Source: Sporopachydermia quercuum (Eukaryota). Taken from it: a stretch of 64,000 nucleotides of DNA. The notes beneath the pieces were generated by a model, which saw only the letters and a program-made list of their open reading frames with translations, made no database searches and had not been told where the DNA came from. This document shows, piece after piece, positions 1-64,000 of this stretch. The number at the start of each line of letters is the position of its first letter. Positions within the stretch are counted from its first letter, which is position 1. The stretch spans positions 1,116,001 to 1,180,000 of the forward strand of contig BCGN01000003.1 in the NCBI GenBank assembly GCA_001599295.1. Direction: 5' to 3'. Made by a program: the position numbers and the translations under genes.

Positions 1-1
1 T

Positions 2-331
2 ACTGTTGTATATATGCACGGTGATATGTCTCAAGGAGAAAGAGATAAGATCATGAAGGATTTCCGTCAAGGGAATTCCAGAGTGCTTATATCAACTGAT
101 GTTTGGGCTAGAGGTATTGATGTTCAACAAGTTTCGTTAGTTATTAACTATGATCTACCATCGAATCGTGAAAATTATATTCATCGCATTGGAAGAAGTG
201 GTCGTTTTGGTAGAAAAGGTGTGGCCATTAATTTTGTTACTAATGAAGAGGTACCTCTACTGCATGATATCGAGCAGTATTATAGTATTCAGATCAGTGA
301 AATGCCAATGAATATCAATGAACTAACATAA
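2..331 (+). CDS. FAL1: DEAD-box helicase eIF4A-III/Fal1, 3' part (5' end outside window)
   Basis: The frame is open from position 2 (TVVYMHGDM...). It has helicase motifs [10 protein letters not shown] and [13 protein letters not shown]; the W in TDVWARG is typical of eIF4A-III. It lies next to ATG31 and SES1, as in S. cerevisiae YDR021W-023W. Confidence 0.92.
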
Positions 332-517
332 GACTGTTATAATTACCATGCTCCTTCATGTATATGTGTGCATGGCTGTATGATTATGTTTAATTTGTTA
401 TATACTGTCACACACTTACAGTGATAACTGTGTTGTATAATATCAATTATGATTGACAGAGACTTTCAAGCACTCCTCTGTTGCAAACAAATATGAATCG
501 TATGTCTAATACGTAGT

Positions 518-1306
518 TCACTCAATCTTCTCAGAATCCTCAATTTTGGGCTCCAATGTTTGTTTCAATTGGTTGGACCTTAGTTTGAATATTTCCCCTA
601 GTTTAGATACATACAATAAATCATCTTTGATACTACTAGCTCCTAAAATTGCATCTGGATTAAGTGTATCACTATGTAATGATGACCTAGTACCTTCTAT
701 TGTAATAAATGTTGTATCAGAATCTGGTGAGATAGAAAATCTATCAAAAGTATCACTGCTCTCTTTATCAACAGGTTGTGTTTTGGTTACTTTTGTCACT
801 TGCCAGATATCAGACAAACACTGTACTTGTTTGATTGAATGTCCATCTTCCTTAAAATCTATGACAATCACGTCTTTACTTGTAGACTCTTCCGTTATTC
901 GTTCTTCTGTATCTTCTATGTCATCAGAGAAAACATACTTGATGGATGGATAGAATACAGTAGGATGTTTCAAGATGTTGTCATATGATTGGTTTGCAGT
1001 TCCACTACTATCCTTTGGATTTCTCAAAGTTGAATGGATATTCTCTGTACTATTGAAATAAGTATAACCATTGTTGCTAGAATTACTGGCAATTCCAGTG
1101 CTATTGTTTAACAGGTTAGCCATCTCAACATCAACTGATCTCAAATCCAGAGTGAGAACTTCTTTCTGTAGAAGCAGCTCATTTTCTAGTTCTAACCTTT
1201 TCAGTACTGATCGTCCTCNGTCTACAACAGATTTATCATGAATTGTAACAAAGAAAGGTAAGCTTGATGTTGCCCATGATGGGGAAGTTCTGGATTTTCT
1301 TGACAT
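518..1306 (-). CDS. ATG31: Autophagy protein Atg31 (Atg17-Atg29-Atg31 complex)
   Basis: Motifs VTIHDKSV, FYPSIKYVFSDD and VIVIDFKEDG..IKQVQCLSD resemble recalled S. cerevisiae Atg31 (VTVYDKNV, FPTNIKYIFED, VIIVQLDESG). Position and orientation between FAL1 and SES1 match YDR022C. Confidence 0.78.
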   Translation of the reverse strand: MSRKSRTSPSWATSSLPFFVTIHDKSVVDXGRSVLKRLELENELLLQKEVLTLDLRSVDVEMANLLNNSTGIASNSSNNGYTYFNSTENIHSTLRNPKDSSGTANQSYDNILKHPTVFYPSIKYVFSDDIEDTEERITEESTSKDVIVIDFKEDGHSIKQVQCLSDIWQVTKVTKTQPVDKESSDTFDRFSISPDSDTTFITIEGTRSSLHSDTLNPDAILGASSIKDDLLYVSKLGEIFKLRSNQLKQTLEPKIEDSEKIE

Positions 1307-1697
1307 TGTTACTTTGGTTTTGAAATATTATCACATCAGCTGCCTACTAGTTTCAATACTAACTGATATCAAGCAACCACAAGAGAAACCGTTCATATCA
1401 TTTTGTCCATCTCCCGCACTATTCCATTTATTATAGTACATTTGAACAGACAAACAAGCAGTTTTCTTTCCTTTTCTCTTCCCTATAATATCATCATTCT
1501 TTGTTCAATACATCACGTAACCCTTTACGCTGGAAGAGTAAAGAGGACAATTATCAATTTATTCGCTTTATCTAACTCACGTTACTCTTAACTTCTCACT
1601 GATAACATCATCATTAAAGCTCACATCAGCTCTCACTTCACAAGTATCTTCAGATCTTCCTAAATAGATTCACCACCAATTATCAATCAATGATAAC

Positions 1698-1705
1698 TTA
1701 CCCGG
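1698..1705 (+). promoter_or_regulatory. Reb1-type site TTACCCGG in the divergent ATG31/SES1 promoter
   Basis: Exact TTACCCGG, ~195 bp upstream of the SES1 ATG. The same octamer recurs in two other promoters in the window. Confidence 0.6.
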
Positions 1706-1898
1706 ACATTTTAAACAGTGAGGGTGATTCACAAGAGCGAAATACAGGTTTTCCAGTGACAGCAAAATTGACTATACGTGAGGATTTTTTTCAGCCTTGA
1801 GAAAGTACAAGGTAGAGTAAATGGTGGAGTATAAAGTTATTGGACGCAATAGCTGTAGATTCAGTTATTATATTTCTTGAATGAGCAGCTAGTACGAA

Positions 1899-3441
1899 AT
1901 GTTGGATATCTATCAATTTATTGAAGAGAAGGGAGGAAACCCTGAAGCAATCAAGGCTTCTCAACGAGCCAGAGGTGCACGAGTCGAATTAGTCGATGAA
2001 ATCATCAGTGAATATAAAGAATGGGTTAAAAGTATGTAAATGAGATATTTGGATTATATCATATGAAGATTTTACAACTGAGTTAGCTTTTATGGAAGAC
2101 GACTTCATGGAGATCTTCTATTTGCAATTGATCAGGAGAATTGTCATCGCATCACAAAGATAATAGAGTAACACTTTCTAACATAATTTAGTCCGATTTG
2201 AACTCGATGAATGCAACAAAGAATTAAACAAAGTCCAAAAGGCTATTGGTCTGAAATTCAAGGCCAAGGAAGATGCTTCAGAGCTTTTGAAGGAAAAGGA
2301 AGAAGTTGCTGCTAAGAAGGCCAAGCTTATCGAAGTAGAGGCAGACGTAGAAAAGCAAATGAGATTCAAAGTAAATCAAGTTGGTAACATTGTTCATGAA
2401 AGTGTTCCTATTAGTTTGGATGAAGCCAACAATAGTTTGGTTAGAAAGTGGGCTCCAGAATCGGTGGAAGTAGGTAAAATTGCATCTGCTACTGGTGCTC
2501 CAGCTAAACTTTCTCACCATGAAGTTTTAACTAGATTAGATGGTTATGATCCTGAAAGAGGAGCAAGATTAGTTGGACATCGGGGTTATTTCTTGAGAAA
2601 CTACGGTGTTTTCTTGAACCAAGCTTTGATCAACTATGGCCTAAGTGTTTTAGTTAAGAAGGGTTATATTCCTTTACAAGCCCCAGTAATGATGAATAAG
2701 GAGGTTATGGCCAAGACTGCTCAATTGTCTCAATTTGATGAAGAGTTATACAAAGTGTTAGATGGTGAGGATGAGAAGTATCTTATTGCTACTTCTGAAC
2801 AACCGATCTCTGCCTATCATGCTANTGAATGGTTTGAAAGACCTAGTGAACAATTGCCCACCAGATATGCCGGTTATTCCTCNTGTTTCAGGCGTGAAGC
2901 TGGTGCTCACGGTAAGGATGCTTGGGGTATCTTCAGAGTCCATGCTTTTGAGAAGATCGAACAATTTACTCTCACAGAACCTGAAAAGTCATGGGAAGAA
3001 TTCGATAGAATGATTGGTATCTCTGAAGAATTCTATCAAAGCTTGAAACTACCTTACAGAGTTGTTGGAATCGTTTCTGGTGAGTTGAATAACGCGGCTG
3101 CTAAGAAGTATGATCTAGAAGCCTGGTTCCCATTCCAAGAAGAATACAAGGAACTTGTCAGTTGTTCTAACTGTACTGATTATCAATCCAGAAATCTAGA
3201 GATCAGATGTGGTGTTAAGAAAGCCGGTGACAAGGAAAAGAAGTACGTTCACTGTTTGAACTCTACTCTTTGCGCTACCGAAAGAGCTCTTTGCTGTATT
3301 TTAGAAAACTATCAAACTGAAGATGGTTTGGTTATTCCTGAAGTTTTGAGAAAGTACATTCCTGGTGAACCAGAATTCTTACCTTTTGTAAAGGAACTTC
3401 CCAAGGATTCTACATCTGCTAAAAAAGCCGCTAAGAAATAG
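1899..3441 (+). CDS. SES1: Cytosolic seryl-tRNA synthetase, 2 exons
   Basis: Exons 1899-2031 and 2192-3441; intron GTATGT...TTCTAAC...TAG. The spliced N-terminus reads MLDIYQFIEEKGGNPE...EWVK/IRFELDE. Class II aaRS motifs IATSEQP, FRREAG and ELVSCSNCTDYQSR are present. Confidence 0.97.
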
Positions 3442-3919
3442 ATGATTGTATAGTTGTAATACATACTTACTTATATATTTAATAGCTCGTCGCAGAAGCG
3501 AGAAATGCAATGATGGTTGATTGAAACTGGGAAGCTGGAAGTTTGAGACGTGAATGAAGAGATGAACACTTCAAAAAAGTTACTATCTTATCAACGAAAA
3601 ACAATTGCAATACCAAATTTCAGTTTCTATATGTATATCTCCAGTTACTCTCATTCTCCTATTTTATCCTTCCTGCAGCTTGAGAGCTACAGATTCGAAA
3701 GAATGTCAATTTTTATTGAAAGTACATCATCAAGCAAGCTCAGAANCACTATATCAACCATTCTTGCATAGTTTAACACATCAAATCTTCAAACATCAAT
3801 AACCACATCCGCCAGTATTCCACTTGTCTCTCAGGAATACATACATCTAACTGTAGCTAAGGCATTTAGCTCTGTTTCCATTACATACATATTTATCTGA
3901 TGCCATTGCAATGCTGTAG

Positions 3920-4012
3920 ATCACGTGCGCNCATTCCCAACTTTAACCTTATTCCCAACTTTAAGATATCTTCGAGGCTGAATACCCAGATAGGCGAAAT
4001 ATACCACGTGAT
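3920..4012. promoter_or_regulatory. Two ATCACGTG E-boxes (Cbf1/bHLH type) flanking a 14-bp direct repeat, upstream of the YBR287W-like gene
   Basis: ATCACGTG at 3920 (+) and CACGTGAT near 4005. ATTCCCAACTTTAA occurs twice (3933, 3951). Confidence 0.4.
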
Positions 4013-4432
4013 ATTGCACAACAAGTGAAAAATTATGAAGAATCATGATGGTCTTGATGTAGTTTATTAGTAATGACATAGTACTCGAAAGCCTTCATGA
4101 AAGAAAGTAGTTAACCCAAATGTTGTTCCGTTCTCACCGCCTGTTATCCTTCCCTACCTTCTAACCCTTAGCGTTTTGTGAGTATTGGCTATATCATTAT
4201 CGACCTCATTCCTGGCAAACTTGGGTGTTCATCATTTCATTGTTCAATCATAGTAGCTTCTAATTTCTAAGAAATAGATAGATAGAGCAACTACAGAGCT
4301 ACCAAGCGAATTGGGTTTTTTTGGTGGTTGCAAGAGATAGATGGCAATTTGTCTTCATTGATTGAATCTTTGGATGGTGGAATGATTGATTANTTGCAAT
4401 ACTGGACTCATATTTAAATCAATTACACAACC

Positions 4433-5755
4433 ATGTCACTAGAGGGAATCAATTACCTGTCTATTGTTCAAATAGCAGGACTCGCATGTATGCAAGTAGT
4501 AGCATTAGCAATGGTTGGATATATTGCTGGAAAATTTAAAATCATATCCCATGATCTCGAAAGAAGAATATCCAAACTAAATATTGAGTTGTTCACACCA
4601 TTTCTAGTATTCAGCCAGTTAGCGAGTTCTCTAAAGTTTGAAAATCTTCAAGTATTGGTGGTGATGCCTTTATTCTTCTTAACATCATTATTCATTTGCC
4701 TTTCAGTTGCGAATGTAGTTTCATCATTATTTGGCATCAGAGGTAAATCAATGGCATCAGAAAAAAACTTCGTTACAGCTATCACAGTTTTTGGTACAAC
4801 AACTTCGTTACCAGTTTCTTTGATAGTATCCCTTTCACAGACATTACCAAATGTACTTTGGGTTCAAATACCAGATGATTCAAGTTCAGAGGTGCTATCG
4901 CGCGGGTTACTTTATTTGGTGACATTGCAACAACTGGCACAGATTCTAAAATGGTCTTGGGGTTATAATTATCTTCTGAAAAACGATACCCTTGTGGATG
5001 ATGATGTTGAATCTGTTTATGAAGAAATGACAGTTGACGATGCCAAATCCACAGTGGTAACTGAAACCAGTTCTTTAATCAATGAAACAACAATTATGCC
5101 AATGTACACCAGGACTGAAATAGAGAAGAAAGACAGCTTTTTAATCATTCATCATAGAAGAAACATTAGCTTTCTGAAGAGGATTGCTAAGTTTATGAAT
5201 CCACCACTTTATGCATGCTTTGCTGCAGTTATTGTTGCANTTTTTCCGCCATTACAAAGGTTATTGTTTGTTGATAACGGAGTGATACAGAAAACAGTAG
5301 GCAATACTATCACACAAGTTGGTAATATTGCTGTACCACTTTTAACTATCTGTTTGGGATGCAGCTTCAGTGTTTCANCATATGAGTACTCGCAAGGTGA
5401 TAACAATGCTGAGCTGACTGAAGAGCATGTTGTTTCATCTCCACATCAAGGCAAGCTTGTATTTGTCTCTTTATTATGTAGAATGGTCATTACTCCTTTG
5501 ATTATTCTTCCTCTATTCACCGTGGTGACAGTTTTTGTTCCTTTACCAATTGTAACCGACCCAATATTCATACTCACCGTGTTTATTGTTACAATTGGAC
5601 CTCCAGCAGTTCAGCTGTCTCAGATCTGTCAGTTGAATGGTGTGTATGAAAAGGAAATTGGTGCTACTTTATTTGCTGGCTATGTTTTTCTAAGTACGCC
5701 ATTTGCTATTGGAGCTGTTTTGCTTAGCTCATGGGTTATATCTGTTGTTGGTTGA
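4433..5755 (+). CDS. Auxin-efflux-carrier/PILS (Mem_trans) family membrane protein, YBR287W-like
   Basis: Two hydrophobic helix bundles with a central loop. SLPVSLIVSLSQTLPNVLWVQIPDD..SRGLLYL..QQLAQILKWSWGYN, FMNPPL and PPAVQLSQICQLN match recalled YBR287W-family motifs. Confidence 0.85.
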   Translation: MSLEGINYLSIVQIAGLACMQVVALAMVGYIAGKFKIISHDLERRISKLNIELFTPFLVFSQLASSLKFENLQVLVVMPLFFLTSLFICLSVANVVSSLFGIRGKSMASEKNFVTAITVFGTTTSLPVSLIVSLSQTLPNVLWVQIPDDSSSEVLSRGLLYLVTLQQLAQILKWSWGYNYLLKNDTLVDDDVESVYEEMTVDDAKSTVVTETSSLINETTIMPMYTRTEIEKKDSFLIIHHRRNISFLKRIAKFMNPPLYACFAAVIVAXFPPLQRLLFVDNGVIQKTVGNTITQVGNIAVPLLTICLGCSFSVSXYEYSQGDNNAELTEEHVVSSPHQGKLVFVSLLCRMVITPLIILPLFTVVTVFVPLPIVTDPIFILTVFIVTIGPPAVQLSQICQLNGVYEKEIGATLFAGYVFLSTPFAIGAVLLSSWVISVVG

Positions 5756-5820
5756 GTTGATGAGATATGTTGCATTAGAGAGGCGCATAGTTTTTGTTTT
5801 ATTCATGGGTTTGGTTTGAA

Positions 5821-5852
5821 GGTTGACGGTTGAAGGTTGAAGGTTGAAGGTT
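5821..5852 (+). repeat. Heptamer microsatellite (GGTTGAA) x ~4.5
   Basis: ggttgac ggttgaa ggttgaa ggttgaa ggtt, read directly. Confidence 0.8.
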
Positions 5853-6530
5853 TTTCTGTATTTATTCTCATTTCAGTTTCATTTTCTTTTCGGTTTTTCA
5901 TTTGATATATTTGAGGAGGTCAGGGGGTGTATATTTATGTTTTATGGTTGTTCTGTTCAGTGGAGGGAGAAAAAAGATTACCATTCGTGATAGATCAATA
6001 AATCTGTTCTATTCATGTGCTTATTGTTCTTAGTTACCATTTACTCTTGAGATTTGTAGCTCTATTTTATAGGATCGCAGTTGAGTGTTTATTTGCAAGA
6101 AAGGCTTACATTGTTTCAAACTCGTCTTGAAAACCATTTGTCAACTTGTGCCACGCTTGTTAATAGCTAATGTAAAGAATTGTGCTGCATCATGGTAAAG
6201 TCATTATTTGTACGTCAAATTGGACTAACAGAAGAATGGGAACTATTGATAATTTAATGATAACATGATCAATATTTATTTAATTCTTATCACGTAAGCA
6301 TTAAAAATTATAAATATGCAGTTATATGCAGCAGTTTGCCAAAGTTTAAATGCGAAATACATGTACATAAAAATTCAAACCTAATTGCTGTGTTTCTATA
6401 TTCTCATCTCCTCTACGGGCTATTACTATCTTATCAACAACTCTTTAACTGCAGTTTATGACTTGAATTATGTATATCTGAATAGAATTTTAACAATGCA
6501 TCAGTTTTGAGTACTCCAAAGCTACTTGCA

Positions 6531-7927
6531 ATGTCGGCGTCAACTCTAGACCTTAATGCTCGTACTAGTCAGTGCATTGTTGTGCTTGTTGGTGGAGGCC
6601 ACTGTGCTGGTAAAGTATGTACCATTGCTATTCGTTAGGTATTAATTACTTACGATTGAAGGACCACTTGGAAATCGGAAGAATGTGTAAAAAAGCTGAA
6701 GAGGATTAACCAGTTTTGAATTATGGAGTCTGTACTATACGCAATCGCCATTCTTCTGGCTATTCCTTCTAATAATCATCATTACTAACCTTGATTTATC
6801 ATCCCTACAGACAACAGTAGCAAGAAACATAGAAGAACGACTGAAAGCACTATATCAATTAACTGAAAGCCTCAAAGTGTCACAAGTGGATCTAAACCAG
6901 TATTTATTAGAGCCGGAAGTCAACCCTGGTGGATTCAATGGTCATAGAAAGATAATTCTACCAAGCCTGTTTGATTTCTCTATGCTTGATGCAAAGCTAG
7001 ATGAGTTAGAGAGTTCTTCTGATGGATATCATGTTATTATTGTCCATGGAATCTATGTTTTATATGACAAAACACTAAGGAGTCGTGCATCCATTAAAGT
7101 GTTTGTTGATAGTGATGCTGATACCAGATTATGTCGATGGAGTAAGATTTTCTTTGATTTGATTCGTGTTATGTTGGTACTTACTAGAAGGAGGGAATAA
7201 ATTGACGATTGTTAGCTATAGGATCGTGATCTTATAAAGTATAATTAACTTGGAAATACTAACAATATAATTCTAGTAAGAAGGGATATTTCTGATGCAC
7301 CAGAGAAACTATCAGATCTACTAGATACCGTATGTTCCTCATTTGATCAACATTTCATTTTGACTTTTTCATTAATGAATGATTGGTAAAGATATGCATG
7401 TATTTTTGGTACATATTGATAACCAGTACATCGCCTACTACATTCATTAGTATATTGAACGCTAAGTTTTACAATAATTGCAATCACTAACCTCATTTAT
7501 TTATTCCAGTATCTGAAATACTCTAGAGTGGAGATGAATGAGTTTGTTCTACCTGTAAGTATTTGTTACTACAATTAAGAATAGGTATTGATGCTATTCT
7601 ATTGGTTTAGTACCAACAATGTATTGGCTCATAGAAATTTCACCTCCTGTTCATTGAAACTTATAGAATTGATTGTTGATTCAGCAGTACTAACACACCT
7701 TACACTAGACAAAACAGTTTGCTGATGTTATATTACCAAAAGGATCAGAAGGAATTGGTGTTGAGTTGGTGATAGGCGGAATAGAAGATAAAATAGAGTT
7801 TTTGATGGGAAGGGAAACATTGAGAAAGACATTTGATAATGAAATAGACGTGCCAGGAATCTCGAATCTGAATTTTAAAGGTGAAGAGTTTGATGGTCAA
7901 AAATCAACATTCTATGATGCAGTGTAA
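6531..7927 (+). CDS. DAS2: Uridine-kinase-like protein Das2, 5 exons, 243 aa
   Basis: Exons 6531-6614, 6811-7141, 7277-7329, 7510-7554 and 7709-7927. All introns are GT..AG with branch points, and the frame is preserved. Motifs VGGGHCAGK/TT, KVFVDSDADTRL, EMNEFVLP/TKQFADVILP and C-terminal FYDAV. DAS2 (YDR020C) neighbours FAL1 in S. cerevisiae. Confidence 0.88.
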
Positions 7928-8227
7928 ATGAAGTATTTGAATAGCAGTAACAGTAGTAACAATGACGGGCATAAGTAAATCATAGGATTAGAACAAAATG
8001 AGAATAAGATGAGCATAAGAATGAACACAGTTTACATCTCAATACATACATCAACAGATACATGATTCTATTTATTATCATATCAAACTTATACGTCTAT
8101 TAACCGTCACGAAAAAGCATCATATATGATGTACATAAAGATGACTAGAAAAAAAATAAATTGGTTGTATAATATGAGATACAATAGACCTTTGAGTCCC
8201 AAAATACTCTTGAAGATTCAAAAAGAG

Positions 8228-9853
8228 TCATCCCCATATTCCTAAGGGAGAGTATCCTTCAGCTTCATACTTCTTGATCCTCTTGGCAAGAATTCCCACC
8301 AGCATTGGAGCAACCAAAGTGCACAGTACAATGCTCCATGTCACTATGATGTATACTTGAGAAGAGTCATTGCGCGACTCATCTGGAGACCGGAAGACTC
8401 CTTGCGCTTCCGCAATCGAAGAAATTAAAAATCCAATTTCACCTCTCGGAACCATTGCTAAACCAAGCAAAGCGGAAGAGTAAATGTTGCTATTTAGTCG
8501 CTTGGCATCAGCAGTACTTTCCGAATTACTAATACTCCTTTTATGCAGTAACNAAATCCCACACATCAATTTTGCCAATAGCATCAATAATGTATATACA
8601 ATCCCTTTCCAGATTAGTCTTCCAACAAACATCCTTGAGATAGGAATAGAAAAGCCAAAACTACCAAACAGCATTGGTTTAAACATCCGTCTTACCAAGG
8701 ACGAGCAGTATATTTCGAATAGCACAGTACCTGCTGTAGAGCTTTCTTCACATGAAATCATGTTCGAATTCTCTTGACGACTGCAGCCATTATCATCAAT
8801 AACATCGGCTTTCAATTCATCACGCATTGCGTCTGCATGCTGGACTGAGTCGTTTGATTTATCTGGTGATTCAAATCTCCTAGCAATACACATACACTCA
8901 TCATTTCCTTTAATTACACATCCACCATCTTTACTATTTTTTTCTGGCAACCTATGTTCAAACACTTCGCTTCCTTTAAACTGAGGTACCTCGTTATCCC
9001 ACCATGATATTGCTGCCCCAGTCAAGTAAGCTGCTGTTAATCCTGATGCGCCTGCATACATTGCTCCTGTAATCAAGCCAAGAAGAATCAAGGTATGTAT
9101 CATAAGCACTACCGGTTGGTTGATGCTATTCAATCGCTTGCAAATGCTATTCTCTCCATTATTCTTTCGGTACTTGTTCAACCGGATCGTAGCCGGTCTT
9201 ATTATTAACCAGCAGCTCAATAAAACGACAGTAATCAGGCCAAGTGAAACAAGCACCGGTCTGATTACCGTGACGTAACTAAAGGTACCATTCCCCATGT
9301 TTGAAATAATTTGAACCATAATCAGACCTACAATATCATCAAGCATAGCAGCACTAGATAAAATAACCCCAAGTCTTGATTTTTCCAACTTACAAACAGC
9401 TAAAATGCTGAACACTGTTCCAAGACTAGTGGAACACAAGGCGGCACCTGCTGCAAAAGCAGCCTTCGCGGAAACATTAGAGATTCCCATTAAGGTGAAG
9501 CTTAATGCCATGGGTATCATGGTGCCTGTAGTGGCAACAGCACATGATCGCAACAGGTTCGAGGATAGCGTTCTGAATGAAGTTGAAAGTCCACCTTCAT
9601 AAACAATTAGTAGAAGGCCTATATAGCCAAGTTGAGTGANAACCTCTTGACCACTATGCGTAATCCAGTTCCCTCCAGGGACACCCCAAGCAATCCCAAT
9701 AAGAATCTGACCCACCAGGCCGCAAAAGAGGACNTTGTCTAGAACGCTATTAACGATATTGCTAAGTATGAAGAAGGACGATAATACCAAAAGCTGTACG
9801 GCTCCTAACTCTTCATAAGGCAAATACCCTTTAGAGGATGATTCTGAAACCAT
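8228..9853 (-). CDS. Cation/H+ antiporter, CPA2 (Na_H_Exchanger) family
   Basis: Multiple TM segments with GAALCSTSLG, SAAMLDDIVGL and GLAMVPRGEIG, which are CPA2 signatures. Intronless. Confidence 0.85.
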   Translation of the reverse strand: MVSESSSKGYLPYEELGAVQLLVLSSFFILSNIVNSVLDXVLFCGLVGQILIGIAWGVPGGNWITHSGQEVXTQLGYIGLLLIVYEGGLSTSFRTLSSNLLRSCAVATTGTMIPMALSFTLMGISNVSAKAAFAAGAALCSTSLGTVFSILAVCKLEKSRLGVILSSAAMLDDIVGLIMVQIISNMGNGTFSYVTVIRPVLVSLGLITVVLLSCWLIIRPATIRLNKYRKNNGENSICKRLNSINQPVVLMIHTLILLGLITGAMYAGASGLTAAYLTGAAISWWDNEVPQFKGSEVFEHRLPEKNSKDGGCVIKGNDECMCIARRFESPDKSNDSVQHADAMRDELKADVIDDNGCSRQENSNMISCEESSTAGTVLFEIYCSSLVRRMFKPMLFGSFGFSIPISRMFVGRLIWKGIVYTLLMLLAKLMCGIXLLHKRSISNSESTADAKRLNSNIYSSALLGLAMVPRGEIGFLISSIAEAQGVFRSPDESRNDSSQVYIIVTWSIVLCTLVAPMLVGILAKRIKKYEAEGYSPLGIWG

Positions 9854-11018
9854 TCTATGTAGCAGGAATTATCATCTGTACGGGATTCTCACTTGTTCAC
9901 TAGCTTTATCTCTGTGTGTTTCTCTGTCTCTTTTATCAATGTCTTCTATGTTTTAGCTATAACTTGAAGACAATGAAAACTTATCATACTCCACACTAAA
10001 TGATTGTTATAGTTGTTGTCGGACACAAGATATTGCCCCAGTATAAAGCCATTATTCTACTCAACTAACGTGGTAGATTGTCGGGATAGTCGTTCTACAA
10101 TAGAAGAGGCGAAAATCACCTCATAGCAAAGAATTAATTATAATAATCAATATAATCGGCAACATAAATAGGATTAGACATTCTATTAACACTTATATAT
10201 CTAATTATTCACTCATGGAACATGCTTTTATATAGCGGAATATATAGATATAGGATGATTATATCAATATTGTGCGAAGAAATCAATAGTCGAACCAAGC
10301 TATCAACATTTATTTTGGTGTCAAGACGGCATGCAAATCCTCCAATTTCTAGAAAAAAGTCCTATTTTGTTATCCCTATTGCCTATACAATTATACTAAA
10401 GATTTTATGTTTGTTGAGTACTTTCAGTTAAATGGCCAATGCATCCATTATGTAGTGACATACACTAGCAGGATACAAAGCCGAAGACTCTGTAAATACT
10501 ATAGGTTTGCGGCTGTATTGATATGAGTTACCAATTATTCATTAACCTCTGACATTTAAAACAGAGCAATGAAGTATGATAAGACTACTTTGTCATTCCC
10601 GAACGGAAAAAATAACTGCATTAGACTGAAAAAAAAAAAAAAAATAAAGCAATTGTCAACTCTTACCGTTGGGCTGCGAGAAACAGTGATCTGGTACCAG
10701 CTGCATGGACATGATTGAGCCAGGCAGGAATGAGCAGGCTTGATACTGGAAATTCCAGCTTTCCTCATGTTAGGTTTGTATACATAGTACGGTCCATATC
10801 TAAAGATTTGACTATTCTATGTGCCATATATTGTGGTAATGAAAGGTAAAATGGTATAAAATCCATACATATCAAACAAAACATCAAAATGAATGTATAG
10901 AAAGTGAACAAAGTCAACCTAGCTTAATTACATATCCCTTGACGGCTGAGATGCAATGAGANCCCTCTTTATGCTTATAACTTACTAACTCCTTACTATT
11001 GTAAGAGCTTGAATTGAT

Positions 11019-13320
11019 CTAAATATCAAACTCCAACTCCTCCAGTAGTTCTTCTAGTAAATTCATATCTTTCAGAAACTCCATTTCATTTTCATTCATT
11101 TCCTGATTATATTGTTAATAAGAAAAGATCTTGTAATGATTAAAAGAGAATCACAATTAAAAAGCGTTTTACTATCATGTAACAACCAGCAAATCAGATT
11201 CATGTATTTCAATCACCATTGCATCGATTGCTACCTAACTCTCAACTAACATACCTCAGGCCCTATACCTTCCTGCAACAAACTGAACCTTTCATGGTCA
11301 ATTGAATACTTCTTTGTGAGAAAATATTTAATATCATCAATCAATTCAATACTATCAGTTTCTTGTCTCTCTTTAATCCTCTCAGAACTTTCAATCACGA
11401 TATCAGCAAATTCTCTTCTTAAAGTATCATCATCCACTAAATACCTTCTCAAATCCTGAGCAAAGAGTTCACCAGCATAAGTTTCTAATCGTAGAATATT
11501 AAGATCCCATCCAACGGTTAGTATATCAAAAGGTGAGCAATAAAGTATATGATCCTGATAACTTAAGCTAGTGATGGCTGATATGGAATACGTTTTCAGT
11601 TCGACAAAAAGAAGTAAATCAACAGCTTTTAACACGTCAATACACAATTCTGGTGGTATTGTCGTCTTATTTGTGTAGAAAAATGTAAGAATTATATCAA
11701 TGACCTTTGACGAGTAAGGGAATTTGACAATTGATATCGATGGGTTCTGCTTTAGTAATTGTAAGATATCGTTGTCATAATATTCGTTATCCAATCCAGC
11801 AAACGATGAGCTCAAGAATGTTTTGAAATACTCTGATCTATTGAGTATTACTCTATGTGTAGGATAATAAGTGACATTTGTAGAGCTTTGATCAATTGAA
11901 ATGCTGCTATTATCATCTTCACTATCGACAGCAAATAAAATAGTATCCGCAAAAGCTGTTGTGTCCAGCAAACTTGCTATGATACCAGCATCCAATGTTA
12001 ACCTTATAGAGCCACCAGTGCTGGAATTACTCGTTTTCACTTCTATACGTTCTTTCCTCGATAAAATTTCAGTGATAGTAAATCTGGTCAAATCTGTCTG
12101 TGCTGTATCTATCTGTATATCTTTTAGCACTCGTTTTTGATTGGCCCATTGCTTAGATCCAATCTCCAGATCATTTACTTTATTCGCCGCATCAACAAAA
12201 GAATTTGGCATTTTCATGTATTCCCATAATTCTTTCAGCTTTTGCTTATTGAAAAAAGCTAAATCTGTTATAGGCCTCAAATATATGAAATCAATTATGG
12301 GTCTAAATAGCCATTCTTTCGCTATGTTGTCAGCAGCGATGGTAGTCTGGTTTTTATACTCGTTGAGCAGCAGATTCTTAAATGTTGTGCTTCTTGCACT
12401 GAGTAGAAATTTATGAGCACTAATTTCAACCGTTGCTGGAGATTTTGCTTTAATCTTCTCCCATTTGAAGGTAATATCAAATGATGGATTGTTGATTGTG
12501 TATAGAGAAGAAAAGTAGCCAATGAAAGGTTGATCTGAATCAACAGCTTTTGATATGTCACTGGTAGTTTGAAGACGTTAGTAACAGCAACCAAGAGAGC
12601 AATAAGTTTCAACAGGTTAGACATACTATCCTTTGAGAAGTTCTCTTATTTCATCATTCAAAGCAGCATAAATACATCTAGACGGTTGGTTAGTTAGATA
12701 GAAAGATGAAGAGAGTTATAGTGGTGAAGAAGACAGTCATAAAAAGTTGATAATGGAATAACGATGAGCCTTTATAGAGCTCTGAATTAACTACTAGTAG
12801 GTATTCATTATATTCATTATATCGTAAGTACTACCTCAATACAAAATTCGTTATCATTAACATACCTTGCTCCCTCATATGTATTTTCATCACAAACTGC
12901 TCCATTCTGTAGGAGATATCGTATAATATTAATATGGCCACATAAACTAGCCAGAATTAATGGAGAATAATTCCAAGAGTCCAAATAGTTAATCTAATGA
13001 GTGAGCAGCTGTTAACATTATAATTACTAATAAGATTAGTCATATCGAAGCAATATACATACATTTACACCATAGGAAACGCAACGTTCAACTTCCTTTA
13101 GATTTCCTGTGCGACATGCTAAAAATAACTGCTTCATCAATTCGTCTTCTGTATGAGCTGATGCACCAAGAGTGGTTGCCTGATCATTATTTTGACTAAT
13201 ATGACGCTCTGTATGAGGGTCAATACCCAGATGACGATGGTGGTGATGATGAGGCTCGGTAGTTTGGTGATCATTTGATCCACCTATGTGAGACGAGTTT
13301 TCTGGCTCGTGAACAGTCAT
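11019..13320 (-). CDS. Ankyrin repeat + BTB/POZ protein (YIL001W/ABTB1-like), 5 exons, 608 aa
   Basis: Exons 13320-13063, 12993-12866, 12677-12627, 12560-11255 and 11102-11019 (GTATGT donors) splice in frame. Motifs LFLACRTGN, YSPLILASLCGH, GAVCDENTYEGAR/CIYAAL, SAHKFLLSARS and RQETDSIELIDDIK. It is divergent from INP51, as in YIL001W/YIL002C. Confidence 0.9.
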
Positions 13321-14259
13321 TATCGCTGTATAATATCACTCGGGCTTTGCTTTAATATACAGGTTCGATCCCTTCACTTGACTAGTTTTCTACAACAAAT
13401 AAAGCCTCTAATGCCAATTCATTTGATTGCAACAATGAGTCGGACCAGTCTGCCACCTACAGAATTATGGTTATCTACCTGCCGCTCTGCTATTCATCAG
13501 AATTCCCATTGACCGATAATATTCAAACGTACTACTGTATTTTATCTTATATCCCAGCTAATCTGTTTGTCTACTTAGTAGCATGATTGATAAGAATAGC
13601 TTCAGCTGTAAGAATAGTTTACCTTGTGAATTGAGTTCTCAATATTATGCAAGTAATCTGTATGATGATGCAATTAAAATATCACAATTATTTCAATTAT
13701 AACATAACATAATCATTTAATATATTCTGGTGTATTAATCCGACTCATAGTGATAAGATAGCTTCTACGTGGAGACGTGATGTTCCTCATCATCACAATG
13801 GGCAAAACACAATGCCCCATCCTTATCACTAAAGACAAAAAAGTTCATTCTATTGGAAATAGCTATTCTTCTTCAGCACAAGGTGAATTGATGATCGATA
13901 AGATGTTTATCTACCAAAAAATAAAAAAATTATTTTTTTATTTATTTTTTTTGACACATATCAACATTTAATTAATTCTTTCGTTTGGTAATTCCTGGTA
14001 ACCAGGTACGGCCATTAATGATAGTTAAGCGTTCAAGGTGCAACAAGATACAGTCCTCTCAGAAAGTGACCATCATTAGATACTTTTTGTTAGGCTTATT
14101 TCGCAATATATCAATTTATATCAAATACTGCTTTCTCAGAAAATCTTACAACTCAATTAATCAACCAGGAAATTTTTCCGGAACAACTTCTTCCATGATT
14201 TATCCTACTTCATTATAACTCTATAAAAAAAAGCTTTAAGCACAAACACCCCTGGTACC

Positions 14260-17200
14260 ATGCGGTTACTACTCAGCAAGTACCCTAGAGCTGCAGCTCT
14301 AGTATTGGGTGAGAAAAGTGTTGTGTTTATGGATATGAATGATGAAGCTCTTTTTGATAGTGCTATCAATAGACAGAGAAGAAAATCAAAAAATTCGGGG
14401 CCTAAATGTGTGATTGAAATAGTAGATTCAAGATCAATAGAACTATCTGCTTTCTATGAAGTAACTAATTTCAAAGTGTTCGCTTTTCTTGGTCTCATCC
14501 ATGTAGCTGAGCATACTTATATGGTATTTGTTACGAAAAGAAATGCAGTTGCTACTCCTAGTCCAAATGTTTTTGTTCATCAAATTATGCAGGTAGAATT
14601 TATATGTTTAACCAGAAAGGACACTGAAGAATTATTTCCTGTGATGAGTTCTGGTGAGCATGAAAGAGATAGGGGTTATGCAAATTATACTGATGATGAG
14701 CGTGAAAGTATGGATGCGCATCCATTGCTAAAACTAAGGAAGCTATTAGTTAGCGGTGAGTTTTATTATTCAACAGATATCGATCTAACTAGTGTTTTAC
14801 AGCAGCGAGGTATCAATTCTGATATAGCTGGGCCAGATACTATTGATGAAAGGTTTTTATGGAACGGGTTTTTAATGGCAGACTTGCTTGAGTTTAGAAC
14901 AAGAATGCGCAACGCTGATAGATTATATTTGGATAAGGCGGGCTTTTTCCCTTGTATGATACGTGGATTTTGTAAAACGGTAGTACTGAACACTGGTGTT
15001 AATGTACAACCTACTACTGATGACACCGTCAATGATACCTATAATATTGGCCCTACCGATCCTACGACTGGAGATTCAAATCGTAGATGCATGCTAACTA
15101 TAATATCTAAAGAAAGCTGTTTTCGTGGTGAAATTTCTGATTTTCGTCTCACATCTCTCTCAGGATTAGATGATGAAGGTACTGTTCCTTCATTTTTTGA
15201 AACGGAAATATTATTATATATTGATGCAAGGTATTACATAGCCTACACACAAATCAGAGGAGAAGTCCCTTTATTCTGGGAAGTAGATGATTCATCACCA
15301 CCGTTATTTAATTCTTCTCCGAAGATAAAAGTAACCCGATCAATAGAATCAACCCAGCCAGCTTTTGATCGTCATTTCGAACAAATTATTAATAAGTATG
15401 GAGCGGTTCACATACTCGACATTCTATCTCGAAGTAAGACTTCTGAAGCAGAACTTGCTGATTCATACAGAAAATTAGCTGAAAAATCGGTGGCTTTACA
15501 AGGGATGTATAGATTTACTGAGTCTCATTTTTCCAATGAGTCCTTCAAAAAAGATCCTGGTGAAGGAAAATTTATTATATATCAGTTGAGGGACTCAATT
15601 TCTGAGTTTGGAGCGTTCTGTTATGATTTGATGAACCAAAAAGAAGATATGACACAGCTAGGAGTAATAAGAACAAATTGTTTTGACTGTGTGAAAAGAA
15701 CTGATCGTGTTCAAGCATTAGTATCAAAAACTGCTCTACAATACTTGTTTGAAACAGTAGGTATCACTGTATCAGCAAATTTCTGGACTGTTCATCAGAT
15801 ATTATGGGAATCCAATAATATTGCATTAACAGAGATTGTCCATAGAAGCCTCAAGGTTCCAAAGGTTATTAAGTCAACAATCGTTGATGCCACCTCACAT
15901 CATAAGAGTCCTATTGAGTTAAAGAAGAGCAATAATAGTATTCCGGGTAAATTCTTAGTTCAGAAAATAGCGGGCATGACGAAAAGAATGTATAATGGAA
16001 CTCCAGTTGAGCCTCATAGATCAAATCGTCAAAAAAGTGTTAATATGCTACTAGGAAGATTACCTAATCAACAAGTGGTTGCCATTCATGATCCTATTAC
16101 TGATTATCTACGAGAGAGGCTTGCGAAGAGAACAAAAGATTTCACATTCTATCGCAAAATTTCGTTGTTCACAGGTACTTTTAATATCAATGGTAGTAAG
16201 GCAGTTCATGATTTGACAAGATTTTTATTTCCTGAGCACAGTAGTTTTGAGAGTACACAAAATAATAAGCAAGAAAATGAGGGTGGAGATAAAACACAAT
16301 CAGCATCAAGAGATTTCCCTGATTTAGTATTCATTGCTTTAGAAGAATTTGTTGAGCTGAAACCAGGTAAAATGCTGAATATTGATTTGCATAGGAAGTT
16401 GGAATGGGAAAACAGGATCAATCATTGTCTGAATAACAAAATAGCCAATGATCCAACTAACAGCCATCAGAAGTATACTAAACTGTTTTCTGGGTTTTTA
16501 GGAGGTTTAATGGTAGTATTCTTTTCAAAAAATGATCAAGCGAAGTATATCAGGAAGATAGAAGGATGTGCAGTGAAAACAGGCTTAGGAGGAATTGCTG
16601 CAAACAAAGGTGCAGTCGCTGTGAGTTTCAAATACATGGATACTAGTATATGTCTTATTGGCTCACATTTAGCAGCAGGTCTGAATAATGTAGAAGAAAG
16701 ACATAATAATTACAAAACTATTAGCCGAAACGTTAGATTTGCAAGAGATCGAAAAATAAACGATCATGATGCTATATTTTGGATGGGAGATTTCAATTAT
16801 AGAATACTGTTGCCAAATGATGAAGTGCGCAAAAGAATTNAAGTGAAAGATTATGCGCCAATGTTTGAATTTGATCAGTTGAATCAACANATGAGAGTCG
16901 GCGAATCTTTTCCTTACTATCATGAAATGGAGATCCATTTTCCTCCTACTTATAAGTTTGATAATGGTACAAATCGCTATGATACTTCTGATAAGAATCG
17001 AATTCCAGCGTGGACTGATCGGGTGTTGTACAAGGGGAAATGTATCACACCATTACATTATGATTATGTTCCCTCTTTAACTTTTTCTGATCACAGACCA
17101 GTCTACGCTTCATTTATGATTAAAGTCACTCAAGTGGATTTAGAGATAAAGAATAAGATAATTCGTCAAATATTTGATCAGCAGAAAGGTGAAATTGCTA

Positions 17201-17742
17201 ATGATGATATTCTATCAATGGTTGCCATAGGGAAAGAATTAGAAGGAGAAGATGAGCGTGAAGGAAACATGGATATGAGACGTGAGCTTCAGGATTCTGA
17301 GATAGATCAGATTGATTTACCACCACCAAGCACAGATAAAATAAAATGGTGGGTTCAATCAGGAAATCCATTGAAAGTGGTTTTGGCGTTTCCTCAACCT
17401 TCAATTCAAGATGGAAGCCATACTGTGATAATCAATCCAGAGAGGTCAGCAAATCCTTTTGTTCATACACTTATACCCGACTTTATAGAAATTGAAATAC
17501 CAGAAAATGAAGCAGGAAACAAGGAACTGGTGAAAGAGCTAGTTAGTACTAATGAGGAAGATGAGAAAGGAGTAGAGCAGGAACAAATTGATAGCCCTAA
17601 GAAAAACGAGAACGGAAGTAATGAAACAACCCCAAGAAATGTAACCATAGAGAATGAATCTTTGGTTCCCTCTTCACAAGAAAGTGTTGATTCATCAGTT
17701 GTAACAAGGGCGAAGAAGCATGCGCAGTCAGATGGGAAATAG
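14260..17742 (+). CDS. INP51: Synaptojanin-like inositol polyphosphate 5-phosphatase Inp51 (Sac1-like + 5-phosphatase domains)
   Basis: 5-phosphatase motifs WMGDFNYR, PPTYKFD and PAWTDRVL. The C-terminal LPPPSTDKIKWW...INPERSANPF resembles Inp51. Synteny with YIL001W supports the call. Confidence 0.88.
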   Translation: MRLLLSKYPRAAALVLGEKSVVFMDMNDEALFDSAINRQRRKSKNSGPKCVIEIVDSRSIELSAFYEVTNFKVFAFLGLIHVAEHTYMVFVTKRNAVATPSPNVFVHQIMQVEFICLTRKDTEELFPVMSSGEHERDRGYANYTDDERESMDAHPLLKLRKLLVSGEFYYSTDIDLTSVLQQRGINSDIAGPDTIDERFLWNGFLMADLLEFRTRMRNADRLYLDKAGFFPCMIRGFCKTVVLNTGVNVQPTTDDTVNDTYNIGPTDPTTGDSNRRCMLTIISKESCFRGEISDFRLTSLSGLDDEGTVPSFFETEILLYIDARYYIAYTQIRGEVPLFWEVDDSSPPLFNSSPKIKVTRSIESTQPAFDRHFEQIINKYGAVHILDILSRSKTSEAELADSYRKLAEKSVALQGMYRFTESHFSNESFKKDPGEGKFIIYQLRDSISEFGAFCYDLMNQKEDMTQLGVIRTNCFDCVKRTDRVQALVSKTALQYLFETVGITVSANFWTVHQILWESNNIALTEIVHRSLKVPKVIKSTIVDATSHHKSPIELKKSNNSIPGKFLVQKIAGMTKRMYNGTPVEPHRSNRQKSVNMLLGRLPNQQVVAIHDPITDYLRERLAKRTKDFTFYRKISLFTGTFNINGSKAVHDLTRFLFPEHSSFESTQNNKQENEGGDKTQSASRDFPDLVFIALEEFVELKPGKMLNIDLHRKLEWENRINHCLNNKIANDPTNSHQKYTKLFSGFLGGLMVVFFSKNDQAKYIRKIEGCAVKTGLGGIAANKGAVAVSFKYMDTSICLIGSHLAAGLNNVEERHNNYKTISRNVRFARDRKINDHDAIFWMGDFNYRILLPNDEVRKRIXVKDYAPMFEFDQLNQXMRVGESFPYYHEMEIHFPPTYKFDNGTNRYDTSDKNRIPAWTDRVLYKGKCITPLHYDYVPSLTFSDHRPVYASFMIKVTQVDLEIKNKIIRQIFDQQKGEIANDDILSMVAIGKELEGEDEREGNMDMRRELQDSEIDQIDLPPPSTDKIKWWVQSGNPLKVVLAFPQPSIQDGSHTVIINPERSANPFVHTLIPDFIEIEIPENEAGNKELVKELVSTNEEDEKGVEQEQIDSPKKNENGSNETTPRNVTIENESLVPSSQESVDSSVVTRAKKHAQSDGK

Positions 17743-18054
17743 AGATGTCTATTTACTTCACCACAAATAGACGAATAGAACCATAGACAGATAATTGATC
17801 TCCAGGTTTTATTAGTGCAATATCGTCAGTAGAGAACAATGACAGAGCAATTGCTAATTCTAGCCCTGTTCTATTAAATTCTTCATAAGAAATAGATAGG
17901 TGTGTCGAAAGATTCGCGTTAAGTTTCATAGTAGTACCTTTGNNGTATCAACAGATTTTGGCATTCCACATTCACATATCTGTACATTCTGGTGTGATCA
18001 TATGTAAATGTAGATTTTTAATTCTTAGTTGCAATGCATTATATATTTTTATAA

Positions 18055-18347
18055 CTATGAACTTTTATCATCTGCACTCTGCAACTTCTTACTTGCGTTC
18101 TCTTGTAGTTCTTCGCCCTCTTTTATGATTTCATCCATTTTGGCATTCAATGACTCTAATAGCTTCTCTAATCTCTAAAAGAAGAATAATATATTAATAT
18201 TGTTCCAAATGAACCATATTCAAGAAGAACGGCACCTCTTTTCCCGTGTTTACTTACATCTGCTTGTGCCTCTGCTTCATTCAATTGTTTGAGCGTTTGG
18301 GCAAACTCAGCAGCCTCAGATTTGGATATTGGTGTTTCGCTTGTCAT
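18055..18347 (-). CDS. 69-aa coiled-coil microprotein, YIL002W-A-like, 2 exons (absent from ORF track)
   Basis: Exons 18347-18258 and 18174-18055; GTAAGT donor and TTTTAG acceptor. Product: MTSETPISKSEAAEFAQTLKQLNEAEAQAD/RLEKLLESLNAKMDEIIKEGEELQENASKKLQSADDKSS. It is convergent with INP51, like YIL002W-A. Confidence 0.75.
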
Positions 18348-18855
18348 AATAATAACTTATCTTTGAATATACACTAATCGATGTGCCTTGAAGTTATTAC
18401 CTTTAGATATTTATAAATAAATAAATCTTCAAAATAGAATGGTTCATGTCTACACATTTACGGAAGAGAATATCTTCTGGATTTCATTTCATGATTTGAT
18501 ATACTGTGACATGTGACATAGAAAAGGCTATGATACCTAACCTAACACGAACGTACAACCTAACTGATTACGTTATCATTACTCAACCTTTCATAAATAA
18601 TTATGTCATCGGGAATTTTATATTCCATTTTGGTGCTGAGGTGTGATCTTTCCTTAACCTACACGTACAGGAATCAATAAATGCACGATTCTTACGAGTT
18701 TCAATTGAAAGAACCATGGAATGAAGATTAGATGCGAAATATTCAATTTCAATCTATCCTGATTATAAATAACGTGAGGTTCCTTCAGGATAACAAAGAA
18801 TCTATTTTACATAGATTGAAGGTGAGGAAAATAATCGTATAGTTCTGTTGTAAAT

Positions 18856-20463
18856 ATGAGAGGGTGGTCAATATTGAGCACGAGTTTAGTGCTGTGTATA
18901 CTGATGATCACTGTGATCGCCAAAGAAGCATCAACATTGATTATTTATGATAGGAATACCAATTTAGACTCATATTCCCAGTTTTTTGGTGATTTAGAAA
19001 GTAAGGATTCATTGATTGATGTTTCTCGAAGATAATACTGTTGAGTGGAGTAGCGGAAGTTTCAATCGAAGTGTGATTTGAACAGATTTTTGATTTCATA
19101 ACTCACAGTAGTATTACGGACATGCTATTTATATGTTTTCTTGTTGACTCCATTTGCTAACATATATATCATAGGCCACAACCAAAAACTGACGTATTCA
19201 AAAATAGGAGAAGATGTGGATTTATTCACATTGGGAGCTAGAAAGTACGATAATATTATTATCTTCCCATCCAAAGCCAGATGTATGTATTTATTGGTGC
19301 CATTAATACTTTCAATGAAGGGAGGATACCAGAATGTTACTGAGTCTTTAGAATGTGCATTATTCACGGATCTATAGAATATGAGATACTAACTCAATTT
19401 AGCTCTTGGGCAAGGATTGTCCAGCAAGGATTTGTTGAGTTTCGTTGAACTCCAAGGTAACCTGCTACTACTAAGTAGTGAATCAACCACCTCAGAAGAT
19501 GTACGGTCAATCGCTCAACAAATTGGATTACTGATAGCACCTAAAAACAACAAATTAGTCGATCATTTTGAACCAGTTAACTCTGAACATACTATCATTA
19601 CTAGAGAAACGTCAGGAAACATCGCCAAGACTGAAAACCCTATCCTTTATCAGGGAACTGGTGCCATTATGAGCAACAACAAGCAATTGTTTCCAGTTTT
19701 AACTGGCACTAGAAACTGCTATGTCTATGATAGTTCAGAACAATTAAATGATGTGCAGTCCCCATGGGTATCAGGCCAACAAGCTGGTTTGGTTGCATCT
19801 TTCCAAACATTAAAGAACGCTAGAATTTCATGGATTGGTGGTGATAAAGTACTTAGTAATGAATTCTACGATGCCAAATTGCCAGATGGAAGACCTTCTG
19901 GTAACAGAGCATTTGTTAACGAATTGGCCAGATGGACATTTCAAGAGAAGAATGTCTTAAGAGTTGACTATACATATGATTTTCTAGTAGATTCAGGCGA
20001 ACATCATCATGTTTATAAAATCGGCTCTAATATTATCTACAGAGCTGGCTTATCACAATGGGATGATGAAGCTAATATTTGGGTTCCTTTCCATAGTGAT
20101 GATATTCAATTACAATTCACTATGTTGGATCCTTACTATAGAATCAACCTTAGTCACGAGATTGATGAGAATGGAACAGCAGTATATTTCACAGAGTTTA
20201 AAATTCCTGATCAACATGGTGTTTTTACGTTTGATTTGACTTATCAAAGACCAGGATATACGTTCTTAAGCAAGAAGTCTCAAGTGACAATTCGACACTT
20301 AGCTAATGATGAATATCCACGGAGTTGGGAAATTACCAATTCATATATTTATGTCACTAGCTCAAGTGCTGTCATACTCAGTTTTGTTGTCTTTGTTACT
20401 TTATTCTCGTTTTCCTCAAGCAATGCTGTGAAAATGGCTAAGAAAGCCAAGAAAACTTTGTAG
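18856..20463 (+). CDS. WBP1: Oligosaccharyltransferase subunit Wbp1/OST48, 3 exons, 437 aa
   Basis: Exons 18856-19000, 19175-19282 and 19403-20463. Exon 1 encodes a signal peptide. Motifs DDIQLQFTMLDPYYR, FKIPDQHGVFTF and RHLANDEYPRSWEI; C-terminal TM followed by a KKTL dilysine signal. Confidence 0.95.
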
Positions 20464-20744
20464 ATTGTTACATCATATAGAAATCATACAGAATACGAAC
20501 ATATGTGTGTATATGAAAGGATAGGCTATAAATTATGAAAAATTAGATTATTGAAATCGGGATCATACCCATTAGTTTCAAGATGCTTTACTCATACTAA
20601 ACTGCTATCCAGCAATGACTTACTATGTCTTCTTTCTTTCTAAAATTATTCTTTACTGTAATTTATTATTAAAGCTGATGTCAATCTTCTTCACTGTCAT
20701 TATCTTAACTATTAATATATTCACAAGGATTGTTAAATATTAGA

Positions 20745-21443
20745 TTACATTCTCATAACTTTAATATTCTTTTCTTTCTGCCAAGTAGCAAACTCCTTTT
20801 CAAGCTTAGCATATTCTTCTACAAGTTGCTTCAGCAATTTTTGAATCTGATGATATGGATCCCATGTTAGTAATTAACTACTTATGATCAAACTTTGAAA
20901 ATACGTTTAAACCCCGTGGATACTTACTTGTTCTGAATTTGTTTCTAACACAGGCAGAACCTCTCCACTTGTTTTCTCAACTAGCACACCCCCAACCATT
21001 CGAAAACATTTTCTGTCCTTTGGCACGTCTTTCAATGTATCAATAACTAGTCTATTGCAAAAAAGAGTGGTTAATATCAATGTACAAAAGCTGTTTTTCC
21101 TGAATAAGACATACTAGTATGTACTATTACGCCTTGTTCGTTATAACTATTATCTAGTAAATCGACAGATATCAGGAGATCAAGGCAACCTGAGAGTTTA
21201 ACTTACATGTGCTCTTCAGCATCACCTTCCAGCTGTCCAATCTTCTCTCGTAATTGAGCTAGAGTGATTTTGTATTCATCATATTTCTTTTGAAGGTCTG
21301 CGAATAGTGACTAGTTAGAATTATATAGTACCAGTGTAGAAAAAAGCAATTCGTCTAAGAAGGTTGCAAGTTCATGGAAGCTGACACATACCGGTATTCA
21401 GTCGCTGAACCTTCTTTTGACTTTCAGTGGCCTCCTCTGACAT
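20745..21443 (-). CDS. GIM4: Prefoldin subunit 2 (Gim4), 4 exons, 122 aa (absent from ORF track)
   Basis: Exons 21443-21392, 21297-21207, 21051-20928 and 20846-20745 splice in frame: ...KIGQLEGDAEEHI/LVIDTLKDVPKDRKCFRMVGGVLVEKT...WQKEKNIKVMRM. It is convergent with WBP1, as in YEL003W/YEL002C. Confidence 0.95.
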
Positions 21444-24377
21444 TATTAATAACAATTATTGATGTATTCTTTCAATTGAAATCAACAATTTAGTATTCCT
21501 AGAGTTCCACGAGAATTTGATTCACAATTTTGTTAGGAATTGAAAGTCTCATGTTGAAATATTCATGTATTGGCAAGCAGGTCAAAGTATGAGAATCAAA
21601 GAGACCTCATATGGGACTATAGTAGTTTTTGGATTATGTTATCAGGCACATTTGCTAGTAATAGAACAAGAATATACATTAAATGACAACCAAACCAACG
21701 GTAGTTATTAAAAGAGTATTATGGTAAGATTATCGGTAACAGCAAATAGCTTATCAAAGGATATAACCTACATTCTCCATTTCAGTAGCTTGTATGATTA
21801 TTTGTGCTATACTCAAAAAAAGCATAATCATAATCACCATTGGATGTTTGAATGCATGACTGTGCAGTATTAATGCATAAACAACCTTAACAAGCCTTAT
21901 TCTCTTCCCGTTTATTGATTTAATTTTCAACAAAGTACTTTATCAAAGAGACAATATTGTCAAACAAAAGGAAACTGAATTCAAATGTTCAGATATAATT
22001 CAATTTATTATTCCAAGCAGTACTTTTGAAATAATTAGGCATTTTAAGTGAGCCGCTAAGTAAGTATATAATTCTGCCCTAACTGGGCATGAGATAAAGT
22101 TTAAGAGGATCTTCTCTGCAAAGTTTATCTGTTCTGGGAGGCTTCTTATCTATATATTTCTCACTAATGTATTAATCGGAACGTGATAAATGAACGTTGG
22201 GAGATAAGTTTGTATTATATTGATTCCACATTGGTATTTTTTGCGCTGTCATTGACTGACAAATCTGTTGACATTCTAGGTTAAGAACGGAGTAAGATTA
22301 CTGCTTTTTCTCTCTCTAGATCTAAGAGAAATTTTCACCAAGATCTACTCAATAAACTTTTAAGAACTATCAGATCATAAATTCAAGTTGAAAGAATCGG
22401 CCGTATCAGTCTGTACAGTTTGTAATCAGAAATAAGTAAGAAAAGGGTTTTGTCATTTAGTTGTATCGTATATCCTACTGTTCCTGGGCCCAGTACAGAG
22501 CAATTCACCTTTCAATTACGACACCATCATTCAGAAGTTTTACATTTAAGGTTAGCTTAGAGAGAATTACAACGTATTGCTATATATAACAGTGATTTCG
22601 TAAAATATATATTCTCAGACCATTAAAGTGGTGTTTAGCTTCTCTTACAAGAAAATCTTCAACCTGATCAAAGTAAAGAAGAAATCAGCTAATGATTATG
22701 TAACCCTCTGAAGTGACAATCGAACAAACCCCAACATTTGTCCGATAACAGATACTACGTTCTTCTCTTTGTTTGTAAATTCAAGCTGAAATCCCACATA
22801 TCGTCGGACACGGACCACTCTCATCCTACAATGCTTTTAAATACTAGGGATTTCATTGAATGCCGATGCCGAAAATAAAAGATGAATATGTAATTTTATA
22901 TTTGAAGCTAAAAAGATATTGGTCTACTATTATGCGTTCAAATATTATCACTAAGAACAGAAAACTTGCAGCCTATATATAGCTTACTTGTTTCGTACAT
23001 TGCTTGTCAGCCTCATTGTTTACAATATGGGGTTAAAGTATGGTGAAGGCGTACGGGTGATTTAGGTACTGACGGTTTTTTCTATTATTATAACAAACTT
23101 CAATGATAAATATGAAAACAAATATAACTACATTACTGATAATTTGTAAGACATGTCTTCATTTTAAAAATTATGGAATCATAGCTTTTATCATGATTCT
23201 ATTTTCCGTGACCCATTGAAAGCGCAAGCTGATTCAATGACCTGATTTCTAAGTTATGAAAGTGCGTTGGACCAGATGCCTCCGGTCTTGGATCTTGGAC
23301 TCACTGTACTATAACTGCCATAGACAAAGACATAATAAATACAAGATTTCGGCTGTAAAAAACCATAATACTTACAAAACGATCATCCTGTTCCTAGGCG
23401 ATTATTTTCCTATAGGTATTAATTCCATCTAGACACTCTTAAAAATCCGGAAAGTATATCCCGGTCTCATTCTGCCATCCCAAACTCTTTATCTTCTTTT
23501 CAAGTTACACTGACCAGATTGCTGTCTCACTATTTGGATTAGTTTTAAGATATCTTATACTATCATTTCTTGTATTTGTTTAACCAATTCCTAAAATTCA
23601 ACATTTTCTCTTCCTGTCTCTGCTATTTCTATCTACTTCAACGTATATCTTCAGTTCTTCCTTCTCATACCTAACTTACTCATCTGAAGTGCTGAATGTT
23701 TATGCTTCCATCTGTTTTGCCCTTCTTCTTCTGTGGTGATTTTATGAATAAACGACTATATCCTTAGACTGCTTGAACTATTTTTAAAGTATTTCTTTTC
23801 TTAAGTTGCAATCAGAGCTGGTTTCTATATTCTCAACTTTATAGATAATCTTTCTTTCTTTTTCTTATTACTGCTATCACATTCAAATTCACACTCATCT
23901 GCCGCTTGCCCGTTCGGGAAACCAATCTATTACATTGCAAGATTTAATCCTTTTAGTATCAAGAATAGCAGTTACTTACTCAACAAACATCCTGCGGGAT
24001 CGTCCAATAAATTGACATTTGACTACACTCGACCACCGGAGATAAAGAAATATTCTTCACGTATTCAGTTTATGAACACACTGATACTGGCAAGGGTTCA
24101 TCAATTTTTGTTTCCTTTCCCGTTGATCTCAAATCACTAAGAGAGGGTCTTAATACTGTCTTCTCTATCACAACCGTCAATCAAATTTTTAGTTTTGTGT
24201 CATAAACTAAAAATCAATCACAGAACACAAAACTTGAATAAACTACAAATTTCAGATATATGAATTATTCTCCTCGTTTGACGATAGCAACTGTTTGTGG
24301 AATATTCCTTTCTGTCTGGAGTATCAACCAGTTGATATTTAAAAGTGCGGGGTAGGTTGATTTGAACGCTGAGAGCC

Positions 24378-25928
24378 ATGGAAGAATCATATCATGCTCT
24401 TGCAAATCGAGCATTGGAGTTTCTGGAGCAGTCAAATAGTTATAGAGTGGTAATTCTGATCGGGGGTACTCCAGGTTCAGGGAAAACAACAGTTGCAGGA
24501 AAGGTATGCGAAATACTGAACGAGAAATACAATACAGAACATGGTATCAGCGTAAGAGAAGCCGAGAAGCTACGAGAGAAACAAAAAGCGGAGGAAAGTA
24601 AGAAAAAGAAAAGTAACGTTCACCTAGACAACCCGTTTCATACGCCAGCTCAGAAAAGGCATTCTTCAGACAATGTGTTTTATAAAACGAGTGGTAATAA
24701 AGAGCTGAGTATTGATGGTATGAAGACATCACAACAACTTACTAATACAGTATCAAAACCCAAGACAGAACTGAGTCAGAAACCATTAATTGCTCAGATT
24801 GAAACATCAACACAGCATATTAGAGATTTAGAATCACATTTCAAAGAAAACAGTTATGAACAGGAAGCCATTGCTAGCTGGCTGCCAGAGAACTCTGTTA
24901 TTCAAGATTTTCTACCAGCAAACCAAACAGTCAATTCTGTAAACGATGCATCACTTAGATTTCCAATATTGAAAGAATTAGAAAATTCTAAAACACTTAA
25001 TAAGTACCTCAATCCAGAAGAATATTTAAAGTCACTTCCTTTTGATGGTATATTCAATGANATTAGTATTAGGTCCACTGAGAAATACGACAAGAACTCG
25101 AATTCAGTTATACCAGAAGCGAGAGATACACATATTGAGAAGCGATATAAAATATCACAACAGTTTGAAGAAGAAATCAATGACAAGCTAAACACTTTAG
25201 ACAAGTATGATATTCCTCAGACGATTTACAGTAACGGTGGAGAATTGACATCTATATCCATTCTTCCTTCTGACTGGAAACCAAAAAGGCTACTTCCCAA
25301 CAATGAAAATCCTCTAGATGAGAATAAGTTCGCTCAAGTCCTGCCTATGGATGGATTCCATTATCCGCGATATGTCTTGGATGTGTTTGAAAATGCATCT
25401 GAGGCGCACAAGAGAAGAGGTGCACCATGGACATTTGATAGCCAACAGGTAGTGATGCTTTTTGATGTTCTGAAGAGAACATGTTTGCCTTTGTCTTCAG
25501 GTCATAGTTTAGACGTTCTTTCGACTCTTCAAAAGGACGAAACTAATATTCCTGCGGTGCTGGCACCTTCCTTCGACCATTCGTTAAAAGATCCATCTAA
25601 GAATGGTATCCTCATTCCATCTACAGTACGTATAGTATTGTTCGAAGGATTATATTTATTGTTAGATAGCATGATTTCACCTTGGTGTCTGATTTCCAAG
25701 TCTTTAATGAACTCCTCTCGATTCACGACTTCGTGGTTTGTTGCTGTTCCTAGAAGAGTTGCAAGAAAAAGAGTCGCCAAACGACATCTTAGATCAGGAA
25801 TATGCTATAGTTTTCATGAAGCAGTTGAAAGATTTGATTACAATGATTTGATCAATGGAAGCTATGCAGTTGGGAACAGTTGTAGTCCAAATGTGATAAT
25901 ATTCAGCGTTGATGAAGCCGAGGATTAG
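24378..25928 (+). CDS. YFH7: P-loop kinase Yfh7 (PRK/URK/PanK-like)
   Basis: YRVVILIGGTPGSGKTT, AQVLPMDGFH, AHKRRGAPWTFDS, FDHSLKDP, EGLYLL, RVAKRHLRSG and NDLING match recalled Yfh7. Confidence 0.88.
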   Translation: MEESYHALANRALEFLEQSNSYRVVILIGGTPGSGKTTVAGKVCEILNEKYNTEHGISVREAEKLREKQKAEESKKKKSNVHLDNPFHTPAQKRHSSDNVFYKTSGNKELSIDGMKTSQQLTNTVSKPKTELSQKPLIAQIETSTQHIRDLESHFKENSYEQEAIASWLPENSVIQDFLPANQTVNSVNDASLRFPILKELENSKTLNKYLNPEEYLKSLPFDGIFNXISIRSTEKYDKNSNSVIPEARDTHIEKRYKISQQFEEEINDKLNTLDKYDIPQTIYSNGGELTSISILPSDWKPKRLLPNNENPLDENKFAQVLPMDGFHYPRYVLDVFENASEAHKRRGAPWTFDSQQVVMLFDVLKRTCLPLSSGHSLDVLSTLQKDETNIPAVLAPSFDHSLKDPSKNGILIPSTVRIVLFEGLYLLLDSMISPWCLISKSLMNSSRFTTSWFVAVPRRVARKRVAKRHLRSGICYSFHEAVERFDYNDLINGSYAVGNSCSPNVIIFSVDEAED

Positions 25929-26392
25929 ATTTGAATGTTTAATGAGAACTGAGCAAGAAAGAAAGAAAGAAAGACAGAAAAGGGAGGGGAAAGAATCATT
26001 AACTTATAAAAATTATGAAGTCGCTATTGGTGAAGACTAACTAATACAATTCCAAAAATGAATTAGTCACTTTCTTGAGCTAACTGAATATCAATCCCAA
26101 AGTTGTGTTCATCGCTTTAATGATGTTGATGCTAGATAGAATGAATGTAAAGCAATCAGATAAATCTATTCAACATGCTTTTCAAGTACAAGTATATATA
26201 ACGTTATGATAATATGAAAAGGTTACATCTAAAATTTTGTTATGTAATCATGCACTATTGAGGTTACTGTGTTGAAGGATTTTTCTATCACAGATATATA
26301 TTAAAATTATATATACAAATTGTAGTTCTACACCATACTATACATTTTGAAAATAGAGGGAAGATCACTCATTTCTATGATACATTCCTTCC

Positions 26393-27733
26393 CTATTCAC
26401 TTAAGCTTTCTTCTTTCAGTATATCAACTAGATGCACTCCTACAACGTCTATTACATCTTTTGCCCATAAAACATCTAAATGAGAATACTGCGGTATCTT
26501 TACAACTCTCACAAGTTTGATATTGGGTTCCGAAAATTTCAATCTACGTTCTAGCTTAAATCCATCAACTAAACTGTCATTCCCTGGCAGAAATAAAGCA
26601 ACTTTTGGTACATCAGAGCCTTGAAATAATAATTCTGGTTCCATCTCAGATGGAAATGCACCTCCTGATTCCCTAAAGCCGTCTTTTCCTAGCCACCACT
26701 GCATGAGTTTTGAACTAGTATAAACAGGAGAAAATAGAAAATGACGACTTCTGAGATTGAGGTCCCATAATGCATCATCCCAATTAAAAAGGTAACTAAA
26801 CATAATATACCCAAAAAATCCATACATTGCGTTCGGCATTAATCTTCTTATCCATAACATATATGGCATAAAAGCTTGAGGTCCCAATAAGGCCATAAAC
26901 CATTGTTTAGGTAGTACGGCTAAAAACTTGATCCATACTTTAGAATAAAGCAATGGACCCCCATATATTGCTGGACTCAAAGCACAGAATACATCAACCT
27001 GCTGTTTTACAGAATCATCGCCATATCGTGAAAATGCAAGAAAAGTTTGTGTGGTACCCTGAGAATGACCTACAATAGATATTTTGCTGTACCTAGTATT
27101 TTTTCCGACATATTTAACCATAGCTGGCACATCATATCTTGCCAAATCATACATATCCCAATCCCAAATTGCGGGATCGTTTCGTTTATATTTAGTATGC
27201 CGAGGTGCAAAGCCTCCTCTGTTATTTCCAAGCCAAACATCAAACCCGTTTGTCATTAAATAGTACATCAAAGATTTGCGACCTGATGTGCAAAATGATG
27301 CACTAGACTGCATTAACCCAGGTATTAGGAGAACTGGTTTCCTTGGCTCTGTGGTGATATTTTCCAAATCATGAGAGGGGATAACATGCTGAACAATAAG
27401 AACAAATCCATCAGGGGTGATGACTTCGTGCTCCTCCACACTGAAGCCCAACAGTTGCAAATAAAACGCTAGATTTGCAGTAAGCTTAGAAGTTGGTTCT
27501 TCACCAACAGATGCACCTTTCAATCTTATTTCCCTGCAAAATCCTATGGAGCACCATCGTATTAGAGCAAAGCACATCAACAGTGTCATAAATAATATGG
27601 AAAAGAAGTACGATGTTACCTTGAATATGTAGTATGTAATGGCGGATCGAGTTGGTGGTGTTGTTTTACCACCAGCTCTTACAAGAGGACTTTCCGAATG
27701 CCAACTTCCCGAAGTTGGTTCTAGGTAAATCAT
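26393..27733 (-). CDS. Steryl ester hydrolase, Yeh1/Yeh2-like alpha/beta hydrolase
   Basis: TPDGFVL, FDVWLGNNRG, GHSQG nucleophile elbow and YSHLDVLWA, plus an N-terminal TM. It is adjacent to IRC25-SDO1-IZH3, as is YEH2 (YLR020C). Confidence 0.88.
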   Translation of the reverse strand: MIYLEPTSGSWHSESPLVRAGGKTTPPTRSAITYYIFKVTSYFFSILFMTLLMCFALIRWCSIGFCREIRLKGASVGEEPTSKLTANLAFYLQLLGFSVEEHEVITPDGFVLIVQHVIPSHDLENITTEPRKPVLLIPGLMQSSASFCTSGRKSLMYYLMTNGFDVWLGNNRGGFAPRHTKYKRNDPAIWDWDMYDLARYDVPAMVKYVGKNTRYSKISIVGHSQGTTQTFLAFSRYGDDSVKQQVDVFCALSPAIYGGPLLYSKVWIKFLAVLPKQWFMALLGPQAFMPYMLWIRRLMPNAMYGFFGYIMFSYLFNWDDALWDLNLRSRHFLFSPVYTSSKLMQWWLGKDGFRESGGAFPSEMEPELLFQGSDVPKVALFLPGNDSLVDGFKLERRLKFSEPNIKLVRVVKIPQYSHLDVLWAKDVIDVVGVHLVDILKEESLSE

Positions 27734-28314
27734 TTCATCAACAATGGAGAAAGGCGTCGCTTATTGTGATAATGCGTTTTATCGTCATAAATGAGGTAGT
27801 TGACTGTGTTTGATACTCATAATGACTGTTCTCAAGAGTTCAGCTTCTAGTAGCTGGTATGAGTCCTAAGTCTTTATAAAAGTACTTTGAATGTTAGTAA
27901 AAGTCAGTTTTTCGTGGTTCCTGAAACCTAGTACTCAAAACTACAATATATCAGAATATTACTCATTGTCCTTTTCAGATAGAAAACTTAAACCAGTCAA
28001 TACCCAGCGTATAAACAGCATTCATATCCCATCATATGTTGGAGAAAATTGATCGGTTTACTCGGCAGCTGCGAATCTACTGAACACAACCAACCATAGA
28101 TGTGTAATGGGACAATTGGTATTTTTTTGATGATTCTGTGATCATTATTAGATCATCAACTGATTGCTATTGTAATCATTAGACGAAACAAATTACAAAT
28201 CCAAATAACTATAATGTGTTATGCAAAGAAATGCAAATATATTTGCTTGTAATAGGTTGTTTTGGGAGTCACTCAACAAGAATGCAAGAAACGTAAAAAA
28301 TAGGGAAATATATC

Positions 28315-28830
28315 ATGGAACGTCACCCTTTGAACATCACAGAAGGTACTACTCCATTTTCGGGCAAGGAGATTCATGTTGAGAAGATAAAATTTACTGA
28401 TAAGCTAATGGTGAATGTTTATATTGATGGTATAATTAATTGCTCTGTAAGTGTTAATGCTAGTCAGATAATGACAAGGTAATAAACGGTTGATCAAACG
28501 TTGTGACCATGTCAGCAGAGCAAAGTAAAAGAAGCGTGGTTAGAGCACACAGTACTAACAACGATGCAGTATGAAATTGGAGCCAATAATTTGAACGTGC
28601 CAGGCTTGGGCTCTAGTACAGGAGCAAATAGATTACTTGGACCACCAACTGATCTGCTACTTGGCACAACCGTCGAACTATTAGCAAAGGCAGCCTTACA
28701 ACATGTATACATAGAGGAGAGAAAGCCGGTTGTCATTTCTACGAATTCGAGGTTTTGGAACGAGGAGGACACCTCAAAATATAGAGAGAAGTTAAATACT
28801 GTGTGCGAACTGATAGAACAATTGAAGTGA
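28315..28830 (+). CDS. IRC25: Proteasome assembly chaperone 3 (Irc25/Poc3), 2 exons, 130 aa
   Basis: Exons 28315-28446 and 28570-28830 (GTAAGT...TACTAAC...CAG). KEIHVEKIKFTDKLMVNVYIDGIINCS/YEI and VVISTNSRFW resemble recalled Irc25. Its position between YEH and SDO1 matches YLR021W. Confidence 0.8.
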
Positions 28831-28969
28831 ATGCGAGGTATAAAAGCATAATTGCTTCCTGAACAAGATTTTAGTTTGTTGTACAATGCTCGTGGCCGAT
28901 CAAATCAAGAGGGCAATCACTAGCCGATAAACTTATTATTAAACTAAGTAACTCTACAGATCAGCAATA

Positions 28970-29803
28970 CTACAGGGCTTTTGTCCCTTCTTCTGCTACT
29001 GCCATACTTATAACTTCAACAGTTGGTCTTGCTTTAGGATTAGCTTGTACCAAATCATTGATATCTTTATACTTCCCTGGGTCAACAAACGCAATACATT
29101 CCCAGGAAGTTCCAGACCAAAAATCATCTTCGATTTCTTCTAACAAAGGCTTGACTTGTGCACTAAATACTTTCGAATCTTTGGAATCACTTGTTACTCT
29201 TAACTTCATCTTTGCTCTAGCAATTGGAATCACCTGTGAACTGATCAAAGACTTGATGGCATCAAGTGCTTGTATCTTTGCAGCTTTAGTTGTAGAGATG
29301 TTAAATTTGATTTCTGCTAATGCTTTGCTAATCATTGATGCAGGATATGGTCTTTTAGTCTTGGGATTGATACATTTAGATGCAATTATTGAGACAACTT
29401 CATTGGTTATCTGACTAGATTTTGCTTGTCTTTCTTTCTCGTTCAACTGAATTTCTCCTTTTGCTAAAATCTCAAGGATAATTTCATCCACATCTGTTGT
29501 TCCGAAAGCTTTCTTGAGATCATCTACTGGCGCCACTTGACCTTTTGATACATTCGTGAATACTTGACTGATTTGCAGTACATCATCTAATTGTTTTTCC
29601 CTGTATATACGTTAGCAGCTTAACCAAATTAACCACATGACAACCTCGTGATCTATATCTTAGCCGTATACTTACACATTGTTTCTCCAATCTTGCACTT
29701 TATTCTGATAACATGCAATTTCAAATCTCTTCTTGCCTTTCTTCATTCTAACTAATGAAACATTAGTTAGTTTGATTTGTGTGTTTGGCTGCTGAATACC
29801 CAT
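28970..29803 (-). CDS. SDO1: Ribosome maturation factor Sdo1/SBDS, 2 exons, 252 aa
   Basis: Exons 29803-29676 and 29600-28970. Reads [40 protein letters not shown]...[20 protein letters not shown]. Confidence 0.97.
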
Positions 29804-30882
29804 TATGAGAAAAAAAAAAGATTCTTTTTACTAATGAAACGAATTCTAATTGATATCCTAATTAATATATAACAGAACCGTATGATTTACCATTNAAATG
29901 ATCTTCCAATCAATTTAACATCATCTCTCATCTATAATCTTAAGTAACATAACAATAAAACTCCATTTGATAAGTTTTTCTTTTGATCAGATCATCTGAT
30001 AAATGATGATATAATCATTTATTTAGGAAATATGATTGCCTATCCTCAATGAGCCAATTACCATTTTAATGCACGTTTAGAAATATTTCGGAAACAATGA
30101 GTAATTAACTGAAGAAAGTGCGTTAGAGAAGTATCTGATATAAATCAAAATTTAAGCCATTTCTCGTACATTTACTGTACCTAAAGCTTTATACAATCAA
30201 AATACAATCTCACCAACACTATATTTCTCAAGCTCTTTAGCCTCCATTTTAGCAATATAATTCCTATTCTCCTATCTTTTCCGAGCTATATGTGAACTCT
30301 ATTAATTATTTGCAACCTTGCATAATTAACTCATAATAACTGATGCTTCTTAATGCACAAAGAACCCCGTTGACAAACCTTAAAATTTGTCAGGGATTTG
30401 GTCAATGCTTGTCCTTTTTATCTTGCCGCAAACTATGATAATAGCCCTATGTAAGTGAATACTCGTTCTCACGTTCAATTTGTTTATGAAATATACATAT
30501 AACACGAGGGTTGTATTCTTTTCCTAAAACTCATAGAATTTTATTGAGATAGCTAGCTATTAAAGGTGTAGAGTGTTTAATCATTTCACTCAAGTACGTC
30601 TGATATACCTATTACTATTTCTTCTCAAGTCCTAGCTTCTTGGGATCAAATCACCACAGGTTCACATATCATAGGTTATTGCTTGATTTATTATCAGCAG
30701 AATCCTAGAAAGCTATTCAACACTTTCTAATAGGAACCCGATTCCAGAAAAGCTAAAAACAGAAGATTCTATCTCAATCACGTTTTGATTGATTTGCATA
30801 ATCTCTGGGTCCTGACTCCCTTCTCATCAAACTCTTTCACTGCATTTCATCTTTTTCCATTTTTATAAATTATCGTATAAAA

Positions 30883-32310
30883 ATGACTGAATGTGAATGT
30901 GAAATTGTGATTGAGGCTTCCGAAGTCTCCCTGGTTCGTCAGAGAGCTATAGAATCGTCTATGGCTGAAGACGTAAGTAATGAACCAGACGAATCAGATA
31001 ATTTAGAAGAACCTACTATTCTCGACAAANTAGACAGCTTTCTTGAAAGTCTTGAACAGAAACTAAACACATTTGAGAACATTTTTGTCTCTAATCATAA
31101 AAATCAATGGGAGCTGGCTACTATGTATAAACATAAGATTGAACATTTAGGAAGTGAATCAATCACTTCAATTCTGAATACTTACGACACTTTGATTTCT
31201 ATTCAAAACCTGTGCAATGAAAGAGGAAGGGCTAAAGCAGAAGATTTGTTACAAGTGTTAGAATCACGGTATGAAAATTTATATAGTTCAGCTATATCAG
31301 CAAGGGAATTTGATTTAAGCAACAAAGTGAAACATGCTCTTAAGTTCGTGGATGATAAGATTAACCAGCTAGAAGCCTCTATGAGAATTATCCATCCCAC
31401 AAAATTGTTAGATTCAGCTATTCAAACATCATTGCAATTAAGTCAAAAACGCCTTTTACACATCTCAGAATTACCTGAACCTTGGCAAGATAATGAGTTT
31501 ATTTATTATGGTTATAGGTTTCATCATGATCCAGTTAAATGTTTTCAATCTATATTCTCGTTCCACAATGAAACGGTCAATATTTGGACTCATTTACTTG
31601 GTGCTATGTATATCATATACCTTGCAGTGGTTGCATTTCCAGCGTCAGATGTTTACAACATGGGCCATATTGTCGATAAAATCGTCCTTTATTCATTTTT
31701 ATTTGCGTCACTGAAATGCTTGCTCTGCTCTTCTACCTGGCATACTCTTCTTTGTATTTCAAAGCTACACGTGAGATCTCGTTGCATATGCGTTGATTAC
31801 TCAGGTATTACTGTGCTGATCACAGCTAGTATTATTACTACTGAATACGCTGGTTTATACGACCATCCTTTAATTAGAGACACTTATATTGCCATATCTC
31901 TTCTGGCTGGATTATATGGGCTAAACATGAACTGGAAACCTCAATTCGATCAGCCACATATGAGGAAACTGAAAATAATTTTTTTTCTTTCCTTGCCACT
32001 ATCAGGAATAGCTGCAGGCATTCATGCCTCTTTTTATCATGGTTTTTTAGTTATGCTGAAATATTATGCCCCTCTTGGCTTCTCTTTTGGTTCTTATTTA
32101 TTAGGGGTAGTTTTCTACGCCTTTCTTATTCCTGAGAGATTCCGTACTGATCATGTAAATAAACCAGAAACTTGGTGGGAATCAGTGAAAAGGTTAGGCT
32201 GGGTAGATTATATTCTTGCTTCTCATAACATCTGGCATGGCTTTGTTTTCCTTGGAATCCTCTGCCATTATATTGCTATTATGGGTATGTTTAGAAAGTT
32301 ATATGTATAA
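30883..32310 (+). CDS. IZH3: PAQR/haemolysin-III family membrane protein Izh3
   Basis: LPEPWQDNEFI..GYRF, HNETVNIWTH, STWHT, VDYSGI, IPERF and SHNIWH, after a long soluble N-terminus. Adjacent to SDO1, as is YLR023C. Confidence 0.87.
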   Translation: MTECECEIVIEASEVSLVRQRAIESSMAEDVSNEPDESDNLEEPTILDKXDSFLESLEQKLNTFENIFVSNHKNQWELATMYKHKIEHLGSESITSILNTYDTLISIQNLCNERGRAKAEDLLQVLESRYENLYSSAISAREFDLSNKVKHALKFVDDKINQLEASMRIIHPTKLLDSAIQTSLQLSQKRLLHISELPEPWQDNEFIYYGYRFHHDPVKCFQSIFSFHNETVNIWTHLLGAMYIIYLAVVAFPASDVYNMGHIVDKIVLYSFLFASLKCLLCSSTWHTLLCISKLHVRSRCICVDYSGITVLITASIITTEYAGLYDHPLIRDTYIAISLLAGLYGLNMNWKPQFDQPHMRKLKIIFFLSLPLSGIAAGIHASFYHGFLVMLKYYAPLGFSFGSYLLGVVFYAFLIPERFRTDHVNKPETWWESVKRLGWVDYILASHNIWHGFVFLGILCHYIAIMGMFRKLYV

Positions 32311-32871
32311 TTTTATGCAAGGAAAAGGAAAGATTGCTGGTACTCTGATGAATGGCAATAGAATTAAACTTGCTCTTATCAAATTATTATTAGGAAAGAA
32401 TGGCTGGTCAAATGTGTGTGCACATGAAAAGTAGATATAGCTGGGAATTGTTTGTTCATACATAAATATAAAATGCAGATTGTATATTTGAGATAATGTA
32501 TTTTCTTTCTAATGTAGAGAATACTGAAAGGGATGAAGAAACAAGAGAAGTAGTGATGAATGAATATGTAATTGATGGAAGTGCAAGTAATCTACGGACC
32601 AAAAACAAAGGAAGAAAGACCAATAGGGGAACACTGAATATGCAACAGCACGAGAATACAATACAAAGTTGCAATTAGAGGCAATCAAGTTGAATAAAGT
32701 GGAAGCATTGGGAAGAGCAACAACAAAAGAAGGTAAAACATATGAAGAGATAATCAAACGCCCCATATACCAAGTAAAATAACATTGAGGCGTTCCTTGC
32801 AGTGTTCATAACTTATCATTTTTATTCAGTTAACATTCAATCTATTACCCACACATGTCAATTTAATTCAA

Positions 32872-35817
32872 CTATAATGGCTGATAAACAACNTCATTTA
32901 CATTCGGTAGATTGAAATGTCTACCCATTGTTCTTGTTGATTGCTGATTACTAGTAGGAATAGGGGTTCTTGTTGAGTTGACTGAATAATAAGCATCAAC
33001 ACCAAAATTGCTTTCTGCTCCTGAGCTACTTGGTTTTGAAGATGCAAGCAATGCATTCTCAGCATGTTCTGAACTACTAGAAGCATTATTGCCGCTATTG
33101 TCAAAATTCCTGTTGCTATTCTCATTATAATTGTCATTATTACCATTATTATAGTTCTCTCTAATTGTACCAGTAGCACCATAATTACTCACCGATAACC
33201 TTCTCAATAACGCAACTCTTTTTTTTGCTTTTCGAGAAGAAAACATAAACATTAACCCACATAAAAGTGTTAGGGTTATTGAGAGAATTCCTGCCAATGC
33301 TCCAACAAGTATAAGAATGATTGTTCTCATATAGAATGGTGATCCTTTATTTGTATGGCTTATCCAATTAGGTGATAGAAACTCATCAATAACAAGAATC
33401 ATGTTATTGTTTTTAGTTGTAGCTTTGCCCTTGCCCAAAACACGAACTTCTCGATCTTCACCTTCTACTATCTGGAACATCAGAGAATTTGTTCCTACTT
33501 TTCTGCATTTCAGATGAATATCATCAAGAAGAGTTGGGATTTCAAACTCTGGCTCATCTTCAAGAAGAATTTCGTTTTCTTTGTTTCTGTCGCTATAATA
33601 GTAGTCATCATCTTCGTTTTTCCCGCATCCTGTGCTGTTATTACAGCTACTATAAGGATCGCTTGAATCGAATCTTTCCAATAAATCAGTAATAGTATTG
33701 TTAGGTATAATATGGAGCTTTAGCAGAGTGTCAATATTAGGAGTGAATTCGGTGATATTCTCAAATAGTAGAGAATGTGATGTCGGTACTAGCAAAGAGT
33801 AATTTGAATCTGGTCGTAAAACATTTGTGAAGTTTCGTTTATGGAGCAAATTCAAGAATATCTGCTTCTTATTTGCTATCATAATATCTTCAAGGGAAAT
33901 ATCAACAATATCTGGGAATATCACTTCATCCACAGTGTGAACCACACCTTCGTTGAATATTATATCACAATCTATAACAGAGACTTCTGTTGAGTTGATT
34001 TTCATTGATCCATTTTCTAGAATGTTATTTGTAATGTTCAAAGGGTTTTCTCCTAATGTTGTGGAAACCAATTGGCCTTGGAAATCAGCATACATTAGAT
34101 CTGATACAATGATATTTTCTAATGTGAGTCTAAGAGCAGTTATATTATACTGCAGATATTCTAAAACTAAGTCCAAATCATCCCAAGCGTTATAGCATGG
34201 TAGAAAAATCGACCAGCCAACGCCGGTTGGTAATGGTAGCATATGCAGATCTTGTAGATATCTAAGAGATTTCGAGCAATGCATTCCAGGGTCAATTTCA
34301 GAATTAATCCCTGAAGGCGTGTCAAGACTATTATCTATTACATACAAATCAGTATTGCCAATAGAATAAAGACCACTTGTGATATATGTATCATGGTTCA
34401 ATTGGACCTTATACCCATTGTTTGAATAGGAAAGAGTTTTTACTTTAATTTTCTGAGGATTATGACCAAGCTTCTTGCTTCTCATTTTAGTAGATAAAAG
34501 GCCATTGAAAGGGAAGTCGATTTTCCGGTCAACAAAATGATACAAAACGGATGAAACACCTTGCGAGGTGAAATCAGAAGACTTATCGACAGCAGAATAC
34601 TTTACCTCGTTGTTATTGTTATTATCGTAATTATGATTGTCATTAATGTTCATAGGCTCATCATCCTTATCATCATCATCGGTGTCATCAATTGATAGGA
34701 ACGTCAATTCATCATCATCAGTATTGTGATGAGCAAATATTGTTTGTTCTATCTCGTTATTGGTCAATAATCCTCTAAGCTTCCTGAACCTAACTTCATC
34801 AACAAACCTACTACAATTAAGACCAAGCAAGTACTTCTCTGCATTCCATGAAATAACATCATACAACTTCAAATCTTCAAATATATGAATTACTCCAGTT
34901 TCTGTGAATTGAGTAGCTCTAGATGTAAATAATTCGTCTATAGTGACCGCCGTACCATCGTCAGTCGATTGGATAACCGTAGTAGAACCATCTGCCAATT
35001 CAATGGTAGTTAAATTAAAATTTCCTGCTAGAATATCATTCGTAGGACACATAAGTTTCTTCACTATAGATTCTCTGTCTCTTTTTGCTTCATCATCATC
35101 ATTAGTGAATATAAATGCTCTTTCCACAGACGTAAAGAATGTATAGAAGTACGAATCTGTTGGTAGAAAAAATGTATAGTTGTACTGTGGAAGTTGGAGA
35201 GAGTCAATTAATTCTTTACATTCTTTAAATAGTATTGAGACAAATTTTAACTTATGTTGCGCAATGAAACTGCTTGCTTCGTTCAATAGGAGCTCACTAA
35301 CATTTGGTGGTATAGTTAATACTTTATCAATGCCATGGACATAGCTTTCTTGATATTCAGCCGTTAAGTTCGGTTCCAAAACTTCAGCGTCTGAATTGAC
35401 AAACAGACCACCATTCTTAGCTGAATTGAAATCAAGCGATAGAGGGGAATGCGCTTTATTGAGAGCTCTTACAACTTGAACTCCTGTGAAGTCATCTGTT
35501 GAGATTGCCTCAGGTACCACATGATAAAGGATCTGATCACGAGTGATAGCATCAACGTTGATATCAACGAAAGCTGAATTTATAGGTGCGAATATTGATA
35601 TGTTGTATTGTTCATTGAGGAAAGGAATGAGGCCATTTGCTTGAAGAATCTGAAGAAAAGTTGAGAATTCAACTTTCTGTGATAACAGATCTATTACTGT
35701 TAAGCCAGGTTTATCATTTGGATTAGGGGGAGTATTTATTGAAAAGGCTAGTGAGTATTTGGTAAACGATGTAGTTATTATAAGCAATAACCACCAGCAA
35801 TGAGTTAAAATCTTCAT
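32872..35817 (-). CDS. Fasciclin (FAS1) repeat single-pass membrane protein, YLR001C-like
   Basis: The likely start is ATG 35817 (MKILTHCWW..., signal peptide). FAS1 motifs IFAPINSAF, ILYHVV, VHGIDKVL and GVVHTVD; C-terminal TM and cytosolic tail. Confidence 0.85.
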   Translation of the reverse strand: MKILTHCWWLLLIITTSFTKYSLAFSINTPPNPNDKPGLTVIDLLSQKVEFSTFLQILQANGLIPFLNEQYNISIFAPINSAFVDINVDAITRDQILYHVVPEAISTDDFTGVQVVRALNKAHSPLSLDFNSAKNGGLFVNSDAEVLEPNLTAEYQESYVHGIDKVLTIPPNVSELLLNEASSFIAQHKLKFVSILFKECKELIDSLQLPQYNYTFFLPTDSYFYTFFTSVERAFIFTNDDDEAKRDRESIVKKLMCPTNDILAGNFNLTTIELADGSTTVIQSTDDGTAVTIDELFTSRATQFTETGVIHIFEDLKLYDVISWNAEKYLLGLNCSRFVDEVRFRKLRGLLTNNEIEQTIFAHHNTDDDELTFLSIDDTDDDDKDDEPMNINDNHNYDNNNNNEVKYSAVDKSSDFTSQGVSSVLYHFVDRKIDFPFNGLLSTKMRSKKLGHNPQKIKVKTLSYSNNGYKVQLNHDTYITSGLYSIGNTDLYVIDNSLDTPSGINSEIDPGMHCSKSLRYLQDLHMLPLPTGVGWSIFLPCYNAWDDLDLVLEYLQYNITALRLTLENIIVSDLMYADFQGQLVSTTLGENPLNITNNILENGSMKINSTEVSVIDCDIIFNEGVVHTVDEVIFPDIVDISLEDIMIANKKQIFLNLLHKRNFTNVLRPDSNYSLLVPTSHSLLFENITEFTPNIDTLLKLHIIPNNTITDLLERFDSSDPYSSCNNSTGCGKNEDDDYYYSDRNKENEILLEDEPEFEIPTLLDDIHLKCRKVGTNSLMFQIVEGEDREVRVLGKGKATTKNNNMILVIDEFLSPNWISHTNKGSPFYMRTIILILVGALAGILSITLTLLCGLMFMFSSRKAKKRVALLRRLSVSNYGATGTIRENYNNGNNDNYNENSNRNFDNSGNNASSSSEHAENALLASSKPSSSGAESNFGVDAYYSVNSTRTPIPTSNQQSTRTMGRHFNLPNVNXVVYQPL

Positions 35818-37058
35818 TTTGAAAACTGTACAGTATTTGTTATATTCATTCCATGGGTTCATCAATACTTTCAAAAGTGCTTGTGATGATTGATTCACTT
35901 CCTGATTAATGATTAGTAGGAGGAAGATAAGTATTAGTGCGAAGGTAGCAGACATGAAAACAAATAAGCCCTCTAATAGCAACAGCTTTCAATTCTTCCT
36001 GGTGCAATGTAAAAAGTAACTAGTCGAAGAACTGAGAGATACTATCAGCTGATTTATAGATGGAACTACTGTTCTTACTAGAAGAAGCTGTATCACAACT
36101 GTGATACCAACTCTAAGCCTATATAGCAGTACTCGGAATGTGCCTTGCTATATATCTATACTCCTTCTATAATACAAAGATTTCATTTATATCTTTTATC
36201 AATTTACTGTACATCATCAAGCAAACGTACTATCAATTGTGGCTACAGTATCGTAGTTATCTTATCGTATCTTTAGTACCTTTTCCTCTGCTAATATGCT
36301 AATAGTTACTCTTTGCTAACATCAAAAGTTTCGTTCATCACAGCTTCGAGTTCTGCTCTAAAAGCATTTCCAATAACAATTTCACCTTCCTTTTTCATCT
36401 CCCACGTTAGATGTTTCTTTCCCATATGTTGCGTTTTTGCATCGATGCATCACTGATTGTTTATGGCAATGAAGATGTCATCAGTAAACCCGTGTACATA
36501 TGAGCAATAGCGAGATGATTAGTGATTATGTGATCAGAAAGAACATTCAGAGAGGTGAGATGAGATGTGAGAGTGATGTTCAGCTATTGGATTGAATGGA
36601 TGGTTTAGGGAGCAAAAACGTGGAAAAGTGGGGAAGAGGNGGAAGTTATTTTCAGGGCCCTTCAAATACTGAATAAATAACTTAAGTGTTTGAGGCTATA
36701 CTGATAGTGTATTAGGTACAGGATATATTGATAGATGGATGCTACAGAATGTATATAAGAGGTATATATTTATGATTACATAAACAATAACTGTTAGGAA
36801 AATGAAGAGTGCATGGTTTGTTATATAAATGATTACGTAATGATCTACTTAAGATGAAGACTACAGTGGATGAATCATATTAAGCATGTTTCTATTGAAT
36901 TACATAGGATTACCTTGTTAATTCTCCCAAATTAGAGCCGTCTATTTAACCGGTAATGTAACTCTGAATCTCGCTGATCAATTCCGCTGATCAATCTCGC
37001 CAAAATCAACAATACTGCAACACAGATTGTTGTATTACATAATCATTTAGTATTATAC

Positions 37059-37066
37059 TTACCCGG
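37059..37066 (+). promoter_or_regulatory. Reb1-type site TTACCCGG upstream of SGN1
   Basis: Exact octamer ~310 bp upstream of the ATG at 37378. Confidence 0.6.
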
Positions 37067-37377
37067 CCACATTATCACTCACTTATAATTTTTTCCTCTC
37101 AGTTATTTCTCTAGCAATTATCAACAAGAAAAATACTATAAATAATAATGGCAATGCTGATGGTAATGTTGATTACCTTTATTGTTAGCATTTTCTTTTA
37201 GACATCCACCATCTGTTCATTCTTTTGACAGTACAATACATCCTTATAACTATTGATATATTTGAAAAGTCTCTTATAGATTCTTTCCTTGCTCACACCG
37301 GCAACAGACATAATCGCGAGATACATGCCCATCTACCGTATCAACAAATTCACAATAAGATACGATTCATATTAAAC

Positions 37378-38025
37378 ATGAGCGATACTACAGATCAAAG
37401 TACTGAAGTAGCTGCACAAGCTGCTGCAGTGACTGAAAATACTACTGACGGTTCCCCAATCGAACAAAACTCCAATGAAGGTCAAAATGCCAATTCGAAT
37501 GAAATGGAAACTGAAGTAGATGGCGAAGAAGACGAAGAAATAAAAGCCATGAAAGATCAAATGGCTGTGATGGAAGCAGAAGCTGCTAAACTAAGAGAAT
37601 TACAGTCATCTTTAGAAGAGGAAAACTCAAGTTTACAAGACGATAAAGATGACATTGACGCTAGAAGTGTATTTATTGGTAATGTTGATTATGAAGTAAC
37701 CGCCGAAGATCTTCATGCTCACTTTGAAGGCTGTGGTACCATTAATAGAGTTACTATTATTTACGATAAATTCTCTGGTCATCCAAAGGGATTTGCTTAC
37801 ATTGAATTTGCTGAACCAAGTTTAGTTGCTAATGCCCTTTTGCTTAATGAAACATTACTGAATAATAGAAGTTTGAAGGTTCTACCTAAGCGAACGAATT
37901 TGCCGGGGTTCAATCGTGGCCGGGGCAGAGGCAGAGGACGTGGCCGCGGTGGAAGAGGAAGATTTGCTTCCAGAGGATATCGTGGAGGATTTAGAGGACG
38001 TGGACGTGGGTTTACTCCTTATTAA
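37378..38025 (+). CDS. SGN1: Poly(A)-binding RRM protein Sgn1/Pab2 (PABPN1 family)
   Basis: Acidic N-terminus, coiled coil ([12 protein letters not shown]), RRM ([29 protein letters not shown]) and an RGG tail ending FTPY. The first ATG is at 37378. Confidence 0.9.
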
Positions 38026-38899
38026 GTGAGCTGTAAGCACCCTGGCATCTCATGCGAAAAAGTTCTTGATTCATTCGATTATTCGTAAGAAGGAAAAGAA
38101 AAGAACTAAGAACATCAATAAGTCAGCTTCAAACAAGAAAGACCAGAATTATACTACAATAAAGAATAATAATAATAATAACAATAACAATAATAATAAT
38201 AAAATATAGTATTGATAAAAATAATAATGAAAAGATAGAAATTAGAATTAGAACAAATTAAACAAAACTAATGAGAAGAAAAGTAAAAGAGTTCTAATAA
38301 GATGTCAAAAAAAGACAATAGAGATTAGAATAGGAAACAGACAAGAAAAGACAAAGAGGATTAGTATTAATTCTATTATGCAATTTTTCTTTTTCTTTTT
38401 TCTTTCTCTATTGCTTTTCAACTTGCTCTCAATAGCAGTACTTATAGAAATATCTATGAAACGAACATACTGTTATTCTTGTTATTTTATTTATTACTAT
38501 TATCACTCACCTTGCACGTCCACTGAACTCTCACCTGTTTGTTGGTCAGATATCATTCTCATCCAGACAATGATAGTAGTGTTAATTCATGGACTTTAAA
38601 CTGTATCAATAGAAAAAGAATCAAAACCTTGTATTATACGTTCAAAGCAATCACTTTATATCAACGCATTTAAAATACATTAACATTAGCATTTATTAAC
38701 TTTTTATGTCGAACCACTAGTCTCTCAAAATTGATATAATATAAATTATTTGTTTATATATACTAAGACACTAAAATAGTTTTCACCTATCAATTCTGTT
38801 ACATTCTCATATGACTTTTTCGCTCATATTGTTTATTCGCTTATGGAACAAAACTTGTAATGCTTAATATGCTATTACCATTTCCAGGTATCAAAATGA

Positions 38900-40747
38900 T
38901 TAAGCACAGATGGCAGCATAAGTACCAATCACTGCTAAGACGGAACTGATTGCTATAATAATGTATGAAACAATCCTCTCAGTAAATCCAACCTCATTCT
39001 TGAAAATGATCAAATTGAATATAAATGGTAAAATTATACATATCAGAAAGCATAATGAAGATCCCATAAATGCAATAATTCTATCAAAATCAGGGAAAGC
39101 AATTGCTACAATAACAAATATCAAATTAACAGCTAATCTTGTAAACAGCTGTCCCAGTTGTTTAGCAAACTTCTTTACTTTTGAATCAGTTTCCTCAATA
39201 TAAGCAATCCCAAGCAGAATATCAACAGTACTGAAAATAGGTCTTGCATTCAATGGTGTTTTTGCTAATGGAACAATAGAAATTAACACACTAACTAAAC
39301 CATAAACAAACTTAGGATATCCTTTGGTTAACAATAGCGATTTGGTTACTTCTTCTAATATGTCCTTACCAAACATGAGAAATCCTAGTACACCCATTGA
39401 TAAATCAGTGATGAATGTGATTTGAAATACAGTATCAATACACTGCTTGAACTTCTGAGGATGTCTCATATCTCTATAAATGTTTGGAAATACGGCGTGT
39501 CCACTCCAAGGAGCCATAAATATTCCAACTGCTAGCGGAATCTTGTTCCAACTTCTTGGCATAAACCATGTATGGGCAGGGTCAATTAAAGATCCAGGAG
39601 GATAGTTTTTATATAGCCCACTAAAGAATACAAGGAAAACAATACCAATAGTTGACATTATACCAAGAAACGATAAGAAGCTTAATGTTCTCAATGGGAA
39701 AAATGATAAAGGAGTCAATATAAAGAAAGCCAAAATTTTGTAATGGAGTTTGGAAATCTCCGGGAACAAAGCATTGAGAGAATCAGCAAATAGAACAATC
39801 AACGATACACCAGCAGCTGTTAAATCCAATGAGAACAGAATTGATATAAACAGTCTGGAATGCCCTCCAAAAGCAATATGGCCCAAGTCTGCATAAGTAA
39901 CCAATGTTGGATCTGTGTCTAAGCATTTAGCTAGTAGTCTTGCAGTATAATGAGTAAGAATAGCTGCTACTGATAGAATAATAATCCCAGGAACCCAACC
40001 AGAGTATTTGAAGCCTAAAGGTAAGGATAAAAGACCCACTCCAATGAGAATGTTCATTGAGTTAAAAATTGTTTGAGGAGCTGTTGACTGGCCTGCAATT
40101 ATTGTTACTACTTTACCATCTGGATGCTCAACTCGCTTCACTACTAATGGTGAAGGCTCTTCTTTAGACAGTATAGATATATGGGAAATAGTTGGCGTGA
40201 GCAAATTTCCAACGTTATAACTAGCAGTCGACAAAACACGCGATCGTGGCACTGCAATACCAGAAGGACCGTTTAAAATACCTGGAGGAACATGAGTGGT
40301 ACGTACCGATCCATATCCAATAGTTGATGCTGTCTCATCAAACACATCATTATCGTCACCAGCATAATCATAGTCATCAGGAAGAAACTCTTCGTCAGGT
40401 GGACCTGTTAAAACAGTAGAAAGTTTTCTTCCATGATATGCTGGTGCTAATGTATCAGGATCAAACACCTCATCATCATTATCAACGAAAAACGATCTTG
40501 CTCTTCCAAGTTCATGCGGTGGTTCAATATTGAAAAAGCTTTGAGCTCTGGTGTAAGAAGAGGCAAACCTTCCAAGAGAGTTCGGCCCTCTGAAGGATCC
40601 AAATGGAGTATTTAGTATACTTGATCTTCTTGAAATCGGCTGACCATTAGTATTTAGTGATCCTGTTGTAATTGCTTGAGCATGATCGTTGAGCGTTGCT
40701 TGATGTAATAAGGAATTCCTTTCATCATTTCTGTGCAATGAGGGCAT
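38900..40747 (-). CDS. AVT1: Vacuolar amino acid transporter Avt1
   Basis: GQSTAPQTIFNSMNILIGVGLLSLPLGFKYSGW, GHAVFPNIYRDMRHP and PLAKTPLNARP; long cytosolic N-terminus. Confidence 0.92.
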   Translation of the reverse strand: MPSLHRNDERNSLLHQATLNDHAQAITTGSLNTNGQPISRRSSILNTPFGSFRGPNSLGRFASSYTRAQSFFNIEPPHELGRARSFFVDNDDEVFDPDTLAPAYHGRKLSTVLTGPPDEEFLPDDYDYAGDDNDVFDETASTIGYGSVRTTHVPPGILNGPSGIAVPRSRVLSTASYNVGNLLTPTISHISILSKEEPSPLVVKRVEHPDGKVVTIIAGQSTAPQTIFNSMNILIGVGLLSLPLGFKYSGWVPGIIILSVAAILTHYTARLLAKCLDTDPTLVTYADLGHIAFGGHSRLFISILFSLDLTAAGVSLIVLFADSLNALFPEISKLHYKILAFFILTPLSFFPLRTLSFLSFLGIMSTIGIVFLVFFSGLYKNYPPGSLIDPAHTWFMPRSWNKIPLAVGIFMAPWSGHAVFPNIYRDMRHPQKFKQCIDTVFQITFITDLSMGVLGFLMFGKDILEEVTKSLLLTKGYPKFVYGLVSVLISIVPLAKTPLNARPIFSTVDILLGIAYIEETDSKVKKFAKQLGQLFTRLAVNLIFVIVAIAFPDFDRIIAFMGSSLCFLICIILPFIFNLIIFKNEVGFTERIVSYIIIAISSVLAVIGTYAAICA

Positions 40748-41056
40748 TTTGACAAGTGCTGTTTGATATGATTATCATATAACAAAAAAAGTCAGCAGCC
40801 AAAAAATAACAAGCTCAAAGCTATATTATAAATGCTATTCCTCTTGTTTTCTCTTTCTGTTTCACTATTATTCTATTAAATACTTTCCTTTGTTACCATG
40901 CATCCTTTGATTCACCACCTCTATTTGATCCAAGTTATAATAAGGAGATGAATGTGTGATCGATAGAACAGCCGCTTCTTGGTATAAATCTCCAACTATC
41001 CAAACAAAAAGCTCTTTCTAGCGAAATTCGATCAATAATAACATCAGATAGTACTT

Positions 41057-41102
41057 TTTGTCGTTTTTCCAGACTAGTTTGCCGTTTTTCCAGACTAGTT
41101 TG
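41057..41102 (+). repeat. 21-bp tandem duplication in the AVT1 upstream region
   Basis: tttgtcgtttttccagactag / tttgccgtttttccagactag / tttg, with one mismatch. Confidence 0.85.
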
Positions 41103-41437
41103 CATCCAAATCAACAATCAATTTGGTTTGACAGGCTGTTATGGAATTTGCTTCGAAAGAAGCTTCGATAACCTTAAATCTGTTTACTATGAGAGTTCCT
41201 GATGTCCAATTACAAGGGGTGGGGTGATGAAATGATAGGAGACAGAGTGAAACAATAAAGGACGAGGTTTTGGGCTCATATTTTGCTGAAACTTGAATTA
41301 AAATAGCTGGAAGTCTTCAGAGATAGAACTAGGATGATTTCGATGCATTCTAAATGAAGGATATATCTATTGAATTGTGAATAATCTAATAATAAACAGG
41401 TAAGCAAGTGTATGTTGGAAGTGCGTTTTGAAAGTTT

Positions 41438-41548
41438 GATAAGAAGAGGGATACTTAAAATGGTAATAGAACTACTGATTTGGGAACAACCACAAGGTTG
41501 ATAAGATGGACCTGTAACGAGACGGGTGTACTGAGGATTAATGATAAG
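41438..41548. promoter_or_regulatory. Cluster of three GATAAG (GATA-factor) sites upstream of AVT1
   Basis: GATAAG at 41438, 41500 and 41543, each in the context TGATAAGA. Confidence 0.5.
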
Positions 41549-42276
41549 AAAAAAAGTTGAGCAGTTAAAAATCAGCCCGATAATTCGGAAAATGAGTTAT
41601 TATTTCAGATGGTTAATGAGCGTGAATGTGAGATGTAATTTAGTTTCAGGGTTTCAGACCTTGGAGTCATTAAATTACTTGACATGGTTAGATGTCTAAT
41701 AGGGAGCGATGAGGTTGATTTGAATTTCGGAAAAGATAATGGCATTTTCCTAGCTGTTTTGGATCTGGTACTTATTGACCAAACTTTTCTATTTTAGTTT
41801 AATCACAAAGTAATGGTATCGTCAAAAATCTCTAACTTCTTTCTTGAAGTTATCAATTCAGATATACTTCATTTCGCATGCTGTCCTCTCTATATATCCT
41901 TTACTAAATCCTTCTCTCGGATACAAACTCATTTCATGTGTCTCTGGGTGTGGTTTCTCGAACACCTAGAGATCATGTGTTGTTTCAATACCGGAAAGCA
42001 TGTGATTTCGGAAATTATATGTTATTTGCTTACAGTAACATAGCATTATTCAATTTTTCTGCAATGTAAAGACAATAATTATCGCCTTCGCCATTCTCTA
42101 TATTCTTCTTCTTCCTATTGAGGAGTCTTTCTTAAAGTACAGTATTCGAGATTAAGTGTTACTATACATGAATATCTCCTTATGACCCTTGCTGATTTAA
42201 CTCCTCACCTAAGGTTAATCAACTCTTTCTGTCAGTTGTATCAAACCATTAGACTCCTTGACGTTCCATCTGAGCA

Positions 42277-44202
42277 ATGTCATTATTCAATAGACGTTTG
42301 AAGCATATCTCATCGCCAAATACATCAACGACTTCATCAACTACCTCTGCAAATATATCCAATACCGAAAGGACATATAAATGCTTTCCCTCTAGGTATT
42401 CTCATACAAGAGCTCGTTCCAAATCACCTTCTGATCACTGGAAAGTGAAACATGAAAATGACCACCCGTCTAATGACAGTACTTCGTATAATTCTTACCC
42501 GAGATCTGATAGAAACGAGTTAAACTTCCAGAGGAGGCATAGGGAACTTGAATCACAATCGAAATCATTCTCACATAATGATCCACGAAATAGAACCAAT
42601 CCAGAACCTCATACCCGTCAGAATTACTCGTCATCAATACCATCATTACGAAGTAAATCCTCTTCATACAAGTCATCACGTAGCAATGAAAACGAAGATA
42701 TAAAAGTTCAAAAATGGGTATCTCAAGAAGATGATTTTGCCCTACAACAATATTTCCGTGGTTGCATGCTTAGAATCAAAGATAAGAGAGATAAACCAAT
42801 TGATAGAATAGCGATTGTAGTGAAACTGAAAGATGGTATAGGAAGATCAAATTTAGATCAAGAAGTATTTGAAAACGTTGCTGGTGTTGTTATACCGGAG
42901 CCCGCCTACAGTTTAATTGACAAATTAACAAAAGATGAGATCCCTGAGCTTTTAATGAAAGAAATTCCGAAATACAAGAATCTGGATACATCTAAGAAAG
43001 AGAATGTCGCTTTCTGGGAGAGTATTGAATTGTATAGTAAACACAAGTTAAAGATGCTAAACAATGAAGAAGATCCAGAGGATAAACTTGTGAAAGTGAT
43101 GAAACATGATATAGACAAGGTTATCGATGGTAAGACACTGGATCAGTTGAATGACCTGCAGGCAAAAGTGAAGACCACTTTAAACTCCGATGCTGATGTA
43201 GACAAGGACTTCTGGACAGCTTTACATAAAGAGCTTCTAATACGAATAGCAAGAGAACGTATTGATAAAATTCTTATTCGTGCTATAGATACTTTGGTTA
43301 TGGAAATAAGCAGACTTCAAATGAGGGAATTATTCAAACACAAAGAGAAACAGGAAGAAGAAGGTATAAAGACGGAAAAGATGGAAAATGTTGGGAATGT
43401 GATTACGGTAAAAATAGAAGAGGACAAATTAGATGAGAAAACTGAAAATAATCTGTTTCCCTCATTTCCTATATCCAACAATGAGCTTATCCCAAATGAC
43501 TTGTTATACAGAAAAATTCAGCAGAATCCTTTGGATAAAGGGAAACTAATAAATGAGTATCAAGAATATCTTGCTGAGTATAGAAATTACTATAATTCTA
43601 ATATCGCAGCTAATGCTAGGCCTATTACAACTGTTGTTAAAGTGCAAGTTCAAAAACCTATTGACCCTTCTAAAGCAACAGTTGATCCTTTTATTGATTC
43701 TGCTTTCAATTCTATCCCATTAAATGATGATCAAGTTGCTTTCAACAATGATGAAAACCTAGTAAACATATTAGGAGATAAATATGCTAGCCAAAAGAAC
43801 AACATAAAACCTAGGTTTCATAATCGCGTAAAACTTGGCTTTGAATGGAGCAATTATAACAGATTGCATTTCGATTCAGACAATCCCCCACCAAAAGTCG
43901 TTCAAGGGTATTATTTCAATATATTTTATCCGTTATTGAAGGATTCTCCCAAAACACCAACATTCAAAATACTTAAACAAGGGATTGCCAAAGGGAAGCT
44001 ACAACATCCAGATAGTGGAATTGAAGAAGATACTTGTATTATATTATTTCAGGCCCCTGAGCCTTATCAAGATATTGGTTTCAGAATAGTCGATAGACCA
44101 TGGAATCGCCAATCACGAAATGAAGGTGGATTCAAATGTACTTTTGAAAACGGTGTATTACAACTTCATTTCAGGTTTAAGAAGTTAAGGTATCGAAAGT
44201 AA
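42277..44202 (+). CDS. Cactin (splicing factor; S. pombe Cay1 family)
   Basis: WVSQEDDFALQQ (cactin mid domain); KPRFHNRVKLGFEWSNYNRLHFDSDNPPPKVVQGYYFNIFYP...PYQDIGFRIVDRPW...LQLHFRFKKLRYRK (CactinC domain). Confidence 0.93.
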   Translation: MSLFNRRLKHISSPNTSTTSSTTSANISNTERTYKCFPSRYSHTRARSKSPSDHWKVKHENDHPSNDSTSYNSYPRSDRNELNFQRRHRELESQSKSFSHNDPRNRTNPEPHTRQNYSSSIPSLRSKSSSYKSSRSNENEDIKVQKWVSQEDDFALQQYFRGCMLRIKDKRDKPIDRIAIVVKLKDGIGRSNLDQEVFENVAGVVIPEPAYSLIDKLTKDEIPELLMKEIPKYKNLDTSKKENVAFWESIELYSKHKLKMLNNEEDPEDKLVKVMKHDIDKVIDGKTLDQLNDLQAKVKTTLNSDADVDKDFWTALHKELLIRIARERIDKILIRAIDTLVMEISRLQMRELFKHKEKQEEEGIKTEKMENVGNVITVKIEEDKLDEKTENNLFPSFPISNNELIPNDLLYRKIQQNPLDKGKLINEYQEYLAEYRNYYNSNIAANARPITTVVKVQVQKPIDPSKATVDPFIDSAFNSIPLNDDQVAFNNDENLVNILGDKYASQKNNIKPRFHNRVKLGFEWSNYNRLHFDSDNPPPKVVQGYYFNIFYPLLKDSPKTPTFKILKQGIAKGKLQHPDSGIEEDTCIILFQAPEPYQDIGFRIVDRPWNRQSRNEGGFKCTFENGVLQLHFRFKKLRYRK

Positions 44203-44685
44203 TTGAAGTATGCTGTGTATTCATTTTGCTTGATAAAAATCACCTGCTAAGTTATCGCTGGTTATGAATTGTGATGTCAACTAATGTATACTACTATTAT
44301 TTTATATTAGGTGATGAATACTGTGTTATATTAATACTATAAAACGTTATATCTTGAATTTTTTTTAATGACGCACTTGTATGCCGATTGTTCATTCTTT
44401 TACTCAGCAGGGCAAATGATAGTTCATTACTATTGACAACTATCAACAATACAACTCTCAAAACTTTCTTTCTTGTCTTTGAATGATCACTACAATTCTT
44501 CAAATGATCCTACTTCTACTATCCTTTATTCATCTAATACATTGTGAGATTAAATAGCAGTAAACATAACAGTATATATGAATAAATCCATGCAATAACA
44601 TAACATAAGAAATAACGGAGACATAACGAAATTTAACCCTACATAATATAATATACAACACCAGTAAAAATCATAAGCTGTTCTG

Positions 44686-46770
44686 TTAAAGCTTAAGACC
44701 AACAGATGTTCCCCTCTCTTTGTCCTTTTTAATAGTACCGTCCACATTTCTCTTCTCACCTTTACTATCAATCAGAGTAACATTACCTTTACGTAAACTC
44801 TCAATGGTTTCGCTCTTCTTGCTTTTCTTTTCAGGTCTGTTAGCAAGCTGCTTCTTCTTCTTTCTCTTCTCAGCTCTACGTAATCTTTGCTTATCTTCAC
44901 GAGTCATCTCATTTCTAGATACACTTAAACCACTGGCGAGCTTAACTTCGCCAGTAGCCTTATCAATATTTCTTTTAGAAGAGTAGATTTCTTGGGGAGC
45001 AAGCATTGATTCTGTTGATGCAACAGCAGGTTGAGCATCTTCCATTGTGATTGCTGGAGTATCAGCAACAATCGATAGGCTTTCCTTTGGAGCCTTTGGA
45101 GTAAACTTCCATGAACTCAAAGCATCTAGTTTTGACGATATTGAACTAAATAAATCTTCAATTTCTTTATGAGCAACTTTCAAAGTTTCTGGTANCTCCA
45201 CTTCATTATCATCATTGCCATTCTGTTTACCATCCTCATACAATTCTGCTAGAGATTTATTCGATTTTGTTTCATCCAATTCAAATTTCTTACTTGGTNT
45301 GAAAGTGGGAAGGTCACCAGGTAATCTTCTTGGAATATCATCAAACTCTTCCACTTTGATCCTTCTTCTAATCATTTCTTCCAAAGACTCAGTAACTTCT
45401 TTAGTGATGACGGGAACAGGTTTAGCAGTACGATCAAATTCAAGCTCCTCCTGTAGTAACGAATTTTCAGGCCTATCTTTAGCCTTCACTTCACCTTTTA
45501 AAGTCCACTTTTTAGCTTCTACATTTTCACGTTCTAAACGTTCGATCTCTGCTTGAATTCTTCTTTGCTGTCTCTCAAATCCTGAAATATTTCTATCTTC
45601 TTTATTACTGCCACTATTATCTTCATTATCGCTTTCTTCGACATCTGAAGCGAACAAATCTTTCTTTGCTTCATCCATTGCTACATCATATTCATCTTCA
45701 TCGAACTCTTCCCCTTCAGCAGGATATTCTTCGTTTTTAACAGAAGATCGACCTTTTTGATTCTTTTTATATTTACTATGGAAATTTTTCTTGCCCTTTT
45801 TCTTATCTTTGNCGAAGAAATCATTGTAATACAATTCTTCATCATCATCAGAATCATCAGAACCTTCAGACAATAGGTCTATTTGTTCACCATCAGAGTC
45901 AGAAGTATCATCCTCGTTGTTTTCTGCTGCTAAAATTTGCTTATTGAAATCATCAATAGAAAAGAAACCGTCATTAAGACCGAATTTATCAGGGATTACT
46001 GTACCATCTTCTGTCAATGGTTCATTATCACTATCACTATTACCATCATTATCACTTTCACTACCTTTTTCTTCACTGTCTTGTTCATTAATATCACCGT
46101 CATCATCATATTCTTTTAGCTGTTTTAATGATTTTCCTAGAGGTGCGTCAAAGAAATCATTATACAGATCATTTTCGTCTGACGATTCATTATTCAAATC
46201 TGATGCTAGATAATCGATATCTTCATCATCAGATCCACTAGTTTGTTCGGCTTCCAATACTTGTTTATTGAAATCACCAAGAGAGAAGAATCCATCGTTA
46301 AGACCATATTTATCCTTACTGGTTTTTTCAGTTTCTGCTTTCCTATCCTCTTCACCAATATTGTCATTACCTTCTTCACTATCTACTTCGTCGTCTGAAG
46401 TGATTGGAAGCTCGCTTGCATCATGAAAAGAAATATCTTCATCGCTAGAGCCCTCCGACGACAGTTGAGCATCGTTATCTTCATTAGGACGTTTTCTGTT
46501 TACTCCTTTGACTGGTTTTGACTGAAATTTAGGTATCTCTTCAAACAGTAATTTGTCTACTGCTCCGTCAACTACCATTCGTGCTTGACCCCATACCTGG
46601 GTAGCATCTAATCCATCAATGTAAATCTCTTCCAAAACAGAGTTGTCCTTCACTATTGGATCTAAAAGACTTTTGACTAGTTTTAATGAAGCCTCTTCTT
46701 CCTTATCTCCCATGAGNAGTACACTTTGAGGACTCTTGCCTAGAGCCTCTAATAACAAGTCTTCATTCAT
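44686..46770 (-). CDS. MPP10: U3 snoRNP / SSU processome protein Mpp10
   Basis: Highly acidic N-terminal half; WTLKGEVKAKDRPENSLL, KPVPVITKEVTESLEEMIRRRI, KSLAELYE, LDALSSWKFTPK and LAPQEI. Confidence 0.96.
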   Translation of the reverse strand: MNEDLLLEALGKSPQSVXLMGDKEEEASLKLVKSLLDPIVKDNSVLEEIYIDGLDATQVWGQARMVVDGAVDKLLFEEIPKFQSKPVKGVNRKRPNEDNDAQLSSEGSSDEDISFHDASELPITSDDEVDSEEGNDNIGEEDRKAETEKTSKDKYGLNDGFFSLGDFNKQVLEAEQTSGSDDEDIDYLASDLNNESSDENDLYNDFFDAPLGKSLKQLKEYDDDGDINEQDSEEKGSESDNDGNSDSDNEPLTEDGTVIPDKFGLNDGFFSIDDFNKQILAAENNEDDTSDSDGEQIDLLSEGSDDSDDDEELYYNDFFXKDKKKGKKNFHSKYKKNQKGRSSVKNEEYPAEGEEFDEDEYDVAMDEAKKDLFASDVEESDNEDNSGSNKEDRNISGFERQQRRIQAEIERLERENVEAKKWTLKGEVKAKDRPENSLLQEELEFDRTAKPVPVITKEVTESLEEMIRRRIKVEEFDDIPRRLPGDLPTFXPSKKFELDETKSNKSLAELYEDGKQNGNDDNEVEXPETLKVAHKEIEDLFSSISSKLDALSSWKFTPKAPKESLSIVADTPAITMEDAQPAVASTESMLAPQEIYSSKRNIDKATGEVKLASGLSVSRNEMTREDKQRLRRAEKRKKKKQLANRPEKKSKKSETIESLRKGNVTLIDSKGEKRNVDGTIKKDKERGTSVGLKL

Positions 46771-46982
46771 TACAGAGACAGGATATATGCAATGATTTTG
46801 ATTCTATGCCAAGATGTCGCTTCTATCGAGCCTAATACAGTCAACCCGTACACACATGCAACAGAAGACAGAGGACTACGAGAATAACGTATTAAGAACA
46901 ACTATTCCATGATATTAGCAAAGATTTTTATATTGTAAAGTACATGATAAGTGTATAATGTATGATATCCCAAGCAAATGAA

Positions 46983-47100
46983 TGAAAATTTCACCTCATA
47001 CAAAACATTTTTTTAGTAGTAGAAAGTTACCCGGCCAGTAAAATAGAAACTAGGCTATACAAGATGAGACGTGAGATGTAGTGAGATGTAGTGAGATGAG
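46983..47100. promoter_or_regulatory. Ribosome-biogenesis-type promoter of MPP10: RRPE-like, Reb1 and PAC-like elements
   Basis: TGAAAATTT at 46983, TTACCCGG at 47027-47034, and repeated GTGAGATG(TA) ending in GAGATGAG (47062-47100). Confidence 0.55.
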
Positions 47101-47554
47101 AGGTTAAAGTGGAGATAATATTGCAATATTAGTTCCAATATTGTTGTAAGAAGTATATAATCTCCGATATTCGTAAAGTCGGGCTTATGCAACGAATAAT
47201 CAAATTGATAGCTGGCTGATTGATTTGTTGACTCCACTGCTGTTAAGCAATAGTTATTTGATAATGACAAATAATGGTTCGCTGAATAAATTCTTTCTCT
47301 TTCAATAAATTTAGTTGCCCTTCAATCCACTGACAACTGTAAGAGATCCTCAATAGTTATTCAGTCTATTATGTTGCGGTAGCGTCTTCACATTTAAATT
47401 ATCAATTAAAACATTCTGCAGCTCATTTGAAGCATTAAATAGAGCAAATGACAAATCGTACAATATCAAGAACAGTTTAGCTCAAGAACAGTTCGGCTAT
47501 TAATTTGATGATTCATACACATGTAAACTATGACGTTCTTCCTTTCCACAACCG

Positions 47555-49446
47555 CTATTCCTTTTTCTCAACCATCCTTTCACCTTCAGCGCTATTCTCA
47601 TTTTTCTTATCGCTTACACTTCCTTTTTCCTCTTCAATTGGTACATCAACAGCAATCACACAACAAAGCCACGTCGGTAACCAAACTAATAAAACCAAGG
47701 GGAACGTCCAAACTTTCATTCCAACCCATCCCCATATCAAACCTTGTAAAAACCCCTGAGGACCATTCACCCATTTTACAGATACTACGACAAACCAGAA
47801 AAATGGCGACGATATCGCAAGAAGTATATAATCAACCTTCTTTCCAGCAGAAAACCCAACAAAGCTCATAGGTATAGCAACAGTGCCTATTAACACAGCC
47901 ACAGCAAAATGTAGCATAGCAGCTCCTGTTAGAGCTACACTAAAATATAACAATCCAATTATCTGGAGATATCGAACTTTAGATTTTGAGACTTTCACTC
48001 TTGTTTTCTTCAATAAAATAGGAATTAATGCGCTGCAAATAGCACATCCTATCAGTACTGGTAAAAAGAAGTACCGAGATACTTGCAGAAACACTGCCCA
48101 TATGCCACAACAGAATACGCAAACGCTTGACAGAGCAGCAAGCGCTGGTAATACATCCTTTGTTTGCAAATAATCAGATTGTAGCCACAAAGCAATTGAC
48201 TTTAGAGCAAATGAAGCCGCTATTAATATACCAGGAACAAGATAATTACCAATACTAGTAAATATCTTGGGACCCAATAAAATATAAAAGAAAAATGATT
48301 GATGGAAATGTTCTAATAAATTATTGACAGACCTAAGTAATGCCTCAATAACTCTACCAAAGGTTGTTATATCTGCTGGTCCTTCATTACCAATAGCTTT
48401 GACTGTAATTGCTTGAATTCTCCAACCACTGAATGACTCACAACCAGGGCCCGGTCTTAACCCTGCAAATAATGAATTGAGTAATCCTCTTAATAAAATC
48501 AATACTCTATCAAGGTATCTTTGTCCTTGACTTTCTACCTGCTGAATCGTAACACTCAATCTTTCATGATTGATTATAGAAACAGCTACATTGACCAAAT
48601 CAAGATTTGGTAGTTGACCATTAAGCCCTTCATAATACAATTCAACAGAATCAATGTAATCACTAGTTCCTGGAAAATCCATTATGAAAGCAGCTTCAAT
48701 CGACCCTCCTGTAACGTCTAAAGAAGTATGATAAGCTTCTGCCCAAGCCCTAAGACATATATAAGGATCTCTTGGAAACACTACGATGATATTTTTTGCC
48801 CAAACAGACCATCTTGAAACAAATCTAGCTAAACCCATAGCAAGAGCAACTCCTCCGTTGTTGAATTGACCATCTTTATTGAACCAGGGTGCTACTATAA
48901 GCATTGCTTCAGTATCATCTCCTCTTGGAGCGTGTAATACGCCATAAGGTGTAATACCAGTCAGATTTGATTCCAAATAGCTATAATCCCATTCATGAAC
49001 TCCTGTCTTATATCCTATATTTTTCAACCAGCTGACAATTGTATCTGATCGACTGTTTAGCTCACAGTTAATACTTAAGATTTTATATCTAATATGAAAA
49101 AGATAGTAAACACAACAAAATAAGAACTTGGTTGGTCATTCGTTGTATCATCACCTAAAGCATATACTTACTATTGTTCAGTGGCATCTTCCAACNTATT
49201 AACTTCACCACGATACCCTCGGACAATATTCCATTCGGATTCACGGAAATAACTATAGGCTTGAGAAGGCATTAATGCATTTTCTGAGAAATATGTCCGA
49301 CGGTATTGTCCATCCATTGGTAACCAAAATATCCACGCAATGCCTACAATTGCTACTAGAAATGCAACGTATGAAGAAGATCGGATAAGAAAAGGAAGGA
49401 TACCCATACGGGTAAGCTTCCGTCTTAGAACTTCAACTAGTGACAT
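47555..49446 (-). CDS. GAA1: GPI transamidase subunit Gaa1, 2 exons, 590 aa
   Basis: Exons 49446-49172 and 49052-47555 (GTAAGT...TATTAAC...CAG). Motifs YRRTYFSENALMPSQAYSYFRESEW, APRGDDTEAM, NGQLPNLDLVN and LRSVNNLLEHFHQSFFFY. Confidence 0.96.
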
Positions 49447-50413
49447 TTCTGTATACTGGAAGGGAAATTGAGTAAAAGTAGAGGATGGGCCGAGCTGAAA
49501 TGTACTGAGATCACGGGTACATCCGTATAAGACATCCGAGATTGAGGTTAAGTAAAAGGAAGATCCGTTGTCACATAAAGCTGTTTACTTAGTGGGAGAT
49601 TAATTTCGGAGAAGATGGAGTGACTTNAAACTGTATTATTTCCGTNATAAATGGAAAATGAGTATTATAATAAGATCTCAAAGCATGCAGATATGTACAT
49701 GATTGTACATACCTACAGGAATGAGCTATGGTGATAATGCAATGTTTAGTAGCAGTAACTTACAGGTATAACAGTTTGAAAGAAACTTATTTGATTCAAC
49801 TTAAGAGTTCTTCAAATATTTATATTCTCTTCTTCTATTAATATCAATACCTGCTACAAGCTAATATTAACTCTTTGCCCAAAGCTGCTTATGCTGAAGT
49901 TCTAGCAGTTCACCCTAACATGCATATCTATGCATATTTATACATTGTAACTTCCTATGATCACAGTCTCTTAACAGAGTCTACAACAGCNACGAATATA
50001 AATATAAATAATGTAAATTATCATAATAAAAACCCACAACATTTTTCCTAATGTATAAATAAACCTAAATAACCATACTCCATTGTTTCTCCCATATAAA
50101 TTTGTTCTGTTTCTCACTTGCCATAGCTATAATAGCTCACATACCATACAGTTCACAAATTGGTAGAACACTCAATTTGAAAACATTTAAAAAGTATGAA
50201 TGAGCTTCAAGCTCTTTCAACGTTCAAATCATTCTGCAAGACTTAAAAACATACTCATATTTTCTGACTAATTTCGTAGTTTTCTTGGATTACTTTCATA
50301 ATCAAATCACATAATCAGTAATAAGTATTATCTCCGCTATTCAAAAATATTGGAAAGGATGCTTCAATTAACAACTAATCATTTGACCTTCGCCAAAACC
50401 CAGCTTTTTTCTC

Positions 50414-53400
50414 TTAAAACTCTGCTTTGGAATCAGTTTTCACATCCGTTCTCCCATACGACGCCTGTTCAACTGGAGATCTTCTTGCTCTTGCCTCTTT
50501 CCTTCTCCCTAACGTCGCATGATACTTCCCTTCTGCCTCTTTAACCAACTTCTGCAACCCTACTATCACCACTTGATGAATAGCCCCAGGGAAACTATCT
50601 CTATGTAATCCAAACCATTCTAATGGTGGNGTCGCGTTTCCTAATTCCTTTAGCTGCGGAGGATCAATTCGTGGCTCAGCTATTGGTGAATAAACATACT
50701 TCTTATCTAGTTCTACCTCTTTCAGTTTCTCCTCAATATTAACAGTTTGAAANAATGGAACGTCCTCTTTAGCATCAGAATGCTTCAAAGTAACTAATCG
50801 AGATGACAAGGATTTAGCATAGGTACTCCACATTTCTCTTATAAAGTTAATGGATCCAATATTCCATCGGACTTCTACTTTACCATCAAAACGACTAGAA
50901 AACAGGAAATCAACGTCAAATTTAGGTATTTTCTGCCATGTTTCCATATCAATAACTAGTGATGGAACAAAGAATAAACTGCCTCCATGAGCTTTCTCTG
51001 CCCTGGTTATAAATGCTTCCACAGAGATATTCTCCATATCTTCTTTATCACTGATTATATTATCCGAAGTTTCTGATAATGCAATGTTAACTCTTTGCAG
51101 TTGCATGAACAGTTCATCATGAAGTTTCCCATCCACACATTCTTCAGCAAAACGAGCTTTTATCTCCTGTAAACGAATAACAACAACTTGAGTATCAAGT
51201 AATGAATTTGGATAAATATGAATAAGAACATCCTGAGTTATTTCCAGTGACATTATAATGCTGATCAGCTTCAGAAGTCCTGCTTCTTGAGTTGATGATA
51301 GTCTCTGTAGACTGCGACGTCTGCTGGTAGAAGCAACAGGTAGAGGAGGCGTTGGAAGAGGATTAGTACTGAATGTACTGTTATTACTGAAACTATAACG
51401 ACGATTGAAAGCGGATGATCCAGCTGGAGTTGAAGTTGGATGCGTACTGTCTGGCGTATCAGGAATTATATAAGTAGCATCTTCAAGTACAGCATGATAA
51501 CTTGTTTTATTATCATGTTTCATTCTTTTAATTGTATTGAAGATGTCAAGAAAACTTGCTGTTGCTAAAGCTGTCATGTAGACTTTCACGTATTTGCAAG
51601 TTTGGATGCCGACAAGTCTATCATTTCCGAAATCCAGGGTGAACTGGGAACCGGAAGAGATATTGGATTCGGGATCGAAACCAGGACCGGATTCGAGACC
51701 CAGATCGAAAAAGTCTGAATTGAGGTTTGCATGGAATCCAGTAACATTCGGGTCAGCTTGTTTATGACAGTTCTGATTAAATAATCCGATTTGAAATTCA
51801 TTGATAGCGGCAATAAAGAAATAATGATAATCAAATGAAATCTGGGTTTCAGTGCTACCGACATGTGCCGACAATAAGACTCTCGGTATGTCCACTTCCG
51901 AGGTTCCTTCCGAGGTTCCTTCCGAGGTAGTTTCTTTCTTAGGCCATGACATTGCCGAACTAATCCAGATGTCCTTAACTAACAAAGTTCCGGATAGTCT
52001 TCCTTCGGCGGCGACGTTAACATCGCCAACTCCAAACGCTAAGATTTGTTTATCATCTTGGCTCTTCCGAGAAGAAAGCCACAATCGTTCAATATTTAAA
52101 GTCGACGTACCGAGCGATTGACTGAGATCGGTCCGAACTTCTATATCTAATACGGATAAATCAATTCTCCACGGGAAAGTATACATATCATTAGCTTTAC
52201 GCACACTTTCTGCTAACGAAATTGCCACTGCATCCGGTCGGGTAGGAACGGATGAAGTTTGTCTTCCAGATTTTCTCGGAGGTCGCCAAATATCAAAAAA
52301 TAAGTCTAAATCCTGTGCTTGTTGCATATTGATCCAAACCTTAACTTTATCACCGGAAGTGATTATCCCGGCGTGTTTTCCTGAACCTCGCCAAATTGCT
52401 GCAACGGTTAAATCCTCAATTGAAACTGATCCAGAAGTATCTCGGGAATAAATATGTTTTAAGCTTCCCGACAGCTGTTTTAAGTTCACAGAACCCATAA
52501 TCTCGATTCTTCTGTCTGGCTTATTCCGGACCGAGAATAACATGTCTAGTTTGGAGTATCCGATATCGGCTATAATTTTAGCTGTGGGTTCACATGATAA
52601 AAGAATTTCCTGACTTCCGGTTTGAAAGCCGAGGTTCATATCGATTCCATGCAGAAACTCGGGTAAATCAGAAGCACTGTTTCCGGAACCATTCTTCANT
52701 ACTTTCGGAGCCTTATTTATCCTATTTAACCTTGTTTGCTTCATCCGAGCTTCATCTTGCCGCTTAATTACCGTCATTAGGTTGTTAAACATTTGCACGG
52801 TAGGAATGACGCAAGCAGGAGTTAATGAATTCCGAGACGGAGATATTCCAATGTTAATATTGAGTAACTTACCCTTCGAGCCTGTCGGATCGGTTTGGAA
52901 CATTGTTGATATCCGGACTGCAGGTGCCTGCATCACTGCACATGGAGCCAAGGGAGTTTTGCTACTACTTCGAGTAGAATGTTCCGCAAATTTCCTATCA
53001 AAGGTATGGCTTTCATAAAATTCAATGCAGCCACCTGCGAAAGAGAAAACTCCTTCGAAAACCGAAAAGATAGCAGAAATTCCGGGGGGCATTTTCTTAT
53101 GTTGAGGATCCGAATACATAATGGCTGGTCGTGTGGTATTATAATTTCCAGTATTGCCCACAGGCTTTAATTCCTGTTGGACCAAAGGATATTTCAATAA
53201 TAACGTATCAATGGCCAATTTAACTTCCGATATTGACACCATTATATTATCAATTAACAACGGAACACATGATAATAATATAACCCTTAATTGTTCACCA
53301 GTAACATCAACTTTAACCTTCCTATTTGACCCGCTGCCCTCGGAAACAAACATTAGTATCATTTCCGGTAATATTGCTGCATCTCGGATCAATGTCCGAT

Positions 53401-56400
53401 CTCGGATATGAAATGTACTTGATAATTCGCCTCCAGCAATAGTTAAGAACGATTCCACTAAAGTAAGTTTAGCAATGTTCCGCTCGGCAACAATATAAAC
53501 CTTGTCACAACCTAAAATCACTCCTGGATATAACGCGTACCTCGGGTCATCGAAGATCCATCCGAAACAAACGTCTAAGAATAATACATGCACAGAAACG
53601 GAGTTGTATAAATCAGAGAAGAAATTATCTGAGCTGTGACGTTCCGGAGCGAACGCTGGAAGCGAATTTGGTATAGTTTCCGGTTCTCCTTTGGAACCAA
53701 TGGAAATGATATTCATCACAGTAACAGCACACTGCCCATAAGTAGTTAAGAATTCCGTTAACAGGGTTCGGCAAGCTGAAACCCAAAGATGATCACATTG
53801 GACTTGGATTGATTTTCGAGTTGTAGGATCATCCGAGACCGAGTTTTCTACCCGAAGCTTAACTGTGAAGTCCAAATACTCCTGGAGTGACTCTGGAACC
53901 AATTCGCTATCAATTAGGGCAACAGTTCTTGGGAAAGACGCGGTACCATAAACTGATACCTCGCGAATAGATGGTTCCGAAGAATCGGACGAGTTTCCTG
54001 ATTTTGATTGGGAGACAAAGTTTGAGCCTGAGAATAAAGTTTCCACAGATCTAATAACGTATTCCGATTTACCCACAAATACCAGTATATTGAATATATT
54101 GACTCCAGCNACAATGGAGTACAACAGTTTCCGAGATTTAAGAGCTGAAGGAGTAGGTTCAGGCTTCAGTTCCGATTTAGCCATATATTTAAATTTCCCG
54201 GTTTCTTCCGAAATAACCTTCTTTCTAACCTTGTTCACCACCATTTTCACACGTTCTTCTTCTTTCCTCATTATTTCCAGATTCTCTTCGACATACTTTA
54301 ATGTATATATTAATTCTGGAATTATTAACTGGCATTCCGATAATTCCAGGCGACCAATTAAAATATCATTCCAGTCCTCGGGCCGAGATTTCACAAAAAT
54401 ACCAAGCTCTTCTAATATTAGTTCCGCCAACGGAAAATTTTCTTTGCTCTGGACTCGATTCCGATTCTGGTTCCGATTCCGGGTGCGCTCTGCTGGTTTA
54501 ACTAGCTGGAATTTAAGTCTTTCAAACCAAAAACTGCAAAACCAAAGCTCGGCAGCAGAAACAACTTGGAAATCGACTTCCGATTGATCTAAAATCAGGT
54601 TCAAGGTTTCACTGAGCTTAAATTCACCTCGTATGATGTTGCAAGATAGATAAGTGAATGATTTCCGAACGTAAGGAATAGCGGAAAGGATAGAACTTCT
54701 TCTTGTAGAACCGGAGAAAGAGGCGGAAGGGGAAAGAGTAGCGACGCTCAAATTGCCACCGCTCACTCTTTTTCCTGTTATTCTGGTTGTTTCCGATTGG
54801 ATAATATAATCAAGAAACCCGAATAACTCAGAATCAATAAGTTCATCGGCAGTACGGAGTAAAGCCATCAGTGTACCCTGTAATAGGACACTTTGTACTG
54901 TAGGACGGAAGTCCAATTGCAGGCCTAAATCGCCGAGCCAACCGAGACAAAAGCAGTCCGATTCGGTTAATTGCACTAGAAGAGCGGTCTCCTGCATCCT
55001 AATTCTCCCGCTCTCGGCAACCCCTAGTTGTGCTTTCATTAATTTACACGAAAATGATAGATTTAAAGCAGTTGGTGAACCGTGTGCAATGGAGAAAGTT
55101 CCTGTTTGTAGGATATCCTCGGCAATGAACTGTAGCATAACGTCACCAGTGCAAAATTTGAGATCGACATTGCATAATAATACGGCAGCTACACATTCCG
55201 AAGTTTTTGATAAAGAGGAAAATATATCGCCGATAGTTGTTGCTGTTGTTTCCGGTTTATCACATATCGTCTCCGAGATATCTGATTCTCGTTTACTATT
55301 TCGTCCGTTAACATATTCCATTACTTCCGTAATCAGCCTCAACGATACCATACCTATCCGACAGGCAATACCACCAATTGTAACGGATAAATGATCCTTG
55401 TCTTCGGAAAATGTTGGTTTTACTGCTAAATGTGATGTATCATATCCAATGGAAACGGAATCTATACGGATATAATCTTCATTATCAGATGCTATGCATC
55501 GGATAATAAAACTGTCCGTTCGGAAGTCCATTCCTCCCAAATCTCCCCCAGTTTTATCAAATTTACCGAACATAGGAAATACCATCTGAAAGAAGAAATT
55601 ATTTCCAATATCAACAAACTCCCAGCTCCTCCATCGGGAGAAAATATTCTGTACTTCAAGGGCTTGCGCTTCCCCGATCTCGGGACAAGATTCCACCCGG
55701 TGTAGAAGATCTCGGGAGTAACTTTCGGGTAAGCTTTGCATAACGTGTCTTATTCGGGTAATTATTTTCCAACTGTCATTACTTCGGATATGATTCGGAG
55801 AAGACCGGATAATATATGAAGGTTTAGTCAAAGCGGTCGGATCATGTTCAATATTGCATTCAGCCGAGGCTTTTGACAACACATAAACTACTGCTGCTTT
55901 CCGTTGTTGCCGAGATTTTCCTAATTTGGTCAGCCGATTAGACCATCTGGCTACCGAATCAAGTAACAATTGCCCACCCCGGATAATAAACGGGGTCTTC
56001 TCCATATGCACAGTAATTTCTGAGCTTTTGATCCGAGAAAAATACACCGAAAGATCGGATGAATGAATTCCGAATTCGATATCTTCCAATTGTACTTCTC
56101 CGCCTGTCGGATCGTCGAAAAGCAGTGATTGTGATTTATTACTTTTCTTTTCTAATAGGGTAATTATGATTTCATTGATTCCGATTGCAGCATCAAATAA
56201 TTCCGAGCGGTTCTCTAATGCGTTCCGAGCGGTCCATAAATCCGCCGAGCAGGCCTTCTGAGTTAATTTATCTCCAAAAACCACCGAGAATCCTTTTCCG
56301 GAAAGAGTGAGATGGTCACAGAGCTGAGCGGCATCATCTCCGAGTACGGAATAAGGTTCCGAAACGTTAAATTGGCCATATTTGATGCATACTGAGGAAC

Positions 56401-59400
56401 ATAAAACTCGAAGATTAAGCACGGCGAATTTCCCTATTAGTAGTTGAGTTAAAAAGACAGTGGCATCAAATTGTAGCTCATCTAACACAGACTCAACCGA
56501 TTGTTCCGTTTCCGATACTTCAGCTACTAAATCTGTAAGAAAATCAATTGCAACCGGAGTGAAAAACCCAAGAACCGGCCGAACAGAGCCCACAAACGAG
56601 TCATATTCATATGCTTCTTCCGGGGTATAACCCGGCCGAATATCGGCATCGGCTTTTCCTAAAGCGGACCATGTTGGCTCTTGACCGGGCTGTACTTCGG
56701 AAATCGAACCGAGCTCGGACACAGACTCCTCGTCAATGCCGAGAATGCGGGAAAACAGTTCCGTTGTAAGAATTGAATTGTTTAGTACTATGTCTAAGGA
56801 ACCGGAATTTAACGGAGGCGGTAAATTCGGAATGGAATAAGACGGAAGAATTGTTCCGTAAGATTCCATGTACTCTTCGTCTCGTAGTTGGTCGGAAATC
56901 AAAAACGGAAGCCTGTGGAAAGGTCCATCGTGGTATTTCACGTGCAATTGCTGTAGATGCCGATTTCGGTCAAATTCGGCTTTNTCCATAAAGTCAGTTA
57001 TCCGAATTCCCGTCTCGGTATATCCAATAAGCCGAGATTGCTCATGAACGAATAACTTTATATCCGGGACAGAGATGTCACATCTTCCCGAGTATCGGCT
57101 ATTAGCTATATTGTTAAGTCGGATAATTGGAGAACGTATGATTAGCTCGGCCCAGGTACCTCCAATTGTTCCGAGATTAACCCGAACTTCAGATATTGTC
57201 ATCGATAAGCATAATATATCATATTCCGGTACATCCGGCATTTGTAAACTATTCTCTTCATCGGAATAGCCGATTACAAAGACTTTACCAGCATTCTGAA
57301 GATCTGATAAAAATGATAGCCCCCCATTTATTACTAGTGAACCTAATTCAATATCCCATTTACAAAGATACGTAGGTTCATCCGGTGGTCTTCCGAACAT
57401 CCGGTGTCCTTGAATCATAAGCCCTGCAAGGGTTCCTTCTGAAACACCGGCGTTCATGCCCGCACAGGCATGCCAACTCCGGGCTCTGTCTGAAAACTGT
57501 TTCGGATCGTTGCCATTATAGTGTCGAAGCTGCATCGGTTGTACATCAAGGTGCATGTCCATGTAATAATTAGTGAACCTTAAATCAGCTTCTAGTCTGG
57601 GAAAATGCATCCCGATATGAGATGCGGAACTATAAATATTCCCGGGGAGTACGAGACAGCCGTGTTTAATGTCAACTGTTAGCATAACGTCTAATTCATT
57701 TTCTTCAATGTCGGCACTCATATCGGATTTCGGATGAATGTCTAACTCCGGGTCGGGCTTCGGATTAAGTTCCGAATTTTCCCGTGACGTTGAAAACTCT
57801 TCTAGTGTTTGAAAATGAACATAATCTCCGAAATAGTTGTCCCGCACTTGCATAAGGTACCGGATGACTTCACCATAGCCATATAAAGTAACGTCGGAAG
57901 CTGTAGCATCTAAATTAACGGAATCGCAGTTTCCGATTTTTTCCGAAGAGTGGAAAGTATAATTTCCCAATAGTCTAAAATCGTACGCTCTTCCGACTTG
58001 TTTACAAGTCAAAAATGAAGATGCGGTATGCCATGACGGAGTATGCAACGCTAAATTGAACAAATCAGAAGAAATCGTGAAAGGAATGGTCCGAGATCTC
58101 GGGTAAATTTCCGAACTTGGAACATCTAACTGAAGCTTGAAAACATCTCCCGAAAAAGCTAGAAAGCAATTGTCCTCAAAATCAATTGGATTGTTGATGA
58201 TATTACAATCATTAACATTAAGGTATAAAGCATAATCAGCAAGAGACCAATCAAAGTTCACTGACATCGGAGTAAATCGCTCATATTCATCTCCGATAGG
58301 GGCTGAAATTGATCCGAAATCGTCGAGTAGATCCGAGATAAGTGTCACGTGTTCCCGAAGTAAGAATATTTCAGCAATTTGTGATTTATGAGTTGAATTC
58401 CATTCGATTTTGCCGTTCCACTGTAAAGAAGAATCAAAGTTCAGTAAGATATCGTGTTTCTGCGCTTTTAAAAGGATTCCATGATTTACCGAGGTTCTGA
58501 TCTCCGGTTGATCAAATGAAATCCGAGCCGTGTTGTCTATTCCTTTTGGACTGGTAATTAGCCCGAATTCTACTCCAACGGTTGTTTTTTTACCCGCTCT
58601 AATTTCCAGCCATCCATAAGGCCGGACCACTTCCATAGTTTCCTCTCCGGACCCAAATAAGGCTCCGTACTCGGCCCGAGCTTGATTGGCAAATGACTCA
58701 TCTTTTGAACCTTCTCTAGTAGGCACTGTGAGGATTACCTCATCAATAAATTCAATTAACAAGGATACTTTTGTATGTTGTCTAAGATCAGTAATACTTC
58801 CCGGTTTTGCAGGAATCAAATCTCGGCAAACCGATGGGAAAATCATTTGAAATAAAGCATCTTTTTGTCGGTTAGTCCAAGGTCCGTAATTAATTGTTGA
58901 TGACGTAAACCGAATTTCCATTTCACAGCGGGGGGCAGGTTGGCCATCGTTTACTAAAGCGGAAACTTTGTCTGGAGTACTGCTCAGATCAGAAATCATA
59001 TCAAAATCAATTCCACTATTTATTCCGTTATGCGCTCGAACACCAATATATCCAGGAACATCTACGGAATAGGTGATATCTCCGCCTGCCGACGAGAAAA
59101 CATTTGATACAGCTGCATATTCTTCAACTGCAAAATGGATTCTTTCTAAATCGTTCAAATTGGTGTCATTGATATACCGTGAAAGACCCTTCCACTTATG
59201 GTTCTTATCATCCCAAATAGTGCTTCTCCTTCTATTAAGCCGGCTCTTGCTTCGTCTAAACCGTTTCAACATCCGGAGATATCGAAGGAACTTTTTAGAA
59301 ACTCGTTGGTGAACTTTCATTCCCCTTTCGAACGTATTTTTTTTAATCTTGGCGATACTGTCACCTTCATAAGGTTCTAGATAATCCATATTAGCTTTCA

Positions 59401-60358
59401 ACTGCAAGGAAAGATCAGTGAACGTGGAAGAAATAGTTGTGTTATATTTATCAAACGGAGAAGATGCCGGAAGTAAGTCTAAGAAGCCAGATAAAGTAGC
59501 TATATGTCCAACTAGCACTGATGGTGTGATATTATTCCCAATTACTATTGAGCCATTGGATACAGAGAATTGAATAGGAAAAGCATTCTGAAAAAATAAT
59601 ATCATCTCCGAACTTTGGGCTAATTGCTTTCGAATCTCGGAAGATATGTCATCCAGTGATTGATCTTCCGTTATTCTTTCCTTTTTCTCGTTACTACTAG
59701 TTGTTCCACTATCATCTCCAGTTTTCTCGTTTCCGCTATCTTTTCCACTTTTCACATTGCTTTTGTCATTGCTATCATTTGCCGTATTCCAGCTCCGAGA
59801 ATCGGAAGTTATGTCTATTTTAATATCCGATATTCCTGTTTTCTCTTTGTCTGATTTAATCACATGCTCCAAAATGTTCTCGTATGCTTGCGATCTGTTG
59901 TAAACAAACATCTCTGCGCCTTCCACTTCGAAAAAGAACCGGGAGGGCTGGCGAGCATTTTTCAGTTCCGAGTTTCCCGCAGAAATCTCAGCAGCTTCTC
60001 GGGAATGAAACACAAGTTCAGATCGCCGCACTCGCCGTAACCAATATCTCCAAGTTACTGATCCTCGGTATAAACAAATCGTACTATCCGTTCCAACAAT
60101 TATAAAATTCTTAAACAATAAGCGACCACCTAGAAAAGATATTTTCAAAGATTCAATTTTGATGGTAACGTTACCTTTACGCCATAATAAAACCCGTAAA
60201 AGTGATGTAATAGCTATTGCTATTATCCTATCAAAATAAAATGCAAACAGCACTGCTATAGCCAGAATAAGAACCCATGTCATAAGGAATACCCAACTGA
60301 AATCACGTGTGTCCACCGGGTCTAGTGACTTGGCTCTTAGAGCTGAAAGCAGATCCAT
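50414..60358 (-). CDS. CSF1: Bridge-like lipid transfer protein Csf1 (BLTP1/KIAA1109 family), 3314 aa
   Basis: N-terminal TM, then ISFLGGRLLFKN..WRYW, INYGPWTNRQ, LYLNVNDCNIINNP, DLRFTNYYMD, GHRMFG.PPDEPTY.CKWD and HIRSNDSWKII.R; C-terminal PPQLKELG..PPLEWFGLHR. Next to GAA1, as in YLR087C/YLR088W. Confidence 0.95.
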   Translation of the reverse strand: MDLLSALRAKSLDPVDTRDFSWVFLMTWVLILAIAVLFAFYFDRIIAIAITSLLRVLLWRKGNVTIKIESLKISFLGGRLLFKNFIIVGTDSTICLYRGSVTWRYWLRRVRRSELVFHSREAAEISAGNSELKNARQPSRFFFEVEGAEMFVYNRSQAYENILEHVIKSDKEKTGISDIKIDITSDSRSWNTANDSNDKSNVKSGKDSGNEKTGDDSGTTSSNEKKERITEDQSLDDISSEIRKQLAQSSEMILFFQNAFPIQFSVSNGSIVIGNNITPSVLVGHIATLSGFLDLLPASSPFDKYNTTISSTFTDLSLQLKANMDYLEPYEGDSIAKIKKNTFERGMKVHQRVSKKFLRYLRMLKRFRRSKSRLNRRRSTIWDDKNHKWKGLSRYINDTNLNDLERIHFAVEEYAAVSNVFSSAGGDITYSVDVPGYIGVRAHNGINSGIDFDMISDLSSTPDKVSALVNDGQPAPRCEMEIRFTSSTINYGPWTNRQKDALFQMIFPSVCRDLIPAKPGSITDLRQHTKVSLLIEFIDEVILTVPTREGSKDESFANQARAEYGALFGSGEETMEVVRPYGWLEIRAGKKTTVGVEFGLITSPKGIDNTARISFDQPEIRTSVNHGILLKAQKHDILLNFDSSLQWNGKIEWNSTHKSQIAEIFLLREHVTLISDLLDDFGSISAPIGDEYERFTPMSVNFDWSLADYALYLNVNDCNIINNPIDFEDNCFLAFSGDVFKLQLDVPSSEIYPRSRTIPFTISSDLFNLALHTPSWHTASSFLTCKQVGRAYDFRLLGNYTFHSSEKIGNCDSVNLDATASDVTLYGYGEVIRYLMQVRDNYFGDYVHFQTLEEFSTSRENSELNPKPDPELDIHPKSDMSADIEENELDVMLTVDIKHGCLVLPGNIYSSASHIGMHFPRLEADLRFTNYYMDMHLDVQPMQLRHYNGNDPKQFSDRARSWHACAGMNAGVSEGTLAGLMIQGHRMFGRPPDEPTYLCKWDIELGSLVINGGLSFLSDLQNAGKVFVIGYSDEENSLQMPDVPEYDILCLSMTISEVRVNLGTIGGTWAELIIRSPIIRLNNIANSRYSGRCDISVPDIKLFVHEQSRLIGYTETGIRITDFMXKAEFDRNRHLQQLHVKYHDGPFHRLPFLISDQLRDEEYMESYGTILPSYSIPNLPPPLNSGSLDIVLNNSILTTELFSRILGIDEESVSELGSISEVQPGQEPTWSALGKADADIRPGYTPEEAYEYDSFVGSVRPVLGFFTPVAIDFLTDLVAEVSETEQSVESVLDELQFDATVFLTQLLIGKFAVLNLRVLCSSVCIKYGQFNVSEPYSVLGDDAAQLCDHLTLSGKGFSVVFGDKLTQKACSADLWTARNALENRSELFDAAIGINEIIITLLEKKSNKSQSLLFDDPTGGEVQLEDIEFGIHSSDLSVYFSRIKSSEITVHMEKTPFIIRGGQLLLDSVARWSNRLTKLGKSRQQRKAAVVYVLSKASAECNIEHDPTALTKPSYIIRSSPNHIRSNDSWKIITRIRHVMQSLPESYSRDLLHRVESCPEIGEAQALEVQNIFSRWRSWEFVDIGNNFFFQMVFPMFGKFDKTGGDLGGMDFRTDSFIIRCIASDNEDYIRIDSVSIGYDTSHLAVKPTFSEDKDHLSVTIGGIACRIGMVSLRLITEVMEYVNGRNSKRESDISETICDKPETTATTIGDIFSSLSKTSECVAAVLLCNVDLKFCTGDVMLQFIAEDILQTGTFSIAHGSPTALNLSFSCKLMKAQLGVAESGRIRMQETALLVQLTESDCFCLGWLGDLGLQLDFRPTVQSVLLQGTLMALLRTADELIDSELFGFLDYIIQSETTRITGKRVSGGNLSVATLSPSASFSGSTRRSSILSAIPYVRKSFTYLSCNIIRGEFKLSETLNLILDQSEVDFQVVSAAELWFCSFWFERLKFQLVKPAERTRNRNQNRNRVQSKENFPLAELILEELGIFVKSRPEDWNDILIGRLELSECQLIIPELIYTLKYVEENLEIMRKEEERVKMVVNKVRKKVISEETGKFKYMAKSELKPEPTPSALKSRKLLYSIXAGVNIFNILVFVGKSEYVIRSVETLFSGSNFVSQSKSGNSSDSSEPSIREVSVYGTASFPRTVALIDSELVPESLQEYLDFTVKLRVENSVSDDPTTRKSIQVQCDHLWVSACRTLLTEFLTTYGQCAVTVMNIISIGSKGEPETIPNSLPAFAPERHSSDNFFSDLYNSVSVHVLFLDVCFGWIFDDPRYALYPGVILGCDKVYIVAERNIAKLTLVESFLTIAGGELSSTFHIRDRTLIRDAAILPEMILMFVSEGSGSNRKVKVDVTGEQLRVILLSCVPLLIDNIMVSISEVKLAIDTLLLKYPLVQQELKPVGNTGNYNTTRPAIMYSDPQHKKMPPGISAIFSVFEGVFSFAGGCIEFYESHTFDRKFAEHSTRSSSKTPLAPCAVMQAPAVRISTMFQTDPTGSKGKLLNINIGISPSRNSLTPACVIPTVQMFNNLMTVIKRQDEARMKQTRLNRINKAPKVXKNGSGNSASDLPEFLHGIDMNLGFQTGSQEILLSCEPTAKIIADIGYSKLDMLFSVRNKPDRRIEIMGSVNLKQLSGSLKHIYSRDTSGSVSIEDLTVAAIWRGSGKHAGIITSGDKVKVWINMQQAQDLDLFFDIWRPPRKSGRQTSSVPTRPDAVAISLAESVRKANDMYTFPWRIDLSVLDIEVRTDLSQSLGTSTLNIERLWLSSRKSQDDKQILAFGVGDVNVAAEGRLSGTLLVKDIWISSAMSWPKKETTSEGTSEGTSEVDIPRVLLSAHVGSTETQISFDYHYFFIAAINEFQIGLFNQNCHKQADPNVTGFHANLNSDFFDLGLESGPGFDPESNISSGSQFTLDFGNDRLVGIQTCKYVKVYMTALATASFLDIFNTIKRMKHDNKTSYHAVLEDATYIIPDTPDSTHPTSTPAGSSAFNRRYSFSNNSTFSTNPLPTPPLPVASTSRRRSLQRLSSTQEAGLLKLISIIMSLEITQDVLIHIYPNSLLDTQVVVIRLQEIKARFAEECVDGKLHDELFMQLQRVNIALSETSDNIISDKEDMENISVEAFITRAEKAHGGSLFFVPSLVIDMETWQKIPKFDVDFLFSSRFDGKVEVRWNIGSINFIREMWSTYAKSLSSRLVTLKHSDAKEDVPXFQTVNIEEKLKEVELDKKYVYSPIAEPRIDPPQLKELGNAXPPLEWFGLHRDSFPGAIHQVVIVGLQKLVKEAEGKYHATLGRRKEARARRSPVEQASYGRTDVKTDSKAEF
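51895..51928 (+). repeat. 12-bp in-frame tandem repeat (CTTCCGAGGTTC) x ~2.8 within CSF1, encoding TSEG-TSEG-TSE
   Basis: Read directly; each unit carries a TTCCGA word. Confidence 0.9.
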
Positions 60359-61352
60359 TATAGGGTTAAATCATATATAATCTATTGAGTCATTGAACAT
60401 CTAACAATATTTAGTGGTTCTTCGATGATGATTCTTCGGCGTTGTGTGATCGGATGTATTTGTATCTGAAAGGTCAACTGATATGCGTTGTGTTAAAAAT
60501 GCTATTATTGCTATAAACAATTATATGGCTTAATTGGTATACTCTGATATAATAAATAGGTAATGACAGTAATAGATAATTGTGCAATACCTGTAAGATG
60601 TCTTGCTATAAACCTGGATAACTGAGATGAGAAAGAAAGGAAATACACAGGCAATTATAATGGGGTTCCGGAATTAATGCATTGTCTGATTAGCTTAATA
60701 TTTCCGGAATAAATGTCGGAGATGATTGTTGCAGTAAAAGCGGAGATAATATTTTACATTATATCCGATTATTTCAAACTTGAGATTATCGTCTCCCAAA
60801 ATACAAATACTTTACTATGAAAAAAGGGAGAACTTTGATAAACAAACTAATTAAAAGGAGGTAAAGGGATTTTAAAATATACATTCTACTCTTTTCAGTC
60901 AGATCATTTTTTTGTCCCTTGGGCATCCTCCTTCATACGTTTCCTTATATGTTGCATTGCTGCACCATTCTACTAACCTACATGAATTGCTTTCAAGTAT
61001 GTTTCATTCATCATTATTCAATCATCTCCTTACTCAAACTACAAAAATAAGTGTGTCAAAATCAGTAAATCATGTTTGAATTGGACAAGCAATATATANA
61101 ATAAAAGAGCTTTCAATATTCCCTGCAACAGCAAACCAATAAAGCTTCATAACTCACTTCCACTCAAATGATATCTCCACTAACTTAATCAAACATCAAC
61201 GATATCAGATCTATTCCATCAATAACAATACTAAGAGAGTATAACCTCCTAGTATAGCATAGCATACTATAGTAAATTTCTTTAACCACATTATCATTAT
61301 TGGCGATGAAGATTCTTATCGTTTTGCTACTGATTCTCATTTTCCTTGTTTC

Positions 61353-64000
61353 CTATGGATTTTCTTCAACAGTTCCAAAACCTCCTCCACCAGGAGTCTC
61401 AATTATAACCCATTCACCTGGTTGCATACGACAAGTATTCTTCCCACCAAGATTGACTGTTATGAGTATCTCTTCGCCCGTAACAGGATTTTTCCTCTTT
61501 CTACGCCATAAATTCTTACCTACTTTACCTGACTTGCCTCCAGCGTATCCAAATGGCGCTACACTTCGTCTTTCTGACAAAATCGACACTTGAACCTCCT
61601 TAGAAAATTCAATAGCTCTAATAACCCCGTGCCCACCTCTATTTCTACCTTCACCACCTGATCCCCACCGAATGGAAAACTCCTGTAGTATACATGGATA
61701 TCTTTTCTCTAATACTTCAGGATCTGTAGATCTGGTATTAGTCATGTGAACTTGAACTGCATCCTGTCCTATCCAGTTCTCGCCTGCTCCCGCACCACCA
61801 GCAATAGTTTCGTAATAACCAAACCCTTTCCGAACTTCTGACGACCCATCATCGGATTTCTCTCCACCATATCCAAATGTTAGATTGTTGCAAGTGCCTT
61901 GAGAAGCTGCCATTACACCAAATGCTTTTAAAACAACATCTGTTACTCTCTGAGAAGTTTCTACATTACCACCGACTGTAGCAGCTTCAATCGATGGAGA
62001 TAGCAAACAGTTTTCTGGTAGTAGAATCTTCACCGGTAATAAACAGCCTTGATTCAATGGAATTGAGTCAGAAACCATACATCGCAATGAATATAATATA
62101 GCAGAAGATGTAATAGACGTTGGTGCGTTCAAATTACCATATACCTCGGGCCCAGTACCAGTGAAATCAAAAACAGCGTCACCATTTTCACCGTCAATAG
62201 TTATTTTCAACTTTATGACTGTTCCATCATCAATACAGTCAGAAGCTTCCAAAGGTTCGCCATCGAATTTCTTATGGAACTGTTTCAAAAGCTTTCTAAC
62301 TGTTTCTTCGGCATTATGTTGAATAGCATACATATAATACTGGATTTCAGGCAACCCAAATTCAGCAATAAGCCTTGAAATTAATTGAATTCCTTTAGTA
62401 TTAGCAGCTATTTGAGCTTTCAGATCTGATAATGAATCACCAAGACTTCTACTACCAGAACAACCGGGATACTTTGATGGTTCTGTATATAGAAGATCAA
62501 TCATTAGATCTTCATCAAAATGACCTTCTTTAACTACCTTAGAACCTAGGATTTGCGCACCTTCTTCCCAAATCTCTTTAGAAAAAGGGGGCATAGAACC
62601 CGCTGAAATGCCACCAATGTCTGAATGATGTCCCCTTGATGCCGTCCAGAAAATGATCTCTGTCTCAGAGCCTGGAGCGAAAACTGGGGTTATAACAGTG
62701 ATATCTGGCAGATGTGATCCACCACCAGCTGGATGATTCGCAACAATAACATCACCAGGTTTTAAATCGCTGCCCCATTTTTCCTTCTGAAATAATACCG
62801 CTGAGCTCATTGACCCTAGATGGATAGGAATGTGAGGAGCATTGGCTACTAATCCACCGTCGGGAGAAAACATTGCGCAGGAGAAATCTAATCTTTCTTT
62901 AATATTGGTAGAAATAGCTGTTTGTCTTAATGTTTGACCCATTTGTTCAGCAATTGACATAAATCTATGGGAAAACACTGACAGCTTTATAGGATCAACA
63001 GTTTCCGACACAGCTTCCGAAATTTCCTCTGATATCTTCTCCGGTTTATTTTTCCCCTCAAATGTCTCCAGAATCAACCCCATCTCATTAACGGCAACAG
63101 TGCATTTCCAACCTGGTTCAACAACAATTGTCTGGGTATCATCTAAAATAAGTGCAGGTCCAATAATACAATCACCTTCAGATAAATCAGCTATATTAAA
63201 CGTTTCCGTTTCAACCCAAACTCCAGTATCACTAGACTTATCTTCGAAATAGACTTTCCTGCTACGAATTGATTTGTCTGATGACGTAATCTTTATTTCC
63301 TTAGGAAGATGAACAACAACATCGGAATCCTTGTCGGTATTTGAGTGTAATATTCCTCTTACTCTAACGTCACTGACAATAATATCTCGACTTAGAATAA
63401 ACCCGTATTCTTGTCTGTGCTTTGTAATGAACGACTCTTTAACAGAATTCAATTGTTCGGTTACATCTTCTATTGATTGTTCAGCTAATGGCAAATCACC
63501 AGCATCAAAACGGGTCATTGCCGACGTTTCAGTTCCTTTATAACGTAAATTAAGATATCTTTCAATCCTAATAGTTTCCAGTCCAAAGCTTTGTTCTTTC
63601 AATTGCTTTCTCACTTCTTGCTCTTCAAGTTCAAGTTTTTCTTCTAGTCCTATTAAACTATCCACGTCCAATACGGCTGTTACAGGTTTGCTTCTCTCAG
63701 CAACAATATCAGCTACTGCCATTCCATAAGCCGATAGAATACTAGAGTATTTATGTATAATAATACTACTTATTCCAAGAGCCCTTGCCACTGAACACGC
63801 ATGCTGACCACCAGCACCTCCAAATGATGCTAGTTTATGTCCTGATGCCAAATAGCCTTTACCTTCAGTTAAGCTTCTAATAGGACGACACATTGCTTCG
63901 TTTGCAACTTCTAAAAACCCTAGTGCAACTTCCTGTGGCGATAATGCTTGTAAATTACGTCTGGTTGCATTTATTTCTGCTGTTAGATCAATAAACTTCT
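61353..64000 (-). CDS. OXP1: 5-oxoprolinase (ATP-hydrolysing), 3' part (5' end outside window)
   Basis: The frame appears open to the window end (...GFLEVANEAMCRPIRSLTEGKG). Motifs FGGAGGQHAC, SVFSHRFMSIAEQMG, NIKERLDFSCA, HMTNTRSTDPE and ETPGGGGFG. Confidence 0.96.
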   Translation of the reverse strand, partial: KFIDLTAEINATRRNLQALSPQEVALGFLEVANEAMCRPIRSLTEGKGYLASGHKLASFGGAGGQHACSVARALGISSIIIHKYSSILSAYGMAVADIVAERSKPVTAVLDVDSLIGLEEKLELEEQEVRKQLKEQSFGLETIRIERYLNLRYKGTETSAMTRFDAGDLPLAEQSIEDVTEQLNSVKESFITKHRQEYGFILSRDIIVSDVRVRGILHSNTDKDSDVVVHLPKEIKITSSDKSIRSRKVYFEDKSSDTGVWVETETFNIADLSEGDCIIGPALILDDTQTIVVEPGWKCTVAVNEMGLILETFEGKNKPEKISEEISEAVSETVDPIKLSVFSHRFMSIAEQMGQTLRQTAISTNIKERLDFSCAMFSPDGGLVANAPHIPIHLGSMSSAVLFQKEKWGSDLKPGDVIVANHPAGGGSHLPDITVITPVFAPGSETEIIFWTASRGHHSDIGGISAGSMPPFSKEIWEEGAQILGSKVVKEGHFDEDLMIDLLYTEPSKYPGCSGSRSLGDSLSDLKAQIAANTKGIQLISRLIAEFGLPEIQYYMYAIQHNAEETVRKLLKQFHKKFDGEPLEASDCIDDGTVIKLKITIDGENGDAVFDFTGTGPEVYGNLNAPTSITSSAILYSLRCMVSDSIPLNQGCLLPVKILLPENCLLSPSIEAATVGGNVETSQRVTDVVLKAFGVMAASQGTCNNLTFGYGGEKSDDGSSEVRKGFGYYETIAGGAGAGENWIGQDAVQVHMTNTRSTDPEVLEKRYPCILQEFSIRWGSGGEGRNRGGHGVIRAIEFSKEVQVSILSERRSVAPFGYAGGKSGKVGKNLWRRKRKNPVTGEEILITVNLGGKNTCRMQPGEWVIIETPGGGGFGTVEENP

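What the first reader, a model, noticed from the sequence alone, without database searches (positions are those of the whole stretch)
51600..60100. ~8.5-kb island of CCG/CGG words hidden inside the CSF1 coding sequence
SEEN: Manual counts of CpG in a CCG or CGG context per 600 bp are ~35 at 56521-57120 and ~12 at 58921-59520. The controls are ~2 at 50701-51300 (3' end of the same gene), ~1 in INP51 (16201-16800) and ~6 in OXP1 (62401-63000). Other CpG contexts barely change (~8 vs ~6), so this is a specific word and not general CpG enrichment. Favoured contexts are TTCCGA/TCGGAA, ATCCGA and TTCCGG, on both strands. On the coding strand the word falls in all three codon phases (TCG|GAA Ser-Glu, TTC|GGA Phe-Gly, ATC|CGG Ile-Arg). 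The low-coordinate edge near 51.6 kb is fairly sharp. KNOWN: CGG triplets are the half-sites of fungal Zn(II)2Cys6 proteins, and TTCCGAA is the CDEIII core bound by the zinc-cluster kinetochore protein Cep3. INFERENCE: strand symmetry and frame independence argue against codon bias or an mRNA signal. They suggest a large multivalent protein-binding array written into the synonymous sites of a giant gene (for example a chromosome tether, pairing, silencing or centromere-related platform, or a TF sink). A localized context-specific mutation bias is the alternative. I know of no description of this.
Basis: partly seen in the sequence, partly recalled or inferred. Interest (0 to 1): 0.88.

Follow-up and report, generated by a model that had tools for sequence, protein, structure and literature searches.

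The report
CCG/CGG word island inside yeast CSF1
About 8.5 kb of a giant yeast lipid-transfer gene carries one three-letter DNA word (CCG/CGG) at roughly six times the normal rate, in every reading frame and with a sharp end, without altering the protein; no ordinary cause accounts for it.

Summary

- **Size of the effect.** Between window 51,611 and about 60,091, CCG/CGG fills 344 of 813 places (42%) where it can be written synonymously. The rest of the same ORF has 8 of 113 (7%), and 15 other ORFs have 4-17.5%.
- **Codon usage does not explain it.** Protein-preserving nulls give 96±10 and 265±9 words against 344 observed.
- **It is word-specific.** Other CpG trinucleotides are unchanged, with odds ratios of 1.1-1.4 against about 6. 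There is no general GC3 rise, and the remaining codon usage is native.
- **The placement looks random.** There is no spacing rule, repeat, RNA structure or hidden ORF.
- **The DNA is real.** The stretch is contiguous in assemblies from two studies.
- **The same words also sit in non-coding DNA nearby**.

The cause is open. My ranking:
- 0.3: an actively maintained array read by a CGG-specific protein.
- 0.2: an imported conversion tract.
- 0.2: word-specific biased repair or gene conversion.

The decisive tests need the whole genome and close relatives, and neither was available.

The parts
51611..60091 (.). The CCG/CGG word island (best form TCCGR/YCGGA). It holds 344 words, about one per 25 bp, written into the CSF1 coding sequence in all three phases.
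   Evidence: Maximum-likelihood change points fall at codons 89 and 2915. The 3' edge has a support of 51,491-51,629 and the 5' edge 59,980-60,340. Inside, 344 of 813 synonymous opportunities are used. K-mer enrichments are, the nulls, and the context test.
50414..60358 (-). CSF1-family ORF of 3314 aa (a bridge-like lipid-transfer protein). It is intact and conserved along its whole length.
   Evidence: The ORF is listed. Pfam Csf1_N scores E=3.8e-232 and Csf1_C E=6.9e-126. There are 320 homologues with E<=0.001, the best only about 31% identical. The conservation profile against 23 orthologues is.
50414..51610 (-). The word-poor 3' end of the same ORF, which serves as an internal control.
   Evidence: From codon 2950 onward, 5 of 93 synonymous opportunities are used (bins). 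There are 5 words in 1187 nt.
49220..49642 (.). A satellite patch of the same words over GAA1 exon 1 and its 5' flank.
   Evidence: There are 15 words in about 420 bp, of which 8 lie in the 196 non-coding bases 49447-49642. In exon 1, 8 of 27 synonymous opportunities are used.
49171..49446 (-). GAA1 exon 1 (91 codons up to the in-frame stop). An intron separates it from the main GAA1 ORF at 47555-49027.
   Evidence: phmmer aligns it to residues 1-89 of GPI transamidase component GAA1, PDB 9ub7_A, E=5.9e-28. The downstream ORF hits Pfam Gaa1 with E=4.1e-121.
60621..60810 (.). A satellite patch upstream of the CSF1 ATG. It contains two TTCCGGAAT palindromes, two CGGAGAT and one ATCCGA.
   Evidence: The sequence was read. 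There are 7 words in 150 bp, Poisson p=5.7e-5.
51895..51928 (-). A 12-nt tandem repeat (2.8 copies, encoding TSEG repeats) that carries the word. It lies just inside the sharp edge.
   Evidence: TRF score 68. The contig of run X3 is 12 nt shorter at this position.

Best explanation
**What is there.** This is a DNA-level, double-strand overlay on otherwise native CSF1 sequence. Over about 8.5 kb, the word CCG/CGG (best as TCCGR/YCGGA) behaves like a weakly favoured allele at every site where the protein allows it. The odds rise about 5-11-fold in each codon phase, and about 42% of permissive sites are filled. The gene still encodes an ordinary Csf1 protein.

**Likeliest cause.** I judge the likeliest cause to be an actively maintained, dense array of low-information half-sites read by a CGG-specific DNA-binding protein. 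Fungal Zn(II)2Cys6 proteins are the obvious candidates. On this reading, what matters is the number of words and not their exact places, so the stretch works as a binding platform or sink. The two small clusters of the same words in the CSF1 and GAA1 5' regions would be ordinary sites of the same reader.

**Shown.** The overlay, its specificity, its frame independence, its edges and its reality as DNA.

**Inferred.** That a fixation bias and not mutation keeps it there, that a protein reads it, and any function.
For: - **Word specificity.** The odds ratio per synonymous opportunity is 5.8 for CCG and 6.0 for CGG. It is 1.1-1.4 for GCG, CGC, ACG and CGT. Fungal zinc-cluster proteins discriminate CGG in this way (recalled).
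- **A uniform shift across opportunity classes.** Island use against use in the ends of the same ORF:
  - Pro CCG: 44/114 against 2/22.
  - Arg CGG: 50/154 against 1/29.
  - NCS|G: 154/273 against 4/27.
  - C|GG: 59/150 against 0/13.
- **Cross-codon choice depends on the word.**
- **The same words cluster in non-coding 5' regions on both sides.** These include two TTCCGGAAT palindromes upstream of CSF1.
- **The rest of the sequence is native.** With the words masked, codon usage and k-mers match other ORFs.
- **The words need maintaining or are young.** CCG/CGG is reported among the most mutable contexts in S. cerevisiae and S. pombe (PMC4704713, passages). No excess of CpG-decay products is seen: TCCA 96 against 83.5 expected, TCTG 61 against 84.4. 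Neutral intergenic DNA is not word-rich: 6.1 per kb against 6.8 per kb in background coding DNA and about 40 per kb in the island.
- **The words are evenly spread**, as expected for density selection over limited sites. The variance/mean ratio is 0.81 in 100-bp bins.
Against: - No protein, occupancy or phenotype was tested.
- The motif carries only about 0.4 bit beyond the CGG core.
- There is no preferred spacing or orientation of paired triplets, which most Zn2Cys6 dimers need.
- An array gives no reason for the sharp stop 1.2 kb before the stop codon, or for the profile of 30%, 53% and 37.5% use along the gene.
- I know of no precedent for a selected array of this size inside an ORF.
- A mild sense-strand excess of the extended word is not predicted: TCGGA 56/179 against TCCGA 29/145 opportunities.
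- Outside the island, TCSGA is no commoner in intergenic DNA than in coding DNA: 0.82 against 0.73 per kb. There is therefore no sign of general promoter use.
- The genome-wide picture is unknown.
Confidence: 0.3

Rival explanations
1. **Imported tract.** The island, and perhaps the two satellite patches, is a mosaic gene-conversion or introgression tract. The donor would be a diverged haplotype or sister lineage whose DNA carries the CCG/CGG overlay. The sharp edges would be recombination junctions.
For: - The 3' edge is resolved to about 140 bp inside an exon and fits no gene feature.
- Small patches of the same style lie within 2 kb on either side, as in discontinuous conversion tracts.
- Regional domains of foreign nucleotide bias, including an introgression, are described in budding yeasts (PMC9246145, passages).
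Against: - With the words masked, the island's codon usage and k-mers are those of the host. For example, AAA is 0.72 both in the island and in the CSF1 ends. The donor would therefore have to be host-like in everything but this word.
- The idea only moves the question of what made the overlay.
- A tract this short at the implied divergence (at least 3.4% from the words alone) is hard to recombine. This is an inference.
- No flanking repeats or mobile-element marks were found.
- Coverage is single-copy and normal.
Confidence: 0.2
2. **Word-specific biased repair or gene conversion.** In a stretch that often forms heteroduplex, mismatches at CCG/CGG sites are repaired towards the word. The word then rises as under weak selection, but without any function.
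For: - The odds shift is uniform across all opportunity classes, placement looks random, and the sequence context is short. That is the signature of a weak site-independent fixation bias.
- Amino-acid composition drifts mildly towards word-friendly residues. Gly is 1.41x the orthologue mean in the island and 0.75x in the ends. R/(R+K) is 0.53 against 0.48.
Against: - Ordinary GC-biased conversion is excluded. AAA/AAG, GAA/GAG, CAA/CAG, AAT/AAC and TAT/TAC do not move towards GC.
- I know of no CCG-specific repair bias in eukaryotes.
- The use profile is lowest near the promoter, peaks mid-gene and ends abruptly. That is unlike a conversion gradient falling away from a promoter hotspot (recalled).
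Confidence: 0.2
3. **Local context-specific mutation bias.** A mutational process confined to this domain creates CCG/CGG faster, or destroys it more slowly, for example because bound protein or chromatin shields it.
For: - The sequence context is short and the pattern is strand-symmetric.
- The words are also present in non-coding DNA.
Against: - The island's observed/expected ratio of 2.27 exceeds what relief from CpG decay alone could give. Other CpG contexts stay at 0.53-0.65.
- The precursors are diffuse. CAG/CTG, CCA/TGG and CCT/AGG are each down only about 18%, and changes such as AGA to CGG or GGT to GGA need several steps or transversions.
- In the two yeasts with mutation-accumulation data, CCG/CGG is among the fastest-decaying contexts (PMC4704713).
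Confidence: 0.08
4. **Translation-level or mRNA-level signal.** The words would act as slow codons (CGG, CCG, CGA, TCG), through mRNA structure, or as an RNA-binding motif.
For: - In-frame CCG and CGG show the largest fold rise: 94 observed against 14.4 expected from background codon usage.
- There is a mild sense-strand excess of TCGGA(A).
Against: - Out-of-frame words are also enriched: 154 against 50 and 96 against 32.
- Off-frame words exceed a shuffle of the island's own codons by about 40 in each phase.
- The words occur in non-coding DNA.
- CCG and CGG are used equally per opportunity on the sense strand.
- Folding energy matches synonymous shuffles, and is the same inside and outside the island: -30.7 against -30.4 kcal/mol per 150 nt.
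Confidence: 0.03
5. **Assembly or sequencing artefact, or contamination.**
For: None. The scattered single N positions only show that the record carries ambiguous bases.
Against: - Contigs of three runs from two studies cover 49647-62000 in one piece. Runs X1 and X2 show 0 differences and X3 shows 2 plus a 12-nt gap, all at ordinary depth.
- These runs may be the source sample of the window, so they show the DNA is real but not that other strains share it.
- The reading frame is unbroken over 3314 codons.
Confidence: 0.02

Closest known systems
Clusters of Zn(II)2Cys6 (zinc-cluster) half-sites in fungal promoters (Gal4/Ppr1/Pdr1/Tac1-type CGG sites; recalled)
   Same: The core is the CGG/CCG triplet, with T before and A after. 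It is discriminated from GCG/CGC. Small clusters of the same words lie in two 5' regions.
   Different: There are about 340 copies inside an ORF. Paired triplets show no fixed spacing or orientation. No reader protein has been identified and no regulatory output is known.
Vertebrate CpG islands
   Same: A kilobase-scale island of CpG-containing words in a genome that is otherwise CpG-depleted (observed/expected about 0.55).
   Different: Only the CCG/CGG context is raised, and to above expectation (2.27). Other CpG contexts stay depleted (0.53-0.65). GC content is only 0.40-0.445. The island lies inside a gene body.
Regional domains of non-adaptive nucleotide bias and introgressed tracts in budding yeasts (Lachancea kluyveri left arm of chromosome C; PMC9246145, passages read)
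   Same: A physically bounded stretch whose synonymous sites follow another rule than the rest of the genome.
   Different: Those domains are GC3 shifts over many genes. This island is 8.5 kb within one exon, with no general GC3 shift and a single word.
Over-represented oligomers embedded in bacterial genes (Chi, DNA uptake sequences, KOPS; recalled)
   Same: Frame-independent words written into coding sequence by a DNA-level drive or selection and not by codon usage.
   Different: Those words are genome-wide, 8-12 nt long, often strand-oriented, and prokaryotic. This one is local, 3-5 nt long, strand-symmetric and in a yeast.
(CCGNN)n nucleosome-excluding repeats (mentioned in 10.1101/511600, one passage read; the yeast hotspot work is recalled)
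   Same: CCG-based DNA with a known physical effect on chromatin.
   Different: The island has no 5-bp tandem register or any periodicity, and no tandem arrays apart from one 12-nt repeat.
CDEIII of point centromeres bound by Cep3 (recalled)
   Same: TTCCGAA/TTCGGAA occurs 15 times in the island.
   Different: The organism's nearest named relatives are not Saccharomycetaceae. The words are scattered over 8.5 kb of an ORF and do not form one about 125-bp CDEI-II-III unit. The architecture was not searched for.

Membership tests
Codon-usage (translational) bias | The enrichment is confined to in-frame codons and is explained by synonymous codon frequencies. | tested here: not met
   The phases hold 94/154/96 words. 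A shuffle of the island's own codons gives 264.8±9.2 against 344 observed. Third-position C depends on the next codon's first two letters.
GC-biased gene conversion tract / GC3-rich domain | A weak-to-strong shift at synonymous sites of all codon families. | tested here: not met
   AAA goes from 0.60 to 0.72, GAA stays at 0.72, CAA goes from 0.65 to 0.66, AAT from 0.70 to 0.67, and TAT from 0.73 to 0.72. The picture is the same after masking the words.
CpG island (vertebrate type) | All CpG contexts sit near expectation, and G+C is high. | tested here: not met
   Observed/expected is 2.27 for CCG/CGG but 0.53 for GCG/CGC and 0.65 for ACG/CGT. GC content is 0.40-0.445.
Zn(II)2Cys6 dimer binding sites | Two CGG triplets in a fixed orientation and spacing. 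| tested here: not met
   No distance from 1 to 60 stands out in any of the four orientation classes beyond a weak 3-nt ripple. The best case is CCG-N4-CGG, 10 times.
Zn(II)2Cys6 half-site (monomer-type reading) | A CGG core with short flank preferences, occupied by a zinc-cluster protein. | not testable with these tools
The core and flanks fit: T 0.49 at -1 and A 0.50 at +3.
Tandem or dispersed repeat family / mobile element | Copies that align with each other, with terminal repeats or target duplications. | tested here: not met
   Only short chance-level matches were found. There is one 12-nt repeat of 2.8 copies.
Foreign (horizontally acquired or introgressed) DNA | A compositional style different from the host at sites unrelated to the anomaly, and a discordant phylogeny. 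| tested here: inconclusive
   The style outside the words is host-like. A phylogeny is not possible because the nearest CSF1 relatives are about 31% identical and no close genome is held.
Structured RNA or overlapping gene | Folding energy below that of shuffles, or an open second frame. | tested here: not met
   z = -0.33±0.18. The longest alternative frame is 211 codons, with ordinary stop densities. There are no Rfam or tRNA hits.
Point centromere (CDEI-CDEII-CDEIII) | A single about 125-bp unit with a highly A+T-rich CDEII next to a conserved CDEIII, in Saccharomycetaceae. | not tested
   Only TTCCGAA/TTCGGAA was counted (15). The lineage placement from OXP1 hits argues against it.

The most novel reading that the evidence does not exclude
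The island is a selected chromosome-level element superimposed on a working gene. In this reading, 8.5 kb of coding DNA also spells a dense platform for a CGG-reading protein. The platform might act as a tether, a pairing or segregation site, a silencing or anti-silencing pad, or a transcription-factor sink. It might recur about once per chromosome or on a special class of giant genes. That would be large-scale dual coding of a kind not described in eukaryotes.
Probability: 0.12. Interest if true: 0.95.

Novelty: new variant of a known kind. Interest (0 to 1): 0.68.

Why it matters
If a protein reads this array, it shows that kilobases of synonymous sites can carry a second, non-coding message at a density far above single regulatory sites. 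It would also make a new kind of chromosomal element testable in a little-studied yeast lineage.

If instead a word-specific repair or conversion bias made it, that would be a new type of neutral force able to rewrite codon usage locally. Such a force would mislead tests of selection on synonymous sites.

If it is an imported tract, it points to an unsampled lineage with a very unusual genome signature.

Each outcome can be told apart with a genome-wide scan, sister genomes and one occupancy experiment.

Tried and rejected
- **Whole genome.** None is held for this window. I could not test 'other islands', 'one per chromosome' or 'all long genes'.
- **Earlier findings of the scan.** Nothing relevant was found.
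- **Sequencing runs.** No RNA holder is listed. Run X4, from another organism, gave only a 49-nt piece in OXP1.
- **Relatives.** The metagenome scan found only 3 CSF1 loci, at 30-34% identity. None of the 3 shows the enrichment: CCG/CGG observed/expected is 0.48-1.16 per kb. The island is therefore not a general CSF1 property, but these loci are too distant to date it.
- **RNA structure.** The first script timed out. A smaller run showed no signal.
- **Periodicity and spacing.** Neither helical nor nucleosomal periodicity appears. The maximum band power is 2.7 against a null 95% level of 7.2.
- **Hidden ORF.** None.
- **Flanking repeats.** An 18/20 match between the two satellite patches, and a 17/19 inverted match flanking CSF1, are at chance level and do not extend.
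- **tRNA and Rfam.** No hits.
- **Accelerated protein evolution.** The ratio of identity to orthologues is about 0.78 in the island and about 0.86 in the ends. Only 5 end windows are available, so this is not significant.
- **'Neutral equilibrium unmasked in a weakly expressed gene'.** Rejected, because intergenic DNA has 6.1 words per kb.
- **Literature.** Six full-text searches found no description of a frame-independent CCG/CGG island in a yeast gene. These searches cover only the held library. Apart from the three papers I queried for passages, I saw listings only.
Full report
**1.

A 600-bp scan of the whole window shows 13-31 CpGs in a CCG/CGG context in every bin from 51601 to 59401. 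Elsewhere the count is 0-11, except for one bin at 49201 with 15.

The island (51601-60100) holds 344 CCG/CGG words. About 57 are expected from the k-mer frequencies of 15 other ORFs, z = 38.

Observed/expected from base composition is 2.27 in the island and 0.56 outside. GCG/CGC (0.53 against 0.51) and ACG/CGT (0.65 against 0.58) do not move. G+C rises only from about 0.35-0.39 to 0.40-0.445.

**2. The gene.**

The island lies in a 3314-codon ORF on the minus strand (50414-60358). It has Csf1_N and Csf1_C domains and 320 homologues, the best only about 31% identical.

Aligned with 23 orthologues, the protein is conserved along its whole length, inside and outside the island. So the gene is intact and under purifying selection.

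The closest named relatives of the neighbouring OXP1 are Nadsonia, Blastobotrys, Trichomonascus, Sugiyamaella, Wickerhamiella and Yarrowia at 57-62% identity. The organism is therefore an isolated early-branching budding yeast and not a Saccharomycetaceae species.

**3. It is not codon usage.**

The words fall 94/154/96 over the three phases.
- Resampling synonymous codons from background usage gives 96.4±10.4 words (maximum 127 of 500).
- Shuffling the island's own synonymous codons gives 264.8±9.2 words (maximum 299 of 500).
- The observed count is 344.

In background ORFs, a third-position C is avoided before G: 0.12 before G and 0.09 before GG, against 0.20 otherwise. In the island it is chosen 0.39 of the time before GG and 0.42 before CG, but only 0.22-0.23 elsewhere.

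Counted per synonymous opportunity on the sense strand, CCG is used 158/533 times and CGG 185/597 times, giving odds ratios of 5.8 and 6.0 against other ORFs. GCG, CGC, ACG and CGT have odds ratios of 1.1-1.4.

**4. Extent.**

I scored every place where the word could be written synonymously. A two-rate model puts the change points at codons 89 and 2915, which is window 60,091 and 51,611.
- Inside the change points, 344 of 813 opportunities are used (42%).
- In the rest of the ORF, 8 of 113 are used (7%).
- In 15 other ORFs, use is 4-17.5%.

The 3' edge is sharp, with a support of 51,491-51,629. The 5' edge is loose, with a support of 59,980-60,340, so the island may begin at the ATG or earlier.

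Along the gene, use runs at about 30% (codons 100-549), 53% (550-1599) and 37.5% (1600-2899). It then drops to 5 of 93 from codon 2950 onward (bins).

**5. Anatomy of the word.**

Information is confined to the CGG core plus T (0.49) or C (0.27) at -1, A (0.50) at +3 and A (0.44) at +4. Nothing further out carries information.

Placement shows no spacing or orientation rule. There is no helical or nucleosomal period, and the words are slightly more even than random, with a variance/mean ratio of 0.81. There are no repeat families.

When the words are masked, codon usage and k-mers match other ORFs. If anything the residue is slightly more A+T-rich. The overlay therefore sits on native-style sequence.

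Amino-acid composition leans mildly towards Gly and Arg.

**6. It is not confined to CSF1 coding DNA.**

The same words (TCGGA, ATCCG, CCGAG) form a 420-bp patch at 49220-49642. This patch covers GAA1 exon 1, which matches residues 1-89 of PDB 9ub7_A at E = 5.9e-28. It also covers 196 non-coding bases upstream, which hold 8 words.

A second patch, about 300-400 bp upstream of the CSF1 ATG, holds two TTCCGGAAT palindromes.

Between the GAA1 patch and the island lies a 2-kb word-poor gap that includes the last 1.2 kb of CSF1.

**7. It is real DNA.**

Contigs of three runs from two studies cover 49647-62000 in one piece at ordinary depth. They are identical to the window, apart from one run that shows 2 substitutions and a 12-nt repeat-length change. 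These runs may be the window's own source. They rule out an assembly chimera but say nothing about other strains.

**8. What was excluded.**
- Local mRNA structure.
- A hidden ORF.
- Known RNAs.
- Generic GC-biased conversion: AAA, GAA, CAA, AAT and TAT are unchanged.
- A CpG island in the vertebrate sense.
- A neutral equilibrium exposed in a weakly expressed gene: intergenic DNA has 6.1 words per kb.
- A general property of CSF1 genes: 0 of 3 distant metagenomic orthologues show it.

**9. Interpretation.**

The shift behaves like a weak, uniform fixation bias for one word. The odds rise about 4.5-11-fold in every opportunity class.

Mutation-accumulation work reports CCG/CGG among the most mutable contexts in S. 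cerevisiae and S. pombe (PMC4704713, passages). I also see no excess of decay products. The words are therefore either actively maintained or young.

Three explanations remain.

(a) *An array read by a CGG-specific protein, confidence 0.3.*
- It accounts for the word specificity, the strand symmetry, the frame independence, the non-coding satellite clusters and the maintenance.
- It does not account for the missing dimer spacing or for the abrupt 3' edge.

(b) *An imported mosaic conversion tract, confidence 0.2.*
- It accounts for the geometry.
- It needs a donor that is host-like in everything except this word, and it leaves the origin of the overlay open.

(c) *A word-specific repair or conversion bias, confidence 0.2.*
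- It accounts for the uniformity.
- It has no known enzyme, and the use profile does not fit it.

Pure mutation bias (0.08), a translational or mRNA signal (0.03) and an artefact (0.02) are minor.

**10. Novelty and limits.**

Six full-text searches found no description of such an island. The nearest known kinds are listed under Closest known systems, and the island fails the defining tests of each that I could run.

Without the genome or close relatives, the tests that would decide between the three readings could not be run.

Noticed in passing
window, 34 sites (e.g. 1219, 17943-17944, 52699, 54110, 56984): Scattered N positions, all single except one pair, occur about one per 1.9 kb in no particular sequence context. 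Three lie in the island, close to the about 4.5 expected. They are probably ambiguous or heterozygous calls.
   Followed up: partly
window 47555-49446 (-): GAA1 is split by an intron. Exon 1 (49171-49446) matches residues 1-89 of a solved GAA1, and the main ORF carries the Pfam Gaa1 domain. GAA1 and CSF1 are neighbours on the same strand, and both are tied to GPI-anchor and lipid biology (the latter is recalled).
   Followed up: partly
window 51895-51928: A 12-nt tandem repeat (2.8 copies, TSEG repeats in the protein) lies just inside the sharp edge. One run's contig is 12 nt shorter there and has two adjacent substitutions at 51928-51929.
   Followed up: no
window 60664-60712: Two near-identical TTCCGGAAT palindromes lie 36 bp apart upstream of CSF1, followed by two CGGAGAT. 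They look like genuine promoter sites, and they also fit a TTCnnGAA heat-shock-element half (recalled).
   Followed up: no
window 9110-9260, in ORF 8228-9853 (-), Na+/H+ exchanger family: This is a small CCG/CGG cluster (9 in 150 bp, p about 7e-7) of a different flavour (ACCGG/CCGGT). The ORF also has the highest background use of synonymous opportunities (22/126).
   Followed up: no
background ORFs of the window: CpG is strongly avoided across codon boundaries. Third-position C is 0.12 before G against 0.20 otherwise, and all four CpG trinucleotide classes have observed/expected ratios of 0.51-0.62.
   Followed up: partly
island, sense strand: The extended word is mildly strand-biased per opportunity: TCGGA 56/179 against TCCGA 29/145, and CGGAA 58/178 against TTCCG 29/148. 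The bare trinucleotides are symmetric. This is unexplained.
   Followed up: partly
window 41585-42008: Four TCSGA words plus one CCGGA lie in about 420 bp of the intergenic region upstream of the cactin-family ORF (42277-44202). This is not significant after allowing for the number of windows.
   Followed up: no
island, Asp codons: GAC rises from 0.14 to 0.28 of Asp codons even where it touches no CpG or word letter (p = 0.0004). This is the one residual codon shift that the word does not explain.
   Followed up: no
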